From Oleiphilaceae bacterium (GTDB lineage: Bacteria; Pseudomonadota; Gammaproteobacteria; Pseudomonadales; Oleiphilaceae), in the NCBI GenBank assembly GCA_041591755.1, contig JBFHRI010000001.1, forward strand, positions 1 through 49,698: a DNA stretch of 49,698 nucleotides. The letters run 5' to 3'. The notes under the pieces were generated by a model that worked only from the letters and a program-made list of their open reading frames with translations, had not been told where the DNA came from and searched no databases. Each line of letters opens with the position of its first letter. Position 1 is the stretch's first letter. This document shows, one piece after another, positions 1 through 49,698 of the stretch. Position numbers and translations under genes: made by a program.

Positions 1-60
1 AATACCGCCAAGGACGCTGAGCGCTGCGAAAAGGTAGGCGATATGAACTTCTAACATCAT
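1..60 (-). CDS. partial CDS: N-terminus of a probable membrane protein running off the left edge
   Basis: The reverse complement of 1-60 reads ATG ATG TTA GAA..., giving MMLEVHIAYLFAALSVLGGI. It is hydrophobic and open to the window edge. An AT-rich 170-bp region (61-231) lies upstream. Only 20 codons are visible, so no family can be assigned. Confidence 0.25.
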   Translation of the reverse strand, partial: MMLEVHIAYLFAALSVLGGI

Positions 61-231
61 GTTTTTTAAGCCCTTTTAATAAAATGGTTAAAATTTAGTC
101 GGGCACTTTACAGAGTTGCTTTAGTAAAATCAACTTATAATTATGTGCGATTAAGGAATGTATTTTATAACGTATTGATATTTAAGAAGATGCCAATTGT
201 GAACAAGCGTGGCAATTTTGTGAGCACTTTT

Positions 232-837
232 TTACTCGCTTACGTGCTCATTATTAAGTTGATTGAAATTATTAAAACAGTCTGATTTTTCAGGAAAATC
301 AACAAATTGGGCTTGTGCTTCAGTTAACCAATCCATCACGCGCAGGCGGTTCTCGGACAGCTGCTGTTGAATCAAATCCACCGCAGAGCGGGCTAAGCAC
401 AAATGTAAAGGATGCACACGCTCCCCACAGCGCGCGGCGAGCACCAAGGGCTTGCGCGTCTGGCGTTGGACCTGTTGATAAGCGGCCAAGGCGGCGAGCA
501 TGCGTGTTGGAAAGCGCGCGTCGAGTAGAGGTGTATCGCAAGGGCTGATTAACATGTAGTCGGCATCACTGGCATGTAACAAAGCCGCTAACCCGGACAG
601 GGGCCCCTTGAAAGTCTGTGCCTCGTCGGCGCAGCGCCATGAACTAAACTCAGCATACCGCGCATCATTACGATTGCAATTGATCCAGACGCGGCGGCAG
701 CTCGGTTGTAGGACATCGATAATGTGTGCCACCATGGGGCGCTGACCGTAGCACACCAGTCCTTTGTCTCGTCCCCCCATGCGGGTCCCCAGTCCCCCGG
801 CTAAAATGCCACCATCGACGATCGTGGTGTTAGTCAT
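232..837 (-). CDS. mobA: molybdenum cofactor guanylyltransferase (MobA)
   Basis: 201 aa. N-terminal GGILAGGLGTRMGGRDKGL nucleotide-binding motif, then GPLSGL and SPCDTPLL motifs, as in MobA. Confidence 0.85.
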   Translation of the reverse strand: MTNTTIVDGGILAGGLGTRMGGRDKGLVCYGQRPMVAHIIDVLQPSCRRVWINCNRNDARYAEFSSWRCADEAQTFKGPLSGLAALLHASDADYMLISPCDTPLLDARFPTRMLAALAAYQQVQRQTRKPLVLAARCGERVHPLHLCLARSAVDLIQQQLSENRLRVMDWLTEAQAQFVDFPEKSDCFNNFNQLNNEHVSE

Positions 838-874
838 GGCAGTCGCTACGCATGTTTATTCAATCCTCAGGCCG

Positions 875-901
875 AAAAAAAAGGGCCTTTGGTGGCCCTT
901 T
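875..901 (-). terminator. intrinsic terminator downstream of trxA
   Basis: On the minus strand: AAAGGGCC-ACCAAA-GGCCCTTT followed by TTTTT. This is an 8-bp stem, 6-nt loop and U-run, about 22 nt after the trxA stop. Confidence 0.75.
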
Positions 902-922
902 AGGGGTTTGCACAATGCGTGC

Positions 923-1249
923 TTATAGATTGCTGTCGACAAAAGCCGCTAACTGGGATTTTGACAGAGCCCCTACTTTGGTCGCATCGACATTCCCGTT
1001 TTTGAATAACATCAGGGTGGGGATGCCGCGAATGTTGAACTTCGGGGGTGTCTGATCGTTTTCATCAATGTTCAGTTTGCAAATTTTCAGCTTGCCGGCG
1101 TAATCGTCAGCGATTTCTTCGAGCACTGGTGCAATCATTTTGCAGGGACCACACCACTCAGCCCAGTAATCGACCAGAACAGGGATGTCGGATTTCAGCA
1201 CTTCTTCTTCGAAGGTCGCGTCGGTGACGTTGATGATGTTGTCGCTCAT
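923..1249 (-). CDS. trxA: thioredoxin
   Basis: 108 aa with the WCGPCK active site. Thioredoxin-1 length and layout. Confidence 0.95.
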
Positions 1250-1361
1250 AAGGATATTCCACTCATAGTTAAAACCGGGCGATCGCTTTTCTACCCTAAC
1301 GGTTGCGCTTCGCTTAGAATTGAGGACTTACTATATCGGCTAATTTGAGGAATTCAAGGAC

Positions 1362-2888
1362 GTGTTGTCAGACGACTCCAAGCAGCTCGCACCCGCTGAA
1401 TTGCCCGAGCAGATTGCAGCGATCGATTTGGGTTCGAACAGTTTCCATATGGTGGTTGCGCGAACGCAGCATGGGGAAGTCAGGACCATGGATCGTTTGG
1501 GTGAGAAGGTTCAGCTGGCGTCCGGACTCAATCGCAAAGGCGAGCTGTCTGAAGCCGCGCAACAACGTGCGCTGGAATGTTTGCGTCGTTTCAAACAACG
1601 TATCAAAGAGCTACCCCCATCATCGGTGCAAATCGTGGCGACCAATGCGCTGCGTGAGGCTAAGAACCGCAAGCATTTCATTCGTAGGGCCGAAGTGGTC
1701 ATGGGCTGCCCTATCGAGATCATTTCCGGACGTGAAGAAGCACGACTAATCTACTTGGGCGTGGCGCATACCCTGGCCGATGATGCAGGGAGACGCTTGG
1801 TTATAGATATCGGTGGCGGGAGTACCGAGCTGATCATTGGACAACGCTTTGAACCGCAACTCCTGGAAAGTTTACACATGGGCTGCGTTGCCTATCGCGA
1901 CCGCTTTTTCAGCCAGGGAGTGATCAGTGAAGACGCACTAACTCGCGCTCACACCACGGCAGCGCAAGAGCTCCTCAATATTAAACAGAAGTATCGCGAC
2001 AAAGGTTGGGACACTTGCGCCGGCGCTTCCGGCTCAATCAAAGCGGTGTTCACAGCAATTGAAGCCATGGGGCTCAACCCGGGTGAAGAAGTGATTCGTT
2101 TGGCGGATATGAAAAAGCTACGAGAACGTATGCTCGAGTTAGGTCATATCAATCGCCTCAATGAAATTGGAATCAAGAAAGATAGGCAGTCGATTTTTCC
2201 TAGTGGCATGGTCATTTTGTACGCCTGTTTCACCGAACTCGGCATCGACGCGATGGAAATGGCCACCGGCGCGCTTCGAGAGGGCCTCCTGTATGACATG
2301 ATTGGCCGGATTCGCCATGAGGATGTGCGAGAGCGCAGCATCAGCTCGATGCAAAAACGTTACGATGTTGATATGCGTCACGCGCATGAGGTTGAACTCA
2401 CGGTGCTTCATGCGTTCAGACAAACAGCAAAAGCTTGGGGCTTGGTCAGCGCTTACGATGAGCAGTTGTTAGTGTGGGCCGCGCGCATTTTTGAAGTGGG
2501 CATGGCGATCGCGCACTCCCAATATCATAAACATGGTGCGTATCTTGTACGTTACTCTGAATTGCCTGGGTTCACCAAACTGACGCAGCTGCATTTATCG
2601 ACCCTGGTGCGTCAGCATCGACGCAAGTTCGACCTGGAATACTTCGAAGAAATGAAAGAAAGCGAAAAGGCGAGGCTTTTAAAGCTCTGTATTCTGTTTC
2701 GTCTTGCCGTTATTCTCACCGCCGCACGCAACTCGGAAGAAACCGCCTTTGTGTTAAAGGTGATGAAGCATCAGCTTTCGTTGGACATGGGGCCCGGCTG
2801 GCTGGCTCAGCACCCCTTGACCCTGGCCAACCTCGAAAATGAAAAGGAATTTCTGAAGAAAGTGGGCTTCACGCTAGTGATTCGATGA
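1362..2888 (+). CDS. ppx: exopolyphosphatase / guanosine pentaphosphate phosphohydrolase (Ppx/GppA family)
   Basis: 508 aa. IDLGSNSFHMVVAR and DIGGGSTELI actin-like ATPase phosphate loops typical of Ppx/GppA. Divergent from trxA, as in Pseudomonas. The start is GTG 1362, with TTG 1365 possible. Confidence 0.9.
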   Translation: MLSDDSKQLAPAELPEQIAAIDLGSNSFHMVVARTQHGEVRTMDRLGEKVQLASGLNRKGELSEAAQQRALECLRRFKQRIKELPPSSVQIVATNALREAKNRKHFIRRAEVVMGCPIEIISGREEARLIYLGVAHTLADDAGRRLVIDIGGGSTELIIGQRFEPQLLESLHMGCVAYRDRFFSQGVISEDALTRAHTTAAQELLNIKQKYRDKGWDTCAGASGSIKAVFTAIEAMGLNPGEEVIRLADMKKLRERMLELGHINRLNEIGIKKDRQSIFPSGMVILYACFTELGIDAMEMATGALREGLLYDMIGRIRHEDVRERSISSMQKRYDVDMRHAHEVELTVLHAFRQTAKAWGLVSAYDEQLLVWAARIFEVGMAIAHSQYHKHGAYLVRYSELPGFTKLTQLHLSTLVRQHRRKFDLEYFEEMKESEKARLLKLCILFRLAVILTAARNSEETAFVLKVMKHQLSLDMGPGWLAQHPLTLANLENEKEFLKKVGFTLVIR

Positions 2889-2923
2889 ACGGAGGGCCCG
2901 TTCAAGAGTAAGAGAACAAACGC

Positions 2924-3961
2924 ATGATTGTATTGGGCATAGAAAGTTCCTGTGACGAAACCGGCGTCGCCATTTACTGCAGTGAAAGAGGTTTACTGGC
3001 GGACCGTCTTTTTTCACAGGTTGATTTACATGTGGACTATGGTGGCGTGGTCCCTGAGTTGGCTTCACGTGACCACGTTCGCAAGACCGTGCCGCTGATT
3101 CGTGAGGTCCTACAGGATGCAGGACTGAATCTGGACGCCCTAGATGGCATCGCTTATACCGCTGGACCCGGATTGATTGGTGCCCTCTTGGTGGGGGCCG
3201 CGATCGCTCAGTCACTTGCTTTAGCACTGGATATCCCCGCAGTTGCGGTGCACCACATGGAAGGTCACTTGATGGCACCGATGTTGGAAGACAATCCGCC
3301 TGAGCTGCCATTTATTGGTCTTTTGGTTTCCGGCGGCCACACTCAGTTGGTCTCTGTCAGTGACTTTGGTTGTTATGAGATGTTGGGCGAGTCGGTAGAT
3401 GATGCGGCAGGTGAGGCTTTTGACAAGGCCGCCAAAATGTTGGGCTTGGATTATCCTGGGGGACCACGCATTGCTGCTCTGGCCGAACAGTCTCGTGCAC
3501 GGGGTACGCCATTACGCTACCAGTTTCCGCGACCCATGACCGACCGTCCCGGCTTGGATTTCAGTTTTAGCGGCCTGAAAACGTACATGCTTAATACGGT
3601 GGAGCAGGAAAGTCAGGCCGGACGTTTGGATGAGGCCACCAAAGCGGATATTGCACGCGCCTTTGAAGAAGCAGTCGTCGATACCTTGCGGATAAAATGC
3701 CGCCGGGCCATTGAACAGACCGGTATTAAGACCTTGATCATTGCCGGCGGCGTCGGCGCCAACCGGTGTCTGCGGCAGACCTTGCTCGAAACGACCGAAA
3801 AAATGGGCGCGCGCGTGGTGTATGCGCGACCTAAATTTTGCACGGATAATGGCGCTATGATTGCCTATGTGGGTTGTCGACGCCTGCTCGCCGGGGAGCG
3901 CTCTTCATCCAGTTTCGCAGTCAGGGCGCGTTGGCCTATGACTGAACTGACGCAGTTTTGA
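2924..3961 (+). CDS. tsaD: tRNA N6-adenosine threonylcarbamoyltransferase TsaD
   Basis: 345 aa. [15 protein letters not shown]-terminus, HHMEGH metal site and [10 protein letters not shown] motif of the Kae1/TsaD family. Confidence 0.95.
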
Positions 3962-3976
3962 AAGTGAGTTCAAGCC

Positions 3977-4342
3977 ATGCGTGATCTGGTAGTGGTCGAT
4001 CAGCTCGTGGTTGCAGCGAGCATCGGGGTATTCGACTGGGAGAAGAAAATTCTACAAAGCGTCATGATCAGCCTCGAGTTGGAGCATGATTGTGAGCGCG
4101 CCGGTCAAACCGATGATTTGGCGGATGCGTTGGATTACGCTGCGGTTTGTCATAGTGTGCAGCAGGTCGCCAACCGCGCGCATTTTGAGTTATTGGAGTC
4201 TCTCGCTGCATGTATCATCGACCACTTGTTTAACGCGTATCCAGCGCTGCAAGGCGTGCGAATTCGTATCGACAAACCAGGCGCTGTGCCTGCTGCGCGT
4301 TCGGTTGCGATCATATTGTACCGGTCGCGTCGACCTGAGTGA
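3977..4342 (+). CDS. folB: dihydroneopterin aldolase
   Basis: 121 aa. FolB-like size and pattern (IGVFDWEK..., DYAAV...). It sits immediately upstream of an HPPK gene. Confidence 0.8.
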   Translation: MRDLVVVDQLVVAASIGVFDWEKKILQSVMISLELEHDCERAGQTDDLADALDYAAVCHSVQQVANRAHFELLESLAACIIDHLFNAYPALQGVRIRIDKPGAVPAARSVAIILYRSRRPE

Positions 4343-4349
4343 GTGCGCT

Positions 4350-4859
4350 ATGACAGAAGTTTTTCTTAGCCTGGGCAGTAATATCAACCGCGAAAACAAT
4401 ATTCGCGCTGCAGTGACTGCCTTGCGCAGGCTGTTGTCGAATGTGCGTTGTTCCAGTGTTTATGAAAGTGAGGCCGTAGGCTTTAAGGGCGATAACTTCT
4501 ATAACTTGGTGGTACAGGCGCAGACAGATCTAACCCTGCCCGAGTTAAGCGCGCAGTTAAAACAGATCGAAGACGCGCAAGGTCGCGAGCGCGGTGGACC
4601 AAGGTTCAGCGGGCGCACCCTGGATATAGATATTATTTTATATGGGGATTATGTCGGGCAGTTTGCAGGGATCGAGCTGCCGCGGCCTGAGCTGTATGCC
4701 AATGCGTTCGTGCTTCTGCCGCTGGCTGAGTTGACCCCGAAGCAACTAGATCCAGCAACTGGCCAGTGCTTTGAGTCGCTATGGCATCATGCCAAGATCC
4801 AACAGCGGCTATGGGTCGTGCCGTTTGCTTTCGACGGTCTTCCTGCGAACCACTCCTGA
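4350..4859 (+). CDS. folK: 2-amino-4-hydroxy-6-hydroxymethyldihydropteridine diphosphokinase (HPPK), second copy
   Basis: 169 aa from ATG 4350. This ATG is in frame within ORF 4086-4859, and the upstream extension overlaps folB. Motifs: LSLGSNI, SSVYESEAVG, RTLDIDIILYG. Confidence 0.8.
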   Translation: MTEVFLSLGSNINRENNIRAAVTALRRLLSNVRCSSVYESEAVGFKGDNFYNLVVQAQTDLTLPELSAQLKQIEDAQGRERGGPRFSGRTLDIDIILYGDYVGQFAGIELPRPELYANAFVLLPLAELTPKQLDPATGQCFESLWHHAKIQQRLWVVPFAFDGLPANHS

Positions 4860-6503
4860 TTAGTCCAGCTTGCCTTTGCGAAAACGCGCAATCAGTTCTC
4901 GCGTCGAGCAATCAAATTCATCTAAGGCTGAGTCATCCAGCAAGTGTTTAAAGATTTGCTCACCCAAGACTTTGCCAAGTTCGACGCCCCATTGGTCGAA
5001 CGAGTCGAGGTGCCACAAAATACCCTGTACAAACACCTTATGTTCGTAGAGTGCGATCAACGCACCCAAGGTAGACGGATTCAAGATCTCAACGACCAGT
5101 GTGGTGCTTGGTTTGTTGCCCGGAATAACTTTATGCGGTGCTAAGGCGACCGCTTCTTCGGCGCTCATGCCTTTGGCGAGTAACTCAGCGGTGGCCTCGG
5201 CCTCGGTCTTACCTAGCATCAAGGCCTGCGTTTGACTCAAGCAATTGGCGACCAGGTAGGCATGGTGATTGGACACGGGATTCGTGGAGCGCAGCGCGAT
5301 GATGAAATCGGCTGGAATCAATCGTGTTCCCTGATGCAGTAGCTGATGGTAGGCGTGCTGCCCGTTGCTCCCGACCCCGCCCCAAATGATGGGGCCGCTT
5401 TGATAACTGAGGGTGAGGCCATCACGATCGACCCCTTTGCCGTTACTTTCCATATCAAGCTGTTGCAGGTGGGCGGTGAAATTAGCCAGATAGTGATCGT
5501 AGGGCAATACCGCATGCGATTGCGCATCAAAAAAATTGTTATACCAAAGGCCTAAGAGCGCCAACACCACCGGAATGTTTTGCGCAAATGGCGCTTCCCG
5601 AAAGTGTTGATCCATGGCTTCTGCACCTTGTAATAGCGCCTCAAAATGCTCATAGCCCAACATGAATGCGATAGGTAGACCAATTGCCGACCACAGGGAG
5701 TAACGTCCACCCACCCAGTCCCACATTGGCAGGCAATTATCAGCCGTGATACCAAAGGCTTCGGCGGCTGCTACATTCGCTGTGACTGCGTAAAAGTGTT
5801 GAGCCAGCGCTTCTTCTGGCATCCCTTGTTGGTACATCCAGGCGCGTGCGACGCGTGCATTCTCTAGGGTTTCAAGGGTGCTGAAAGATTTTGTCTGGAG
5901 CAAAAACAGCGTGGTCTCAGGGTTAATCTGTCGCAGGACTTCGGTCACGTCGCTACCATCAATATTGGCGACAAAGTGACAACGCAATCCGGGTTTGGCA
6001 AACGGAGTCAAGGCTTCCAAGGCGGCTTTTGGGCCCAAGTAAGAGCCGCCTATGCCAATGCTTACCAGGGTATCGATCTGACGGCCGGAGAAGCCTTTAT
6101 GCTGACCTGAGTGGATGCGTTCAACCAGTTGCCTCATGCGCTGTTGCGTGGCACGAATTTCTGGAATGACATCGACGCCACCGACATAGATGGGACGGCC
6201 CGTTGACTGCCGCAACGCGGTATGCAAAGCAGGTCGTTGTTCGGTGTTGTTAAGCGGCGCACCTTCGAACAGGTCGTGGATCGCTCGCGACAACTCTTGC
6301 TCGTTGGCCAGCGTTAGCAATTCCTGCATGACGGCATCATCAATCAGGTGCTTACTAAAATCGACATAAATCTGCGCAGCCTGTAATGAAAAACGTTTAT
6401 CTCGATCGCCTTCATGGCGAAAAAGCTCCTTGATATGAGTATGTCGCATGCGCTCAGCCTGCGTGCGCAAGCGGCTGTAGCTCGAAGTCTGGTCAAGGCG
6501 CAT
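4860..6503 (-). CDS. pgi: glucose-6-phosphate isomerase
   Basis: 547 aa. GIGGSYLGP, GGRYSLWSAIG and other PGI signature segments. Convergent with folK, with abutting stop codons. Confidence 0.95.
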   Translation of the reverse strand: MRLDQTSSYSRLRTQAERMRHTHIKELFRHEGDRDKRFSLQAAQIYVDFSKHLIDDAVMQELLTLANEQELSRAIHDLFEGAPLNNTEQRPALHTALRQSTGRPIYVGGVDVIPEIRATQQRMRQLVERIHSGQHKGFSGRQIDTLVSIGIGGSYLGPKAALEALTPFAKPGLRCHFVANIDGSDVTEVLRQINPETTLFLLQTKSFSTLETLENARVARAWMYQQGMPEEALAQHFYAVTANVAAAEAFGITADNCLPMWDWVGGRYSLWSAIGLPIAFMLGYEHFEALLQGAEAMDQHFREAPFAQNIPVVLALLGLWYNNFFDAQSHAVLPYDHYLANFTAHLQQLDMESNGKGVDRDGLTLSYQSGPIIWGGVGSNGQHAYHQLLHQGTRLIPADFIIALRSTNPVSNHHAYLVANCLSQTQALMLGKTEAEATAELLAKGMSAEEAVALAPHKVIPGNKPSTTLVVEILNPSTLGALIALYEHKVFVQGILWHLDSFDQWGVELGKVLGEQIFKHLLDDSALDEFDCSTRELIARFRKGKLD

Positions 6504-6574
6504 CGGCTCTCCCTGCTAAAGTGTTTTAGAAAATGGATGGGGCCGAGTGGCGGCGCAGCACATGGGCAAGTTTC

Positions 6575-7429
6575 TCAGACCGGTAAAGTCACGAGGATGT
6601 TGTCGATCAGCCGCGTACTTCCCAGTCGCGCCGCAATCAGAATGACTTGTTCCGACTGTACCTCATCAATCAGTTCGAGGCTCAAAGGATCTGCAAAATT
6701 TAAATAATCCATGACGAATCCAGCGTTGGTTAGCGTCTGTGTAAGCTCTTGCCGCAAGCTCAGCAGATCGGTCTCTCCATTGAGCAGTTTATTCCTGCAG
6801 TATTGTAGTTGTTGATAAATTAAAGGCGCTTTAGCACGATCGGCTTCGCTCAAGTAGCCGTTGCGAGAGCTGCGCGCGAGACCGTCATCCTCGCGCGAGG
6901 TGGGCAATCCGACAATCTGGATCGGGAAGCACAAATCCCGCGTCATTTTGCGGATAATTGCCAGCTGCTGGAAGTCCTTTTCACCAAAGATAGCCACATC
7001 AGGCTGCACCATATTGAATAACTTACATACCACCGTAGCGACGCCGACGAAATGTCCGGGTCGGCTTGCGCCACAATGATGGGTGCCAAGGTCGGGTACC
7101 TCAACGCGCGTTTCGGTTGTCAGGCCGTTGGGGTACATCTCCGCCACTGCTGGAGTAAACAGCAGGTCGCACTGATGCTCCTGTAGTTGGTGAGAATCGG
7201 CTTCCAGCGTGCGTGGGTAGGCATCGAGATCTTCGTTGGCGCCAAATTGCATTGGGTTGACAAAAATGCTGCAAACCACGAAGTCAGCCTCTTGGTGAGC
7301 TTTGTCGATCAGTGACAAATGACCTGCGTGCAAATTGCCCATGGTGGGGACGAAGGCGATACGTTGGCCTTTGGCTCGCGCCTGACCGACCTGCTCACGC
7401 AGGGCTGCAATGGTGTTCACGGTAAGCAT
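6575..7429 (-). CDS. panC: pantoate--beta-alanine ligase
   Basis: 284 aa. FVPTMGNLHAGHLSLI (HIGH-type) motif. Located downstream of panB. Confidence 0.95.
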   Translation of the reverse strand: MLTVNTIAALREQVGQARAKGQRIAFVPTMGNLHAGHLSLIDKAHQEADFVVCSIFVNPMQFGANEDLDAYPRTLEADSHQLQEHQCDLLFTPAVAEMYPNGLTTETRVEVPDLGTHHCGASRPGHFVGVATVVCKLFNMVQPDVAIFGEKDFQQLAIIRKMTRDLCFPIQIVGLPTSREDDGLARSSRNGYLSEADRAKAPLIYQQLQYCRNKLLNGETDLLSLRQELTQTLTNAGFVMDYLNFADPLSLELIDEVQSEQVILIAARLGSTRLIDNILVTLPV

Positions 7430-7472
7430 TGATTAATCCTACAAACTAGAAATTGCCCCGCACTTGGCCATC

Positions 7473-8267
7473 TCAACCGGAAAAGGTGTGTTCAGGACCA
7501 GGAAACGTCGCGCTTTTCACGGCCTGATGATAACGAACAAACGCGTCTTGTATGGAGTCGGCTTCGGCGAGGAAGTTTTTCACGAATTTGGGCGTATAAC
7601 CGGTGTTGAGTCCGAGTAGGTCATGCATGACCAGCACTTGTCCGTCGGTCACATTCCCGGCGCCAATGCCAATCACTGGAATATTGACCTCACGCGTGAT
7701 GATTTCTGCCAGCGAAACCGGTACGCATTCGAGCAATAGCAAATCGGCCCCCGCTGCACTCAGTGTCTTGGCCGCTTCGATCATGCGATTGGCCTTATCG
7801 GCTTGCTTGCCCTGTACTTTGAAGCCGCCCAGTTTATTTACCGATTGTGGTGTCAAACCCAGGTGCGCGCAGACTGGGATGCCGCGGTGACTCATCTGCT
7901 CGATCATTTCGGCTAACCAGGCATCGCCCTCCAATTTGACAATGTGCGCGCCAGCACTCATTAAGCGACCGGCATTTTGGAGAGCCTGTTCAACGCTGTT
8001 GATCGCATTGAATGGCATGTCGGCCATGATTAGTGACTGGCGCTGTCCGCGACTTACACATGTCGTATGGTAGATCATATCTTCCATACTGACTGGCAAG
8101 GTTGAGCGGTGCCCTTGTAAGACCATGCCCAGCGAGTCGCCTATCAGTAACACTTCAATACCAGCGGCGTCGGCTAATGCTGCGAATGTCGCATCATATG
8201 CAGTGAGGCAGGAAAACTTCTCTCCTGCTTCTTTTAGCGCTTTGAGACTTTGTGTGGTGACGGTCAT
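7473..8267 (-). CDS. panB: 3-methyl-2-oxobutanoate hydroxymethyltransferase
   Basis: PanB motifs ([20 protein letters not shown]). The ORF opens at 8315, but ATG 8267 has an AGGAAG Shine-Dalgarno 8 nt upstream and gives the usual 264 aa. Confidence 0.9.
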
Positions 8268-8336
8268 CGGAGTCTTCCTATATTGCAGAAGCAAAGAGTA
8301 CCCAGAGGTAACCAAAAATGCCAGTCAGTAGCGGAC

Positions 8337-8834
8337 TCAAAGTCGTTTCAGTTGATGCGTCAGGCATGCAGCGGCGTGGTCGGCTAAGTATGAACCGTCG
8401 GGCAAGCGCCAATTTGGGCAAATCTCAAGAGCGGGAATGACCACGAAATCTCGGCTCAGGGCGTGAGGATGAGGAATGCTGAGGTCTGGATCAAAATGAC
8501 GTATGGTTTGACGGCCGTAGAACAGGATATCCAAATCGATTACGCGCTCGCCCCAATGTCGAGTTTTGATACGGCCCGATGTGGCTTCGATTTGTTGCAG
8601 AGCCAACAATAGCTGAAGAGGTGAAAGGGTCGTATCCATCTGCACGACGGCGTTACAAAAATCGGGTTGGTCTTGAGGGCCCTGTGGTGCGCTGGTGTAA
8701 AGCGAAGAGCAGGCCTGCAGAGTGGAGTCTGGAAGCGAAGCCAGACGCACCAATACCGTTTTGACTTGTTGAATGGGATCGTCCAGATTGCTACCGACCC
8801 CAATCAGCACCGGGAGCGGTCGTTGGCCTGTCAT
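8337..8834 (-). CDS. folK: 2-amino-4-hydroxy-6-hydroxymethyldihydropteridine diphosphokinase (HPPK)
   Basis: 165 aa. GVGSNLDDP, SSLYTSAPQGPQDQPDF and RVIDLDILFYG motifs. Its start overlaps the pcnB stop by 4 nt. Confidence 0.9.
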   Translation of the reverse strand: MTGQRPLPVLIGVGSNLDDPIQQVKTVLVRLASLPDSTLQACSSLYTSAPQGPQDQPDFCNAVVQMDTTLSPLQLLLALQQIEATSGRIKTRHWGERVIDLDILFYGRQTIRHFDPDLSIPHPHALSRDFVVIPALEICPNWRLPDGSYLADHAAACLTHQLKRL

Positions 8835-10132
8835 GACCGAGCTCTGGGGCGCCTGCGGGGGCGACGTTGGGGACTCGGGCGATCAGACTCGGGCTCTGGA
8901 TTGTGCCGCTCGACTGCGGGATGTTGCTCTTGGAACTTGGTCCACCAGATTCCTAATCCGTCCAGGTCTTCACCACTTTCTTCGCGTAATAGAAGAAAAT
9001 CGTAGGCCGCACGGAATTTTGGTAAAGCCAAGGTTTGCAGGGGTTTCTTCCCCTCGATACGAAGCAGCCGCGCTTGAATACTCCAGATATCCCGGATCGT
9101 CATCAAAAAGCGTTTGGGAATGGTAATGATCTGCCCTTGCTGGTTCACCACGTGCTGAGCGACGCGATCATGAAGCTCAGCTTCACTCAGCTTGGATTTG
9201 TGCTGAGCGAGTTGTGCTTCTTGCAATTCTGGCCACATTAAAACGGCATAGATAAAGGCGGGCGTGACGGGTTTATCTTGTCGGATTCGCTCTTGCGTAT
9301 TGGTCAGTGCTTTGACGATTAACTGATAATAGCGTTCGCTCTGCGGGCTTTTTTGCAGCACTTGATGCAGACCCGGAAACAGGTGGGCAAACAGACCGAA
9401 CTGTCGTAGCAAGGCCAGGGCCTCCGGACCCCCTTCATGGACCAACACCTTAATGACTTCATCAAACAAGCGTGCAGCGGACACATTTCGGATCAACGGC
9501 GCCAGTCGGTAGATCGCTTGCTCGGTCTGAGCCTCCATCTTGAGCCCCAATTTGCTGGCAAAGCGTATCGCGCGTAGCATGCGAACGGGGTCCTCGCGAT
9601 AACGCGTTTCAGGGTCTCCAATCAGACGTAGGGTGCGTGTCTTGATATCGGGCAGCGCTCCGACATAATCGTAGATCGCAAAATCTTTCGGATTGTAATA
9701 CAGGGCATTGATGGTGAAGTCGCGTCTGATGGCGTCGTCTTCGATGCTGCCATAAACGTTATCACGTAACAGCATGCCATGTTCCGCATGCCGCGAGAGC
9801 GCGCTGTTATCGTCAGATTCAGAGCTGGCGCGAAAGGTCGCGACCTCAATCACGTCGCGCCCAAATAGAATATGGACCAGTTTGAAGCGGCGCCCAATCA
9901 AACGCGCGTTGGAAAAAAGACGTTTGACTTGTTCCGGTGTAGCGCTGGTTGCCACATCAAAATCTTTAGGACGTGCTCCCAACAGTAAATCGCGTACACA
10001 ACCGCCGACCAAATAAGCTTCATAACCGTTTTCTTGTAAACGGTAGGCGACCTTTAGCGCCAAAGTCGATAGGAACTTGCGCGATACTGGATGTTCGTCA
10101 CGGGGGATGATAGTCAAACTTGCGTGCGTCAT
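8831..10132 (-). CDS. pcnB: poly(A) polymerase I
   Basis: 433 aa. GGCVRDLLLG...DFDV nucleotidyltransferase motif of the CCA/poly(A) polymerase family and an Arg-rich C-terminal tail. pcnB-folK-panBC order. Confidence 0.9.
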   Translation of the reverse strand: MTHASLTIIPRDEHPVSRKFLSTLALKVAYRLQENGYEAYLVGGCVRDLLLGARPKDFDVATSATPEQVKRLFSNARLIGRRFKLVHILFGRDVIEVATFRASSESDDNSALSRHAEHGMLLRDNVYGSIEDDAIRRDFTINALYYNPKDFAIYDYVGALPDIKTRTLRLIGDPETRYREDPVRMLRAIRFASKLGLKMEAQTEQAIYRLAPLIRNVSAARLFDEVIKVLVHEGGPEALALLRQFGLFAHLFPGLHQVLQKSPQSERYYQLIVKALTNTQERIRQDKPVTPAFIYAVLMWPELQEAQLAQHKSKLSEAELHDRVAQHVVNQQGQIITIPKRFLMTIRDIWSIQARLLRIEGKKPLQTLALPKFRAAYDFLLLREESGEDLDGLGIWWTKFQEQHPAVERHNPEPESDRPSPQRRPRRRPRARS

Positions 10133-10344
10133 GGGTTTAGGAAGCAGCCACCAGTCTTAGAAAAAATGCGGTTGAAAAGTGCGCGGCAAGTGTAACGCGT
10201 TCCCTTTAGAAACACTAATCTGAGCGCGTGGCGGTGGCGTCAGTTGCTAGCCTTTTATTAGTGCTCAGTCAATGCAAACGTGCCGGGCTTTACTCAATTC
10301 AAGCCTGACAAAATTAGGGTGAAAAACTTTGGTTGGGGAAAGTA

Positions 10345-10960
10345 AGAAATGACGATGCATGAAAAGCGCAAAACCTTTCCGTTTTTGAGCTTTTCATGCC
10401 GAACGTTCAGACCATCAATTGTTGTTGTTGTTATTCCGTGTCACCGAGTGCGCTGCATATAAGGACAACGCAAGCAAGCGGATAAAATTTAGATGCACTG
10501 AGCAACATAAGCAGACAGCGACGCTTTGAACCGAATGTGCTACTTTCGTAGTTCTTTTCTATTTCGGTACAGCTATCGAATCTTTTATTGCCAACTATCG
10601 CTAAAAAGCTAAGCGTCCAAAAATTACCGTTTGCCCCGCTTTTTTTATTTTTATTTTTCGCGGTGATTCATCACTGACGACATCTATTTTTATTTTTGTT
10701 TTTTTAGTCTGCGATGTTTTGTTGTTTTGTAACGATATAAGAGCATTTGATATACCAAACTGTAATTTTTCTTTAATAAACATAGGGGTAGGAATTTACG
10801 CTACGCCTTTTGGACTATTCATAGAACTCGTCGGCATTAAAAACGTGAAAACACGCACACTTGTGTTTCCAGAGGTAACATTGGGTAACGTTCCATGCCC
10901 GTTTCCGTAGCGTTGGAAACAAGCACCCGCTTGGTGATTGGTGAATTTGTGACGTACATC
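10345..10960 (-). ncRNA. candidate CrcZ-like A-rich (Hfq/Crc-titrating) sRNA
   Basis: An 870-bp gap with no credible ORF lies between the cbrB-like gene and pcnB. A sigma-54 promoter sits at its upstream end. The minus strand carries A-rich ARN-type blocks: AACAACAA within ACAAAACAACAAAACA (10713-10734), AAAAAAACAAAAATAAAAATA (10685-10707), AAAAATAAAAATAAAAAAA (10640-10660) and AATAACAACAACAACAA (10417-10437). A long hairpin at 10357-10399 follows. Both ends are approximate. Confidence 0.45.
10357..10399 (-). terminator. long hairpin, possible 3' end of the candidate sRNA
   Basis: GCATGAAAAGC ... GCTTTTCATGC forms an 11-bp perfect stem with an inner CAAAA/TTTTG extension. On the minus strand it is followed by the moderately U-rich tract AUCGUCAUUUCUUACUUU. 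It is not a canonical U-run terminator. Confidence 0.35.
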
Positions 10961-10971
10961 ACGATTTTACT

Positions 10972-10987
10972 AGCGAATGTCATGCCA
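10972..10987 (-). promoter_or_regulatory. sigma-54 (-24/-12) promoter
   Basis: The minus strand reads TGGCAT-GACAT-TCGCT against the consensus TGGCAC-N5-TTGCW. The GG and GC dinucleotides are correctly spaced. It lies about 17 nt after the stop codon of the sigma-54 activator gene and points into the AT-rich gap. Confidence 0.6.
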
Positions 10988-11003
10988 GCGAGAGTAAACA
11001 GGC

Positions 11004-12383
11004 TTATTTTTTACGTGGAATGCCTAGGCGTTGGCGCCGCTCCCAAAGACTTTTGCGGCTGATGCCAAGCCGTTTAGCGAGTTCCGTTTCACTCATACGA
11101 TCCTGATTTTCCAACACAAACTGCTGAAAATAGTCTTCCATTGAGAGTGCGCGATTGGTTTGCGGCGGATTGGGGTTATAGGCAGAGGATTGATGAGGTG
11201 TAATCAGACCTTGCGGTATATTGATATCGTCAACTTCATACTCGATGTCCAGTAGATCAGGTGTAATGACTTCATCGTCCGCCAGAATGATGCCGCGTTC
11301 AATGGCGTTTTCGAGTTCCCGTACGTTGCCTGGCCAATGATAGTCGCTGATTAATTTCATGGCTTCCGGGCTGAATTTGATTTCTCGACGATTAAATTTG
11401 CGGGCGGTTTTCTCTAACAGCATTTGTGCCAGGCCAATAATATCGTTACCGCGTTCCCGCAAAGGTGGCAGCTTCAAAGTAATGACATTCAAACGATAAT
11501 ACAGGTCTTCACGAAACTGGCCGGTGCGCGCCAGCGCTTTAAGGTTACGATGGGTCGCCGCGATCATTCGCACATCGACGCGCTTGGATTGCGTGGAACC
11601 TACGCGCCGTATTTCACCTTCTTGCAGCACGCGTAACAGGCGTGCCTGTGCATCCAATGGAAGCTCACCAATCTCATCCAGGAATAGCGTGCCTCCATCC
11701 GCAGCCTCGATAACCCCGGTACGAGATTGAATGGCGCCGGTGAAGGAGCCTTTCTCATGACCGAATAGCTCGGACTCGATTAAGGTTTCCGGAATCGCAG
11801 CACAGTTGATGGCCAGGTAGTTTTTCTGTCGTCGTTGGCTCAGTTGATGAATGGCGCGTGCGGCCAGCTCTTTACCGCTTCCGGTTTCGCCTTGAATCAG
11901 GACGGTGGCATCTGTGGGGGCCGTTTTACGCATCAGTGTGAAGACTTTTTTCATGGCCGGGCAGCGCCCGTAAATCAGCTGTTGGATCTGCGCTTCAGCC
12001 TGCTTTTCACTCAGCTCGGCTTCGTCTTTGGCTTCGGGCTGGCTAATGATGTTGCTAATGATTTCAAGGATATCGGCTTGATCGAAAGGCTTTGCAATAT
12101 AGTCGACTGCACCAAGCTTCATGGCGTCAACCGCAGAGCGCAACCCAGCGTAACTAGTCATCACCAAGACCGGGACGCCTTGTGCGAGTTGAATAATATC
12201 GGTGCCGGGCTGGCCGGGCAGGCGCAAGTCGGTGATGATCAGATCGAAGGCGGGAAGAGGATGGTTTTCGATCGCTTCAGCGACGGATGCAACATCTTCG
12301 ACGAGATAGCGTTGCTCTTCCAAAGTCGCTTTGAGTTTGGCCCGACTGGTGGCGTCGTCTTCAATGACCAGAATGCGTGGCAT
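11004..12383 (-). CDS. sigma-54-dependent response regulator (NtrC family, CbrB-like)
   Basis: 459 aa. Receiver domain ([11 protein letters not shown]). AAA+ domain with Walker A GETGSGKE, a GSFTGA loop (GAFTGA variant) and the ELFGHEKG region. C-terminal HTH ([12 protein letters not shown]). It occupies the position of cbrB in Pseudomonas between gluQ/cbrA and pcnB. Confidence 0.85.
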
Positions 12384-12458
12384 GCAAGGGCTCTATCTGT
12401 AATGGGCTCATGGGCATTGGCGATGACTAACGATGATGTCGACCGCCGTGGTTGGCAT

Positions 12459-12731
12459 TTAAGGAACCTCTGATTCATTCCCTGCGGCCTCTGGCCTCCA
12501 GGAATTTTTGCTGGCGAGGCGCGCGACTAAGCCATACTGGTGGTCTGGCACAGGAGCGTAACAAAGCTCAGCGAGAATTCCTGGAGGCCCCGAAGGGCGC
12601 GGCCTGAGAGGCTCCAGCACTGCGTTGAACTGCTTGCCAGGGTCAACCAGCCCTGGACTGCGCAGCTCGCCTTGTTCTGAAGCCTCTCAGATTGCGCAGA
12701 GACCACAGGGAATGAATCAGAGGTTCCTTAA
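12459..12731. repeat. 273-bp element bounded by 26-bp perfect terminal inverted repeats (MITE-like or structured RNA)
   Basis: TTAAGGAACCTCTGATTCATTCCCTG at 12459-12484 has an exact reverse complement at 12706-12731. Nested inverted repeats: GGCCTCCAGGAATT (12493-12506 / 12576-12589) and CTGAGAGGC (12604-12612 / 12682-12690). On the minus strand GCCC-UUCG-GGGC lies at 12587-12598. Confidence 0.7.
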
Positions 12732-12757
12732 TAGCCTCGATAATAACGAACTGTATT

Positions 12758-13624
12758 TCAATCAGCCAGCTCATGCGGCGCCAACAAGGTCGCTTGATCC
12801 AGCTTGCCTGGTGTCCATTGGGCCAAAGCCGCTTGTAAAATGTCTGCGGGCTCCTTAAGCGCTGGCGCCAGATCGAAGCCTGCGAGCGCGAATACGCGAT
12901 GCAGATTGTCACCCGCCAACGCAGGGTCCAAGGCCGGTGCGAGGTTCTGTTTGCTTAGTTTTTGCCCCGCCTGGTTGACCAGTAGCGGGATATGCCCAAA
13001 GCGCGGCGCAGGATGTTCAAGCGCTTCATATAAGGCGAGCTGCATGGGAGTTGAATCCAGCAGATCGGCGCCACGCACTACATGGGTGATGCCTTGCGCG
13101 ATATCATCGGCGACCACGGCGAGTTGATAGGCGTAGAAGCCTTCCTTTCTCTTTAAAACGAAGTCTTGCTCGAGTTTACCGGCCTGCGGACCGAGAAAAA
13201 GATCGTTCCAGCAGTAATCCCGCGGGTGAGTGCGAAAGCGCCAGGCAATCGCCGCACCGCCTTCTCCTCGTTGGCAGGCCTCGCTGTGCTGTCCCTCGTG
13301 CAGCGTCAGCTCTTTGCGGCTGCAGGGGCAGGCAAAAGTATGTTGGCGGTGAGTCAGGGTCTGCAGAAGTTCTTCGTAATAGGCGCTGCGTGCAGATTGA
13401 TACAGGACCGGCTCATCGCTGCGGAGACCATGGGCGCTAAGGCAGCTGAGTATGTGTTCGGCTGCGCCCATTTGCTCCCGCGGCGGGTCGAGGTCCTCAA
13501 TCCGTACCAGCCAGACGCCGTGGTGGTGACGCGCATGCAGATAGGACATGACGGCGGCAAACAGCGACCCAAAATGCAAAAGGCCGGTAGGCGACGGAGC
13601 AAAACGACCACGATAGTTCGACAT
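12758..13624 (-). CDS. gluQ: tRNA glutamyl-Q(34) synthetase
   Basis: 288 aa. RFAPSPTGLLHFGSL and KLSKQ class-I synthetase motifs. It is a truncated GluRS paralog with no anticodon-binding domain and lies immediately downstream of dksA. Confidence 0.9.
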   Translation of the reverse strand: MSNYRGRFAPSPTGLLHFGSLFAAVMSYLHARHHHGVWLVRIEDLDPPREQMGAAEHILSCLSAHGLRSDEPVLYQSARSAYYEELLQTLTHRQHTFACPCSRKELTLHEGQHSEACQRGEGGAAIAWRFRTHPRDYCWNDLFLGPQAGKLEQDFVLKRKEGFYAYQLAVVADDIAQGITHVVRGADLLDSTPMQLALYEALEHPAPRFGHIPLLVNQAGQKLSKQNLAPALDPALAGDNLHRVFALAGFDLAPALKEPADILQAALAQWTPGKLDQATLLAPHELAD

Positions 13625-13652
13625 GGCGCGGGAAAGAGTGATCAGATCAACT

Positions 13653-13679
13653 GTGAAGCGCCGTGTTTCGGCGCTTCAC
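13653..13679 (-). terminator. hairpin between dksA and gluQ (possible partial terminator or attenuator)
   Basis: GTGAAGCGCC-GTGTTTC-GGCGCTTCAC, a 10-bp perfect stem. No U-run follows on the minus strand. Confidence 0.3.
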
Positions 13680-13686
13680 TTCAGGC

Positions 13687-14133
13687 TTAAATGCCAGTCT
13701 GCTTTTCCTTGATCTCTGCCAGCGTTTTGCAGTCAATACACAACGAGGCGGTCGGTCGAGCTTCGAGTCTTCGAATGCCGATTTCAACCCCACAGGAGTC
13801 GCAAAAGCCATAATCGTCTCGTTCGATCCGATCAATGGTCTGGTCGATCTTCTTGATCAGCTTACGCTCGCGATCGCGGGTGCGCAATTCGAGGCTGAAC
13901 TCTTCTTCCTGCGTTGCTCGATCGCTGGGATCGGCAAAGTTGGAGGCATCCTCTTTCATATGGTGCACGGTGCGATCCACTTCTTCCATTAGCTCCTGTT
14001 TCCAGGACAGCAGGATCTTCTTGAAGTGCTCGCGTTGTGCGGCATTCATATACTCTTCGTCGGCACCTGCCTGGTACGGCTTAAAGCCAGAAAAGTTTTG
14101 TGCGTTTTCTTGTTTGGCCGGCATAGAACTCAT
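13687..14133 (-). CDS. dksA: RNA polymerase-binding transcription factor DksA
   Basis: 148 aa. C4 zinc finger CDSCGVEIGIRRLEARPTASLCIDC preceded by an acidic coiled-coil region. Confidence 0.95.
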   Translation of the reverse strand: MSSMPAKQENAQNFSGFKPYQAGADEEYMNAAQREHFKKILLSWKQELMEEVDRTVHHMKEDASNFADPSDRATQEEEFSLELRTRDRERKLIKKIDQTIDRIERDDYGFCDSCGVEIGIRRLEARPTASLCIDCKTLAEIKEKQTGI

Positions 14134-14407
14134 CTCGTGACGGGTTTTTCTACTGCTCCGAAGGTCCGGATGCCTGCGGTAGCCGCTTTGTTTGAGCTCA
14201 GTCAGTATCCTCGTGCACCAAGGCAGCTCGCGATGGTTGACGGGAGCTTAGCCAACGAAAATTAGCAGAAAGTTTTGCAATAAGCCAACTTTTTGTCGGC
14301 GGCCTGTGGCAACCGCTCGCCGCCCTTGGTCACCCGCGGCAAACACTATATGATTGGCGCCTGCCCGCCGTCATACGGCATCGAAATCACTCGTGCAGGA
14401 CCTTCGT

Positions 14408-14980
14408 ATGTTTGCCGATATTTTCCGTCTGATTATTGATACGGTGTCCGGACTGTATCTTCTAATCATCCTGATGCGCTTTTGTCTGCAGTTGGCACGC
14501 GCAGATTTTTATAACCCAATTTCACAGTTTGTGGTCAAGGCGACCAACCCATTGCTGGTGCCGATAAGGCGTGTCGTGCCCGGACTGGGCGGTGTCGATA
14601 TCGCCTCGCTAGTGTTGGCAGTGCTGTTTCAGTTTGTCGTGCTGGCCCTGAAAATCCTTGTCCTTTCGAGTGGCTTTCCGGATGTCCTGGCCTTGGCTTA
14701 TGTGAGTCTTCTGATGGTTTGCGGCATGCTCCTGAAAATCTATTTCTGGTCCCTGTTGATCGTCATCATCGCCAGTTGGATAGCGCCGGGCAGTTCGCAT
14801 CCGGTATTGGTGTTACTCAATCAAGTGATTGCGCCGTTGATGCGCCCATTTCAAAAGCTACTGCCACCGGTAGGGGGCTTTGACCTTTCCCCGATTTTGG
14901 TACTGATGGTACTGCAAGTCCTGGAGTTGGTGCTGAGTCACTTGGGGAGCCCATTTGGCATTGGCTTTGGTTTTATGTGA
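14408..14980 (+). CDS. yggT: YggT family membrane protein
   Basis: 190 aa from ATG 14408, with AGGA 7 nt upstream. The ORF opens with TTG at 14354. Two YggT-type hydrophobic repeats. Confidence 0.85.
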   Translation: MFADIFRLIIDTVSGLYLLIILMRFCLQLARADFYNPISQFVVKATNPLLVPIRRVVPGLGGVDIASLVLAVLFQFVVLALKILVLSSGFPDVLALAYVSLLMVCGMLLKIYFWSLLIVIIASWIAPGSSHPVLVLLNQVIAPLMRPFQKLLPPVGGFDLSPILVLMVLQVLELVLSHLGSPFGIGFGFM

Positions 14981-15278
14981 CTTTGATCATAAAAACATAA
15001 AAAGTCATCTGCGATTACAGCTTTTCACAAATTGATAGAGGTCGGTAAGCACCCACTATTTATTTCGTAGGCGATTGAAAAGTAGGTTCTTTTCCGTAGA
15101 GGAGGTCGAAGGCCTGGATGCCAGACCCGCTCAACAGCCATGCCTGGGGGATAGGCATGGGTTTGCCTCTCTGGCAACCTGCCTATAATGCAGCAATCCT
15201 GGCTGAGAGTTTGCAGTCTTTCGCAGATTGGCGAACCGCAGCGGCAATTTTTTTCCAGAATGACCACGATCCATCAGG

Positions 15279-17243
15279 ATGACCTCTATGGGTATGCAAA
15301 GTTTCTCCGGTAAAGTCAGCGCTTATCAAAACTGGAAGCGCCATCTACAAACCGAGATTGTCAATTATCAGGCATGGTTGGCGGAAAACGAGATCGAATC
15401 GGATGATTTGCAGCTAAGTCTGCAGCGCGGTCTGAGTATGTTGCGCGACGATGAGCTGACCATCGCCTTCGTGGGTGAATATTCACGCGGCAAAACCGAA
15501 CTGATCAATGCGATTGTCTTTGCGGATGCTGGTCGACGCATCCTGCCCTCGCAAGCCGGGCGCACGACCATGTGCCCGACTGAGCTGTTTTACGATCATT
15601 ATCGCGACGCCTGTTACATGCGTCTGTTACCCATCGAAACGCGCCTGCAGGAGCGTTCGATTGCTGACTTCAAAAAAGATCCCGATGCGTGGCACGAGAT
15701 CCCCTTGGATCCCAATGATCCGGAAAAAATGAGTTTTAGTTTGCGTCAGGTCGCCTCTACCAGGGTAGTATCAAGGGCCGAGGCAAGGTCACTCGGCTTC
15801 GACGAAAATTCGCTGGAAGCGGAGCCCAATAGTCGCGATCGGGTCATTATTCCGGCTTGGCGGCATGCCTTGATCAGTATCGACAGTCCGATCTTACGCA
15901 AGGGCGTGCGCATTCTCGATACCCCTGGGTTGAATGCCTTAGGCTCCGAACCTGAGCTGACGATCAGCATGATTCCGAAGGCGCATGCGGTCATTTTTGT
16001 GCTGAGCGCTGACACGGGCGTGACAGCCAGTGATCTCGCGATCTGGCGTGAATACATCACGATCAAGGGCGCCGATCATCGAGGTGGCCGCTTCGCGGTG
16101 CTGAATAAGATTGATGTGTTGTGGGATGACATTCAGGGGCCTGCGGTGACGCTTGAAAACATTGAGCGTGTCAGTCGCAGTACGGCTGAGCATCTGAACA
16201 TCGCGGTCGATGACGTGATTCCAGTGTCGGCCAAGCAGGGTCTGCTGGCTAAGGCGCGCAAAGATGAGGAATTGCTGCGGCGTAGCGCCTTGCTGCGATT
16301 GGAAAAGTTGATCTCCAGTCGCATCATGGCGGACAAAGAGAAAGTGATCAGCGAAGAACTCACTGGCAATGTGTTAGAAATGTTGCAAAGCAGTCAATCC
16401 ATGTTGCGCCAACGTTTGTCTAATCTCTATGAACGTAAGGACTCGCTAACCTGCAGCAGCGTTAGTCCCGAGGCCTTGCAAGATCTTGCTGATCGCACAC
16501 AACGAGATCACGAGCACTATTACAAGAAGCTGATTACTTTGAAGTCGAGTCGTCGCTTAATGCATTCGCAGGGCGAGATTTTACAGCAGTTGGTGAGTAA
16601 AGAGCAGTTTGACGGCATCATCGAGCAGACCCGCAAAGCACTCAACGATAGTTGGAGCACCTTAGGCATGAATCGCGCGATGCGCGAGTTCTTTGAACAC
16701 ATGGAGCGGATGATCGAAAGCGTCAGCTTGGAGGCCCGTATGGCCGACAAGATGGTGGCAGCCATTTACCAGCGTTTTACGGTGGATATTGGTGTGGGTC
16801 ATCTCAAGCCGAAGGCTTTTTCTATTCAAAAACAGCGGCAGCGCGTGCGTGACCTACAGACGCGCTCGATCCAATTTCGACGCAATCCGAAAATGATCAT
16901 GACCGAGCAAACGCAATTGATCAAACGCTTCTTTAACACCTTTGTTCTGGAGGCCCAGGACATTCACCAGCAACTACAAACAGAAGCCAAACGCTGGCCC
17001 GATGAGGCACTCTTGCCCTTGATGCAGTACACCCTGGAGCAGCGCAAACTGTTGGAAAAACAAGTCGCGACGTTAAAGTCCCTGGCCAGCTCGAACAAAG
17101 ACGTGCGCACGCAGCAATCCAGCCTCGAAGAGATGATTCGCAAGGTCACTGAGCAATTGATCCAGGTTGAGAATATCGCCAAACGCCTCAAGCGCATTCC
17201 CCCGAATGCCGATGAAGTGGCCCTCAGTTTAGTCAAACCTTAA
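15279..17243 (+). CDS. dynamin family GTPase (bacterial dynamin-like protein)
   Basis: 654 aa. G1 GEYSRGKT, G3 DTPGLNA and G4 LNKID motifs, followed by a long helical, coiled-coil-like C-terminal half. Alternative starts are ATG 15288 and 15294; AGGA lies 8 nt upstream of 15288. Confidence 0.85.
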   Translation: MTSMGMQSFSGKVSAYQNWKRHLQTEIVNYQAWLAENEIESDDLQLSLQRGLSMLRDDELTIAFVGEYSRGKTELINAIVFADAGRRILPSQAGRTTMCPTELFYDHYRDACYMRLLPIETRLQERSIADFKKDPDAWHEIPLDPNDPEKMSFSLRQVASTRVVSRAEARSLGFDENSLEAEPNSRDRVIIPAWRHALISIDSPILRKGVRILDTPGLNALGSEPELTISMIPKAHAVIFVLSADTGVTASDLAIWREYITIKGADHRGGRFAVLNKIDVLWDDIQGPAVTLENIERVSRSTAEHLNIAVDDVIPVSAKQGLLAKARKDEELLRRSALLRLEKLISSRIMADKEKVISEELTGNVLEMLQSSQSMLRQRLSNLYERKDSLTCSSVSPEALQDLADRTQRDHEHYYKKLITLKSSRRLMHSQGEILQQLVSKEQFDGIIEQTRKALNDSWSTLGMNRAMREFFEHMERMIESVSLEARMADKMVAAIYQRFTVDIGVGHLKPKAFSIQKQRQRVRDLQTRSIQFRRNPKMIMTEQTQLIKRFFNTFVLEAQDIHQQLQTEAKRWPDEALLPLMQYTLEQRKLLEKQVATLKSLASSNKDVRTQQSSLEEMIRKVTEQLIQVENIAKRLKRIPPNADEVALSLVKP

Positions 17244-17254
17244 GCCCTTTCCTT

Positions 17255-17285
17255 TGACACAGCGGCGCTCAAGGCCGCTGTGTCA
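17255..17285 (+). terminator. hairpin downstream of the dynamin-like gene
   Basis: TGACACAGCGGC-GCTCAAG-GCCGCTGTGTCA, a 12-bp perfect stem 12 nt after the stop codon. The trailing T tract is weak. Confidence 0.45.
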
Positions 17286-17353
17286 GTTGCGATTGCCGGG
17301 ACGGGCGTTTACACTCGCCGCTTTCCCTTATCCCTAAGTAGCAGTTCCCCGGA

Positions 17354-18508
17354 ATGCCCAAGATCATCCCTGACAATTCAGTTGGCATTGTCACGCCACA
17401 AACCTGTCGGTTCATGGAGCCCTTGCCTTTGGTTTGCGGCAAAACGCTGCGTGAGTACGAGTTGGTTTACGAAACCTATGGCGAATTGAATGCGGCGCGC
17501 ACGAATGCCGTGCTGATCTGTCATGCCCTGAGCGGCAATCACCATGCGGCGGGATATCATAGTGAAAAAGACAAAAAAGCCGGCTGGTGGGATACCTGTA
17601 TCGGCCCTGGCAAACCGATCGATACAAAGCGTTTTTTTGTCGTTTGTCTGAATAATCTGGGGGGCTGTCATGGCAGCACCGGACCGAAGTCAATCAACCC
17701 CGAGACTGGAAATCTCTACGGTCCTGACTTTCCGATTGTGACCGTCAAAGATTGGGTCGATAGTCAGGCGCGTCTGGCCGATGTGCTGGGGATCCAGAAG
17801 TGGGCGGCGGTCGTCGGTGGGAGTTTGGGCGGTATGCAGGCTTTGCGTTGGTCGCTGGATTATCCCGAGCGCGTAGCGAATGCCTTGGTGATTGCCTCAA
17901 CGCCTAAGTTGACCGCGCAAAATATTGCGTTTAATGAAATTGCCCGTAAAGCCATTACCTCCGATCCGGATTTTCATGGCGGGCGCTACTACCAACACAA
18001 CACCGTGCCAGCCAAGGGCCTGATGTTGGCGCGCATGATTGGTCATATTACGTATCTTTCCACCGAAGCGTTGGGCGAGAAGTTCGGGCGGGATTTGAAG
18101 CTGCCAGCGTTTAATTTTGGTTATGAAATTGAGTTTGAGGTCGAAAGTTACCTGCATTATCAAGGTGAACGTTTCTCTCGCTCCTTCGATGCCAACACTT
18201 ATTTGCTGATGACCCGAGCGCTTGACTACTTCGATCCCGCTGCAGATTTTGGAGGCTCCTTGCCGGATGCCCTGGCTCGTGCGCAGTGCCGTTATCTGGT
18301 GGTGTCATTTAGCACCGATTGGCGTTTCTCGCCGGAGCGCTCGGAAGAGCTGGTTGAAGCCATGGTCAAGGCAGGAAAAGAGGTGACCTATGTGGAGATC
18401 GACGCGCCGCATGGCCATGATGCATTTTTGATCCCGACGCCGCGCTATACCGCTGTCTTTTCAGCTTACATGGAACGTATCGCGAATGCATTGCAGGAGG
18501 TCCGCTAA
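17354..18508 (+). CDS. metX: homoserine O-acyltransferase (MetX)
   Basis: 384 aa alpha/beta hydrolase with the [10 protein letters not shown] nucleophile elbow, followed by metW. Confidence 0.9.
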
Positions 18509-18512
18509 GAAG

Positions 18513-19109
18513 ATGCGAGCCGATCTCAAAGTGATTACGCCGTGGGTCGCGCCAAATAGCTCGGTGCTGGATTTGGGCTGTGGCGATGGTACCTTGCTGG
18601 CCTATTTGCAGGAGCACAAAGGGGTGCGCGGCTATGGCCTCGAAATCGGTGAAGAACAGATCACCGAGTGTATCCGAAAGGGTGTCAATGTGATCCAGCA
18701 GGACCTCGATGCCAAGGGCTTGCAGAACTTTGCCGACCAGCAGTTCGATACCGTGATTATGACTCAGGCCTTGCAGGCGGTGCGACGACCCGATGTCATG
18801 CTGGACGAGATGTTGCGCCTCGGACGTCAGGGGATCGTGACTTTTCCAAATTTTGGCCATTGGCGCTGCCGCTTCTACCTGATTTTGCGCGGTATGATGC
18901 CGATGTCGAAAACGCTACCCTATCGCTGGTATGATACGCCTAACATTCATCTCTGCACTTTCAAGGATTTTGAAGCCTTGTGCCGGGAGAAAAACATCCG
19001 CATTCTGAGTCGCGAAGTCGTCGATGCCGATTTCGAGCAAAGCAGCTTTGCGAGAATGTGGCCCAACCTGCTGGCGGAATTTGCCGTCTATCGGATCGGG
19101 AGGAAGTGA
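18513..19109 (+). CDS. metW: methionine biosynthesis protein MetW
   Basis: 198 aa from ATG 18513, with AGGAGG upstream. VLDLGCGDG methyltransferase-like motif. The longer ORF start at 18486 overlaps metX. Confidence 0.9.
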   Translation: MRADLKVITPWVAPNSSVLDLGCGDGTLLAYLQEHKGVRGYGLEIGEEQITECIRKGVNVIQQDLDAKGLQNFADQQFDTVIMTQALQAVRRPDVMLDEMLRLGRQGIVTFPNFGHWRCRFYLILRGMMPMSKTLPYRWYDTPNIHLCTFKDFEALCREKNIRILSREVVDADFEQSSFARMWPNLLAEFAVYRIGRK

Positions 19110-19111
19110 TC

Positions 19112-19561
19112 ATGCGTACCTTACTCATGCTCAGCCTTGCGCTGCTGTTCAGTGGTTTTGCAGCAGCCGAACAATTCAAGCAGTTCTCTACCGCACAAGG
19201 CGTTAAATACGACGTCCACTATAGCGCCTTTGTCAGTACCTTTTTGCAACCTGCCGTGGCCAAGCAATATGGTCTAACGCGCAGTCAGGCGATTGGGGTA
19301 CTCAATGTCAGCGTACTCAAACACCTCGCAGAAGGTAAAACCGAAGCAGTGGGTGCGGTGATTGAGGGCAAGGTGACGAACGACGTACAACAGAATACCT
19401 TCTTAGGTTTCCAGCAAATCATTGAAAACCCAGCGATTTATTATCTGGCGCAAACACAGTTTCGGGAGGGCGAGGTGCTGACCTTCAATCTCTCGGTGTA
19501 TCCAGAGGGCGTGCGTGAACCCTTTAACTTACGTTTCACGCATACCTTTTATAACGATTGA
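19112..19561 (+). CDS. secreted DUF4426-like protein
   Basis: 149 aa from ATG 19112, in frame within ORF 18980-19561. Signal peptide MRTLLMLSLALLFSGFAAA. Conserved position between metW and rdgB, as remembered for pseudomonads. Confidence 0.7.
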   Translation: MRTLLMLSLALLFSGFAAAEQFKQFSTAQGVKYDVHYSAFVSTFLQPAVAKQYGLTRSQAIGVLNVSVLKHLAEGKTEAVGAVIEGKVTNDVQQNTFLGFQQIIENPAIYYLAQTQFREGEVLTFNLSVYPEGVREPFNLRFTHTFYND

Positions 19562-19571
19562 GCACTGATCA

Positions 19572-20177
19572 TTGCAGCAAATAGTTCTCGCCAGCGGTAA
19601 TCAGGGTAAACTCGCAGAGTTGCAGGCCTTGCTCGCACATGCGGGCCTGCGCCTAAGTTCGCAAGTAGAATTAGGTCTGCAAGAAGCCGAAGAAACCGGT
19701 CTTACCTTTATCGAAAATGCCCTTTTGAAGGCGCGTTTTGCAGCCCAGCAATCCGGGTTGCCCGCGCTCGCTGACGATTCGGGCCTGGCGGTGGATGCCT
19801 TGGGTGGTGCGCCCGGCATTTACTCCGCGCGTTACGCTGGGCCTGAGGCGACTGATCAAAGCAATATTGAGTTGTTGCTACAGCGGATGCAGGGTGTTCC
19901 GGACGCAGAACGGACCGCCCAGTTTCATTGTGTACTGGTGTATATGCGTCATGCCACGGATCCAGTGCCTATTGTCTGCCATGGAGTTTGGCGTGGGCGC
20001 ATTCTGACTGAGCCGATGGGTAGCGGTGGCTTTGGCTACGACCCGGTTTTCTGGGTGCCGGAGCTCAATTGCGCAGCGGCGCAATTGAGTAAGGCTGAGA
20101 AAAATCAGGTCAGCCATCGGGGGCAGGCATTGGCGCAGCTACTGGCGCAATTGCAGCTCGCCAACAACGCGCTCTGA
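19572..20177 (+). CDS. rdgB: non-canonical purine NTP pyrophosphatase (RdgB/HAM1)
   Basis: 201 aa. [12 protein letters not shown]-terminus and FGYDPVF motif. TTG start. Confidence 0.9.
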
Positions 20178-21334
20178 TGACTTCAACCACGCCAGATTTA
20201 CCGCCGCTAAGTTTGTATGCACACGTGCCCTGGTGTGTGCGCAAGTGCCCTTATTGCGATTTCAATTCCCATGCCGGTGATCCACAAAATCTGCCTGAGG
20301 ATGCCTACCTGGCCGCGATCTTGAAGGATCTGCAAGGCGACGCGCCGTTGGCGCAGGGGCGCAAACTGCACAGTATTTTCTTTGGCGGCGGTACGCCCAG
20401 TTTGATGAGTCCGCGCTTCTATGAGCGCTTCCTGGCCGCAGCAGAACGGCAAATAGGCTTTGCTTCTGATATCGAAATCACGCTGGAAGCCAATCCCGGT
20501 ACGGCCGAATCCGAGCGCTTCAAAGGCTATCGCCGCGCGGGTATCAATCGTTTGTCGATGGGCGTGCAAAGCTTTTCTGACAGCAAGCTCAAAGCCCTTG
20601 GGCGCATTCACAGTGGCGGCGAAGCGGAACGGGCCTACAGCATGGCGCGAGACGCAGGATTCAGCAATATCAATCTGGATCTGATGCACGGTTTGCCCGA
20701 ACAGACTGAAGACGAAGCAGTGGATGATCTGAAGCGCGCCATTGCCCTGGGGCCGGAGCACTTGTCGTGGTATCAATTGACCATCGAACCGAATACCGAA
20801 TTCTACAGCCGCACACCGACACTGCCCGAAGATGAAACACTGTGGCAGATTCAGGATTCTGGCATGGCTTGCCTGGCAGACGCCGGCTATGCGCAATATG
20901 AGATTTCCGCATTCGCGCTCGCAGGCAAACAAGCTCGGCACAATTTGAACTATTGGCTGTTTGGCGACTATCTGGGCTTGGGCGCCGGTGCCCACGCTAA
21001 AATCACCTATCTGGAGGCGGGTCGTCGCAGTGTGACGCGTTATCGGAAAAGCCGCATGCCCGCTGACTACATGAAGCCGCGTGTTCACTATCGGATCTCC
21101 GAGGAAGAAGTGTCTGCAGCGGAGCTACCGCTGGAGTATTTAATGAATGTCCTGCGCCTGAATGCGGGCGTCAGCGCAGCGGATTTTGTCGCGGCGACCG
21201 ATCTATCACTCCAGGTACTCGAGCCGGCGCTCTCTAAACTCCGTCAAGACGGGTTGATGGATGCACTTAGAGTACAGGCTAGCCCCCAAGGGCGTTTATT
21301 TTTAAATGAGATACTCGCTCGCCTGTCGACCTAA
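20177..21334 (+). CDS. hemW: radical SAM heme chaperone HemW (HemN-like)
   Basis: 385 aa. CVRKCPYCDF radical SAM cluster motif and GGGTPS. The ATG overlaps the rdgB stop (TGATG). Confidence 0.9.
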   Translation: MTSTTPDLPPLSLYAHVPWCVRKCPYCDFNSHAGDPQNLPEDAYLAAILKDLQGDAPLAQGRKLHSIFFGGGTPSLMSPRFYERFLAAAERQIGFASDIEITLEANPGTAESERFKGYRRAGINRLSMGVQSFSDSKLKALGRIHSGGEAERAYSMARDAGFSNINLDLMHGLPEQTEDEAVDDLKRAIALGPEHLSWYQLTIEPNTEFYSRTPTLPEDETLWQIQDSGMACLADAGYAQYEISAFALAGKQARHNLNYWLFGDYLGLGAGAHAKITYLEAGRRSVTRYRKSRMPADYMKPRVHYRISEEEVSAAELPLEYLMNVLRLNAGVSAADFVAATDLSLQVLEPALSKLRQDGLMDALRVQASPQGRLFLNEILARLST

Positions 21335-21447
21335 GCGGCTCTTGGTCGAGATTGACTCGCTTGATTGACCGCGTAACCCGGTGCCGCTTATGCTGCGCCA
21401 AATTAGAGCGCACTCGAGCGCTGATGGCAGTCTGACTGGAGTCGTTC

Positions 21448-22476
21448 TTGTTAAACCTCAATCAATCACTCTATATCGACCTCGGCACGGCCAATACGCT
21501 GATCTACCAACAAGGTCATGGGCTCTTACTGAATGAGCCCTCGATGTTGGCCTCGCGTTGCTCGGCCAAGGGGAAGGGCAATGTGGTGGCGTTGGGCGCT
21601 GACGCAAAAAAGATGCTCGGCAAGACGCCGCAACAATTGCGGGTGTTTAAACCCCTGTGTCGAGGCGTGGTTGCCGACACCGATCGCAGTGCAGAAATGT
21701 TGCACGGCTTTGCTCGAAGGCTCAAAGCCGCCAGCTGGTGGCGACGACCGAAAGTGGTGATTTCTCTACCCTGTGTGGTGACTCAGCTCGAACGCGAAGC
21801 GGTGAGCGAGATTGGCCGCGCCATCGGCGCGCGCAAGGTTCAGCTGATCGAAGAGCCCATGGCGGCGGCTATTGGTGCTGGACTGCCGGTATTTGAGTCC
21901 ACGGCTAGCATGGTCGTCGACATTGGCGGCGGGACCACTGAAATCGCCGTTGTCTCCTGCGGAGGTATTGTTTACGCGCGGGCGGTGAGGGTAGGGGGTA
22001 ATGATATGGACCAGCGAATCATCACGTACTTGCGCGACAAATATCATTTTGTCATTGGCGAGCAAACGGCCGAACGTATTAAACAAACTTACGGCCGTGC
22101 TTACGTGCCGTACCTGACGGACCCCATTGAGCATTTCAAAGTAGCGGGTCGTGACTTACGAAGTGGCTTGCCGGTGACGCGCAGCATTCCCATAAGCGAT
22201 CTGGCCGAAGCGATAGAGGGTACGGTGGGCCAAATCGTGGAGTTAGCCAGGGCGGCATTACGTGAGATGCCGCCTGAAATCCTCAATGATATATACCGTC
22301 AGAGTATTGTTCTTGCCGGTGGTGGCGCCTTGCTCAAGCACCTGGCTGCGCGTTTGCAGAATGCGTTACAAACGCCGGTAAAAGTCTCTTCTGATCCATT
22401 GTTAACGACGGCATTAGGTGGCTTTCAGACCCTACAGAACGGTGAAATCCTGGAGCGCGTTGCGCTCCAGGTATAA
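21448..22476 (+). CDS. MreB/Mbl-family actin-like ATPase (divergent orphan paralog)
   Basis: 342 aa. IDLGTANTLIY, VVDIGGGTTEIAV, VRVGGNDMD and IVLAGGGALL motifs. TTG start with GGAG 7 nt upstream. No mreC or mreD nearby. Confidence 0.8.
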   Translation: MLNLNQSLYIDLGTANTLIYQQGHGLLLNEPSMLASRCSAKGKGNVVALGADAKKMLGKTPQQLRVFKPLCRGVVADTDRSAEMLHGFARRLKAASWWRRPKVVISLPCVVTQLEREAVSEIGRAIGARKVQLIEEPMAAAIGAGLPVFESTASMVVDIGGGTTEIAVVSCGGIVYARAVRVGGNDMDQRIITYLRDKYHFVIGEQTAERIKQTYGRAYVPYLTDPIEHFKVAGRDLRSGLPVTRSIPISDLAEAIEGTVGQIVELARAALREMPPEILNDIYRQSIVLAGGGALLKHLAARLQNALQTPVKVSSDPLLTTALGGFQTLQNGEILERVALQV

Positions 22477-22491
22477 GCCTGGGGTCAGGTT

Positions 22492-23781
22492 TCAGGCACT
22501 CGAGCTGGTTTGTAAGGCCGCTTTCATCGCAACCAGCGTCGCCGCGATCTCTGCATCGCCATGTGCCGCCGAAACGAAGCCGGCTTCGAAAGCTGAGGGC
22601 GCCAGATAGACGCCGTTTTCCAGCATGGCGTGGTAAAAGCGTTTGAAACGTTCGACGTCACAGGTCATCACGTCGGCAAAGGTGCTGACCTGTTTGGCTT
22701 CGGTAAAGAAGAAGCCGAACATGCTGCCCGCCTGATTGAACGCCATGGGCACGCCGGCCTCTCTAGCAGTGGCTTGCATGCCGTCCACCAATTTACGCGT
22801 TTGCGCCGCCATCTGTTCTTGGAAGCCCGGGGCTGAGACATGTTCGAGCATCGCTAAGCCCGCCGCCATCGCCAGCGGATTACCCGATAAGGTTCCCGCT
22901 TGATAAACCGCGCCGGCCGGCGCAATCGCATTCATGATTTCGCGTTTACCACCGAACGCACCGACCGGTAAACCGCCGCCGATGACTTTGCCCAAGGTCG
23001 TCAGGTCAGGCTTCACGCCATAACGTTCTTGCGCACCGCCCAATGCCACACGAAAGCCGGTCATGACCTCATCAAAAATCAGCACACTGTCATGTTCGTC
23101 ACAACACTCACGCAGCGTTTCCAGAAAGCCGGGGAGCGGTGGCACACAGTTCATGTTGCCGGCTACCGGTTCGACGATGATCGCGGCGATCTGATCGCCA
23201 ATATCTGCAAAGACCTTGCGTACTTGGGCGCTGTCGTTGTAGTTGAGGGTCAGGGTATCTTGCGCCACACCGGCCGGAACGCCCGGCGAGGAGGGCACGC
23301 CGAGGGTCAACGCGCCAGAGCCGGCTTTCACTAACAACGAGTCTGAGTGCCCGTGATAGCAGCCTTCGAACTTGACGATCATATCGCGCTGAGTATAACC
23401 ACGCGCCAAACGAATCGCGCTCATGGTGGCTTCGGTGCCAGAGCTGACCATTCGGACTTTCTCGATCGATGGCACCAGCTCACAGACTTTTTTGGCCATG
23501 CGGGTTTCGAGTTCAGTGGGGGCGCCAAATCCGAGGCCTTTGTCGAGCTGCGCACGTACCGCTTCGATCACCGCCGGATGGGAGTGACCCAGGATCATGG
23601 GGCCCCAGGAGCCGACGTAATCGATATAACGCTTTCCATCCGCGTCAATCAGGTAGGCGCCTTCACCGCGCTCAAAAAATAGCGGTGAGCCACCGACGCC
23701 TCGAAACGCCCGGACGGGTGAATTGACCCCGCCGGGGATCCATTTTTGTGCGTCAGAGAAAAGTTCTTCAGATCGGGTCAT
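22492..23781 (-). CDS. hemL: glutamate-1-semialdehyde 2,1-aminomutase
   Basis: 429 aa. [13 protein letters not shown]-terminus, FDEVMTGFR and a class-III aminotransferase pattern. Confidence 0.95.
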
Positions 23782-23814
23782 ATTGAGTCCTTGAAAAATT
23801 TAAGTCGTCGAAAG

Positions 23815-24486
23815 TTAATTCGGGTAGGCCGGCGGGGTGTGCTGCTGGGCCATTGTAACCAGCTGATGCGCCGTGTCCTTGATGTTCTTTTGTCCAAACA
23901 AACCATGAATCAGGGCGAGCATATCGGGCTGCAGGGCTAACAGCCCGGCCATATTGCTCAAATCAATGCCGCCGATGGCGACGGTGCGCAAACCAAGTTT
24001 TTTGGCCTGCGCCAGCACCTGTGGCGAGCAAGCCGGGGCGTCGGGCTTCGTCCTCGACGCAAAGAGCCTACCAAAGGCACAGTAGTCTGCGCCGACTGCC
24101 GTCGCCTGCTGGGCGTAGTTGAGGTCACTATGACAGGTCACCCCGAGTATGCGGTCCGGGCCCAAGGCCAAGCGTGCTTGCGCGACATCTCCATCACTGC
24201 GTCCGAGATGAACACCATGCGCATCGACCGCCAGACATAGCGCCACGTCGTCATTAATGATCAGGCACGCATCGTATTGCTCACACAAGGCGCGCAAACG
24301 CAGTGCATTGTCCAAGCGCTGTGCTGGGTGGGCCACTTTATCGCGGTATTGCAGCAAGCGAATCCCGCCCTGCAGCGCCTGCTCAACCGTTACGAGCAAA
24401 CGATCCTGGGGACAAAGCAAGGGATCGGTAATCGCATAAATACCGCAGAGCCGTGAGTGATGCCTATCCATGCTCAACGTGACCAT
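23815..24486 (-). CDS. thiE: thiamine phosphate synthase
   Basis: 223 aa. GIYAITD, LQYRDK and GGI motifs. The start could instead be the ATG at codon 6. Confidence 0.85.
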   Translation of the reverse strand: MVTLSMDRHHSRLCGIYAITDPLLCPQDRLLVTVEQALQGGIRLLQYRDKVAHPAQRLDNALRLRALCEQYDACLIINDDVALCLAVDAHGVHLGRSDGDVAQARLALGPDRILGVTCHSDLNYAQQATAVGADYCAFGRLFASRTKPDAPACSPQVLAQAKKLGLRTVAIGGIDLSNMAGLLALQPDMLALIHGLFGQKNIKDTAHQLVTMAQQHTPPAYPN

Positions 24487-24509
24487 GACTCATCAAAGTA
24501 AACTTCGCA

Positions 24510-24944
24510 TTAGAACGGTTTTACCACGGCCAGAATGACAATGGCCAACAATAACAAAACCGGAAACTCATTGAACCAACGATAGAAAACGTGGCTGCGC
24601 GAATTGTCGTCCCGCGCGAAGACCTTGACGAGATGGCCGCAATAGAAATGATAGATGAGCAGCATCGCCACACAGACGAGCTTGGCATGCAGCCAGCCGC
24701 TTTGCATCAACGCCGCACCCTGAACATGTAATAGTGCCAGACCCAGAACAACACTCAGAATCATGGAGGGGGTGCCAATACCCCGGTAAAGTTTGCGTTC
24801 CATCACCTTAAAGCGGGCGAGGCTGGTCTGGTCCTCACTCATGGCGTGGTACACGAAAAGTCGCGGTAGATAAAACAGCGCTGCGAACCAACACACCACG
24901 GCAATGAGGTGAAAGGCTTTAAACCAGAGGTAGTATTCTGCCAT
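24510..24944 (-). CDS. hemJ: protoporphyrinogen IX oxidase HemJ
   Basis: 144 aa, four TM segments. N-terminus YLWFKAFHLIAVVCWFAALFYLPRLFVYH is typical of HemJ (UPF0093). Confidence 0.8.
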   Translation of the reverse strand: MAEYYLWFKAFHLIAVVCWFAALFYLPRLFVYHAMSEDQTSLARFKVMERKLYRGIGTPSMILSVVLGLALLHVQGAALMQSGWLHAKLVCVAMLLIYHFYCGHLVKVFARDDNSRSHVFYRWFNEFPVLLLLAIVILAVVKPF

Positions 24945-24952
24945 ATGCGTCC

Positions 24953-26833
24953 TTAGAAACTGGGTCGTTGGTAATAGCTTTCAATATCGTCCCGCAGCAA
25001 CACGCCGAGAATGGTCGGCGCCGTTTCGCTGTGTGCGCGTTCGACGTAAAGTGCTTCGGTATGGGCCGCATTGAGCTGATCCAATGCCTCCAATAGCGTG
25101 GCTTGGAAGTGCAAAGGTGCCAGATCGCGTCGCTGCGCTGGGATGTCCAGCAGGTTTAGCAGGGAGGCTTCAGGTACTTCAGCAGCGCTGTTCACCAGGT
25201 CGTCGCTTTGCTCGTTGGCCTCGCCTGCTTGAGGTTCGGGTGTGTGCTCTTGGATACAGCGAGCTAAATCAACGGCTGGCAGTAATGACACTGGACGCCC
25301 GTCGGGATTGTTGATGAGTATCCACTTCGGTGCAGAGCGCAGTAGGTCAGCGGCTTGTTCCAGATCGATCACTTTGTCCGAGCGGACAATACGACGCTCC
25401 ATAATGGCGGCGACCCCGACCCGTTGCAAGGCCTGCGAGACTGGATTGCTCTGATAATCCAGTCCTTGCTGCTGCAAGATCGTTAGAAACACCGACTTTT
25501 GTTTGAACACTTGGCTGGCAATCATGCTGGAGACCACGATAATCAACATTCCGGGCAGAATGATATTGGTGTTTTGCGTCATTTCCACCATGGCCATCAA
25601 GGCGGATAAGGGCGCTTGCAACACAGAACCCATCATCGCGCCCATGCCAAGCATGGCATAGAAACCTGGCGAGGAGGCCAGAGAGGGCATCAGCCATTGC
25701 GCCAGCAAGCCCATACCGCATCCCAGGGTGGCGCCAATGAAAAAGGTCGGACCGACCAGGCCCATGGGCATGCCGAGTCCAACGGCGGTGGCCGTGACGA
25801 AAATCTTGGTGAGCGTAATAGCCAGTACCAAGCCCAGTCCGATTTGTCCCATCAGGGCGTGGTTGACCGTGTCATATCCGATGCCCATCACTTGTGGTAC
25901 AGCCCAGGCACCCGCTGCGGCGATGACCCCCGCCATCATCAGACGGTAAAAGATACTGATGTGACCGAAGCGCATCGCCTGTTTGAGAATATAGACGAAC
26001 AGGGCCGACGCGACCCCAATGACCAGGCCACACACTACAATGTAGGGTATTTCGATTAAGGAGTTGAGGTCGAGTGCGGGGACTAGAAACGCCGGCTCAC
26101 TGCCATACACGGCTTGCGTCACAATGGCCGCGGAAACTGCTGCCAGAATCACCGGCGTAAAGCCGGTGATCGTGTATTCCATCATCACCACTTCCATCGC
26201 AAAGATGACGCCGGCGATGGGCGTATTGAAAGAGGCGGAAATAGCGGCCGCAGTGCCACAGGAAACCAGGGTGCGAATACTGTTGTTGGGCAGTTTCATG
26301 TATTGGCCCAGCAGGCTGGAGCTGGCCGCGCCCAAATGTACGGCAGGGCCTTCACGTCCGCCTGATTGGCCGCTCACCAGGCTGATCACGCCGCCAAAGA
26401 ACTGGGTCATGAGGCTGCGTAAACCGATGTAGCCCTGGTGATAACTCAAGCGCTCCATGACCGCTGCGACGCCAACCTTACGTTGGCTAATATGCAATCG
26501 GTACCACACCACTCCCAATACGAACGCACCGGACAACGGAAGCATCACTCGCGCCAACTCGGACAAGCCCTCAAAGTTTTCTGGATCGCCCTCGGGCAAA
26601 AAGTATCCCAGGGGCCATTCGATAAATACCCGAAACAGGATAATGACGCCGGCGGTCAAAACCCCTGCGATGATGGCGAGTACGGACAGTTGCGGCAGTG
26701 CATCGAGTTCGGACAAGCGCTGCCGGAAAAGGACTTTGTATTGTCTGAAGCGAGCGGAGAGACGCATCGGCGGCGGGCATCCTGATTTGGTCAAAGCATG
26801 AGCACCCGCCCATTCTAGCCGCTTGCCTTGCAT
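24953..26833 (-). CDS. ClC-family chloride channel/transporter with C-terminal CBS region
   Basis: Selectivity-filter motifs GREGP (GGREGPAVHLG) and GLVGPTFFIG. Many TM helices and a soluble C-terminal domain. An alternative start at ATG 26767 gives 604 aa. Confidence 0.85.
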   Translation of the reverse strand: MQGKRLEWAGAHALTKSGCPPPMRLSARFRQYKVLFRQRLSELDALPQLSVLAIIAGVLTAGVIILFRVFIEWPLGYFLPEGDPENFEGLSELARVMLPLSGAFVLGVVWYRLHISQRKVGVAAVMERLSYHQGYIGLRSLMTQFFGGVISLVSGQSGGREGPAVHLGAASSSLLGQYMKLPNNSIRTLVSCGTAAAISASFNTPIAGVIFAMEVVMMEYTITGFTPVILAAVSAAIVTQAVYGSEPAFLVPALDLNSLIEIPYIVVCGLVIGVASALFVYILKQAMRFGHISIFYRLMMAGVIAAAGAWAVPQVMGIGYDTVNHALMGQIGLGLVLAITLTKIFVTATAVGLGMPMGLVGPTFFIGATLGCGMGLLAQWLMPSLASSPGFYAMLGMGAMMGSVLQAPLSALMAMVEMTQNTNIILPGMLIIVVSSMIASQVFKQKSVFLTILQQQGLDYQSNPVSQALQRVGVAAIMERRIVRSDKVIDLEQAADLLRSAPKWILINNPDGRPVSLLPAVDLARCIQEHTPEPQAGEANEQSDDLVNSAAEVPEASLLNLLDIPAQRRDLAPLHFQATLLEALDQLNAAHTEALYVERAHSETAPTILGVLLRDDIESYYQRPSF

Positions 26834-26937
26834 TGAAAAAGCGGCAAGCCGCCGAGCTGTCTGTTCTATCGCATTCTCGTGTTACAATGCGCGCCCTTTG
26901 CCATTTAATCTTTTTCATTCAGGACACGAGGTGAGAC

Positions 26938-27984
26938 ATGATCAAGGCAGGTATTGTGGGGGCAACCGGATATACCGGTTCTGAACTGTTGCGCATCTTG
27001 GCGCGTCATCCTGAGGTAAAGATCGAGGTGGTGACTTCGCGTGCCGAGGCCGGACTCCCAGTCGCCGAGATGTTCCCGCAACTACGTGGTTTCGTCGATA
27101 TTGCATTTAGCGAGCCCAACGTCGACACCTTAGCTGCCTGTGATGTGGTGTTTTTTGCCACGCCGCATGGCGTAGCACAGGCTCAGGTGCCTGCCTTGAT
27201 TGAGCGGGGCGTTCGCGTGATTGACTTATCGGCGGACTTTCGCATTCGTGATCAAGCCTTGTGGGAAAAATGGTACAAACAGGCACACGGGGCGCCACAA
27301 TTGATCGAGCGAGCGGTCTATGGTCTGCCGGAAGTCTATCGTGGGCAGATCCGCGAAGCACAGCTGATTGCCTGCCCAGGCTGCTATCCCACCGCGACGC
27401 AGTTGGGTTTCATTCCCCTGTTGGAGCAGGGTTTGGTGCACACTGACAACTTGATCGCTGATGCTAAATCGGGGGTTAGTGGCGCCGGTCGAACGGCCAG
27501 TATTGGCTCTCTGCTGGCCGAAGCTGCGGACAGCTTCAAAGCGTATGCAGTGTCGGGGCATCGTCATTTGCCAGAAATTCGGCAAGGGCTGAACGCCGCT
27601 GCCGGTGGCGCGGTGGGACTGACCTTCGTGCCACATTTGGTGCCAATGATTCGCGGCATCGAGGCGACCCTTTATGCCAGACTAAATGACAAGGGCCGCG
27701 CCCTGAGCCAGACCGATTTGCAGGCCGTGTTTGAACAACGTTATGCCGATGAGCCATTTGTGGATGTCATGCCTTGGGGTGCACTGCCGGAAACGCGCAG
27801 CGTTAAAGGAGCCAATCTGTGCCGTCTAGCGCTGCATCGCCAGCCGGATAGTGACATACTGATCGTCGTGTCGGTAATAGATAATCTGGTCAAGGGCGCT
27901 TCGGGCCAAGCGGTACAAAACATGAACCTGATGTTTGGACTGAATGAAACCGCAGGCCTTGATATCGTGCCTCTGGCGCCCTAA
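26938..27984 (+). CDS. argC: N-acetyl-gamma-glutamyl-phosphate reductase
   Basis: 348 aa. [10 protein letters not shown] Rossmann motif and PGCYPTA active-site cysteine. Confidence 0.95.
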
Positions 27985-28042
27985 ATGAACCGGGGCACAG
28001 AGATGTTGCTAATAACGCGAGTTTTGCAGAGGGTCAGCGATC

Positions 28043-28780
28043 GTGCCGCGTCGCGCTGATGATCGTTTAGTGGTGGTGCGGCATCAGCCCGGCTTTCGTC
28101 GTCGCTGGTGGCTAACCATCATTGCGGTGGCGCTATCCGGCTTAGCGGCAGGCTACTGGCTGGCCCATTTGGGCGTGGGTTATCGGCATGCCTCACTGCA
28201 GGAGCAACTCAGCCGTTTGTCACAAGAGTACCGCGAACTGCAGCAGTCCGAATCGGCCTTGCGTCAGCAAGTGGCCACTTTGGAGAGCGGTCGCGCGATT
28301 GATGATTTGGCACGCCAGGAGATCAAAGCCACTATCCATAATCTGGAAGAAGTCATCGCCAAGCTACGCCAAGACGTGAGTTTCTATCGCAGCATTATGC
28401 TGCCTTCTGACAACGCACGAGGCCTGCAGATCCAGAATGTAACGCTTAAAAGTTTGCCGGAACCGCGGCGCGTGCAGTACAAATTTGTGTTGGCTCAACT
28501 GAGTGATGCCAAGGACACCTTGTCCGGTGTCATGGCGGTGAATCTAATCGGGCAGCGCGGCGAGGCACAGGAAGTGATCCCTCTGCGCGATGTGTCTGAG
28601 GTTAAGGAACTGGGTATTAAATTTGAGTTCAAATACTTCCAGGAGTTTGCCGGTGAGTTACTATTGCCGGAAGATTTCGTACCCGAGCGGCTGCAAGTGG
28701 TGGCGCAGTCCAAGGGGCGCTCTGCCTCGAGGGTCGAGCGCTCGTTCGACTGGCAGGACTTGATCGCCAAGCAATCCTAA
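28043..28780 (+). CDS. membrane-anchored coiled-coil protein of unknown function
   Basis: 245 aa, GTG start. One N-terminal TM segment (WWLTIIAVALSGLAAGYWLA), then a coiled-coil region (LQEQLSRLSQEYRELQQSESALRQQVATLE). It sits between argC and the bactofilin gene. Confidence 0.6.
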   Translation: MPRRADDRLVVVRHQPGFRRRWWLTIIAVALSGLAAGYWLAHLGVGYRHASLQEQLSRLSQEYRELQQSESALRQQVATLESGRAIDDLARQEIKATIHNLEEVIAKLRQDVSFYRSIMLPSDNARGLQIQNVTLKSLPEPRRVQYKFVLAQLSDAKDTLSGVMAVNLIGQRGEAQEVIPLRDVSEVKELGIKFEFKYFQEFAGELLLPEDFVPERLQVVAQSKGRSASRVERSFDWQDLIAKQS

Positions 28781-28883
28781 TGTCGTGAAGTTTTATTTCT
28801 GGCGATTGTACACTCGTGAACTGACAAGGGGCTGTATGAAAAAAAAGCGTACAGCCGCTTCCCAAAGACAGCAGGAGAAGATC

Positions 28884-29561
28884 ATGTTTGGGCGCAAGAA
28901 ACGTAAGCAGAGTCCGGTATTACGCCACTTTGATACCCTGATCTCACGTAAAACGCAGATAGAAGGCGATTTGTATTTTTCCGGCGGCTTGCATATCGAT
29001 GGCAGCGTGCGTGGTACGGTACGCGCCAAAGAGGGCAGTGAGGGCGTGGTGCGCATCAGCGACATTGGTGTGGTCCATGGCGATGTTTTTGCGCCACACA
29101 TCATCGTCAATGGCAAGGTTAATGGCAACGTCCATGCGTCCAAACACCTGGAATTGGCACCCAAGGCATCGATCGCAGGTAATGTTCATTACCACCTGAT
29201 CGAGATGGCCATGGGGGCGGAGGTCAACGGTAAGCTGGTCCATGAGATGCCGAAACCCGAAACCGCTGCCCAAGCGGCCCCCCAAGCTGAAGCCTCGCAA
29301 GATGGTGCGAAACGAGAAGTGAGTGGATCTGCGGTGCCGAAAACTGAGGCGGCAGCAGAGGATGCCGTCGTGGCAGCGACGGTCCAGTCCGCTCCCCGAA
29401 AAGCGGCCTCTGCGCCCTTGACCAGCAGTTCCGAGGCGGTGTCTTCGGTGGCCCGAGAGTTAGCCGCAGCGGTTGAAGAGGGGGCTAAAGAGCGTGGCCA
29501 AGCGGTCAGCTCGCGTGAGCAAGTTGCCTTGAAAGCCGTGGCCAAGCCCAAGCTTAAATAG
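28884..29561 (+). CDS. bactofilin-family polymer-forming cytoskeletal protein
   Basis: 225 aa from ATG 28884, with AGGAGA upstream. Repetitive beta-helix pattern (IEGDLYFSGGLHIDGSVRGTV..., VHGDVFAPHIIVNGKVNGNVHA..., IAGNVHYHLIEMAMGAEVNGKL). Ala/Glu/Ser-rich C-terminal tail. Confidence 0.8.
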   Translation: MFGRKKRKQSPVLRHFDTLISRKTQIEGDLYFSGGLHIDGSVRGTVRAKEGSEGVVRISDIGVVHGDVFAPHIIVNGKVNGNVHASKHLELAPKASIAGNVHYHLIEMAMGAEVNGKLVHEMPKPETAAQAAPQAEASQDGAKREVSGSAVPKTEAAAEDAVVAATVQSAPRKAASAPLTSSSEAVSSVARELAAAVEEGAKERGQAVSSREQVALKAVAKPKLK

Positions 29562-29644
29562 TTGACTGAATTACTCGGGTAAAGCGATAATTGCCGCCCG
29601 CGCCAGCATTGGTGTTGACGTGTTAGAAGCAGGCCCAAGTTTAG

Positions 29645-29998
29645 ATGAGTGTGGTAGATTCGTTTGTTCCGACCCCCTTGGTATTTACCGATGCGGCGGC
29701 GGCCAAAGTCAAAGAGTTGGTGGAAGATGAGGGTAACCCTGATCTCAAGTTACGGGTCTATGTGACTGGTGGTGGTTGCTCCGGGTTCCAGTATGGCTTC
29801 ACCTTTGACGAGGAGTTGGCCGAGGATGACACGGTGATTAGCAACCAGGGCGTCAATCTAGTGGTGGACCCTATGAGCTACCAATATCTGGTCGGCGCCA
29901 CGGTGGACTACCAGGAAGGTCTTAAAGGCGCCCAATTCTCGGTGAGCAACCCGAATGCCACGTCCACTTGTGGCTGTGGATCTTCGTTCTCGATCTAA
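29645..29998 (+). CDS. erpA: iron-sulfur cluster insertion protein ErpA
   Basis: 117 aa HesB/IscA family protein. GGGCSGFQY and C-terminal CGCGSSFSI. Confidence 0.9.
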
Positions 29999-32148
29999 CT
30001 CAGTCCCCTCGTGGCGCAGTCTGGCGCCGCGGTCTTAAGTAGACGCGTAATCAAAGCCTTAAAGTGAGTTTGTGCCGCTTTTTTGCCGGTCCATTTTCCT
30101 GCGCGCGCCAGCTCCACCCAATCACACCCTTGCAGACGTTGTGCTATCAGATCTCGCTCCGACGGAGGCCATTGGGCGATTTCTGCCTGCACCCCAGGCA
30201 GCTGTAGGAACACCATGAGCTCTGGTATTACATCTTCGAAACTGCGGTAGGCCTGGCAAAACGCCGGCAATAGCTGCAGTTGGTAGACCTGATCGGCTGA
30301 GGCCTGACTCAATCCTTCCGCCACCCGCGCTCGCGTATGTCGATCGAGCGCAGCAAAATGCGAATGTTGGAGCTGCTGAAACAGCAGGCTGAAGCGTCGT
30401 TGCGTGTGTTGGACCAAGGCCATTGCCTGGTCGCAAAGCGGGAGTGCGACTTGGGCCGAATGGCAGGCATTGGCGCTGTCGATGCGATAACCGATACGGA
30501 GGAGTGAGAAGTCATTGCCTTGCCAGAATCGCAACAATTCCGCACTGAGCCCAAAACTGCTACAGAGATAATCTTGCTGCTGTAGTTGCGCGCGTTCGCG
30601 CGCCGCGCGGATAAGCCGTGAACCAATGCCCTGTCCCTGCAGGCCAGGCAACACCGCGATTCGGAGAACCCGCAGAGTACGTAGCCGCAGCCAGTCAGCT
30701 TGCGCGCTAAACTGTGTCAACGCTTGAGGTAGCAAGTGTCCTCTGGGGCGGCGCCGACCTTCTATCAAGCCTTGAGCTAAGTCAGGATCCTCGATCCCAC
30801 CTTCTGCCAGCAGCACGATGGCACCCAGCAAAGCTTTACTCGAGTCCTGGTATACCGCGATTTGAACGGCAGGGTGGTCGAGTAGCATCCTTAAATCTGA
30901 GGGCTTTGTTTGATAGTGTGCGCTTACCAGCAACCCAAAAAGCGAATGCAGTAGCGTCGCATCTGTTGCCAACTCAGCTTGTGTAAGCCAATAAATTTCA
31001 GGCGCGGATGCGCTATTGAGACGCACCTGGTCCGGCACGTCCGCCTGTAACAACAAGGCTTCGTTGATGCAGTTCTCCAGCAGGTCATGCTGACACCAGC
31101 GAATGGCTTGCTGCAGTGTCAGCACTTGCGGGGGTGCGGCTTCTCGCGCTTGCGTCAAGGCGAGCAAGCCCTGCTGCAGTTTCAATGCGAAGCCACGGCC
31201 TGAGCCTTCATAGCCGTATTGGGTACTGGCATAGACGACTCTTGGATAGCGCTGAGCGATTGCTAATAAGATTTGCAATGGCAGCATTGCGGCTTCATCG
31301 ACCAAAACCAGATCGGCAGGCGGTGAATTGAGCAGCAAAGTATCGGGTGCGATGCAGATGAGTTGCCCCGGGGCATCCGCAGAGCCGTTTTCAGAGAAGT
31401 GCTGCAGCACGATTTGCGTTTGCTCGCGCGCCGGGGTGCAGAGGAGAATGCGCACCCTTTGGGCGCGACATAAGTGTGCCGCCGCCAAGCCCAAGGCACT
31501 GGACTTGCCGCGGCCGCGATCAGCGTGCAGCATGAGCAAGGCAGTGCTGTGCGCGGTCATGGCGATAATGGCCTGTATAGCGTGTTGTTGCGAGCGTGTG
31601 GGCAAGGTCGGGTTGAATGGTGTGGTGGAAGTCGGTTTCAACCCGCTGAGTTGCGGCAATCGGGCGATGTGTGCAGGTTGCAGCCACAGCACGGCAGGAT
31701 GGGTTTGTAGACACTGCCACAGACGGTGTATGAAGTGATGGCCACAACGTGCCAGCTCATCCGCATCTCGACACATGCGCGGGTAGTCGCGGTCTTTTTC
31801 GCGCATTAGCTGAGCATAATCGGGCAGCACTAATCCCAACCAGCCGCCCGCCTTGACGAGTCCAGATGCGGCCGCCAGCTGGTCCGGATTGAGGCCTGCA
31901 AAACCATCATAGATCAGTGCTTCGCATTCATGACCGAGCAGTTGGTGTAGCCCCGTATTGCCCTGCGCGTTGCTGACCAGAACGGGCGAGTGCTGGTGAA
32001 ATTTATCCAGGAATTGCTGGGCCAGCGCTAGGCAGTTCGCGTGCTCGCCGCATACCACAAACATCGCGCGATGACCCTGCTGCAGTGCAGTCAGCAATGG
32101 TTGTAAGCGCTCTACACTGTGGCTTGGGTCGTCGGCGGAGGTCGACAT
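29995..32148 (-). CDS. tmcA: tRNA(Met) cytidine acetyltransferase TmcA
   Basis: 717 aa. Helicase-type P-loop ([12 protein letters not shown]) followed by a GNAT motif ([17 protein letters not shown]). TmcA-like architecture. Confidence 0.75.
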
Positions 32149-32234
32149 CTTAAAAAAGCTCTAAGTAAAGGTCGTAGATTGTACGCTAAAGCCCAATCCC
32201 GCCATAATCGCAGTTTTAGGTTGAGGACACCCCT

Positions 32235-32822
32235 TTGAAACAGAATCCAGCGCTTAATCGAACCTCGTTTATCATGATGTTTTTCGCGTTCGCGTTAGGC
32301 ATGATCTTGTCTAACCTGCTGCAGCAGCATGCTCAGGGCCCGAGTATTGAACCGCCCAGCCAGGTGATTCTGAACTATCGTGGACAGGACTTTAGAGCAC
32401 AGGAGCTGCCGTCTGATTTTGTCGAGCCGTATTGCCGCTTAGTGCGCCAGGGCGTGGTGCAACAACTTTCTTTATTGGCGCAGGCGGCACTGAACATTCA
32501 TATTGCCGAACTGGCTCAGCGTGAGCAGTTGAGTTTTGAGGCCGCGCGGGAAAAAATCTTGGCTGTGGGTGAAATCAGTGATGCCATGGTGGAACAATAC
32601 TACAGTGACCATGCGGCGAAATTTACGCGCCCGCTGTTTGAGGTGAAAGAAGAAATTAGGCAGTCCATTCAACGCACGCTAAGCAAGGGCCGCAGCCAGG
32701 AAATCATGCGAGGGCTGATTGATCGCGGCGATTTGATCTTTTTCCCGGACGCCCAGCCGCCTTTGTGTCCTGCCAATGATGGCGCCAAAGCAATGCCGGC
32801 GGACAAACTTACGCAAAATTGA
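32235..32822 (+). CDS. membrane-anchored protein of unknown function (weak SurA-N/PpiD-like chaperone resemblance)
   Basis: 195 aa, TTG start, N-terminal TM segment FIMMFFAFALGMILSNLL. The segment EQYYSDHAAKFTRP recalls SurA-N/PpiD domains, but this resemblance is weak. Confidence 0.45.
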   Translation: MKQNPALNRTSFIMMFFAFALGMILSNLLQQHAQGPSIEPPSQVILNYRGQDFRAQELPSDFVEPYCRLVRQGVVQQLSLLAQAALNIHIAELAQREQLSFEAAREKILAVGEISDAMVEQYYSDHAAKFTRPLFEVKEEIRQSIQRTLSKGRSQEIMRGLIDRGDLIFFPDAQPPLCPANDGAKAMPADKLTQN

Positions 32823-32935
32823 GCCGGATGTCATAAACTGGTTATCCTTTGAACGAGCGAATATACTAGCCCGCCTTTGCGTTCGCACCGGCCGTAAGGT
32901 GGCGAGCATAGCGTGTTTTAAACTATGAGCAGATT

Positions 32936-34615
32936 ATGGCGTTGACGCAGTCCGAGCAGAAAAAATTTGCCCAGGCCAGTATCGAGAGCATGTATCGGGT
33001 CTTTACAGTGCCCGAGGCGCCATCGTCGACACTGGCGCGTATCGACCGAGACATTTCCGCTAACCTGGCGGGATTTCTCCAAGATCACATCGTGGCGGTC
33101 GAGCATGATCTGCAGGCGATGGAGAAAGATTTTTCCGATTCCCGCATTCCCGAGAAACCTATTTTCGTTTCTGAGCACACCCAATTCGTGCTGGACAAAC
33201 TGGTTTCGCGTTCGGTTCACACGGCCTCGCCCAGCTTCGTCGGGCACATGACTTCGGCCTTACCCTATTTTATGTTGCCTTTGTCCAAGATCATGATTGC
33301 CCTCAATCAGAATCTGGTCAAAACCGAAACCTCCAAGGCCTTTACGCCCTTGGAGCGTCAGGTCAGCGGGATGTTACATCGCCTGGTATACAACCAGGAT
33401 GACGATTTCTATGCGCGTTGGATGCACAATGCAGAGTATTCGCTGGGCGCTGTGTGTTCGGGTGGTACGATTGCGAACATCACGGCCCTTTGGGCAGCGC
33501 GTAATCTTTGCTTGCCGGCAGAAGGGCAGTTTCGGGGTGTGGCGCATGATGGCCTGTTCCGCGCCCTGCAATATTATGGCTATGAGGGCGCTGCGATCGT
33601 GGTGTCCAAGCGGGGTCATTATTCCCTGCGCAAGGCTGCAGATTTGTTAGGGATCGGCCGCAGTAATCTGGTCGCCATTCCAACTGACGATAATAATCGT
33701 ATCGATCTGGATGCTTTGCGTGCTGTCTGTGAGGATCTGCAACAACGTAAGATCTGCATTCTTGGTATTGTCGGGATTGCCGGCACGACCGAAACAGGTA
33801 GTGTCGACCCCTTGGACGAAATGGCGGAGATCGCACGACAGTTCAAGGCGCATTTTCATGTCGATGCCGCTTGGGGCGGCCCCACCTTGTTCTCCAATAC
33901 CTATAAACATTTGCTCAAGGGCATTGAAAAAGCGGATTCGGTGACACTGGATGCGCACAAGCAGCTTTATGTGCCGATGGGCTGTGGCATGGTCTTGTTT
34001 AAAGATCCGGCCAAACTCAAAGCGATTGAACACCACGCACAGTATGTGATTCGTCAGGGTTCCAAGGATTTGGGTGCCACCACGCTCGAGGGTTCACGTC
34101 CAGGCATGGCCATGTTGGTACATTCCGGGTTGAAAATCATTGCCCGCGAAGGTTATGAGATTCTGATTGATCAGGGCATCGAAAAAGCACGTGACTTTGC
34201 CACGATGCTGGACCAGCAATCCGATTTTGAGGTCATTTCCTATCCCGAGTTAAATATCCTGACCTATCGCTATCGTCCTGCTTACGCAGCGGCGGCGCTG
34301 GCGGAAGCCGATCAACACCAGATGGACCGCATCAACGAGGTCTTGGATCGAGTGACCAAGGCCATTCAAAAGACACAGCGTGAGAAGGGCTTGTCGTTTG
34401 TCTCGCGTACCCGCTTGGAGCCGCTGAAATATGGTGGCCGACCCTGCGTGGTGTTTCGTGTGGTCTTGGCGAACCCGCTGACCACGCGTGAGATTCTGCA
34501 GGACATTCTCAAAGAGCAGCGCGAAATCGCCGAACACGATGAAGGATTGCGCAGCGCGATGCGCCAATTGCAAAGTGTGTGTGCTAAAACCAAACAGCGT
34601 GCTGCTGGGGCGTGA
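32936..34615 (+). CDS. group II PLP-dependent decarboxylase, possibly PanP-type aspartate 1-decarboxylase
   Basis: 559 aa. HMTSALPYF, SGGTIANITALWAAR and DAHKQLYVPMGCG (PLP lysine) motifs. The size and N-terminal region recall the putative pyridoxal-dependent aspartate 1-decarboxylase family. Confidence 0.8.
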   Translation: MALTQSEQKKFAQASIESMYRVFTVPEAPSSTLARIDRDISANLAGFLQDHIVAVEHDLQAMEKDFSDSRIPEKPIFVSEHTQFVLDKLVSRSVHTASPSFVGHMTSALPYFMLPLSKIMIALNQNLVKTETSKAFTPLERQVSGMLHRLVYNQDDDFYARWMHNAEYSLGAVCSGGTIANITALWAARNLCLPAEGQFRGVAHDGLFRALQYYGYEGAAIVVSKRGHYSLRKAADLLGIGRSNLVAIPTDDNNRIDLDALRAVCEDLQQRKICILGIVGIAGTTETGSVDPLDEMAEIARQFKAHFHVDAAWGGPTLFSNTYKHLLKGIEKADSVTLDAHKQLYVPMGCGMVLFKDPAKLKAIEHHAQYVIRQGSKDLGATTLEGSRPGMAMLVHSGLKIIAREGYEILIDQGIEKARDFATMLDQQSDFEVISYPELNILTYRYRPAYAAAALAEADQHQMDRINEVLDRVTKAIQKTQREKGLSFVSRTRLEPLKYGGRPCVVFRVVLANPLTTREILQDILKEQREIAEHDEGLRSAMRQLQSVCAKTKQRAAGA

Positions 34616-34667
34616 AAGGTTCTAAGAATTGCCGACTGTTAAAGTATTGACGGTGAGACGTTTACAG

Positions 34668-34769
34668 CCCCTCCCCCTTAAGAAGGGGGAGCTTGGGAGG
34701 GGGTAAAGCGCCTGGCTCCGCGTTGCCTGCTTAACCCCCACCCTGACTCTCCCCTTTAAGGGGAGGGAG
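34668..34769. repeat. REP-like C/G-run palindromic repeats (two copies)
   Basis: CTCCCCCTT-AAG-AAGGGGGAG (34671-34691), with a flanking CCCTCCC/GGGAGGG alternative pairing. A second copy, CTCCCCTT-T-AAGGGGAG, is at 34749-34765. Both lie between convergent genes. Confidence 0.6.
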
Positions 34770-34809
34770 CTAAAGTTGATGCCTGCGACTTGAACGTATT
34801 GTATGACTG

Positions 34810-35076
34810 TCAGTAAAGCGCCTCTTCGTCATCCAAAACCTGATTAATAATCTCCAAAAATAGTTTGTCCGCATCGCTCAACTCTTCGGGAATACGCACG
34901 ATCGTGTTGGCGCTGATTTCTTCGGCAATCAGTTTGTCCGCATTCGGTTCGTTTTTGAGGCGTCGCGCAATTTCCATGCATTTGGGCGCCACACTGGGAT
35001 CACTCAATACTTTACGAATAAAGGTACTGAGTTCGCTGATGATGCGCGCCTGACGGCCTTCTTCTGCACTATGCAT
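34810..35076 (-). CDS. small acidic hypothetical protein
   Basis: 88 aa from ATG 35076, with AGGAGA upstream. The ORF opens at 35124. No motif recognised. Confidence 0.45.
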   Translation of the reverse strand: MHSAEEGRQARIISELSTFIRKVLSDPSVAPKCMEIARRLKNEPNADKLIAEEISANTIVRIPEELSDADKLFLEIINQVLDDEEALY

Positions 35077-35301
35077 AAACTTCTCCTGATTCAAAAAAGT
35101 GCGTGTCTGCGAAAGCAGAGCCAACGGCTTCTAATTAAAAACCAGAACCGGCGAATGCACAATCTCGATGCGTTGACCCGAATGGTAATCTTGCTAACTC
35201 GCAGGGGCGTGTCGGATGCGCGATTTCTGCTACCCTTAGAGATTGACTAACAATAATCCGTTCCATCGCTAGCGATTTATGCCCCGGAGTAAGTGAGCCC
35301 A

Positions 35302-37884
35302 ATGCCAGGACTGCGCACCTGTTCAATGCTGCTATGGATAGCTTGTCTATGGCTAACGAGCTTGCCCGCATTTGCTTCGGAGATCCCGCTAAATCAGCTT
35401 GAGCCTGGCCAGATCAACCAAATGATCCGCTTGCAGGTGTTGCATGAAAGCGCAGATCCCTTGACTCCGGAGCAAGTCTTAACACATGAGGATTGGCAGG
35501 CGCCAGAGGTCTTGCCGGCAAATTTCGGCTATCTCGATCACGCGGTTTGGTATCGTTTTCGCGTTCGCAATCCCGAGCCGGTGCGCCAGTCAAACATCCT
35601 AATCATCAACTACCCAATGCTTGATTTCATCAATTTGCTTGAGGTGCGACAGGGGCAAGCGTTGCTGATTGCCGAGGCAGGAGATGAACTACCCTACCAT
35701 GCACGTGAAATTGATCATCCCTATTTCCTGTTTCCATTAACCCTGGAAGCGGGCGAGGCGCGCGAGTTCCTGGTGCGGGTGCAAACCGAAGGAGCGCATC
35801 TGTTGCCAATAGAGTTGTGGCGGGATCGCGAACTGTTCGTCAAGTTAGGGCATGAAGATCAATTGCATGCCGTGTACTTTGGCGTGGTGGGCGTCATCAT
35901 CTTTTTTAACCTGCTCATCTATGTGGCGCTGCGCGAAAAGATGTATCTGTACTACGTCTGCTCAGTGTTCATGTTTATGCTGTTTTTTATGCTGATGCGG
36001 GGTAAGTTGTATCCGATTCTCTTATCAGAAGATCCGGCATTCCATAAGACCCTGTTATTGCTCGTGTTGCCGGGCTGTTTACTGTTTTCAGCCCTCTTCT
36101 CACGCGAATTCCTCTCTCTGCCGCAGTATAGTCGCGCGCTCGATTTACTCTGCCGTTGTATCGCAGGGTCGGCGCTTTTCTGTATGGCCTGCATTCCTTT
36201 CTTGACGGCGCAAATGTCGCTCAAACTTTCGGTTGCGATCGCGGTACCGGGGACTTTCCTGTTGCTGTTGTTCGGACCACTTCTAGTGCTGATGGGCAAT
36301 CGCAACGCGTGGGTATACGTTGCTGCGTGGAGCACCCTAATGTTCGGCTCTGCCATCACCGCGATGAGCAAGCATGGTATGTTGCCGGTGAGTTTTATGA
36401 CCGAGTTCGGCATGCAGATTGGATCGGCCCTCGAGGCTTTCATCTTCAATGCGGCACTGGCCTTTCGTTTCTATCGCGAGCACCAGGATCGGATTACGGC
36501 ACAACAGGCACGTTTGAAAGAAAACGCGGAACGACGCGAAGCAGAATTAAAACTGGTGCAGGCCTCAATGTCGGAACCGGTGACGCTGCTGCCCAACCGC
36601 ATGTGTTTCGAGCGTCAGATCACGCTGGAGTTGGCGCGTCGAGAGGCCCGACGTTTGGGGGTCGGAGTGATTGAGATTCGGCGTTACGGAGAAATCAAAC
36701 GCTCTTTGGGGCATCATAATACCGACCTGGTGATGCGCGAAGTGGCGCATCGTATGAATCAATGGTTCGCGGCCATGCCCGGTTTGATCGTGATCGATGG
36801 CCCTTCCTTCTCGGCCAATATTTGTGCATTGGAGCAAGGTACGTTTGGCGTATTGGTCAATGCTGATACCGCTGAGCATGATTACTCGCCCGTCAGTGAA
36901 GTGATTCGGCGCCTGATGAAGCCCATCGAATACAATGGCATGCGACTGACCATGAACCCTTCTATTGGTATTGCTGTGTGTCCGGAGCATGGCGTGAATG
37001 CCGCAACCTTATTACGCAACGCGCAAGTGGCCGCCGATTCGACCGAAGCACACGAGAAAACCCTGGCCTATTATCGCCAAGATATCGACCAATCGAACGC
37101 ACGCCGGTTGGTGTTGATATCCGAGCTGCGTGACGCCATCGAAAACAATGCGCTCGAACTCTATTTCCAACCTAAATGGGATTACCAGAAGCGCCAAGTG
37201 GTGTGTGTTGAAGCGCTATTGCGTTGGCACCACGAGCGTTATGGCATGGTGCGTCCGGACGAGTTTGTGGCCCTGGCTGAGCAGACCGGCATTATTCGAG
37301 CGTTGACCCGTTGGGTGATTGACCGCGCATTGTCTTATCTCAAACGGTTTCACGATGAAGGCTTCAATATCAGTATGTCGATCAACATCTCCGCATTGAA
37401 CCTGCGCGAAGCGGATTTGGGCGAGTTCTTGCAAACCACCATTAAGAAATATGCATTGAACTCGGCGGATGTGTATTTGGAGTTGACAGAAACGGCCATG
37501 ATGCAAAATTCGCAGGTGTCCATCTTGAAGCTGGCAAATCTGCGTAAGACCGGTATCAAGGTTTCGGTCGATGATTTTGGCGCAGGCTTTTCTTCGTTGA
37601 GTTATTTACGCAGCTTACCCGCCGATGAAATCAAGATTGATAAGTCTCTGACCGCCTACATCGCAACGGAAATTCAAAGCGAAATTGTCACGCGTAAGTC
37701 GATTGAAATGTGCCATGCCCTGGGCTTTGAAGTCGTGGCTGAGGGTGTCGAGTCACCGGAGATGATCGAGTTGTTGCAGGCGATGGGTTGCGATCAGATT
37801 CAGGGCTACGGAATCAGTCCACCCTTACCATTCGATGAGCTTTTATATTGGTTGCGCCACCAGAGCGAGAAAGTGTGCCTTTAA
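35302..37884 (+). CDS. 7TMR-DISM sensor with degenerate GGDEF domain and EAL phosphodiesterase domain
   Basis: About 860 aa. Signal peptide, periplasmic domain, seven hydrophobic segments and a coiled coil. The GGDEF-like domain has LLPNR, but EQGTF replaces GGDEF. The EAL domain has EALLRW, DDFGAGFSSLSYL, KIDKSL, AEGVES and QGYGISPP. Confidence 0.85.
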   Translation: MPGLRTCSMLLWIACLWLTSLPAFASEIPLNQLEPGQINQMIRLQVLHESADPLTPEQVLTHEDWQAPEVLPANFGYLDHAVWYRFRVRNPEPVRQSNILIINYPMLDFINLLEVRQGQALLIAEAGDELPYHAREIDHPYFLFPLTLEAGEAREFLVRVQTEGAHLLPIELWRDRELFVKLGHEDQLHAVYFGVVGVIIFFNLLIYVALREKMYLYYVCSVFMFMLFFMLMRGKLYPILLSEDPAFHKTLLLLVLPGCLLFSALFSREFLSLPQYSRALDLLCRCIAGSALFCMACIPFLTAQMSLKLSVAIAVPGTFLLLLFGPLLVLMGNRNAWVYVAAWSTLMFGSAITAMSKHGMLPVSFMTEFGMQIGSALEAFIFNAALAFRFYREHQDRITAQQARLKENAERREAELKLVQASMSEPVTLLPNRMCFERQITLELARREARRLGVGVIEIRRYGEIKRSLGHHNTDLVMREVAHRMNQWFAAMPGLIVIDGPSFSANICALEQGTFGVLVNADTAEHDYSPVSEVIRRLMKPIEYNGMRLTMNPSIGIAVCPEHGVNAATLLRNAQVAADSTEAHEKTLAYYRQDIDQSNARRLVLISELRDAIENNALELYFQPKWDYQKRQVVCVEALLRWHHERYGMVRPDEFVALAEQTGIIRALTRWVIDRALSYLKRFHDEGFNISMSINISALNLREADLGEFLQTTIKKYALNSADVYLELTETAMMQNSQVSILKLANLRKTGIKVSVDDFGAGFSSLSYLRSLPADEIKIDKSLTAYIATEIQSEIVTRKSIEMCHALGFEVVAEGVESPEMIELLQAMGCDQIQGYGISPPLPFDELLYWLRHQSEKVCL

Positions 37885-37887
37885 GCG

Positions 37888-38091
37888 TTAAATTTCACAA
37901 TCCACATAATTGACGCGCAAGGCTTCTTCGGCGGTCATTTCCCAGCCCTGTGGACGGCTACCGCGGACATGCTGTGGGGTTGAGCCCTGTGCTGCCTCCG
38001 CCGCTACGGCGGGTGTTAAACCCTGTTTTGCCCGCGCGGAAACAAGAGTGGGCTTGGACTTTCTGCGGGCTTCGCTGAGCACCTGAACCAT
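37888..38091 (-). CDS. hypothetical small ORF (doubtful)
   Basis: 67 aa, Ala/Arg/Gln-rich. No motif and no clear Shine-Dalgarno. It lies in the gap between the EAL gene and selD. Confidence 0.2.
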   Translation of the reverse strand: MVQVLSEARRKSKPTLVSARAKQGLTPAVAAEAAQGSTPQHVRGSRPQGWEMTAEEALRVNYVDCEI

Positions 38092-38315
38092 TGAAACGAG
38101 CCTGTAAAGTTGTGTAACGCTGGGCCGGTAATCTTAGTACATTTCGTTACAATGTAAAATCTGCTGATCTGTCTGGGATTGCTATTTGGCGCACGCAGTA
38201 TTTTTCAAGGCGCAGCGCTCCTATCTAATGCTGAATGGCCATGCCTGAAATTGACCTTCCCCGCAAAGCCGGTTAGCGTTGCGCCACCGCATTAATGACA
38301 GCGTGAAATACCAAC

Positions 38316-39359
38316 ATGAGTGATCCCGTCTCCAACATTCGCTTAACCCAATTCAGCCACGGCGCTGGCTGCGGCTGTAAGATTTCTCCGGCCGTGCTCG
38401 ACGTGATTCTCGCCGGCAGTGGTGCCCAACATCTTGATCCACGACTCTGGGTGGGGAATGCCTCGCGCGATGATGCAGCGGTCTATGCGCTGGATGATGA
38501 ACGCGGCGTGATTTCCACGACCGATTTTTTTATGCCGATCGTGGATGACCCTTTTGATTTTGGTCGTATAGCGGCAACCAACGCAATCAGTGATGTTTAC
38601 GCGATGGGCGGCACGCCCTTAATGGCGATCGCCATTCTCGGTTGGCCGGTGAACCAGCTAGCGCCTGAATTGGCGCGTGAAGTTGTGCGCGGTGGACGCG
38701 CCGTATGTGATGCGGCCGGTATTCCGCTAGCCGGCGGCCACTCGATTGATGCGCCAGAGCCGATCTTTGGGTTAGCGGTGACCGGTGAGGTGAAACGCGC
38801 CCATATCAAACGCAACGATACCGCGCAGGTGGGCGCACGCCTGTTCCTAACTAAGCCGCTGGGCATCGGTATTTTGACCACCGCCGAGAAGCGCGGCGTG
38901 CTGCGCGCGCAGGACATCGGTCGGGCCCGGGATTTGATGTGTACCTTGAATCGTGTCGGGAGCCGTTTTGGTGAGTTGTCCGGAGTTCAGGCGATGACCG
39001 ATGTCACCGGTTTCGGTTTGGCCGGTCACCTGGTTGAAATGGCCGACGGCAGCGGCCTGACGGCGCGCCTCGATTTTACAGCGGTGCCGTGCATTGCGGG
39101 CGTGGAGCATTATCTTGCCTTGGGCTGTGTTCCCGGCGGCACCGAGCGCAACTATGCCAGTTATGGTGAGCGCTTGGCGCCGCTTACACCATCGCAAAAA
39201 CAGCTGCTGTGTGATCCACAAACCAGTGGAGGCTTGCTAGTGGCGGTAGCGCCTGAAGAATGCGCGCATTTTCTGGATGTGGCACTGAGTGCCGGCGTCG
39301 AGGCGATCGAAATTGGTGAAATGTGCGCACGCTCCAGTTACGCGGTGGAGCTTGCCTAA
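38316..39359 (+). CDS. selD: selenide, water dikinase (selenophosphate synthetase)
   Basis: 347 aa. N-terminal [11 protein letters not shown] glycine-rich loop (Cys form, no in-frame UGA) and PurM-like fold motifs. Confidence 0.95.
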
Positions 39360-40486
39360 TGAGTCAACGACGCGACAACAGTGCCGATTATCGACACCTG
39401 TTTCTCAATGATGTCCCGCTGTTCGATGTCCGCGCGCCGGTCGAATTTCGCAAAGGGGCCTTCCCCAATGCCACGAATTTACCCTTAATGAATGATTTAG
39501 AACGGCAGCGCGTCGGCACCTGCTATAAAAACCAGGGCCAGCAGGCGGCCATTGCGCTTGGCCACCAATTGGTCAGCGGCGACATTAAGCAGCGGCGTAT
39601 CGAAGCGTGGGTTCAGTTTGCCCGTAATCATCCTGAGGGTTACTTGTATTGTTTTCGCGGGGGGCTGCGTTCGCAGTTGAGCCAAAAATGGCTCGAGACC
39701 GAGGGCGGTATTGCCTATCCTCGTGTTTTAGGTGGCTATAAAGCCATGCGCAGCTTTTTGCTTGAGGAGCTGGAAAAAGCCGTGCACGAGTGTCAGTTTT
39801 TATTGGTCGGCGGACTCACCGGCTGCGGTAAAACCGAAGTCCTCGAAGCGCTCGACAATGCCATTGATCTTGAAAAGCTCGCCAATCATCGCGGCTCCAG
39901 TTTTGGTAAACACGCTTCGCCGCAGCCGGGTCAGATCGACTTCGAGAACGCGTTGGCCATCGAGTTTTTGAAACGGCGTGCCCGCGCTCAAAACAAGTTT
40001 GTGTTAGAGGACGAAGCGCGCATCATTGGGAGTTGTGCCATACCCTTGCCGCTGTTCAATGCCATGAAGCAGATGCCGCTGATTTGGCTGGAGGACAGCT
40101 TGGAGCGGCGGGTCGAGCGCATCCTGCAAGCTTACGTCATTGAGTTGCGTGACGAGTTTATCGCCGAGCAGGGAGAGGTGCGGGGGCAGGCGGCCTTCGC
40201 GGATCGATTGTTGCAAAGCCTGGCTAATATCGTAAAACGTTTGGGGGGCGAGCGTTATCAGCGCCTCAATGCCTGGATGAACGAAGCGCTTGAGGAGCAA
40301 CAGCGTAATGGCAATGTCGCGCGCCATCGCGTCTGGATTGAAGCCTTGCTGACGGAATACTACGACCCGATGTATGCCTATCAACGCGAACAAAAAGCGC
40401 AACGCATTGTGTTTTCAGGGCACCATGCACAAGTGGTCGATTATTTGCGCTCGCGCAGCACGCAGCCACCACAGCACGCGTACTGA
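39359..40486 (+). CDS. selU: tRNA 2-selenouridine synthase
   Basis: 375 aa from ATG 39359, overlapping the selD stop (TAATG). Rhodanese region [29 protein letters not shown] cysteine loop and P-loop GGLTGCGKT. Confidence 0.9.
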
Positions 40487-40607
40487 GAAGATCAGAATGC
40501 AGTACTGGGACTGCGTCTCAATTTGCGTATAATCGGCTAACTGTTGCGGGTCTGAGCCCGAGACAGGCAATCACTCGTCTTTTCCGCTATTGAACCGGAG
40601 AATTCCC

Positions 40608-41459
40608 ATGCTCAAACGTCTTATGGCGTGCTTCGCCATGGCTGTCATTTCACTTTTTTCTACGCTTAATCATGCCGAATCCGTGCTCCGCGTTTCGGCC
40701 ATTCCGGATGAGGCTCCGACCGAGTTGCTACGTAAATTTGCGCCCCTAGGCGCTTACCTGGAGCAGCAACTGGGCATGAAGGTGCAGTTTGTACCGGTCA
40801 CCGACTATGCTGCCGTGGTCGAAGCGCTGGCCGCTGACCGCGTCGACTTAGCCTGGTTGGGAGGCTTCACCTTTGTTCAGGCGCGCCTTAAGACGGGTGA
40901 TGCGATTCCCCTGGTCCAGCGTGAACAGGATCGTCAATTCACCAGCAAAATTATTAGCGCCGATCCGGCCGTTAAATCACTGCAAGACTTAAAGGGTAAG
41001 AGCTTTGCTTTTGGCTCGGTCTCTTCGACTTCGGGTAGCCTGATGCCGCGTTACTTTATGCAGCAGGACGGCATCGTGCCCGAACAGTTCTTCAGTCGCG
41101 TGGCTTATTCCGGTGCGCATGATGCGACCGCCGCGTGGGTCGAAGCCGGCAAGGCCGACGGCGGTGTGTTGAACGCCTCGGTCTGGGATAAGCTGGTCAG
41201 CGAAGGCAAGGTTGATGTGAACAAAGTCAAAGTGATTGCAACCACGCCGCCGTATTTCGATTACAACTGGACGGTACGTGGGAAGCTCGACGCCGATTTA
41301 ATCAGCAAGATCAAGGCGGCATTTCTGGCGCTCGACCCGGCGCAGCCCGCGCACAAAGAGATTCTGGATTTACAACGTGCCAGCCGCTTTATCGAAACCG
41401 ACGTGGTGAACTATAGCTCGATCGAAGCCGCAGCACGCGACGTAGGTCTGTTGCAATAG
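40608..41459 (+). CDS. PhnD-family ABC substrate-binding protein (putative selenate/oxyanion binding)
   Basis: 283 aa from ATG 40608, with GGAGA 6 nt upstream. Signal peptide. PhnD-like motifs (VSAIPDE, DLAWLGG, FGSVSSTSG). It lies immediately downstream of selD-selU. Confidence 0.75.
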   Translation: MLKRLMACFAMAVISLFSTLNHAESVLRVSAIPDEAPTELLRKFAPLGAYLEQQLGMKVQFVPVTDYAAVVEALAADRVDLAWLGGFTFVQARLKTGDAIPLVQREQDRQFTSKIISADPAVKSLQDLKGKSFAFGSVSSTSGSLMPRYFMQQDGIVPEQFFSRVAYSGAHDATAAWVEAGKADGGVLNASVWDKLVSEGKVDVNKVKVIATTPPYFDYNWTVRGKLDADLISKIKAAFLALDPAQPAHKEILDLQRASRFIETDVVNYSSIEAAARDVGLLQ

Positions 41460-42280
41460 TGTCTGTAGCCGCGTCGAAGCGCCTTGCCTTGCGGGGCGTT
41501 TCTCTGTCATATGCCGCACAATGGGCGCTCAACGATATTGCGTTTGCTGTAGCCCCGGGCGAGTCGGTGGCGATTATCGGGCCTTCCGGTGCAGGCAAGA
41601 CCTCCCTGTTGCGTCTGTTAGCGACCGCCCTGCAACCGCAACAGGGCGAACTGCACTTGCTTGGCCAGCAACCCTGGCGCATGAGCGCTAGCGCACGGCA
41701 AGGTTTGCGTGCGCGCATCGGACTGATCCATCAGACCCCCCCTTTGCCACCCCGTCAGCGCGTGGTCACGGCCATCGCGGCCGGGCGGCTGGGGCAGTGG
41801 TCATTGTTGCGCAGTGTATTAAATCTGGCCCACCCTTTGGACGCCCCGGGCATCGCGGCCGCTTTAGGTCGCTTTGATCTGGCGCATCGTCTCTATGCGC
41901 GTTGCCATGAGCTTTCCGGGGGGGAGCAGCAACGGGTCGGCATTGCGCGTGTCTTATATCAAGCGCCGGAGCTGATTCTGGCGGATGAGCCGGTATCGGC
42001 CTTGGATCCGGTGTTGGCTGATCACACGTTGGCCGTTTTGCAGCGCGAAGTGCAACAGCGGAATCTTAGCTTAGTGGCCAGCCTGCATGCGGTCGACCTG
42101 GCCTTGCGACATTTTCCGCGTATTATCGGCCTGCGTGCAGGACGCATCCTGTTCGACAAAGCCGCAGGCTGTGTCACTCAGGAGGATCTGGATCGGCTGT
42201 ATGCCAATACGCAGTTGCAGGTACAGCCCGAGCCGCAAGCCTCATCGCCGCGCCCAGTGCATTGTGGCGGGCTGGGCTAA
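41459..42280 (+). CDS. ABC transporter ATP-binding protein (PhnC-like)
   Basis: 273 aa, GTG start. Walker A GPSGAGKTS, signature LSGGEQQR and Walker B LILADEP. Confidence 0.85.
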   Translation: MSVAASKRLALRGVSLSYAAQWALNDIAFAVAPGESVAIIGPSGAGKTSLLRLLATALQPQQGELHLLGQQPWRMSASARQGLRARIGLIHQTPPLPPRQRVVTAIAAGRLGQWSLLRSVLNLAHPLDAPGIAAALGRFDLAHRLYARCHELSGGEQQRVGIARVLYQAPELILADEPVSALDPVLADHTLAVLQREVQQRNLSLVASLHAVDLALRHFPRIIGLRAGRILFDKAAGCVTQEDLDRLYANTQLQVQPEPQASSPRPVHCGGLG

Positions 42281-42292
42281 GGCGTCCTGCTC

Positions 42293-43900
42293 ATGACGCA
42301 AAGACTGACGCGCACGGTGTTGCAACAGCGCGATCCAGCGGCGCTACCGCGCCTACTGATCAGTGTCTTGGCCATTGCCTTGCTTTGGCCAGGCTTGCAC
42401 TACAGTGAGCTCGATCTCGCAGTGCTGTTCGATAGCGAGGCCAATCGCGCGATGCGTCATCTGGCCGCGACTTTTTGGCCTCCTGCTTATACCGGTGATT
42501 TCCTGTCCCTGTTGCTGCGCGCCACCGCGGAAACCCTGGCGATCGCCATCACGGGCATGGCGCTCGCCCTGTTACTGGCGTTTCCCGCCTCTTTATTGGC
42601 CAGCCGCGCCCTCTCGCGCTCAGCACTGCACCGCCAAGGCCGCCCCTCAATCTTGGGGCGCTGCTTGCGTTGGCCGCTGCGTTTGCTCTTAATTATCTTG
42701 CGCTCCGTGCCCGAAATTGTCTGGGCGCTGCTGTTTGTGCGTGCGGTGGGGCTGGGGCCGACCGCGGGCGTGTTAGCGATCGCGATTACCTATAGTGGCA
42801 TGTTGGGCAAGGTGTATGCCGAAATCTATGAGTCGGTGGATCGTCGGCCGGCACAGGCCCTCATGGGCGCCGGTGCCTCGCGTCTGACGGCATTTCTATA
42901 TGGCATTTTGCCAAACGCTGCAAGCGAGATGATTTCGTATACGGTCTATCGTTGGGAATGCGCGATACGGGCTTCGGTGGTCATGGGCTTTGTCGGCGCC
43001 GGCGGCTTGGGCCAGCAGATGGAATTATCACTGCGCATGTTTGCCGGCGGTGAAGTACTCAGTTTTCTGTGCATGTTTTTGCTTTTGGTATTGCTAGCCG
43101 ACCAATTGAGTCGTTTTTTGCGTTGGCAGCTGGTCGCGCGAGCGCGGCCTCGCGGTTTACCCGTCGCACTCGCCGCCGGGTTCTTGGTCGTCGTGGCATG
43201 GCAGTTTCTAGGTCTGGATCTCGGTGGCCTCGGTGCCACCGAATCTTGGCAACAAATGGCGCGGTTTGCGCAGCCCTTCTTCAGCCCTGATCTATCGCTT
43301 TCACAGTTAAGTCGCTTGAGTCAGGCGGCCCTCGAAACCCTCGCCATGTCGGCGGTCGGCACCCTGCTTGCCGCGGTTTGCGGGTTACTCGTGGCCATTC
43401 CCGCGGCCGGACGACTTGGCTGGCCGGCCCAGCACGTGGCGCGCCTGCTCTTAAATAGCCTACGCGCGGTGCCGGAACTGGTGTGGGCGGCGCTGATGGT
43501 GCTGGCGGCCGGACTGGGCCCGAACGCGGGGACCTTGGCCCTGGCCTTACATACCACCGGCGTTTTGGGCCGGCTCTTTGCCGAGGCGCTGGAAAACACG
43601 CCTGCCACGCCTGCGCGCGCGATACGGCTGGCCGGAGGCAGCCGCCTGGACGCCTTTTGCTATGGCACCCTGCCGGGGCTTTGGCCGCAGCTATTGGCCT
43701 ATACCTTGTATCGTTGGGAAAACAATATTCGGATGTCCAGCATCCTCGGTTTTGTTGGCGCGGGAGGTCTCGGACAGATGCTCTATGTGCATTTGAGTTT
43801 GTTTCAGAGTGCTCAGGCGGCCAGCGTTATTTTGGTGATGTTGCTTTTGGTCATGCTGGTGGATGGGATGAGCCAGGCGCTGCGAAGTAAAGCGATCTAG
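42293..43900 (+). CDS. ABC transporter permease, tandem-fused PhnE-like
   Basis: 535 aa with two homologous halves. Each half has a PhnE-type pattern: ...SVPEIVWALLFV...GVLAIA... and ...AVPELVWAALMV...GTLALA... Confidence 0.8.
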   Translation: MTQRLTRTVLQQRDPAALPRLLISVLAIALLWPGLHYSELDLAVLFDSEANRAMRHLAATFWPPAYTGDFLSLLLRATAETLAIAITGMALALLLAFPASLLASRALSRSALHRQGRPSILGRCLRWPLRLLLIILRSVPEIVWALLFVRAVGLGPTAGVLAIAITYSGMLGKVYAEIYESVDRRPAQALMGAGASRLTAFLYGILPNAASEMISYTVYRWECAIRASVVMGFVGAGGLGQQMELSLRMFAGGEVLSFLCMFLLLVLLADQLSRFLRWQLVARARPRGLPVALAAGFLVVVAWQFLGLDLGGLGATESWQQMARFAQPFFSPDLSLSQLSRLSQAALETLAMSAVGTLLAAVCGLLVAIPAAGRLGWPAQHVARLLLNSLRAVPELVWAALMVLAAGLGPNAGTLALALHTTGVLGRLFAEALENTPATPARAIRLAGGSRLDAFCYGTLPGLWPQLLAYTLYRWENNIRMSSILGFVGAGGLGQMLYVHLSLFQSAQAASVILVMLLLVMLVDGMSQALRSKAI

Positions 43901-43911
43901 GCTTGGGTCTA

Positions 43912-43935
43912 TGCGCATCGCCGCCGCGATGCGCA
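43912..43935. terminator. hairpin between convergent operons
   Basis: TGCGCATCGC-CGCC-GCGATGCGCA, a 10-bp perfect stem with a 4-nt loop. No U-run on either strand. Confidence 0.35.
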
Positions 43936-43965
43936 AACTGGCAGATTTGAACCATCACACACGCC

Positions 43966-44841
43966 TCAATGCCGACTCGTGGCGGGCCTGGCTTTGGTGC
44001 TTGTCGGAAGATGGGCCAGCAAACGGCTGGGCTGTCCATCAGCCGAGACAAATTTACCCGCTGCAAAGCTTGGCAGGTAATGTGCGTTGAGCAGGTGGCC
44101 CGCGGCCTTGTAATAAAATTTACGGCCGGAAAATGCCTCGGGATTATCGGCAATACCAATGCGCGCGACGAAGTCGTCGCTGTGGTAGAAATGCTCGGCG
44201 TAAATTTGTGGTAGGTCCATCTCGGTGGCCGCACTAGCGAAGGTGTAAACCTCGAGTTTGTTGAGCAGACGAGCGCGACTGCCGATCAATTCCTGCACCA
44301 GCTTTTTCAGCGCACCGGTGGTGATGATGCCGCCTTGGGAATGCGCGATCAGCACCACTTTTTTATGTTTTTCGAGGGCCTCCTTGAGAATAGAGGCGAC
44401 GCTGCTTTCTAAAGTCGAAATCGGCTGCATCGTGCGACCGACCATACACTCGAGTAAATCCAAGAACATGCCATCCGAAGGGTTGTGCATCAGATGGATG
44501 CGGCGTTGGAACCGGTCCGCCAGGGCTTTACCATTGAGGCGCAGCACGTTGCGGTCGGTACAAATGCCGTTAAGAAAAAACCAGGCCTGACCATCGTCGA
44601 TCGCCGCGCCTGCGGCAGGCACCTCGTAGGGAAGATGCGGTACTTCTCGGAACGGCGCGAATATCGGCAGCATGGTGGCGACCATGGCATGGGTAAACTG
44701 TTGCGCCGATTCATAATTGCCGGGATTACATTCCGACCAGGGTGCACCTTGTTCCAGCGGGGAAAGGACATGCGGCAGGTAGGGCAAATTCTTGATCACA
44801 GTTTGGGCGCGTTGCAGGGCACGGGTTAGCATAAGGGTCAC
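43966..44841 (-). CDS. alpha/beta-fold serine hydrolase (lipase/esterase-like)
   Basis: 291 aa. Nucleophile elbow VVLIAHSQGG (GxSxG type), preceded by an FFLNGI...HNPSDG segment. Last gene of the five-gene operon. Confidence 0.6.
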   Translation of the reverse strand: MTLMLTRALQRAQTVIKNLPYLPHVLSPLEQGAPWSECNPGNYESAQQFTHAMVATMLPIFAPFREVPHLPYEVPAAGAAIDDGQAWFFLNGICTDRNVLRLNGKALADRFQRRIHLMHNPSDGMFLDLLECMVGRTMQPISTLESSVASILKEALEKHKKVVLIAHSQGGIITTGALKKLVQELIGSRARLLNKLEVYTFASAATEMDLPQIYAEHFYHSDDFVARIGIADNPEAFSGRKFYYKAAGHLLNAHYLPSFAAGKFVSADGQPSRLLAHLPTSTKARPATSRH

Positions 44842-44898
44842 ACTCCGATAAAGATGGAACGAGTTGTCGTTGTTTTAGCGTTCCCTGCACGAGCCGAC

Positions 44899-46164
44899 TC
44901 ATCTTATTGATTGAGTATTTGTTTTTTGTTTGCGGTTTACCCGGCGCATGGACTCAGTGGTCTTTGGGGGCGAGCCGGCAAATTGTTCCGAGCCATCCGG
45001 CTCAATATGTTTCTCGCCGTTGATGTGTTGTCGCATCATGGCTGTGGCTTGATAAATCGTTTTGCGGGCGCGGTTCTGATTTCCCAAGGGGCGGTGTTCG
45101 GCCAGTGTGTGCCAGGGATTAAACGTAAGGTTGCGCGCAAAAGCGTCTTGCGCCGGATAGTTAAAACGTTGCGCTTCGATGGTCAATGTGGCGATCGGGA
45201 TAAACGGTGATTCCTTCTCGTTCCAGACGACAGAAGCATCTTCAATCGGCATCAAGACCGGATCGGTTTGCAATTGGATGGCGATATCGAACACCACGGA
45301 CTGCTTGCTAAGCGTCTGGATCATCGCTTCACGCAAATAGTTATCAGACAGCGGCCCGACTTTAGAGGGCTGTTCGACACGCGGCAAAAACGCATATTTC
45401 ACGGCGCGATTCTGGCCATTCAACTGTCCAAACAAGTAGGGCACGCAACTGTAATAGTTCAACTCCAGCGGGTTAGCATGCAGACGTGCATACAGTCCCT
45501 GCATGACCAAGTCTAGGTAATGCGAGTCGAAAGGATTGAGAAAATACCACGCGGGCGTGCCTTTGCCGATTTGGCGTTGTAGCTTAAGGTTTTCCTGTAC
45601 GTTCGGTGTGGTGAAGCTGGGTGAGCTGATGCCCAAAAAATCGACCGTGAACTGCTCATCGTCCAGTAGCTTTTTACCCGGCACACCCATCAGTTTAATG
45701 CCGATACTCAAAATGCCGTTGTCTCTGACATCGGGCACCACACGAGGGCCCGGTCCGCCAAAGCGCACATAGGCCGGATAACGCTTGCCTGGCTGAAACA
45801 GACCGACTTGGAGCTCACGAGGCAGATCAGGCAAAACCTCAAACTGCGCTTTGACCAAACCGTAGGTCTTGGTATTGCCGGCTCGTTCGGCCGTTTTCCC
45901 GGTGTCGGCATACTCTTTTTGCAAGAAACAGTTCATCGTCGTCGTGATGTGTTGGGTGATTGCGGCTTCGTTGGGTTGCAAGGTTTCTTCAGCCAGCAAT
46001 TGGCCATGATCTCGCAATCGCAGACGAATCAGTTTTTGGGTCAGGTGTTCGATCGGCGGGCGCAACCACTGATCAAAGGCGTCGCGGTAGTACGGCTCTA
46101 AACGACGGGCGACGCCGATGACAGTATTGGTACCACGCTCAACCAGTTGGGGTATCAAGTTCAT
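44899..46164 (-). CDS. catalase-fold heme protein (y4iL-like catalase family member)
   Basis: 421 aa from ATG 46164, with GGAG 8 nt upstream. GTG 46182 is an alternative start. ERAGNTKTYGLVKAQFEV aligns with catalase ERVVHAKGAGAFGYFEV. VRFGGPG...DVRDNG..GIKL aligns with RFS...D..RD.RGFA.KF. C-terminal FNPW...RPLGNQNRARKTIYQATAMMR resembles the proximal Tyr motif. Confidence 0.7.
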   Translation of the reverse strand: MNLIPQLVERGTNTVIGVARRLEPYYRDAFDQWLRPPIEHLTQKLIRLRLRDHGQLLAEETLQPNEAAITQHITTTMNCFLQKEYADTGKTAERAGNTKTYGLVKAQFEVLPDLPRELQVGLFQPGKRYPAYVRFGGPGPRVVPDVRDNGILSIGIKLMGVPGKKLLDDEQFTVDFLGISSPSFTTPNVQENLKLQRQIGKGTPAWYFLNPFDSHYLDLVMQGLYARLHANPLELNYYSCVPYLFGQLNGQNRAVKYAFLPRVEQPSKVGPLSDNYLREAMIQTLSKQSVVFDIAIQLQTDPVLMPIEDASVVWNEKESPFIPIATLTIEAQRFNYPAQDAFARNLTFNPWHTLAEHRPLGNQNRARKTIYQATAMMRQHINGEKHIEPDGSEQFAGSPPKTTESMRRVNRKQKTNTQSIR

Positions 46165-46202
46165 TTTGGGCTCCGGGGCCACTCATTGCCGACCAAGGGT
46201 GC

Positions 46203-47645
46203 TTACTCGGAAAACAGAAAACGCATCGCGCGTCGACTGGGTAAGAAGAAATAGCCACCGCCTCGCGTTTGCACAAAAGTCGGCAGCTGCTTTAGCTTGC
46301 GCCGAATCGGCCATTGCTGAATCGTGAACTGATCCTGCATGCGGCCATTGAAGCGGCGGATGCCGGTAATGGGGTCACTATCGTGATACAGCCCGTTAAA
46401 ATTGGCGTTATTGGACCAGGTATGCTGTACGAACTCGAACTGGCGACCGATATTGGCGTTCAAGCATATAAAATGCAGACCGCGGGCTTTGGGCGCTGCC
46501 TCTCGATCGAGGTTAGCGAGGAAGCGCTCGGGGTTCATGCTGCGATCGAAGGGTTTGCCATAGGCACGGCCCCGTCGCAGCAGGCGATGGCGATTGGCAA
46601 ATGCCATCGATTTTTCTGATCCGGGCTCAGGCGGCAAACTATCGCGCGGATGGGTGCGCCGGATATGCGCACCGAGTGGGCATTTTAAACCATCCGGATC
46701 CGTGGCGTGATAATTGAACGCATCCTTGTCTTCCAGCTCGGGGTTATCTTGCTGCGGTGCGAGTACCAGGGGGGCGCCACTGGGCCAACGACCGACCATT
46801 TTGGAGGCGAGCGTAATCGGACACTGTTCACTGCTTGGGGAGGCCTCGGCCTGACTTTTCATATAGCGCCAAAAGGCTGGAACGTCCTGAAAGAGTTGTC
46901 GAAAGACGAGGTAGGTGCCATTGAAGCCGAGATCTCGCAATGTGCTGCCCTCCGGGTCGGAGACCAGAAGCTGGTGTGGGTCTTGTTCAGGCTCAAGCAG
47001 GGGGCGCCGGGTGTAGCGCTCATACCCATTCGGATAGCCCAACAATATCTCACCCAAAGGTACGGGATTGTCTTGGGTGTGTTGCGTTTTATCGAATTCA
47101 GCGATGTAGGGTTGCGCGATACCATCGCGAAATCCAAAGTGCTCTTTAAATTCGCTCAGCGCTTCGGTGTCTAAGCGCGCGATCAAGCTTAAGCCGTTGT
47201 CTTGCAGATGCTGTGTCAGTTCCCCCGTCAGTTTTGCCAGGCTGCTGGGCGAATTGCCGTAGCATAATAACAGCACATCGACAGGAGGAGTTTCCGGGCC
47301 ACCCCAGAGCCAGTTTTCCGGTGCACTATCGCCCTCATCACCGAGAATGTGCCGCTTGTGCGGCGTCGTCATGCCGGAGCGGAACTCGTCGGAAAAGCCC
47401 GCCAGAATGTGTTCGTCGATGCCCAGTTGTTGCAAACCATGATGGCTTAGCGCCACATTCAGCGCCTGTGTTTCAGGTCGTGAGTCGGCATAGTTCACCT
47501 GACCGACCAGGTCACGCAACCAGACCAGTGAGGCATGTCGGTCGCGAATGCTAAGGAGAAGGAATTCGGCCGCGGGCAATTTGCCGTAGCCGCGAACGAC
47601 CAGGCCCTGAATATCATTAAAGTCGACTGCGGGAGCTGAGGCCAT
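46203..47645 (-). CDS. DyP-type heme peroxidase
   Basis: 480 aa. N-terminal DIQGLVVRGYG, catalytic HFGFRDGIAQP (GxxDG), proximal His segment GAHIRRTHPRD, LLRRGRAYG, and C-terminal GGGYFFLPS. Confidence 0.85.
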   Translation of the reverse strand: MASAPAVDFNDIQGLVVRGYGKLPAAEFLLLSIRDRHASLVWLRDLVGQVNYADSRPETQALNVALSHHGLQQLGIDEHILAGFSDEFRSGMTTPHKRHILGDEGDSAPENWLWGGPETPPVDVLLLCYGNSPSSLAKLTGELTQHLQDNGLSLIARLDTEALSEFKEHFGFRDGIAQPYIAEFDKTQHTQDNPVPLGEILLGYPNGYERYTRRPLLEPEQDPHQLLVSDPEGSTLRDLGFNGTYLVFRQLFQDVPAFWRYMKSQAEASPSSEQCPITLASKMVGRWPSGAPLVLAPQQDNPELEDKDAFNYHATDPDGLKCPLGAHIRRTHPRDSLPPEPGSEKSMAFANRHRLLRRGRAYGKPFDRSMNPERFLANLDREAAPKARGLHFICLNANIGRQFEFVQHTWSNNANFNGLYHDSDPITGIRRFNGRMQDQFTIQQWPIRRKLKQLPTFVQTRGGGYFFLPSRRAMRFLFSE

Positions 47646-47717
47646 GGGGGTAATCCTGTGTGAATAGCGTCCTGGGTTAAAAGTTACATGTCGTACGCTT
47701 TGGCTTATGCGGCACCC

Positions 47718-49049
47718 TTACAGGCGCCGCAGCCACGCGCTCGCCTCGCGCTCAGTCATGCTGCCGGAGAGGCCCTTACGAATGGCGGCATTGTTAGCAA
47801 TATTAACCGCCGTTAAATGCGGATAAGGGCTATACCACACCTGATTGTCGATCTGGTGTAGCGCGAGATAGTCTTTAAAACGCTGCTCTTTGCGGGCGCC
47901 CTCATGCACGATCCAACGCGTGAGCGGGTACCCGACACCATTACTGAAAATCAGATTGAGCCCCCAAGCGACTTTATCGATAAAGTCGACCATGTAACTT
48001 TCGAGGCTGCCATCGTAATTACTGGTGAACAATAGGCGGCGGTTGTCATCCAGCAAGGTCCAGCGCGCAAAGTGAATCGTATCGACGCCATCCAGGCCAA
48101 GCAGCGGGATACCGGCCAGATTGCCGTTATTGAATACATGCCGCAGTACCACTTGGGCGGCTGCTAACAGTGCACGAGTGGTGGTCAGCCGGAGCCAACC
48201 TGGTTTAACGTACCCCACCGCGGCAAAGGGGTTGTGGGTGGCGATGTCTTCAGCGGCTCGCAACTGATTAACGCGCGACAGTGGCGCCCGGTGCGTGTAT
48301 TCCTCGTCGCTGAATTCCCGCTTGCGTAGGGCCAGTAACCAGGCCAGCAAAAGCGGCCAGCCCCAGGCCACAATTAGTAAACCCAGGGCGGCATAGGCGC
48401 TGAAGATCGCGCGATCCACAAGACGCGAGAGGAGTGGGCGTTGCGCCGCTTGCGCCAGGGCCCAAGCCAGTTCCGGATGTTCGCCGACGAAACGAATCAC
48501 CGCTTCTCGTACATCGGATGCAGAGCGAAAATCTCGGGCTTCCAAACCATCCAAAAAGGTCTGCAGCGCTTCGCGCAGCTCATCTTCTTGGCGAATCTGC
48601 GCGGCCGAACGGCCTATGGTATTGATGTAATAAGCCTGCGAGGGCAGTTGGTGGGCGCGTAGATACGCGCCCTTCTTCTGCCGGTTGCCTTTGAGCGGAT
48701 AGCCACGGCAGGCCTGCAGTACCTGGTCGAGGCCGTTGCTGTAGAGCAATAACTCATCGAGAAAATCCGCCACCGGGCCATCGATATTAGCCAGAAGGAC
48801 CAAGGTGCTGCCATATTTTTGCGGGTGGTCGGGTCCATCCAACACGATGAAGCGCGCAAAGTGCAATTTGCTGAAGACCGAAAACGGTAGGATCGGATTG
48901 TCGGCCGGATCTTGGTTGATCTCGGCCAGGACCTCGCGTAATTCCGCTTCTTGCGGCTCCTTGATCGGCAGCCGCAGCGTGAGCGCATTTTGCGGGGTCG
49001 GGTGCAAGGCGTCCAACAGCGCTTTGCTCTTCGTGAGTAACCACTTCAT
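47718..49049 (-). CDS. hypothetical protein with internally duplicated HFAR(F/W) domain and a central hydrophobic segment
   Basis: 443 aa. LHFARFIVLD...LVLLANIDGPVADFLDELL in the N-terminal half is repeated as IHFARWTLLD...LLFTSNYDGSLESYMVDFIDKV in the C-terminal half. A hydrophobic stretch, AIFSAYAALGLLIVAWGWPLLLAWLLAL, lies between them. AGGAA Shine-Dalgarno. Confidence 0.6.
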   Translation of the reverse strand: MKWLLTKSKALLDALHPTPQNALTLRLPIKEPQEAELREVLAEINQDPADNPILPFSVFSKLHFARFIVLDGPDHPQKYGSTLVLLANIDGPVADFLDELLLYSNGLDQVLQACRGYPLKGNRQKKGAYLRAHQLPSQAYYINTIGRSAAQIRQEDELREALQTFLDGLEARDFRSASDVREAVIRFVGEHPELAWALAQAAQRPLLSRLVDRAIFSAYAALGLLIVAWGWPLLLAWLLALRKREFSDEEYTHRAPLSRVNQLRAAEDIATHNPFAAVGYVKPGWLRLTTTRALLAAAQVVLRHVFNNGNLAGIPLLGLDGVDTIHFARWTLLDDNRRLLFTSNYDGSLESYMVDFIDKVAWGLNLIFSNGVGYPLTRWIVHEGARKEQRFKDYLALHQIDNQVWYSPYPHLTAVNIANNAAIRKGLSGSMTEREASAWLRRL

Positions 49050-49067
49050 CGTCGCGTTCCTGCGGTA

Positions 49068-49646
49068 TCAGCAATTATTAGTTTCCAGCGCGAAATCCAG
49101 CACTCGGCGTTTCCCTAACCAGACCTTGCCCAGGTAAATGCCCGGCGCTACCTCGCGAATTTCATCGCGAATCGAGCGCGCGAGTAGAGAGGTGCTACCG
49201 TAGTCGATCACGGTGGTGTCTTTGCCATCCATCCAGCTTTTGTCGCGATACACTTTGGCGACGATCAACTTGCTGCCAATCGGCAGCACTTTATTAACCA
49301 CTACGCCCGAGTTGTAGTCCGGCGCAAACAAATCAAAGACTTTGCCTTGCCAGGCTAGCTTACGAGCGATCGCGGCAAATACCCGGCCGGTCAGGCGATT
49401 TCCTAAAATGGCGGTACCGCGGGTATCGCCTTGCGGCACCGCACCGGGTTTGGCTTGTTTATAAATTTGGTCTAATTCTTTGCGCGACATCTGTAACCAC
49501 TGCGAGACCAGTGGTTGTGGGGAGCTGACGGGCTCAGACCGCGCCGCAGTGCTACGCCGTGACGGCTGGGCGCTGCTGGATTTGGGTTTCGCTTTGCCAC
49601 GCTTCACGCTGGTTTTGCTGGGGGCTTCGGTGCTGGCAATACTCAT
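49068..49646 (-). CDS. hypothetical protein: basic disordered N-terminus plus GXWXG/DUF4334-like domain
   Basis: 192 aa. The first ~45 residues are Lys/Ser/Pro/Arg-rich. The AWQGKVF and VIDYGS...IRDEIREVAPGIYLGKVW segments resemble GXWXG plus DUF4334 proteins, recalled from memory only. GAGGA Shine-Dalgarno 8 nt upstream. Confidence 0.5.
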   Translation of the reverse strand: MSIASTEAPSKTSVKRGKAKPKSSSAQPSRRSTAARSEPVSSPQPLVSQWLQMSRKELDQIYKQAKPGAVPQGDTRGTAILGNRLTGRVFAAIARKLAWQGKVFDLFAPDYNSGVVVNKVLPIGSKLIVAKVYRDKSWMDGKDTTVIDYGSTSLLARSIRDEIREVAPGIYLGKVWLGKRRVLDFALETNNC

Positions 49647-49698
49647 AGCGGCATTCCTCGTTTAGTGGCTCACGGCCAAGGTTCGGGAGGTTGTGAGC

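Follow-up and report, generated by a model that had tools for sequence, protein, structure and literature searches.

A probable divergent CrcZ orthologue between cbrB and pcnB in a marine relative of Oleiphilus

The intergenic gap of 871 bp at positions 10133-11003, flanked by a sigma-54 response-regulator gene and pcnB, holds a non-coding gene of about 386 nt on the minus strand, which is conserved and structured. Judged from its sequence, this gene probably is an unannotated and divergent orthologue of CrcZ, a small RNA of Pseudomonas, and the most likely role of its product would be that of an Hfq sponge, with or without Crc. The gap is part of a 49.7-kb stretch of DNA (the window, meaning everything that was analysed) from a gammaproteobacterium of marine origin, to which, among named organisms, Oleiphilus and Oleiphilaceae are closest at this locus; the impression of an earlier note on this DNA, that the host is not a Pseudomonas, was right. 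Reviews confine CbrAB, and the CbrAB-CrcZ-Hfq/Crc system as a whole, to Pseudomonas and Azotobacter (PMC6296734, PMC8871633; for the whole system also PMC10832556). The locus extends a known mechanism to other bacteria; the mechanism itself is not new.

The flanking genes place the RNA in the slot where the earlier note had put it, with a CbrB orthologue on one side and pcnB on the other (table 1). The gene order, dksA-gluQ-response regulator-gap-pcnB-folK-panB-panC-pgi, is that of the cbrB-crcZ-pcnB neighbourhood of Pseudomonas, and the RNA lies on the same strand as both neighbours, which is the location typical of the CrcZ family. Among the metagenomic matches to an RNA motif, 20 of 20 adjoin a response-regulator homologue and pcnB wherever flanking sequence is present. 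The description of the gap as AT-rich also agrees with its G+C content of 41.8%, against 54.4% across the whole window. Neither crc nor hfq was found within the 49.7 kb.

Table 1. Features of the cbrB-pcnB locus in the window, with positions counted from its first letter.
Feature	Positions	Strand	Sequence	Basis or remark
pcnB, poly(A) polymerase I, downstream syntenic neighbour	8831..10132	-		TIGR01942, 488 bits, above cut-off
sRNA gene, probable divergent CrcZ orthologue, ~386 nt	10345..10730	-		both ends inferred, uncertain by a few nt
3' stem-loop, presumed terminator/3' end	10357..10399	-	13-bp stem GCATGAAAAGCTC/GCGCTTTTCATGC, then GTCATTTC	
A-rich block 5, predicted single-stranded	10419..10435	-	AATAACAACAACAACAA	
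A-rich block 4	10551..10564	-	AAATAGAAAAGAAC	AAGAAC invariant among homologues (alignment A2)
Helix 2, loop presents A-rich block 3 (10642-10658)	10636..10663	-	CCGC/GCGG; block 3 AAAAATAAAAATAAAAA	
A-rich block 2, in loop of helix 1	10687..10703	-	AAAAACAAAAATAAAAA	
A-rich block 1, at 5' end, predicted unpaired	10715..10729	-	ACAAAACAACAAAAC, contains AACAACAA	
Predicted sigma-54 promoter, GG at -24, GC at -12	10742..10757	-	TGGTATATCAAATGCT	conserved, predicted from sequence
Conserved box between enhancer and promoter	10801..10817	-	TAGTCCAAAAGGCGTAG	conservation in alignment A1
Probable CbrB enhancer (UAS)	10864..10889	-	GTTACC-N4-GTTACC-N4-GAAACA	conservation, published subsite
CbrB orthologue, NtrC-type sigma-54-dependent response regulator, REC + AAA+ + HTH	11004..12383	-		identity, synteny, HTH

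Homology profiles were run with nhmmer. The profile built without the window sequence matches positions 10340-10716 of the minus strand with E=4e-54, and this is its sole match in the window. Across 19 distinct homologues 76 consensus base pairs are supported, 41 of them with compensatory changes. Shuffles gave 22.8 such pairs, with none of 500 reaching the observed number, and controls in which the pairing partners were slid gave 13-19; the proportion of paired cells is 93.2%, compared with 37-44% once the partners are slid. Compensatory changes are found at all nine pairs of helix 1, whose arms in the window, CATCGCAGAC and GTCAGTGATG, were read directly from the sequence because MAFFT misplaces the window by 1-2 nt there. 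The predicted minimum free energy of the RNA is -98.2 kcal/mol (z = -3.1).

These data leave hardly any room for the view that the gap has no independent RNA gene and that the conserved block belongs to pcnB, as its long 5' leader or a regulatory region, or codes for a small Lys/Asn-rich protein. The RNA does lie upstream of pcnB on a shared strand, but the 212 nt from the 3' hairpin to the pcnB start are unalignable, and a leader was rejected because conservation stops at the 3' hairpin. A 60-aa ORF (10601-10783, minus strand) does overlap the 5' part of the RNA; this reading was rejected on account of substitutions that track base-pairing, not codons, and of alignment indels that are not multiples of three. 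The earlier note saw no credible ORF, and gene callers likewise left the equivalent gap empty in every relative. In Pseudomonas, moreover, the equivalent region is the experimentally known CrcZ.

Several unpaired A-rich motifs of the AAnAAnAA type are a hallmark of the CrcZ family. At least four A-rich blocks had been noticed on the minus strand, and we found five, strand-specific, far above chance and conserved in position among the relatives. Counting both strands of the 49.7-kb window, AANAANAANAA occurs 10 times, nine of them on the minus strand of the gap; 1.8 occurrences are expected, and 0 of 100 shuffles attain 10. Within the gap, AANAANAA starts at 15 sense positions and at no antisense position. 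The consensus structure and the fold of the single sequence agree in predicting that all five blocks are unpaired or in loops, and three of the five (AAN)n blocks are 5-7 triplets long.

The hairpin that the earlier reading had placed at the 3' end exists, and it corresponds to the conserved 3' stem (helix 10), which is 95.9% paired and has compensatory changes at four pairs. Conservation ends just past this stem-loop, and in L081, a copy from the window's clade, the last positions of the Rfam CrcZ model fall on the corresponding U-run. It is not a textbook intrinsic terminator, and a simple terminator scan did not flag it because the loop has 17 nt and the U-tract is interrupted. The scan returned only two weak sites (10843-10871), which belong to the enhancer region upstream of the RNA and are not RNA ends.

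A sigma-54-driven RNA had been claimed, and a conserved, predicted sigma-54 promoter does exist, but closer to pcnB than was thought. Its GG and GC elements are invariant and correctly spaced in all eight sequences of alignment A1, and a sigma-54 promoter stands at the equivalent position in 20 of 20 distinct relatives. The distance from promoter to RNA start is the same as at the Pseudomonas locus L001, where the promoter 16-mer ends 12 nt ahead of the start of Rfam CrcZ. The sequence features expected of a CrcZ-family promoter, GG-N10-GC with TGTTAC/GTAACA subsites upstream, are both present, and a scan of 9900-11300 found no sigma-70-like promoter.

The promoter originally proposed, TGGCATGACATTCGCT at 10972-10987 (minus strand), was correctly described as a motif: it has the GG-N10-GC spacing and two mismatches to TGGCACGNNNNTTGCW. 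However, motifs of this quality are at or below chance in the window (5 observed, 13.3 expected). The seven relatives first aligned all have an alignment gap at this site, which is also absent from the 19 other distinct upstream regions of relatives (0/19), and no TGTTAC/GTAACA subsite for CbrB occurs within 600 nt upstream of it. We therefore rejected it as a chance match. Because the promoter chosen was not conserved, the 5' end had been set about 230 nt too far upstream, and the stretch 10731-10960, formerly counted as RNA, is regulatory DNA of the promoter. In this stretch a palindrome, the tandem GTTACC, the box and the promoter are conserved and keep a fixed spacing, with non-conserved sequence between them, a pattern typical of a promoter region and not of an RNA, and all Rfam and HMM alignments begin at the downstream promoter. 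Transcripts across 10731-10960 are conceivable, since in P. putida some CrcZ arises by read-through from cbrB and subsequent processing (PMC10832556). Even so, an RNA of ~600 nt running from 10972-10987, right after the regulator stop, to the 3' hairpin is very improbable. The minus-strand RNA stands, while the ~600 nt do not, because the conserved promoter and the conserved 3' end give ~386 nt; this is essentially the size of Pseudomonas CrcZ, and the supposed length anomaly thus disappears.

Upstream of the promoter, two direct TGTTAC-type subsites and a GAAACA element lie ~110-135 nt from the -24 element, in a pattern that is unique within the window. The letters GTTACC, GTTACC and GAAAC are invariant across alignment A1, and 19 of 20 distinct relatives have the tandem GTTACC at the equivalent position. 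Experiments in P. putida established TGTTAC and GTAACA as the subsites of CbrB (PMC6296734), and by its sequence the tandem TGTTACC element is the probable CbrB enhancer. The box between enhancer and promoter was recovered by a strict pattern in 11 of the 20 relatives. In many relatives an inverted repeat, CTAAGCC-N13-GGCTTAG, has the box as its right half; in the window the left arm of this repeat is degenerate. In addition, 18/20 relatives have a CRP-like palindrome whose distance from the enhancer is constant (74 nt). Neither the palindrome nor the inverted-repeat box was seen at the clade spacing in Pseudomonas, Hahellaceae or L091. An IHF-type match is fixed in position in 12 of the 20 and is degenerate, with no match, in the window.

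Rfam gave a mixed answer on the family. No family, including those of the Rsm/Csr type, matched the whole window at gathering thresholds, and at permissive thresholds the gap gave only noise, among which is the CrcZ match (RF01675) of the window copy itself: 10.5 bits (E=4), partial (10498-10702), under a gathering threshold of 95 bits. Direct comparison of the window with Pseudomonas CrcZ was not significant either. In contrast, copies from relatives align end to end with the model (positions 1-398) at 32-50 bits and E-values from 7e-5 to 5e-10, below the gathering threshold. The best are Hahellaceae (50.1 bits, E=5e-10) and Marinobacter (50.0 bits), followed by Alkalimarinus (42.1 bits), L081 of the window's clade (38.1 bits, E=1.7e-6) and L091 (32.6 bits). 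Nothing else in 67 kb matched with E<=1, and a Pseudomonas control scored 349.7 bits. Sequence profiles agree: the E-values with an HMM of Pseudomonas CrcZ are 6e-12 for Marinobacter and 5e-6 for L081, and an HMM of the window's clade reaches Marinobacter with E=2e-15 and runs colinear with the beginning of Pseudomonas CrcZ. As the window copy reaches only 10.5 bits and no family matches at gathering threshold, the link to CrcZ is transitive, through the relatives: by these alignments the window RNA lies outside RF01675 as now delimited and is connected to it by significant sub-threshold matches. Synteny, enhancer and promoter, A-rich blocks, covariation and the model matches of the relatives together support the earlier suggestion of a CrcZ-like RNA, and on the choice it had left between homologue and analogue they favour a true but remote homologue.

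The regulator gene next to the RNA encodes a protein with 57-61% identity over its full length to the syntenic CbrB of Pseudomonas and Marinobacterium. It retains the receiver Asp and hardly differs from Pseudomonas CbrB in its C-terminal HTH; NCBIfam assigns it to the NtrC class with scores under all equivalog cut-offs. The regulator half of a CbrAB system, an NtrC-type CbrB orthologue with conserved HTH at the syntenic locus, is thus present. In the window, cbrA is missing from its place immediately upstream of cbrB. Taking cbrA to encode a sensor kinase of about 985 aa in which an SLC5-like transporter domain and PAS accompany the histidine kinase, we obtained no tblastn match with a CbrA query in the window or at any locus of its clade, whereas the same search found full-length cbrA in 38 of 38 loci with a cbrB orthologue from the other lineages examined. 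Only 375 bp separate gluQ from the regulator gene in the window. When CbrA was searched for in Oleiphilus-type genomes at the protein level, the match list was filled by Marinobacter sequences. Since cbrA is absent from the locus of this clade, the kinase acting on CbrB must either have its gene elsewhere or be another protein.

Taken together with what is known of Pseudomonas, the locus suggests the following mechanism. On poor carbon sources, phosphorylated CbrB would bind the TGTTAC-type subsites and activate the RpoN-RNA polymerase. The RNA would then build up, and each of its five unpaired (AAN)n blocks could occupy the distal face of an Hfq hexamer, joined on the A-rich blocks by Crc if the organism has it. 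Hfq would in this way be titrated off A-rich sites in the ribosome-binding regions of catabolic mRNAs, relieving catabolite repression. A true CrcZ homologue might also work independently of Crc or of CbrA signalling, as a pure Hfq sponge or under another kinase and extra DNA-binding regulators that answer a different physiological signal. We consider this unlikely: ordinary two-component control predicts an intact receiver Asp and intact enhancer subsites, and both are present. Pointing the other way are the lack of cbrA at the locus of this clade and its presence in every other lineage examined, the two additional conserved DNA elements (CRP-like palindrome and inverted-repeat box) beside the promoter, and the report of Crc only from Pseudomonas and close relatives (PMC10832556).

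A more specific proposal, which we put forward tentatively and regard as rather unlikely, is that the CbrB-CrcZ module has been rewired in the marine clade related to Oleiphilus. CbrA would have been lost, not moved, and CbrB would be fed by a different sensor; the RNA would also be gated by a CRP/Vfr-type regulator at yGTGA-N6-TCwCA and by a dimeric factor at the CTAAGCC-N13-GGCTTAG box, and would act as an Hfq sponge without Crc. If true, relatives of hydrocarbon-degrading specialists would possess a distinct carbon-control circuit. A cbrB without cbrA beside it makes the clade a natural test case for what CbrB senses.

The cbrB-RNA-pcnB unit, with enhancer, sigma-54 promoter and A-rich sponge-type RNA, is widespread beyond Pseudomonas and Azotobacter, the relatives of Oleiphilus included. 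Marinobacter and Hahellaceae have complete cbrX-cbrA-cbrB-RNA-pcnB loci; the locus of Alkalimarinus is arranged likewise, except that no cbrX ORF was called. Loci with cbrA-cbrB-RNA were found in Marinobacterium, Neptunomonas, Pseudohongiella and one Cellvibrionales MAG. In the literature on CrcZ together with Marinobacter, Oceanospirillales or Acinetobacter we found no description of such homologues; the sRNA99 of A. baumannii is merely likened to CrcZ. The current Rfam model misses all the non-Pseudomonas copies found here, and the alignment of homologues provides a concrete seed for widening the CrcZ family. In P. putida the alkane-degradation genes are repressed by Hfq/Crc. The RNA copies described here are candidates for controlling which substrates are preferred by marine relatives of oil-degrading bacteria.

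Of the known systems, the closest is CrcZ of Pseudomonas and Azotobacter (RF01675, with its paralogues CrcY and CrcX). The window RNA shares with it the cbrB-RNA-pcnB slot on one strand, the size class (~386 nt for a model of 398 positions), a predicted sigma-54 promoter 12 nt upstream of the 5' end with TGTTAC-type subsites ~110-135 nt upstream of -24, and an organisation with the first A-rich motif at the very 5' end, several AAN-repeat blocks that are predicted to be unpaired and a 3' stem-loop at the end. It differs in its model score (10.5 bits, and 32-50 in relatives, against a gathering threshold of 95), in an enhancer of two direct GTTACC and a GAAACA where P. putida has the F1-R1-R2 arrangement, in a -24 box that reads TGGTAT rather than TGGCAC, and in belonging to a clade that lacks an adjacent cbrA and has extra conserved upstream DNA elements. 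With the CbrA/CbrB system of Pseudomonadaceae the locus has in common a full-length CbrB, the gluQ...pcnB neighbourhood, the HTH and a target promoter immediately downstream, whereas the cbrB of the window's clade has no cbrA at the locus. The CsrA/RsmA sponges RsmY, RsmZ and CsrB are similar in being multi-motif RNAs that are driven by a two-component system and titrate a global RNA-binding regulator of translation; their motifs are GGA loops, while those of the window RNA are AAN repeats, the ligands of the distal face of Hfq.

The gap between pcnB and the response-regulator gene, set in the order dksA-gluQ-regulator-gap-pcnB-folK-panB-panC-pgi, is AT-rich as the earlier note had it, with a G+C content of 41.8% against 54.4% for the window. 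The same synteny was found in nine contigs whose regulators are 69-75% identical to that of the window; their gaps measure 730-880 bp, and no gene is called in any of these nine equivalent gaps. Over its full length the regulator shares 57-61% identity with CbrB of Pseudomonas, Marinobacterium and Neptunomonas at syntenic loci, while its nearest database relatives are metagenomic (75% identity) and its nearest named relatives are Oleiphilus sp. and Oleiphilaceae MAGs (69-71%). The phospho-acceptor Asp is retained, and a 47-residue comparison found the C-terminal HTH nearly identical to that of Pseudomonas CbrB. Given this full-length identity, the syntenic loci, the kept Asp and the near-identical HTH, the protein is treated as a predicted CbrB orthologue.

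Features of the regulator-pcnB locus (window positions) and placement of the A-rich blocks in the predicted RNA; "alignment" is that of eight distinct gaps
Feature	Position	Strand	Sequence or remark
NtrC-class sigma-54 response-regulator gene	11004-12383	minus	upstream of gap
Gap	10133-11003		871 bp, between two minus-strand genes
pcnB	8831-10132	minus	downstream of gap
Sigma-54 motif of the earlier note	10972-10987	minus	TGGCATGACATTCGCT; motif scan
CRP/Vfr-like palindrome	10948-10963		CGTGATGTACGTCACA; clade consensus yGTGA-N6-TCwCA; conserved in alignment
Tandem GTTACC-N4-GTTACC-N4-GAAAC element	10865-10889	minus	conserved in alignment
Box	10801-10817	minus	TAGTCCAAAAGGCGTAG; between enhancer and sigma-54 promoter; conserved in alignment
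Conserved sigma-54 promoter	10742-10757	minus	TGGTATATCAAATGCT; invariant GG and GC in alignment
A-rich block 1			at RNA 5' end
A-rich block 2			helix 1 loop
A-rich block 3			loop of helix 2 (CCGC/GCGG)
A-rich blocks 4 and 5			single-stranded stretches

The sigma-54 promoter first proposed for this gap has to be abandoned, since matches of its quality are rarer in the window than chance would give (5 against 13.3 expected) and the motif is absent from relatives: all other sequences of the eight-gap alignment are gapped at its position and, among 20 distinct upstream regions, it occurs in the window only. A different sigma-54 promoter is present in all 20 of these regions at fixed spacing, and the tandem GTTACC element in 19 of them, also at fixed spacing. 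In P. putida the CbrB subsites TGTTAC and GTAACA were defined by mutagenesis and binding assays, and an IHF-binding site separates the enhancer from the promoter (PMC6296734). Of 20 relatives, 12 have an IHF-consensus match, all at one position; the window copy is degenerate. The box between enhancer and promoter contains no IHF consensus; many relatives show it as a 7-bp inverted repeat, CTAAGCC-N13-GGCTTAG, some 70-100 nt ahead of the start of the RNA, and the window copy has a degenerate left arm. The CRP-like palindrome lies 40 nt past the regulator's stop codon in the window and is found in 18 of 20 members of the window's clade, always 74 nt ahead of the CbrB enhancer. As the variants in its arms are not compensatory, it has the look of a site for protein binding, not of a hairpin. 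Elsewhere in the window, a second good sigma-54-like motif, TGGCATTCGGGTTGCT at 29945-29960 (minus strand), just beyond the 3' end of a tmcA-like gene and antisense to erpA, is probably a chance match.

The A-rich blocks reported on the minus strand of the gap proved real and far from random. Of the ten AANAANAANAA matches on both strands of the window, nine lie there, the total of 10 comparing with 1.8 expected by chance and attained by no shuffle; AANAANAA starts 15 times in sense and never in antisense within the gap. In the related genomes, a conserved block of about 390 nt downstream of the conserved promoter holds all A-rich stretches. The block ends with a hairpin, which is the one noted earlier at 10357-10399, and GTCATTT, beyond which alignability is lost. 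In the control locus of Pseudomonas agronomica (L001), CrcZ as delimited by Rfam starts 12 nt after the end of the promoter 16-mer, and this spacing places the 5' end of the window RNA near 10730; the conservation boundary and the end position of the CrcZ model in L081, a clade relative, place the 3' end near 10345. The RNA would thus be about 386 nt long, and the previous estimate of about 600 nt gives way to the conserved promoter and 3' boundary.

Scanning metagenome contigs with a motif of the RNA body gave 20 further loci, in which the matches are flanked on opposite sides by a regulator homologue and pcnB wherever flanks are present. RNAalifold, applied to an alignment of 19 distinct full-length copies, returned a consensus of 76 pairs in 10 helices, 41 of them with compensatory double changes. 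Standard pairs form in 93.2% of cells, compared with 85.8% in shuffled alignments and 37-44% when partners are slid by 1-3 columns; the 41 pairs changed on both sides compare with 22.8 after shuffling (0 of 500 reach 41) and 13-19 after sliding. Folded alone, the window RNA has an energy of -98.2 kcal/mol (z = -3.1) and shares with the consensus helices 2, 7, 8, 9 and 10 and the long-range helices 3 and 4. The MAFFT alignment displaces window helix 1 by 1-2 nt; read directly from the sequence, CATCGCAGAC and GTCAGTGATG form its arms, with nine of ten positions paired. When the window sequence is left out of the profile, the sole match in the window is at 10340-10716 (minus strand, E=4e-54). 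On this comparative evidence the gap is predicted to hold a structured RNA gene.

At gathering thresholds the Rfam CrcZ model (RF01675), which scores 349.7 bits on the Pseudomonas control, has no match in Marinobacterium, Neptunomonas, Pseudohongiella, Cellvibrionales or the window clade. At E-value thresholds (4227 families, 67 kb) its whole length, positions 1-398, aligns with the RNA of a Hahellaceae MAG (50.1 bits, E 5e-10), Marinobacter confluentis (50.0 bits, E 5e-10), Alkalimarinus coralli (42.1 bits, E 1e-7), L081 (38.1 bits, E 1.7e-6) and L091, of the Oleiphilus sp. HI0009 type (32.6 bits, E 7e-5); these five are the only matches with E<=1 to any of the families. The window copy, the most diverged of its clade, scores 10.5 bits, so the Rfam comparison suggested earlier fails on the window itself but succeeds, below gathering level, on its relatives. 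A Pseudomonas CrcZ profile finds Marinobacter (6e-12, full length) and L081 (5e-6), and the window-clade profile finds Marinobacter (2e-15), Hahellaceae (7e-31) and Alkalimarinus (2e-40), with weak matches in Pseudomonas colinear with the CrcZ start. Every cbrB-pcnB gap examined (Pseudomonas, Marinobacterium, Neptunomonas, Pseudohongiella, a Cellvibrionales MAG, Hahellaceae, Alkalimarinus, Marinobacter, Oleiphilus) has TGTTAC/GTAACA subsites followed by a sigma-54 promoter and, about 30 nt on, an A-rich stretch, and AANAANAA starts after the promoter number 8-22 in sense against 0-3 in antisense. It is therefore very probable that the gap holds an sRNA gene homologous to CrcZ and transcribed from the conserved sigma-54 promoter, and we regard the RNA as a remote CrcZ orthologue beyond the Rfam family as now delimited. 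The earlier note had the family right and the anatomy, promoter and length, wrong.

Two observations concern other loci. The cbrB-pcnB gap of an uncultured Marinobacterium (L009, 6372-7575, 1204 bp) contains two tandem units of sigma-54 promoter and A-rich RNA; the promoters stand at positions 155 and 716 of the gap, and matching AANAANAA blocks come after both. In L001, an Rfam P36 sRNA match (6464-6524, 43.1 bits, above the gathering score) lies past the stop codon of cbrB and ahead of the crcZ promoter, where it overlaps the region of the CbrB enhancer.

Other genes of the window also deserve mention. Two HPPK (folK) genes less than 4 kb apart on opposite strands, 4086-4859 (plus) and 8337-8834 (minus), flank pgi-panC-panB. 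The first is a 257-aa ORF with the domain only in residues 92-218, which may reflect a miscalled start or an overlap with a 121-aa ORF (3977-4342); relatives likewise have a second HPPK, adjoining folB. A PanP-type pyridoxal-dependent aspartate 1-decarboxylase (32936-34615, plus; 929 bits), about 25 kb from panB and panC, stands in for the usual pyruvoyl-dependent PanD. A selenium-use cluster (38316-43900, plus) comprises selD, mnmH (tRNA 2-selenouridine synthase) and a putative selenate ABC transporter (substrate-binding protein TIGR04553, ATPase, fused PhnE-type permease). Five consecutive ORFs of 291, 427, 480, 443 and 192 aa (43966-49646, minus) have no match in Pfam or PADLOC; the 480-aa ORF matches the NCBIfam Dyp-type peroxidase family protein (111.5 bits), and the other four match nothing in any library tried.

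By the Pseudomonas mechanism (PMC4063720, PMC5113210, PMC10832556), CbrB would switch on RpoN-dependent transcription of the RNA, whose unpaired (AAN)n blocks would bind the Hfq distal face, together with Crc if present, and catabolic mRNAs would thereby be released from translational repression. Three A-rich blocks are 5-7 triplets long, which would be enough to fill an Hfq hexamer. That the RNA acts as a CbrB-controlled Hfq sponge is likely; neither crc nor hfq lies within the 49.7-kb window.

CbrAB and CrcZ have been described as exclusive to Pseudomonas and Azotobacter (PMC6296734, PMC8871633), and Crc has been reported from Pseudomonas, Azotobacter and related groups only (PMC10832556). 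In the literature searched, CrcZ homologues are not described from Marinobacter, Oceanospirillales or Acinetobacter, and one database record already names a Marinobacter protein CbrA. The window RNA is a previously unannotated CrcZ-type regulatory RNA, its mechanism not new, and it widens the taxonomic range of the CbrB-CrcZ system with an unusual locus that lacks cbrA. Full-length cbrA lies directly upstream of cbrB in all 38 cbrB-orthologue loci of other lineages (Pseudomonas, Marinobacterium, Neptunomonas, Pseudohongiella, Cellvibrionales, Hahellaceae, Alkalimarinus, Marinobacter), with an additional cbrX-like 58-codon ORF in Hahellaceae and Marinobacter. In contrast, neither cbrA nor a detectable remnant was found between gluQ and cbrB in the window or any clade locus (L081-L089, L091, L094-L113); the window spacer (12384-12757) is unusually long at 375 bp. 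With its receiver Asp intact, the regulator seems still to be under the control of a kinase. The clade also differs from Pseudomonas and Hahellaceae in its CRP-like palindrome and inverted-repeat box, neither of which was found at the clade spacing in those groups or in L091. The tandem units of L009, for their part, recall CrcZ/CrcY, but with both copies at a single locus.

Follow-up and report, generated by a model that had tools for sequence, protein, structure and literature searches.

Why a DyP-type haem peroxidase and a catalase-fold protein should be encoded together with a lipase-like hydrolase and two proteins of uncharacterised families is the question raised by a locus at one end of an Oleiphilaceae contig. 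The window analysed here is the entire contig, 49,698 nt in length, and it ends 52 nt upstream of the first gene of the locus. An ORF listing recovered all five minus-strand ORFs of the original prediction, here termed g1 to g5, in the positions that it had given, as well as the intergenic gaps of 18, 72, 38 and 57 nt, the third of these when g4 is taken to start at the ATG at 46164. Shine-Dalgarno sequences, claimed for four of the genes, are indeed seen 7-9 nt before g1, g2, g3 and g4 (GAGGA, AGGA, AGGA and GGAG, respectively), and g5, which had earlier been left unchecked, has one as well. No sigma-70-like promoter was found within 43700-49698 (0 versus 3.8 expected), and no minus-strand intergenic terminator was found in the cluster. 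It is the spacing of the genes that suggests their co-transcription.

The idea of a five-gene operon has survived as to the genes and their tight spacing, but not as to the size of the unit, because relatives add five co-directional genes upstream. On the contig of the nearest relative, 10 genes run in the same direction, spaced by gaps of -4 to 52 nt, and their products are, in order, proteins of 163, 270 and 216 aa, an Abhydrolase_1 protein, a GMC enzyme, g1, g2, the DyP, the catalase-fold protein, and a DUF676 protein; this order is common to loci L001-L016. The two genes that directly precede g1 in the closest relatives thus encode an alpha/beta hydrolase and a cholesterol-oxidase-like GMC enzyme. 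In L001, L002, and L087, the end of the GMC gene falls from 18 nt before to 4 nt past the start of g1. In the window, what may be the 3' end of an upstream gene (49662..49698, minus strand) runs co-directionally off the contig edge as an open frame, with its TAA stop 15 nt ahead of the g1 ATG. As just 11 codons of it can be seen and conservation does not extend to GMC tails, its identity can be taken only from the occupant of that position in relatives; it is possibly the tail of a GMC oxidoreductase. By this comparison, the window is predicted to hold just the distal half of an operon of about 10 genes.

In a gene-neighbourhood test that had been set beforehand as a possible refutation, four of the five genes were found to co-occur across phyla. 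A g2 relative was found in at least 562 species genomes, and g1, g2, and DyP form a nearly invariant collinear triad among them in about eight phyla. In a set of 80 loci spanning about eight phyla, g2 is present in all 80, DyP in 79 (in each directly after g2), g1 in 76 (in most of them immediately upstream of g2), and the catalase-fold gene in 61, while g5 occurs in only 10, all from the Marinobacter/Hahella/Oleiphilaceae clade. The core of the cluster is consequently g1-g2-DyP rather than all five genes, with g5 confined to one clade. Among the 48 of these loci that have full flanks, DyP is found in 48, g1 in 45, the catalase-fold gene in 42, an oxygenase or oxidase partner in 38, and a lipase-like hydrolase in 23; 10 of the 48 show no oxygenase or oxidase partner within 10 kb. 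In addition, components of the cluster are joined physically in natural fusions: g1-g2 in Streptomyces, giant P450-g2-DyP proteins of 1443 and 1620 aa, P450-g1, and g1-An_peroxidase. A SARP regulator adjoins the giant fusion of Novosphingobium. One might still argue, given that co-transcription is deduced from spacing, that five functionally unrelated genes have come to lie together by chance; however, the collinear order of the triad in about eight phyla and the fusions of its components effectively refute this argument, and its probability is negligible.

The central enzyme of the triad is g3 (46203-47645, minus strand), a 480-aa protein whose assignment as a DyP is upheld by TIGR01413 (111.5 bits versus a cut-off of 100.5, E 5.1e-32). 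The Pfam DyP half-domain models score under their cut-offs, and twenty PDB DyPs match; the best is 8RE3, the DrDyP of Deinococcus radiodurans (E 7.6e-51). All of the catalytic segments that had been listed are present, namely GFRDG at 171-175, GAHIRR with the proximal His H327, and LLRRG with RR 357-358, and they align with those of DrDyP, from which the roles of the residues are taken (PMC10820274). Overall, g3 is 31 % identical to DR_A0145. Inspection by eye revealed no signal peptide, and g3 is predicted to be a cytoplasmic haem peroxidase of DyP class C/V. These features bear on a possible function in haem or iron handling, with the DyP as a deferrochelatase like EfeB and g2 as an ABM protein that degrades haem as IsdG does. 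COG places DR_A0145 in the EfeB group (PMC6300522), and g2 has an ABM-like ferredoxin fold. However, g3 belongs with class C/V and not with the Tat-exported class A/EfeB enzymes; it scores 20 bits against TIGR01412, whose cut-off is 428, and no Tat signal is visible in it. Furthermore, g2 and DyP are unrelated by hhalign (probability 0.3 %), and neither EfeU/EfeO nor haem transporters were seen among the neighbour families scanned, where most gene clusters are unannotated. Haem or iron handling is therefore highly improbable.

The second haem protein, g4 (44899-46164, minus strand), is a y4iL-like catalase-fold protein. Its longest ORF is 44899-46182, with a GTG start at 46182; the called product of 421 aa fits the ATG at 46164. 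The catalase fold claimed for it is confirmed by its AF2 model (pLDDT 83.5), which matches catalase-related proteins and true catalases in Foldseek at E 1e-15 to 1e-11, with 184 PDB chains at E <= 0.001. The nearest folds are those of the catalase-related coral allene oxide synthase and MAP_2744c; matches include 1u5u (E 1e-15) and 3e4y (E 5.8e-14, TM 0.75 as normalised by target length). The substrates of coral allene oxide synthase are fatty-acid hydroperoxides, and MAP_2744c reportedly reacts with organic hydroperoxides. The homologues of g4 number more than 3000, and 18 diverse sequences all share R373, Y377, R384, and the segment AERAGNTKTYG. Thus, g4 keeps a proximal Tyr with its Arg partner (R-x3-Y-x6-R), in a spacing that matches the catalase proximal motif. 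On the distal side, in the alignment with DR_A0146, the invariant N103 of AERAGNTKTYG takes the place of the His in the catalase-like RDAHAKQHG, and the distal His of catalases is replaced by Asn. By eye, GISSP (184-188) appears to fall where catalases have GNNTP, with their distal Asn. Because Asn replaces the distal His, g4 is not a catalase; the candidate of a monofunctional haem catalase was rejected on this ground and on the failure of PF00199 (Catalase) to match g4 even at E <= 10. Coral allene oxide synthase needs its distal His. Since g4 has none, hydroperoxide cleavage by g4 may not occur at all; it might still work like the catalase-related hydroperoxide enzymes, though without their distal His. 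The view of g4 as an ordinary haem peroxidase has to be abandoned, given the invariant Asn and the report that its relative DR_A0146 has no catalase activity (PMC6300522).

Given two adjacent haem proteins with peroxide-handling folds, it could be postulated that the locus serves in oxidative-stress defence, with the DyP and the catalase-fold protein removing H2O2 or organic peroxides and the remaining genes being accessory. The proteins of both DR_A0145 and DR_A0146 are more abundant after UVC/vacuum exposure (PMC5731708), and reviews place them among the oxidative-stress proteins (PMC6300522). This is hard to reconcile with a g4 that has Asn for the catalytic distal His and no PF00199 match, with the lack of catalase activity in DR_A0146, or with the finding that DrDyP by itself is six-coordinate low-spin and has no activity at pH 7.5, that is, at physiological pH (PMC10820274). 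In addition, most loci link the unit to lipases and to enzymes that would generate peroxide (alpha-dioxygenase-like or GMC oxidase-like). The scan of neighbour families, in which most gene clusters are unannotated, yielded no regulator family, and an OxyR/PerR-type regulator appears to be absent from the recurrent neighbours. Stress defence is thus an unlikely function.

The protein g2 (47718-49049, minus strand; 443 aa) belongs to a family without a Pfam model and consists of two homologous ferredoxin-like alpha+beta domains. Its proposed internal duplication is evident when the N- and C-terminal halves are compared by hhalign (probability 98.9 %, E 2.4e-17), and the HFAR(F/W) motifs occur one per domain, as HFARF at 63-67 and HFARW at 326-330. 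The AF2 model (pLDDT 81.9) has, by its secondary structure and by Foldseek, a duplicated ferredoxin-like beta-alpha-beta fold. The best Foldseek matches are tandem-ABM proteins, 9lmn (E 4e-4) followed by 3mcs and 3f44, but with E values of 4e-4 to 1e-2 and TM of 0.37-0.53 these are weak, and no Pfam model, including ABM, SchA_CurD, and DyP, matches at E <= 10. Among its nearest structural relatives are polyketide "fidelity" proteins that are not catalytic. Between the domains lies the central hydrophobic segment that had been noticed originally, residues 214-241 (48327..48410, minus strand). Its Kyte-Doolittle 19-residue maximum is 2.07, and all 80 homologues reach at least 1.95; the uncharged run in these homologues has a median of 26 aa, and all 80 have a Pro within the central 12 residues. 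Basic residues flank the segment on either side in the ten examples inspected, and it is kept in the P450-g2-DyP fusions. From its sequence, the segment is probably a membrane anchor.

The remaining two proteins are the partner of g2 within the triad and the clade-specific hydrolase. g1 (49068-49646, minus strand; 192 aa) has a conserved core of ~145 aa, which follows a basic, low-complexity N-terminal extension; the extension, which had been described correctly (9 K/R among the first 45 residues), is specific to the window's clade. The family comprises 2279 homologues, and 1060 clusters at 50 % identity were counted; it has no Pfam model, and g1 itself has neither Pfam nor PDB matches. Its description as GXWXG/DUF4334-like found no support in any HMM test. 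PF14231/PF14232 gave no match: neither g1 nor 22 diverse homologues had a Pfam match at E <= 10, and none was found at E <= 0.01 in 10 of the lowest-ranked among the g1 profile-search matches listed, all of which have E of about 1e-22 or stronger. As for g5 (43966-44841, minus strand; 291 aa), its GGAG precedes the codon-4 ATG by 10 nt, which makes 44832 the probable start. That it is a serine hydrolase of the lipase-like alpha/beta type agrees with its match to DUF676 (PF05057; 25.5 bits versus a cut-off of 20.3, E 1.1e-5). It has the nucleophile elbow AHSQGG at 166-171, and S168, D223, and H249, invariant in 10 of 11 orthologues (the partial L003 copy being left out), would by their conservation form the Ser-Asp-His triad.

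What kind of substrate is handled is suggested by the genes that accompany the triad. The commonest neighbour, found in 45 of the 80 loci, is an An_peroxidase-family (PF03098) haem enzyme of the fatty-acid alpha-dioxygenase-like type, whose best PDB match is the rice fatty-acid alpha-dioxygenase (E 1.4e-125, residues 39-611). P450s, patatin-like phospholipases, alpha/beta hydrolases, RoxA-like di-haem cytochromes c, and a second catalase-related paralogue also recur nearby, and in five loci the order is AnPOX, P450, g1, g2, DyP, catalase-fold. The alpha-dioxygenase-like gene is absent from the window and from the complete operon in its clade (L001-L016, L087), and a reading in terms of fatty-acid hydroperoxides is consequently one carried over from other lineages. 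In the window's clade, there is instead the GMC enzyme, which in the PDB matches cholesterol oxidase best (E 6.4e-32) and could indicate a sterol-like or hopanoid substrate or a secondary alcohol rather than fatty acids.

These results have led to another hypothesis, in which the cluster tailors or degrades a substrate other than a fatty acid, for example a sterol-like lipid, a hopanoid, a carotenoid, an aromatic compound, or a polyketide. The DyP would be a radical-forming oxidant, and g2 would serve either as a helper of the ABM type or as a cofactor-free oxygenase. Besides the cholesterol-oxidase-like GMC enzyme, this hypothesis can draw on the best structural matches of g2, which are ABM/SchA-like polyketide proteins and putative monooxygenases, on the SARP regulator beside the Novosphingobium fusion, on polyketide fidelity control by ABM proteins (PMC6689052), and on the many aromatic substrates that DyPs oxidise (PMC10820274). 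However, no PKS/NRPS family was seen among the neighbour families scanned, in which most gene clusters are unannotated; the commonest partner resembles fatty-acid alpha-dioxygenases most, and over its whole length; and the patatin and lipase-like hydrolases suggest acyl lipids. A substrate of this kind is therefore rather unlikely.

Taken together, the observations lead us to favour, at a probability of roughly one half, a membrane-associated multi-haem system that acts on lipid hydroperoxides or uses lipid-derived peroxide. In this model, g2 would anchor the assembly to the membrane or to some other lipid surface by way of its conserved proline-centred hydrophobic segment and would bind the DyP directly, and g1 would dock to g2 and to the partner oxygenase. 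A lipase-like hydrolase, here g5 together with the upstream Abhydrolase_1 protein of relatives and in other lineages a patatin, would free or expose the lipid substrate. The partner enzyme would then form peroxide either on the lipid or from it: in most lineages, the alpha-dioxygenase-like haem enzyme would yield a fatty-acid hydroperoxide, and in the window's clade, the cholesterol-oxidase-like GMC flavoenzyme would yield H2O2. Finally, the DyP and g4 would consume or rearrange the peroxide to give an oxidised, oxylipin-like lipid product. If these steps are correct, the locus is a lipid-peroxide-processing module and not an H2O2 scavenger. The original suggestion of chemistry on organic or lipid hydroperoxides in place of H2O2 detoxification is thus strengthened by the alpha-dioxygenase-like, P450, patatin, RoxA-like, and GMC neighbours and by the folds that g4 resembles, although it is still a function that we infer. 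The triad of two uncharacterised proteins and a DyP, usually beside lipid-oxidising enzymes, provides a testable lead to the natural role of bacterial DyPs.

A literature search found no paper describing this cluster, in keeping with the earlier statement that no characterised operon of such a composition was known to its author, and known systems resemble it in parts. Like g2, the tandem ABM/SchA-CurD-like proteins (WhiE-ORFI, 9lmn; the ForS-type fidelity proteins, PMC6689052) have two ferredoxin-like domains per chain. However, g2 compares with them at TM 0.37-0.44 and about 9 % identity with no Pfam ABM match, it has a conserved hydrophobic insert and invariant motifs of its own, and its genomic context is a DyP rather than a polyketide synthase. 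The uncharacterised y4iL protein of Rhizobium sp. NGR234 is about 35 % identical to g4 and adjoins a RoxA-like di-haem cytochrome c and a patatin-like phospholipase, in a locus with no DyP, g1, or g2. A similar logic, the coupling of a peroxide-forming lipid dioxygenase to another haem enzyme for conversion of the hydroperoxide, is seen in the fungal linoleate diol synthases/Ppo and in the di-haem oleate diol synthase operon of Pseudomonas aeruginosa, and the P450 and RoxA-like di-haem partners in related loci parallel these systems. They have no DyP, g1, or g2, and the likeness is one of analogy and not of homology of the core.

Also close are the 10S-dioxygenase and catalase-related hydroperoxide lyase of Nostoc punctiforme and the coral allene oxide synthase-lipoxygenase (1u5u, 3dy5). 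In these, a small catalase-fold haem protein is encoded beside a fatty-acid dioxygenase; in 45 of the 80 related loci, a dioxygenase-like gene of the An_peroxidase family adjoins the cluster, and the coral enzyme ranks first among the fold matches of g4. The Nostoc and coral catalase-related enzymes keep the distal His, whereas g4 has Asn; these pairs have no DyP, g1, or g2; and in the window's clade, the GMC oxidase-like gene replaces the dioxygenase. In a comparison with PDB entries, the PF03098 neighbour is closer to alpha-dioxygenases than to the cyclooxygenases. The Nostoc gene pair was described by Brash et al. 2014, as cited in PMC13049297.

In D. radiodurans, DR_A0144, DR_A0145 (DrDyP, 8RE2/8RE3), and DR_A0146 follow the same order of g2-like, DyP, and catalase-fold genes. 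The literature searched notes DR_A0145 and DR_A0146 simply as neighbouring genes, with no mention of DR_A0144 and no function proposed for an operon. This locus is reduced, in that it lacks g1 as well as the N-terminal domain and the hydrophobic segment of g2; in addition, DR_A0146 keeps the distal His, unlike g4, and DrDyP has GXXDM where g3 has GXXDG (PMC10820274). Nevertheless, DR_A0146 is 30 % identical to g4, and DR_A0144 matches the C-terminal domain of g2 by hhalign at 97.8 %.

Five minus-strand genes lie close together at 43966-49646, near the end of the window: g1 (49068-49646, an ORF of 192 aa), g2 (47718-49049, 443 aa), the DyP peroxidase gene g3 (46203-47645, 480 aa), g4, which encodes a catalase-fold protein (44899-46182 as the longest ORF), and g5, which encodes a lipase-like hydrolase (43966-44841, 291 aa). 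For g4, the gene call in the database has 421 aa, consistent with translation from the ATG at 46164; counted from this ATG, the intergenic gaps are 18, 72, 38, and 57 nt, and the ORF listing reproduces both the coordinates and the spacing of the original prediction. Shine-Dalgarno-like sequences are present before g1, g2, g3, and g4 (GAGGA, AGGA, AGGA, and GGAG, respectively), as had been reported for four of the five genes, and g5 also has one, a GGAG correctly placed for an ATG at codon 4. Scans of 43700-49698 detected no minus-strand intergenic terminator and, using the consensus, no sigma-70-like promoter, where 3.8 would be expected by chance. Downstream, a selenium-utilisation cluster on the plus strand (38316-43900) is convergent with g5, and the gene cluster therefore ends at g5. 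The selenium genes comprise selD, the tRNA 2-selenouridine synthase gene mnmH, and then a putative selenate ABC transporter (a TIGR04553 substrate-binding protein, an ATPase, and a PhnE-like permease). Other genes in the window encode a ClC channel (24953-26833), a TmcA-like acetyltransferase (29995-32148), the PanP aspartate decarboxylase (32936-34615), and a GGDEF/EAL c-di-GMP phosphodiesterase (35293-37884); across positions 1-49698, a tRNA search found no tRNA genes and Rfam gave no match at the gathering score.

At the other end, the window is a complete contig of 49,698 nt whose edge lies 52 nt upstream of g1, and a reading frame running in from this edge terminates 15 nt before g1. In the Marinobacter/Hahella/Oleiphilaceae clade, the genes run in the order small protein, 270-aa protein, Cys/His-rich Ig-like protein, Abhydrolase_1 hydrolase, and GMC (cholesterol-oxidase-like) oxidoreductase, followed by g1, g2, DyP, catalase-fold protein, and g5, with tiny or overlapping junctions, an order matched by independent gene calls on the closest relative contig. 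The five co-directional genes before g1 occupy 4194-8944 of that contig (L087) and are also found in the related loci L001, L002, and L016; in the closest relatives, the three small upstream proteins have little or no Pfam signal, and one carries CCHPHHEDCCH repeats. The last 52 nt of the window could not be assigned to a GMC C-terminus, because the tails of these enzymes are not conserved. Given the gene order in relatives and the position of the contig edge, g1-g5 are therefore the distal half of a predicted operon of about 10 genes, and the five-gene operon first proposed as the unit is too small.

A scan with a g2 profile, using one genome per species, revealed relatives of g2 in at least 562 genomes. 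The loci analysed here are the best 80 of these, and they come from Gammaproteobacteria, Desulfuromonadales, Cyanobacteria, Chloroflexota, Actinomycetota, Gemmatimonadota, Bacteroidota, and Acidobacteriota. When each locus was searched by tblastn with the five window proteins, g2 was found in 80/80 loci, a DyP in 79/80, g1 in 76/80, and the catalase-fold protein in 61/80, and the order g1, g2, DyP was almost invariant. Thus, four members of the predicted five-gene association do recur together in other genomes, but g5, present in 10/80 loci, does not belong to the recurrent set. Furthermore, g1 and g2 form a single ORF in several Streptomyces genomes, and giant P450-g2-DyP proteins are encoded on plasmids of Sulfitobacter (1620 aa, L081 3775-8637) and Novosphingobium (1443 aa, L082 3592-7923). 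In addition, the g1 domain is fused to P450 and to the An_peroxidase domain (PF03098), the family of an alpha-dioxygenase-like neighbour. Such natural fusions speak for g1, g2, DyP, and a second haem oxygenase acting as one physical unit. Across these loci, a large lineage of DyPs hardly ever occurs without the uncharacterised proteins g1 and g2, to which it is sometimes fused; in most cases, a catalase-fold protein and an oxygenase or oxidase of lipids are also present. A SARP regulator gene adjoins the Novosphingobium giant-fusion gene.

The assignment of g3 as a DyP, with all three catalytic segments in place, was confirmed. Its TIGR01413 score exceeds the cut-off, and the GXXDG aspartate (GFRDG, 171-175), proximal His327, and distal Arg pair 357-358 all align. 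Among solved structures, the closest is that of the Deinococcus radiodurans enzyme DrDyP (PDB 8RE3, E 7.6e-51); the PDB matches also include ancestral D-type and fungal-type DyPs. DrDyP has been placed in class C (class V) of the DyPs (PMC10820274). No export signal is visible in g3, and it is not of the EfeB type. A function of the cluster in haem or iron uptake thus finds no support from the peroxidase, nor does it from the neighbour families scanned, among which there are no transporter genes.

In the case of g4, a Pfam search gave no match, even at E <= 10. However, the catalase fold proposed for it was borne out by an AlphaFold model built from 18 homologues (pLDDT 83.5), whose best Foldseek matches are two catalase-related proteins, the allene oxide synthase of coral (1u5u, E 1e-15) and a 33-kDa protein from Mycobacterium avium (3e4y, TM 0.75 on target), ahead of about 180 true catalases. 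The g4 family has an invariant R373-x3-Y377-x6-R384, which has the spacing of the catalase proximal-tyrosine motif. Within the invariant segment AERAGNTKTYG, Asn103 aligns with the His of the catalase-type RDAHAKQHG in the D. radiodurans protein DR_A0146 (30 % identical). With the proximal-tyrosine motif kept and Asn103 at the distal His position, g4 is therefore probably a Tyr-ligated haem protein in which the catalytic distal histidine is missing, and it is not a catalase. Defence against plain H2O2 is an unlikely role: besides the absence of the catalytic His from g4, DR_A0146 is reported to show no catalase activity (PMC6300522), and the unit is tied to enzymes that make peroxide.

No Pfam match was obtained for g2 at E <= 10, and an identical g2 was not found by exact look-up in assemblies. 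Its AlphaFold model (pLDDT 81.9) consists of two ferredoxin-like alpha+beta domains with a long helix between them. As expected from the internal duplication first read from its sequence, hhalign identifies the two halves as homologues (98.9 %, E 2.4e-17), and each has the HFAR(F/W) motif. The closest structural matches, the tandem ABM/SchA-like proteins 9lmn, 3mcs, and 3f44, are weak (TM 0.37-0.53), and a remote homology between g2 and DyP was rejected (hhalign probability 0.3 %). The central hydrophobic segment that had been noted, residues 214-241, is conserved across 80/80 homologues examined, in all of which the Kyte-Doolittle maximum is 1.95 or higher and a proline sits at the centre of an uncharged run (median 26 residues); basic residues flank the segment on both sides in 10/10 printed examples, and the giant P450-g2-DyP fusions retain it. 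From these features, we infer that the segment may serve as a membrane anchor, possibly as a monotopic hairpin.

The g1 family is large (2279 matches at 90 % clustering, 1060 clusters at 50 %), and the GXWXG/DUF4334-like label given to it in the original prediction is not supported. Pfam gave no match to g1 at E <= 10 and no GXWXG/DUF4334 link for 22 homologues, and a g1 profile search of the PDB gave no match. Nor was such a link found in Pfam for 10 of the lowest-ranked among the listed g1-profile matches (all E ~1e-22 or stronger), which were drawn from the best 150 of 1060 matches in a profile search of 1.84 billion proteins. The basic N-terminus described for g1 is present, but only close relatives, most of them Marinobacter-like, share this tail; other homologues, Hahella included, are about 150 aa. 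An apparent profile similarity between g1 and g2 was traced to fused and over-extended ORFs in the alignment and was discarded as an artefact. The last gene, g5, is indeed an AHSQGG serine hydrolase: this lipase-like alpha/beta hydrolase scores above the DUF676 cut-off, has the motif, and keeps S168, D223, and H249 invariant in the 10 of 11 orthologues compared.

All other ORFs in the 80 loci were clustered as neighbours. The commonest, in 45/80 loci and usually directly beside g1 or DyP, is a PF03098 animal-haem-peroxidase-family protein, which at full length has a plant fatty-acid alpha-dioxygenase as its top PDB match (E 1.4e-125). An Abhydrolase_1 hydrolase is found in 25 loci, a patatin-like phospholipase in 10, and a P450 between the dioxygenase-like gene and g1 in 5; a second catalase-related paralogue (hhalign E 5e-64 to g4) and a RoxA-like di-haem cytochrome c also recur nearby. 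Among loci with full flanks, 38/48 have an oxygenase or oxidase partner and 23/48 a lipase-like hydrolase. These neighbours point to lipids. In the gammaproteobacterial loci L008 (8113-9258), L012, and L015, the second catalase-related paralogue lies between the alpha-dioxygenase-like gene and g1, and in an alignment by eye it apparently has Gln at the distal His position. Further g1-domain fusions, to GrpB, an acetoacetate-decarboxylase-like domain, and DUF4062, have no obvious fit with a lipid function. A cyanobacterial 316-aa neighbour that by eye seemed catalase-related (hhalign 0.2 %) and a Bacteroidota 147-aa candidate g1 relative (no hhalign relation) were rejected, and the Nostoc plasmid loci H24 and H47 gave no useful annotation.

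The Marinobacter/Hahella/Oleiphilaceae clade is without the alpha-dioxygenase-like gene. The closest match of its GMC enzyme is cholesterol oxidase (E 6.4e-32), which oxidises lipid alcohols at interfaces and releases H2O2. It is possible that the substrate is not a fatty acid but a sterol-like, hopanoid, carotenoid, or aromatic compound; both the resemblance of the GMC enzyme to cholesterol oxidase and the ABM-like fold seen in g2 would be in line with this.

Taken together, the genes are largely as first described, and the earlier suggestion of chemistry on a lipid or organic hydroperoxide is supported in part and gains strength from the comparative data, although its unit boundaries and the g1 label need correcting. 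The best-supported reading is a membrane-associated assembly to which a lipase-like hydrolase would supply lipid. In most lineages, the alpha-dioxygenase-like enzyme would then make a fatty-acid hydroperoxide, while in the window's lineage, the GMC oxidase-like enzyme would make H2O2; DyP, held by g2 and g1, would use or rearrange the peroxide with the catalase-fold protein to yield an oxidised lipid. In its fullest form, to which we assign a probability of about 0.35, g1-g2-DyP might be an obligate three-component peroxidase machine not described before, in which g2 would anchor the class C/V DyP to the membrane and activate it, and g1 would couple it to a lipid oxygenase. Together with the His-less catalase-fold haem protein, this machine would constitute a new and widespread lipid-peroxide (oxylipin) branch of bacterial metabolism, present in at least 562 species of about eight phyla and reduced in Deinococcus. 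If so, it would provide the first physiological role for bacterial C-type DyPs and would account for the inactivity of DrDyP when it is alone. Most work treats bacterial DyPs as stand-alone dye or lignin oxidants. Their natural substrates and roles are unclear after 25 years (PMC10820274). The cluster makes this question open to experiment; in addition, it enlarges the repertoire of oxylipin-type gene clusters known in bacteria, and its g1 and g2 proteins define two large families for which Pfam has no model.

In D. radiodurans, a g2-like protein, a DyP, and a catalase-like protein are encoded in that order by DR_A0144, DR_A0145 (DrDyP), and DR_A0146 (L083 4823-8056). The 243-aa DR_A0144, annotated as hypothetical, is homologous to the C-terminal domain of g2 (hhalign 97.8 %) and ends 1 nt before DrDyP starts; upstream are genes for a 3-hydroxyacyl-CoA dehydrogenase and a TetR regulator. 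By itself, DrDyP is in a six-coordinate low-spin state at pH 7.5 and inactive, and its authors have speculated on unknown partner proteins (PMC10820274). The DR_A0145 and DR_A0146 proteins increase after UVC/vacuum stress (PMC5731708), and the papers searched note this pair as neighbours only, proposing no three-gene operon or operon function. A second locus, in Rhizobium sp. NGR234 (L084 4908-10924), encodes y4iL (an uncharacterised protein about 35 % identical to g4) followed by a hypothetical protein of 232 aa, a RoxA-like di-haem cytochrome c, and a patatin-like phospholipase; like the related loci, it combines a catalase-fold protein, a haem oxygenase, and a lipase, but unlike them, it has no DyP. 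A lipid-peroxide mechanism has precedents in the cyanobacterial 10S-dioxygenase, which works with a catalase-related hydroperoxide lyase (Brash 2014, as cited in PMC13049297), and in fungal dioxygenase-P450 fusions; none of these is known to include a DyP, g1, or g2. Literature searches yielded no description of the g1-g2-DyP cluster, in agreement with the initial view that no operon of such composition had been characterised. Bacterial clusters of lipid-oxidising haem genes that include a catalase-related member are already known as a general kind; new within it are the conserved core of g1, g2, and DyP and the catalase-fold family without the distal His.
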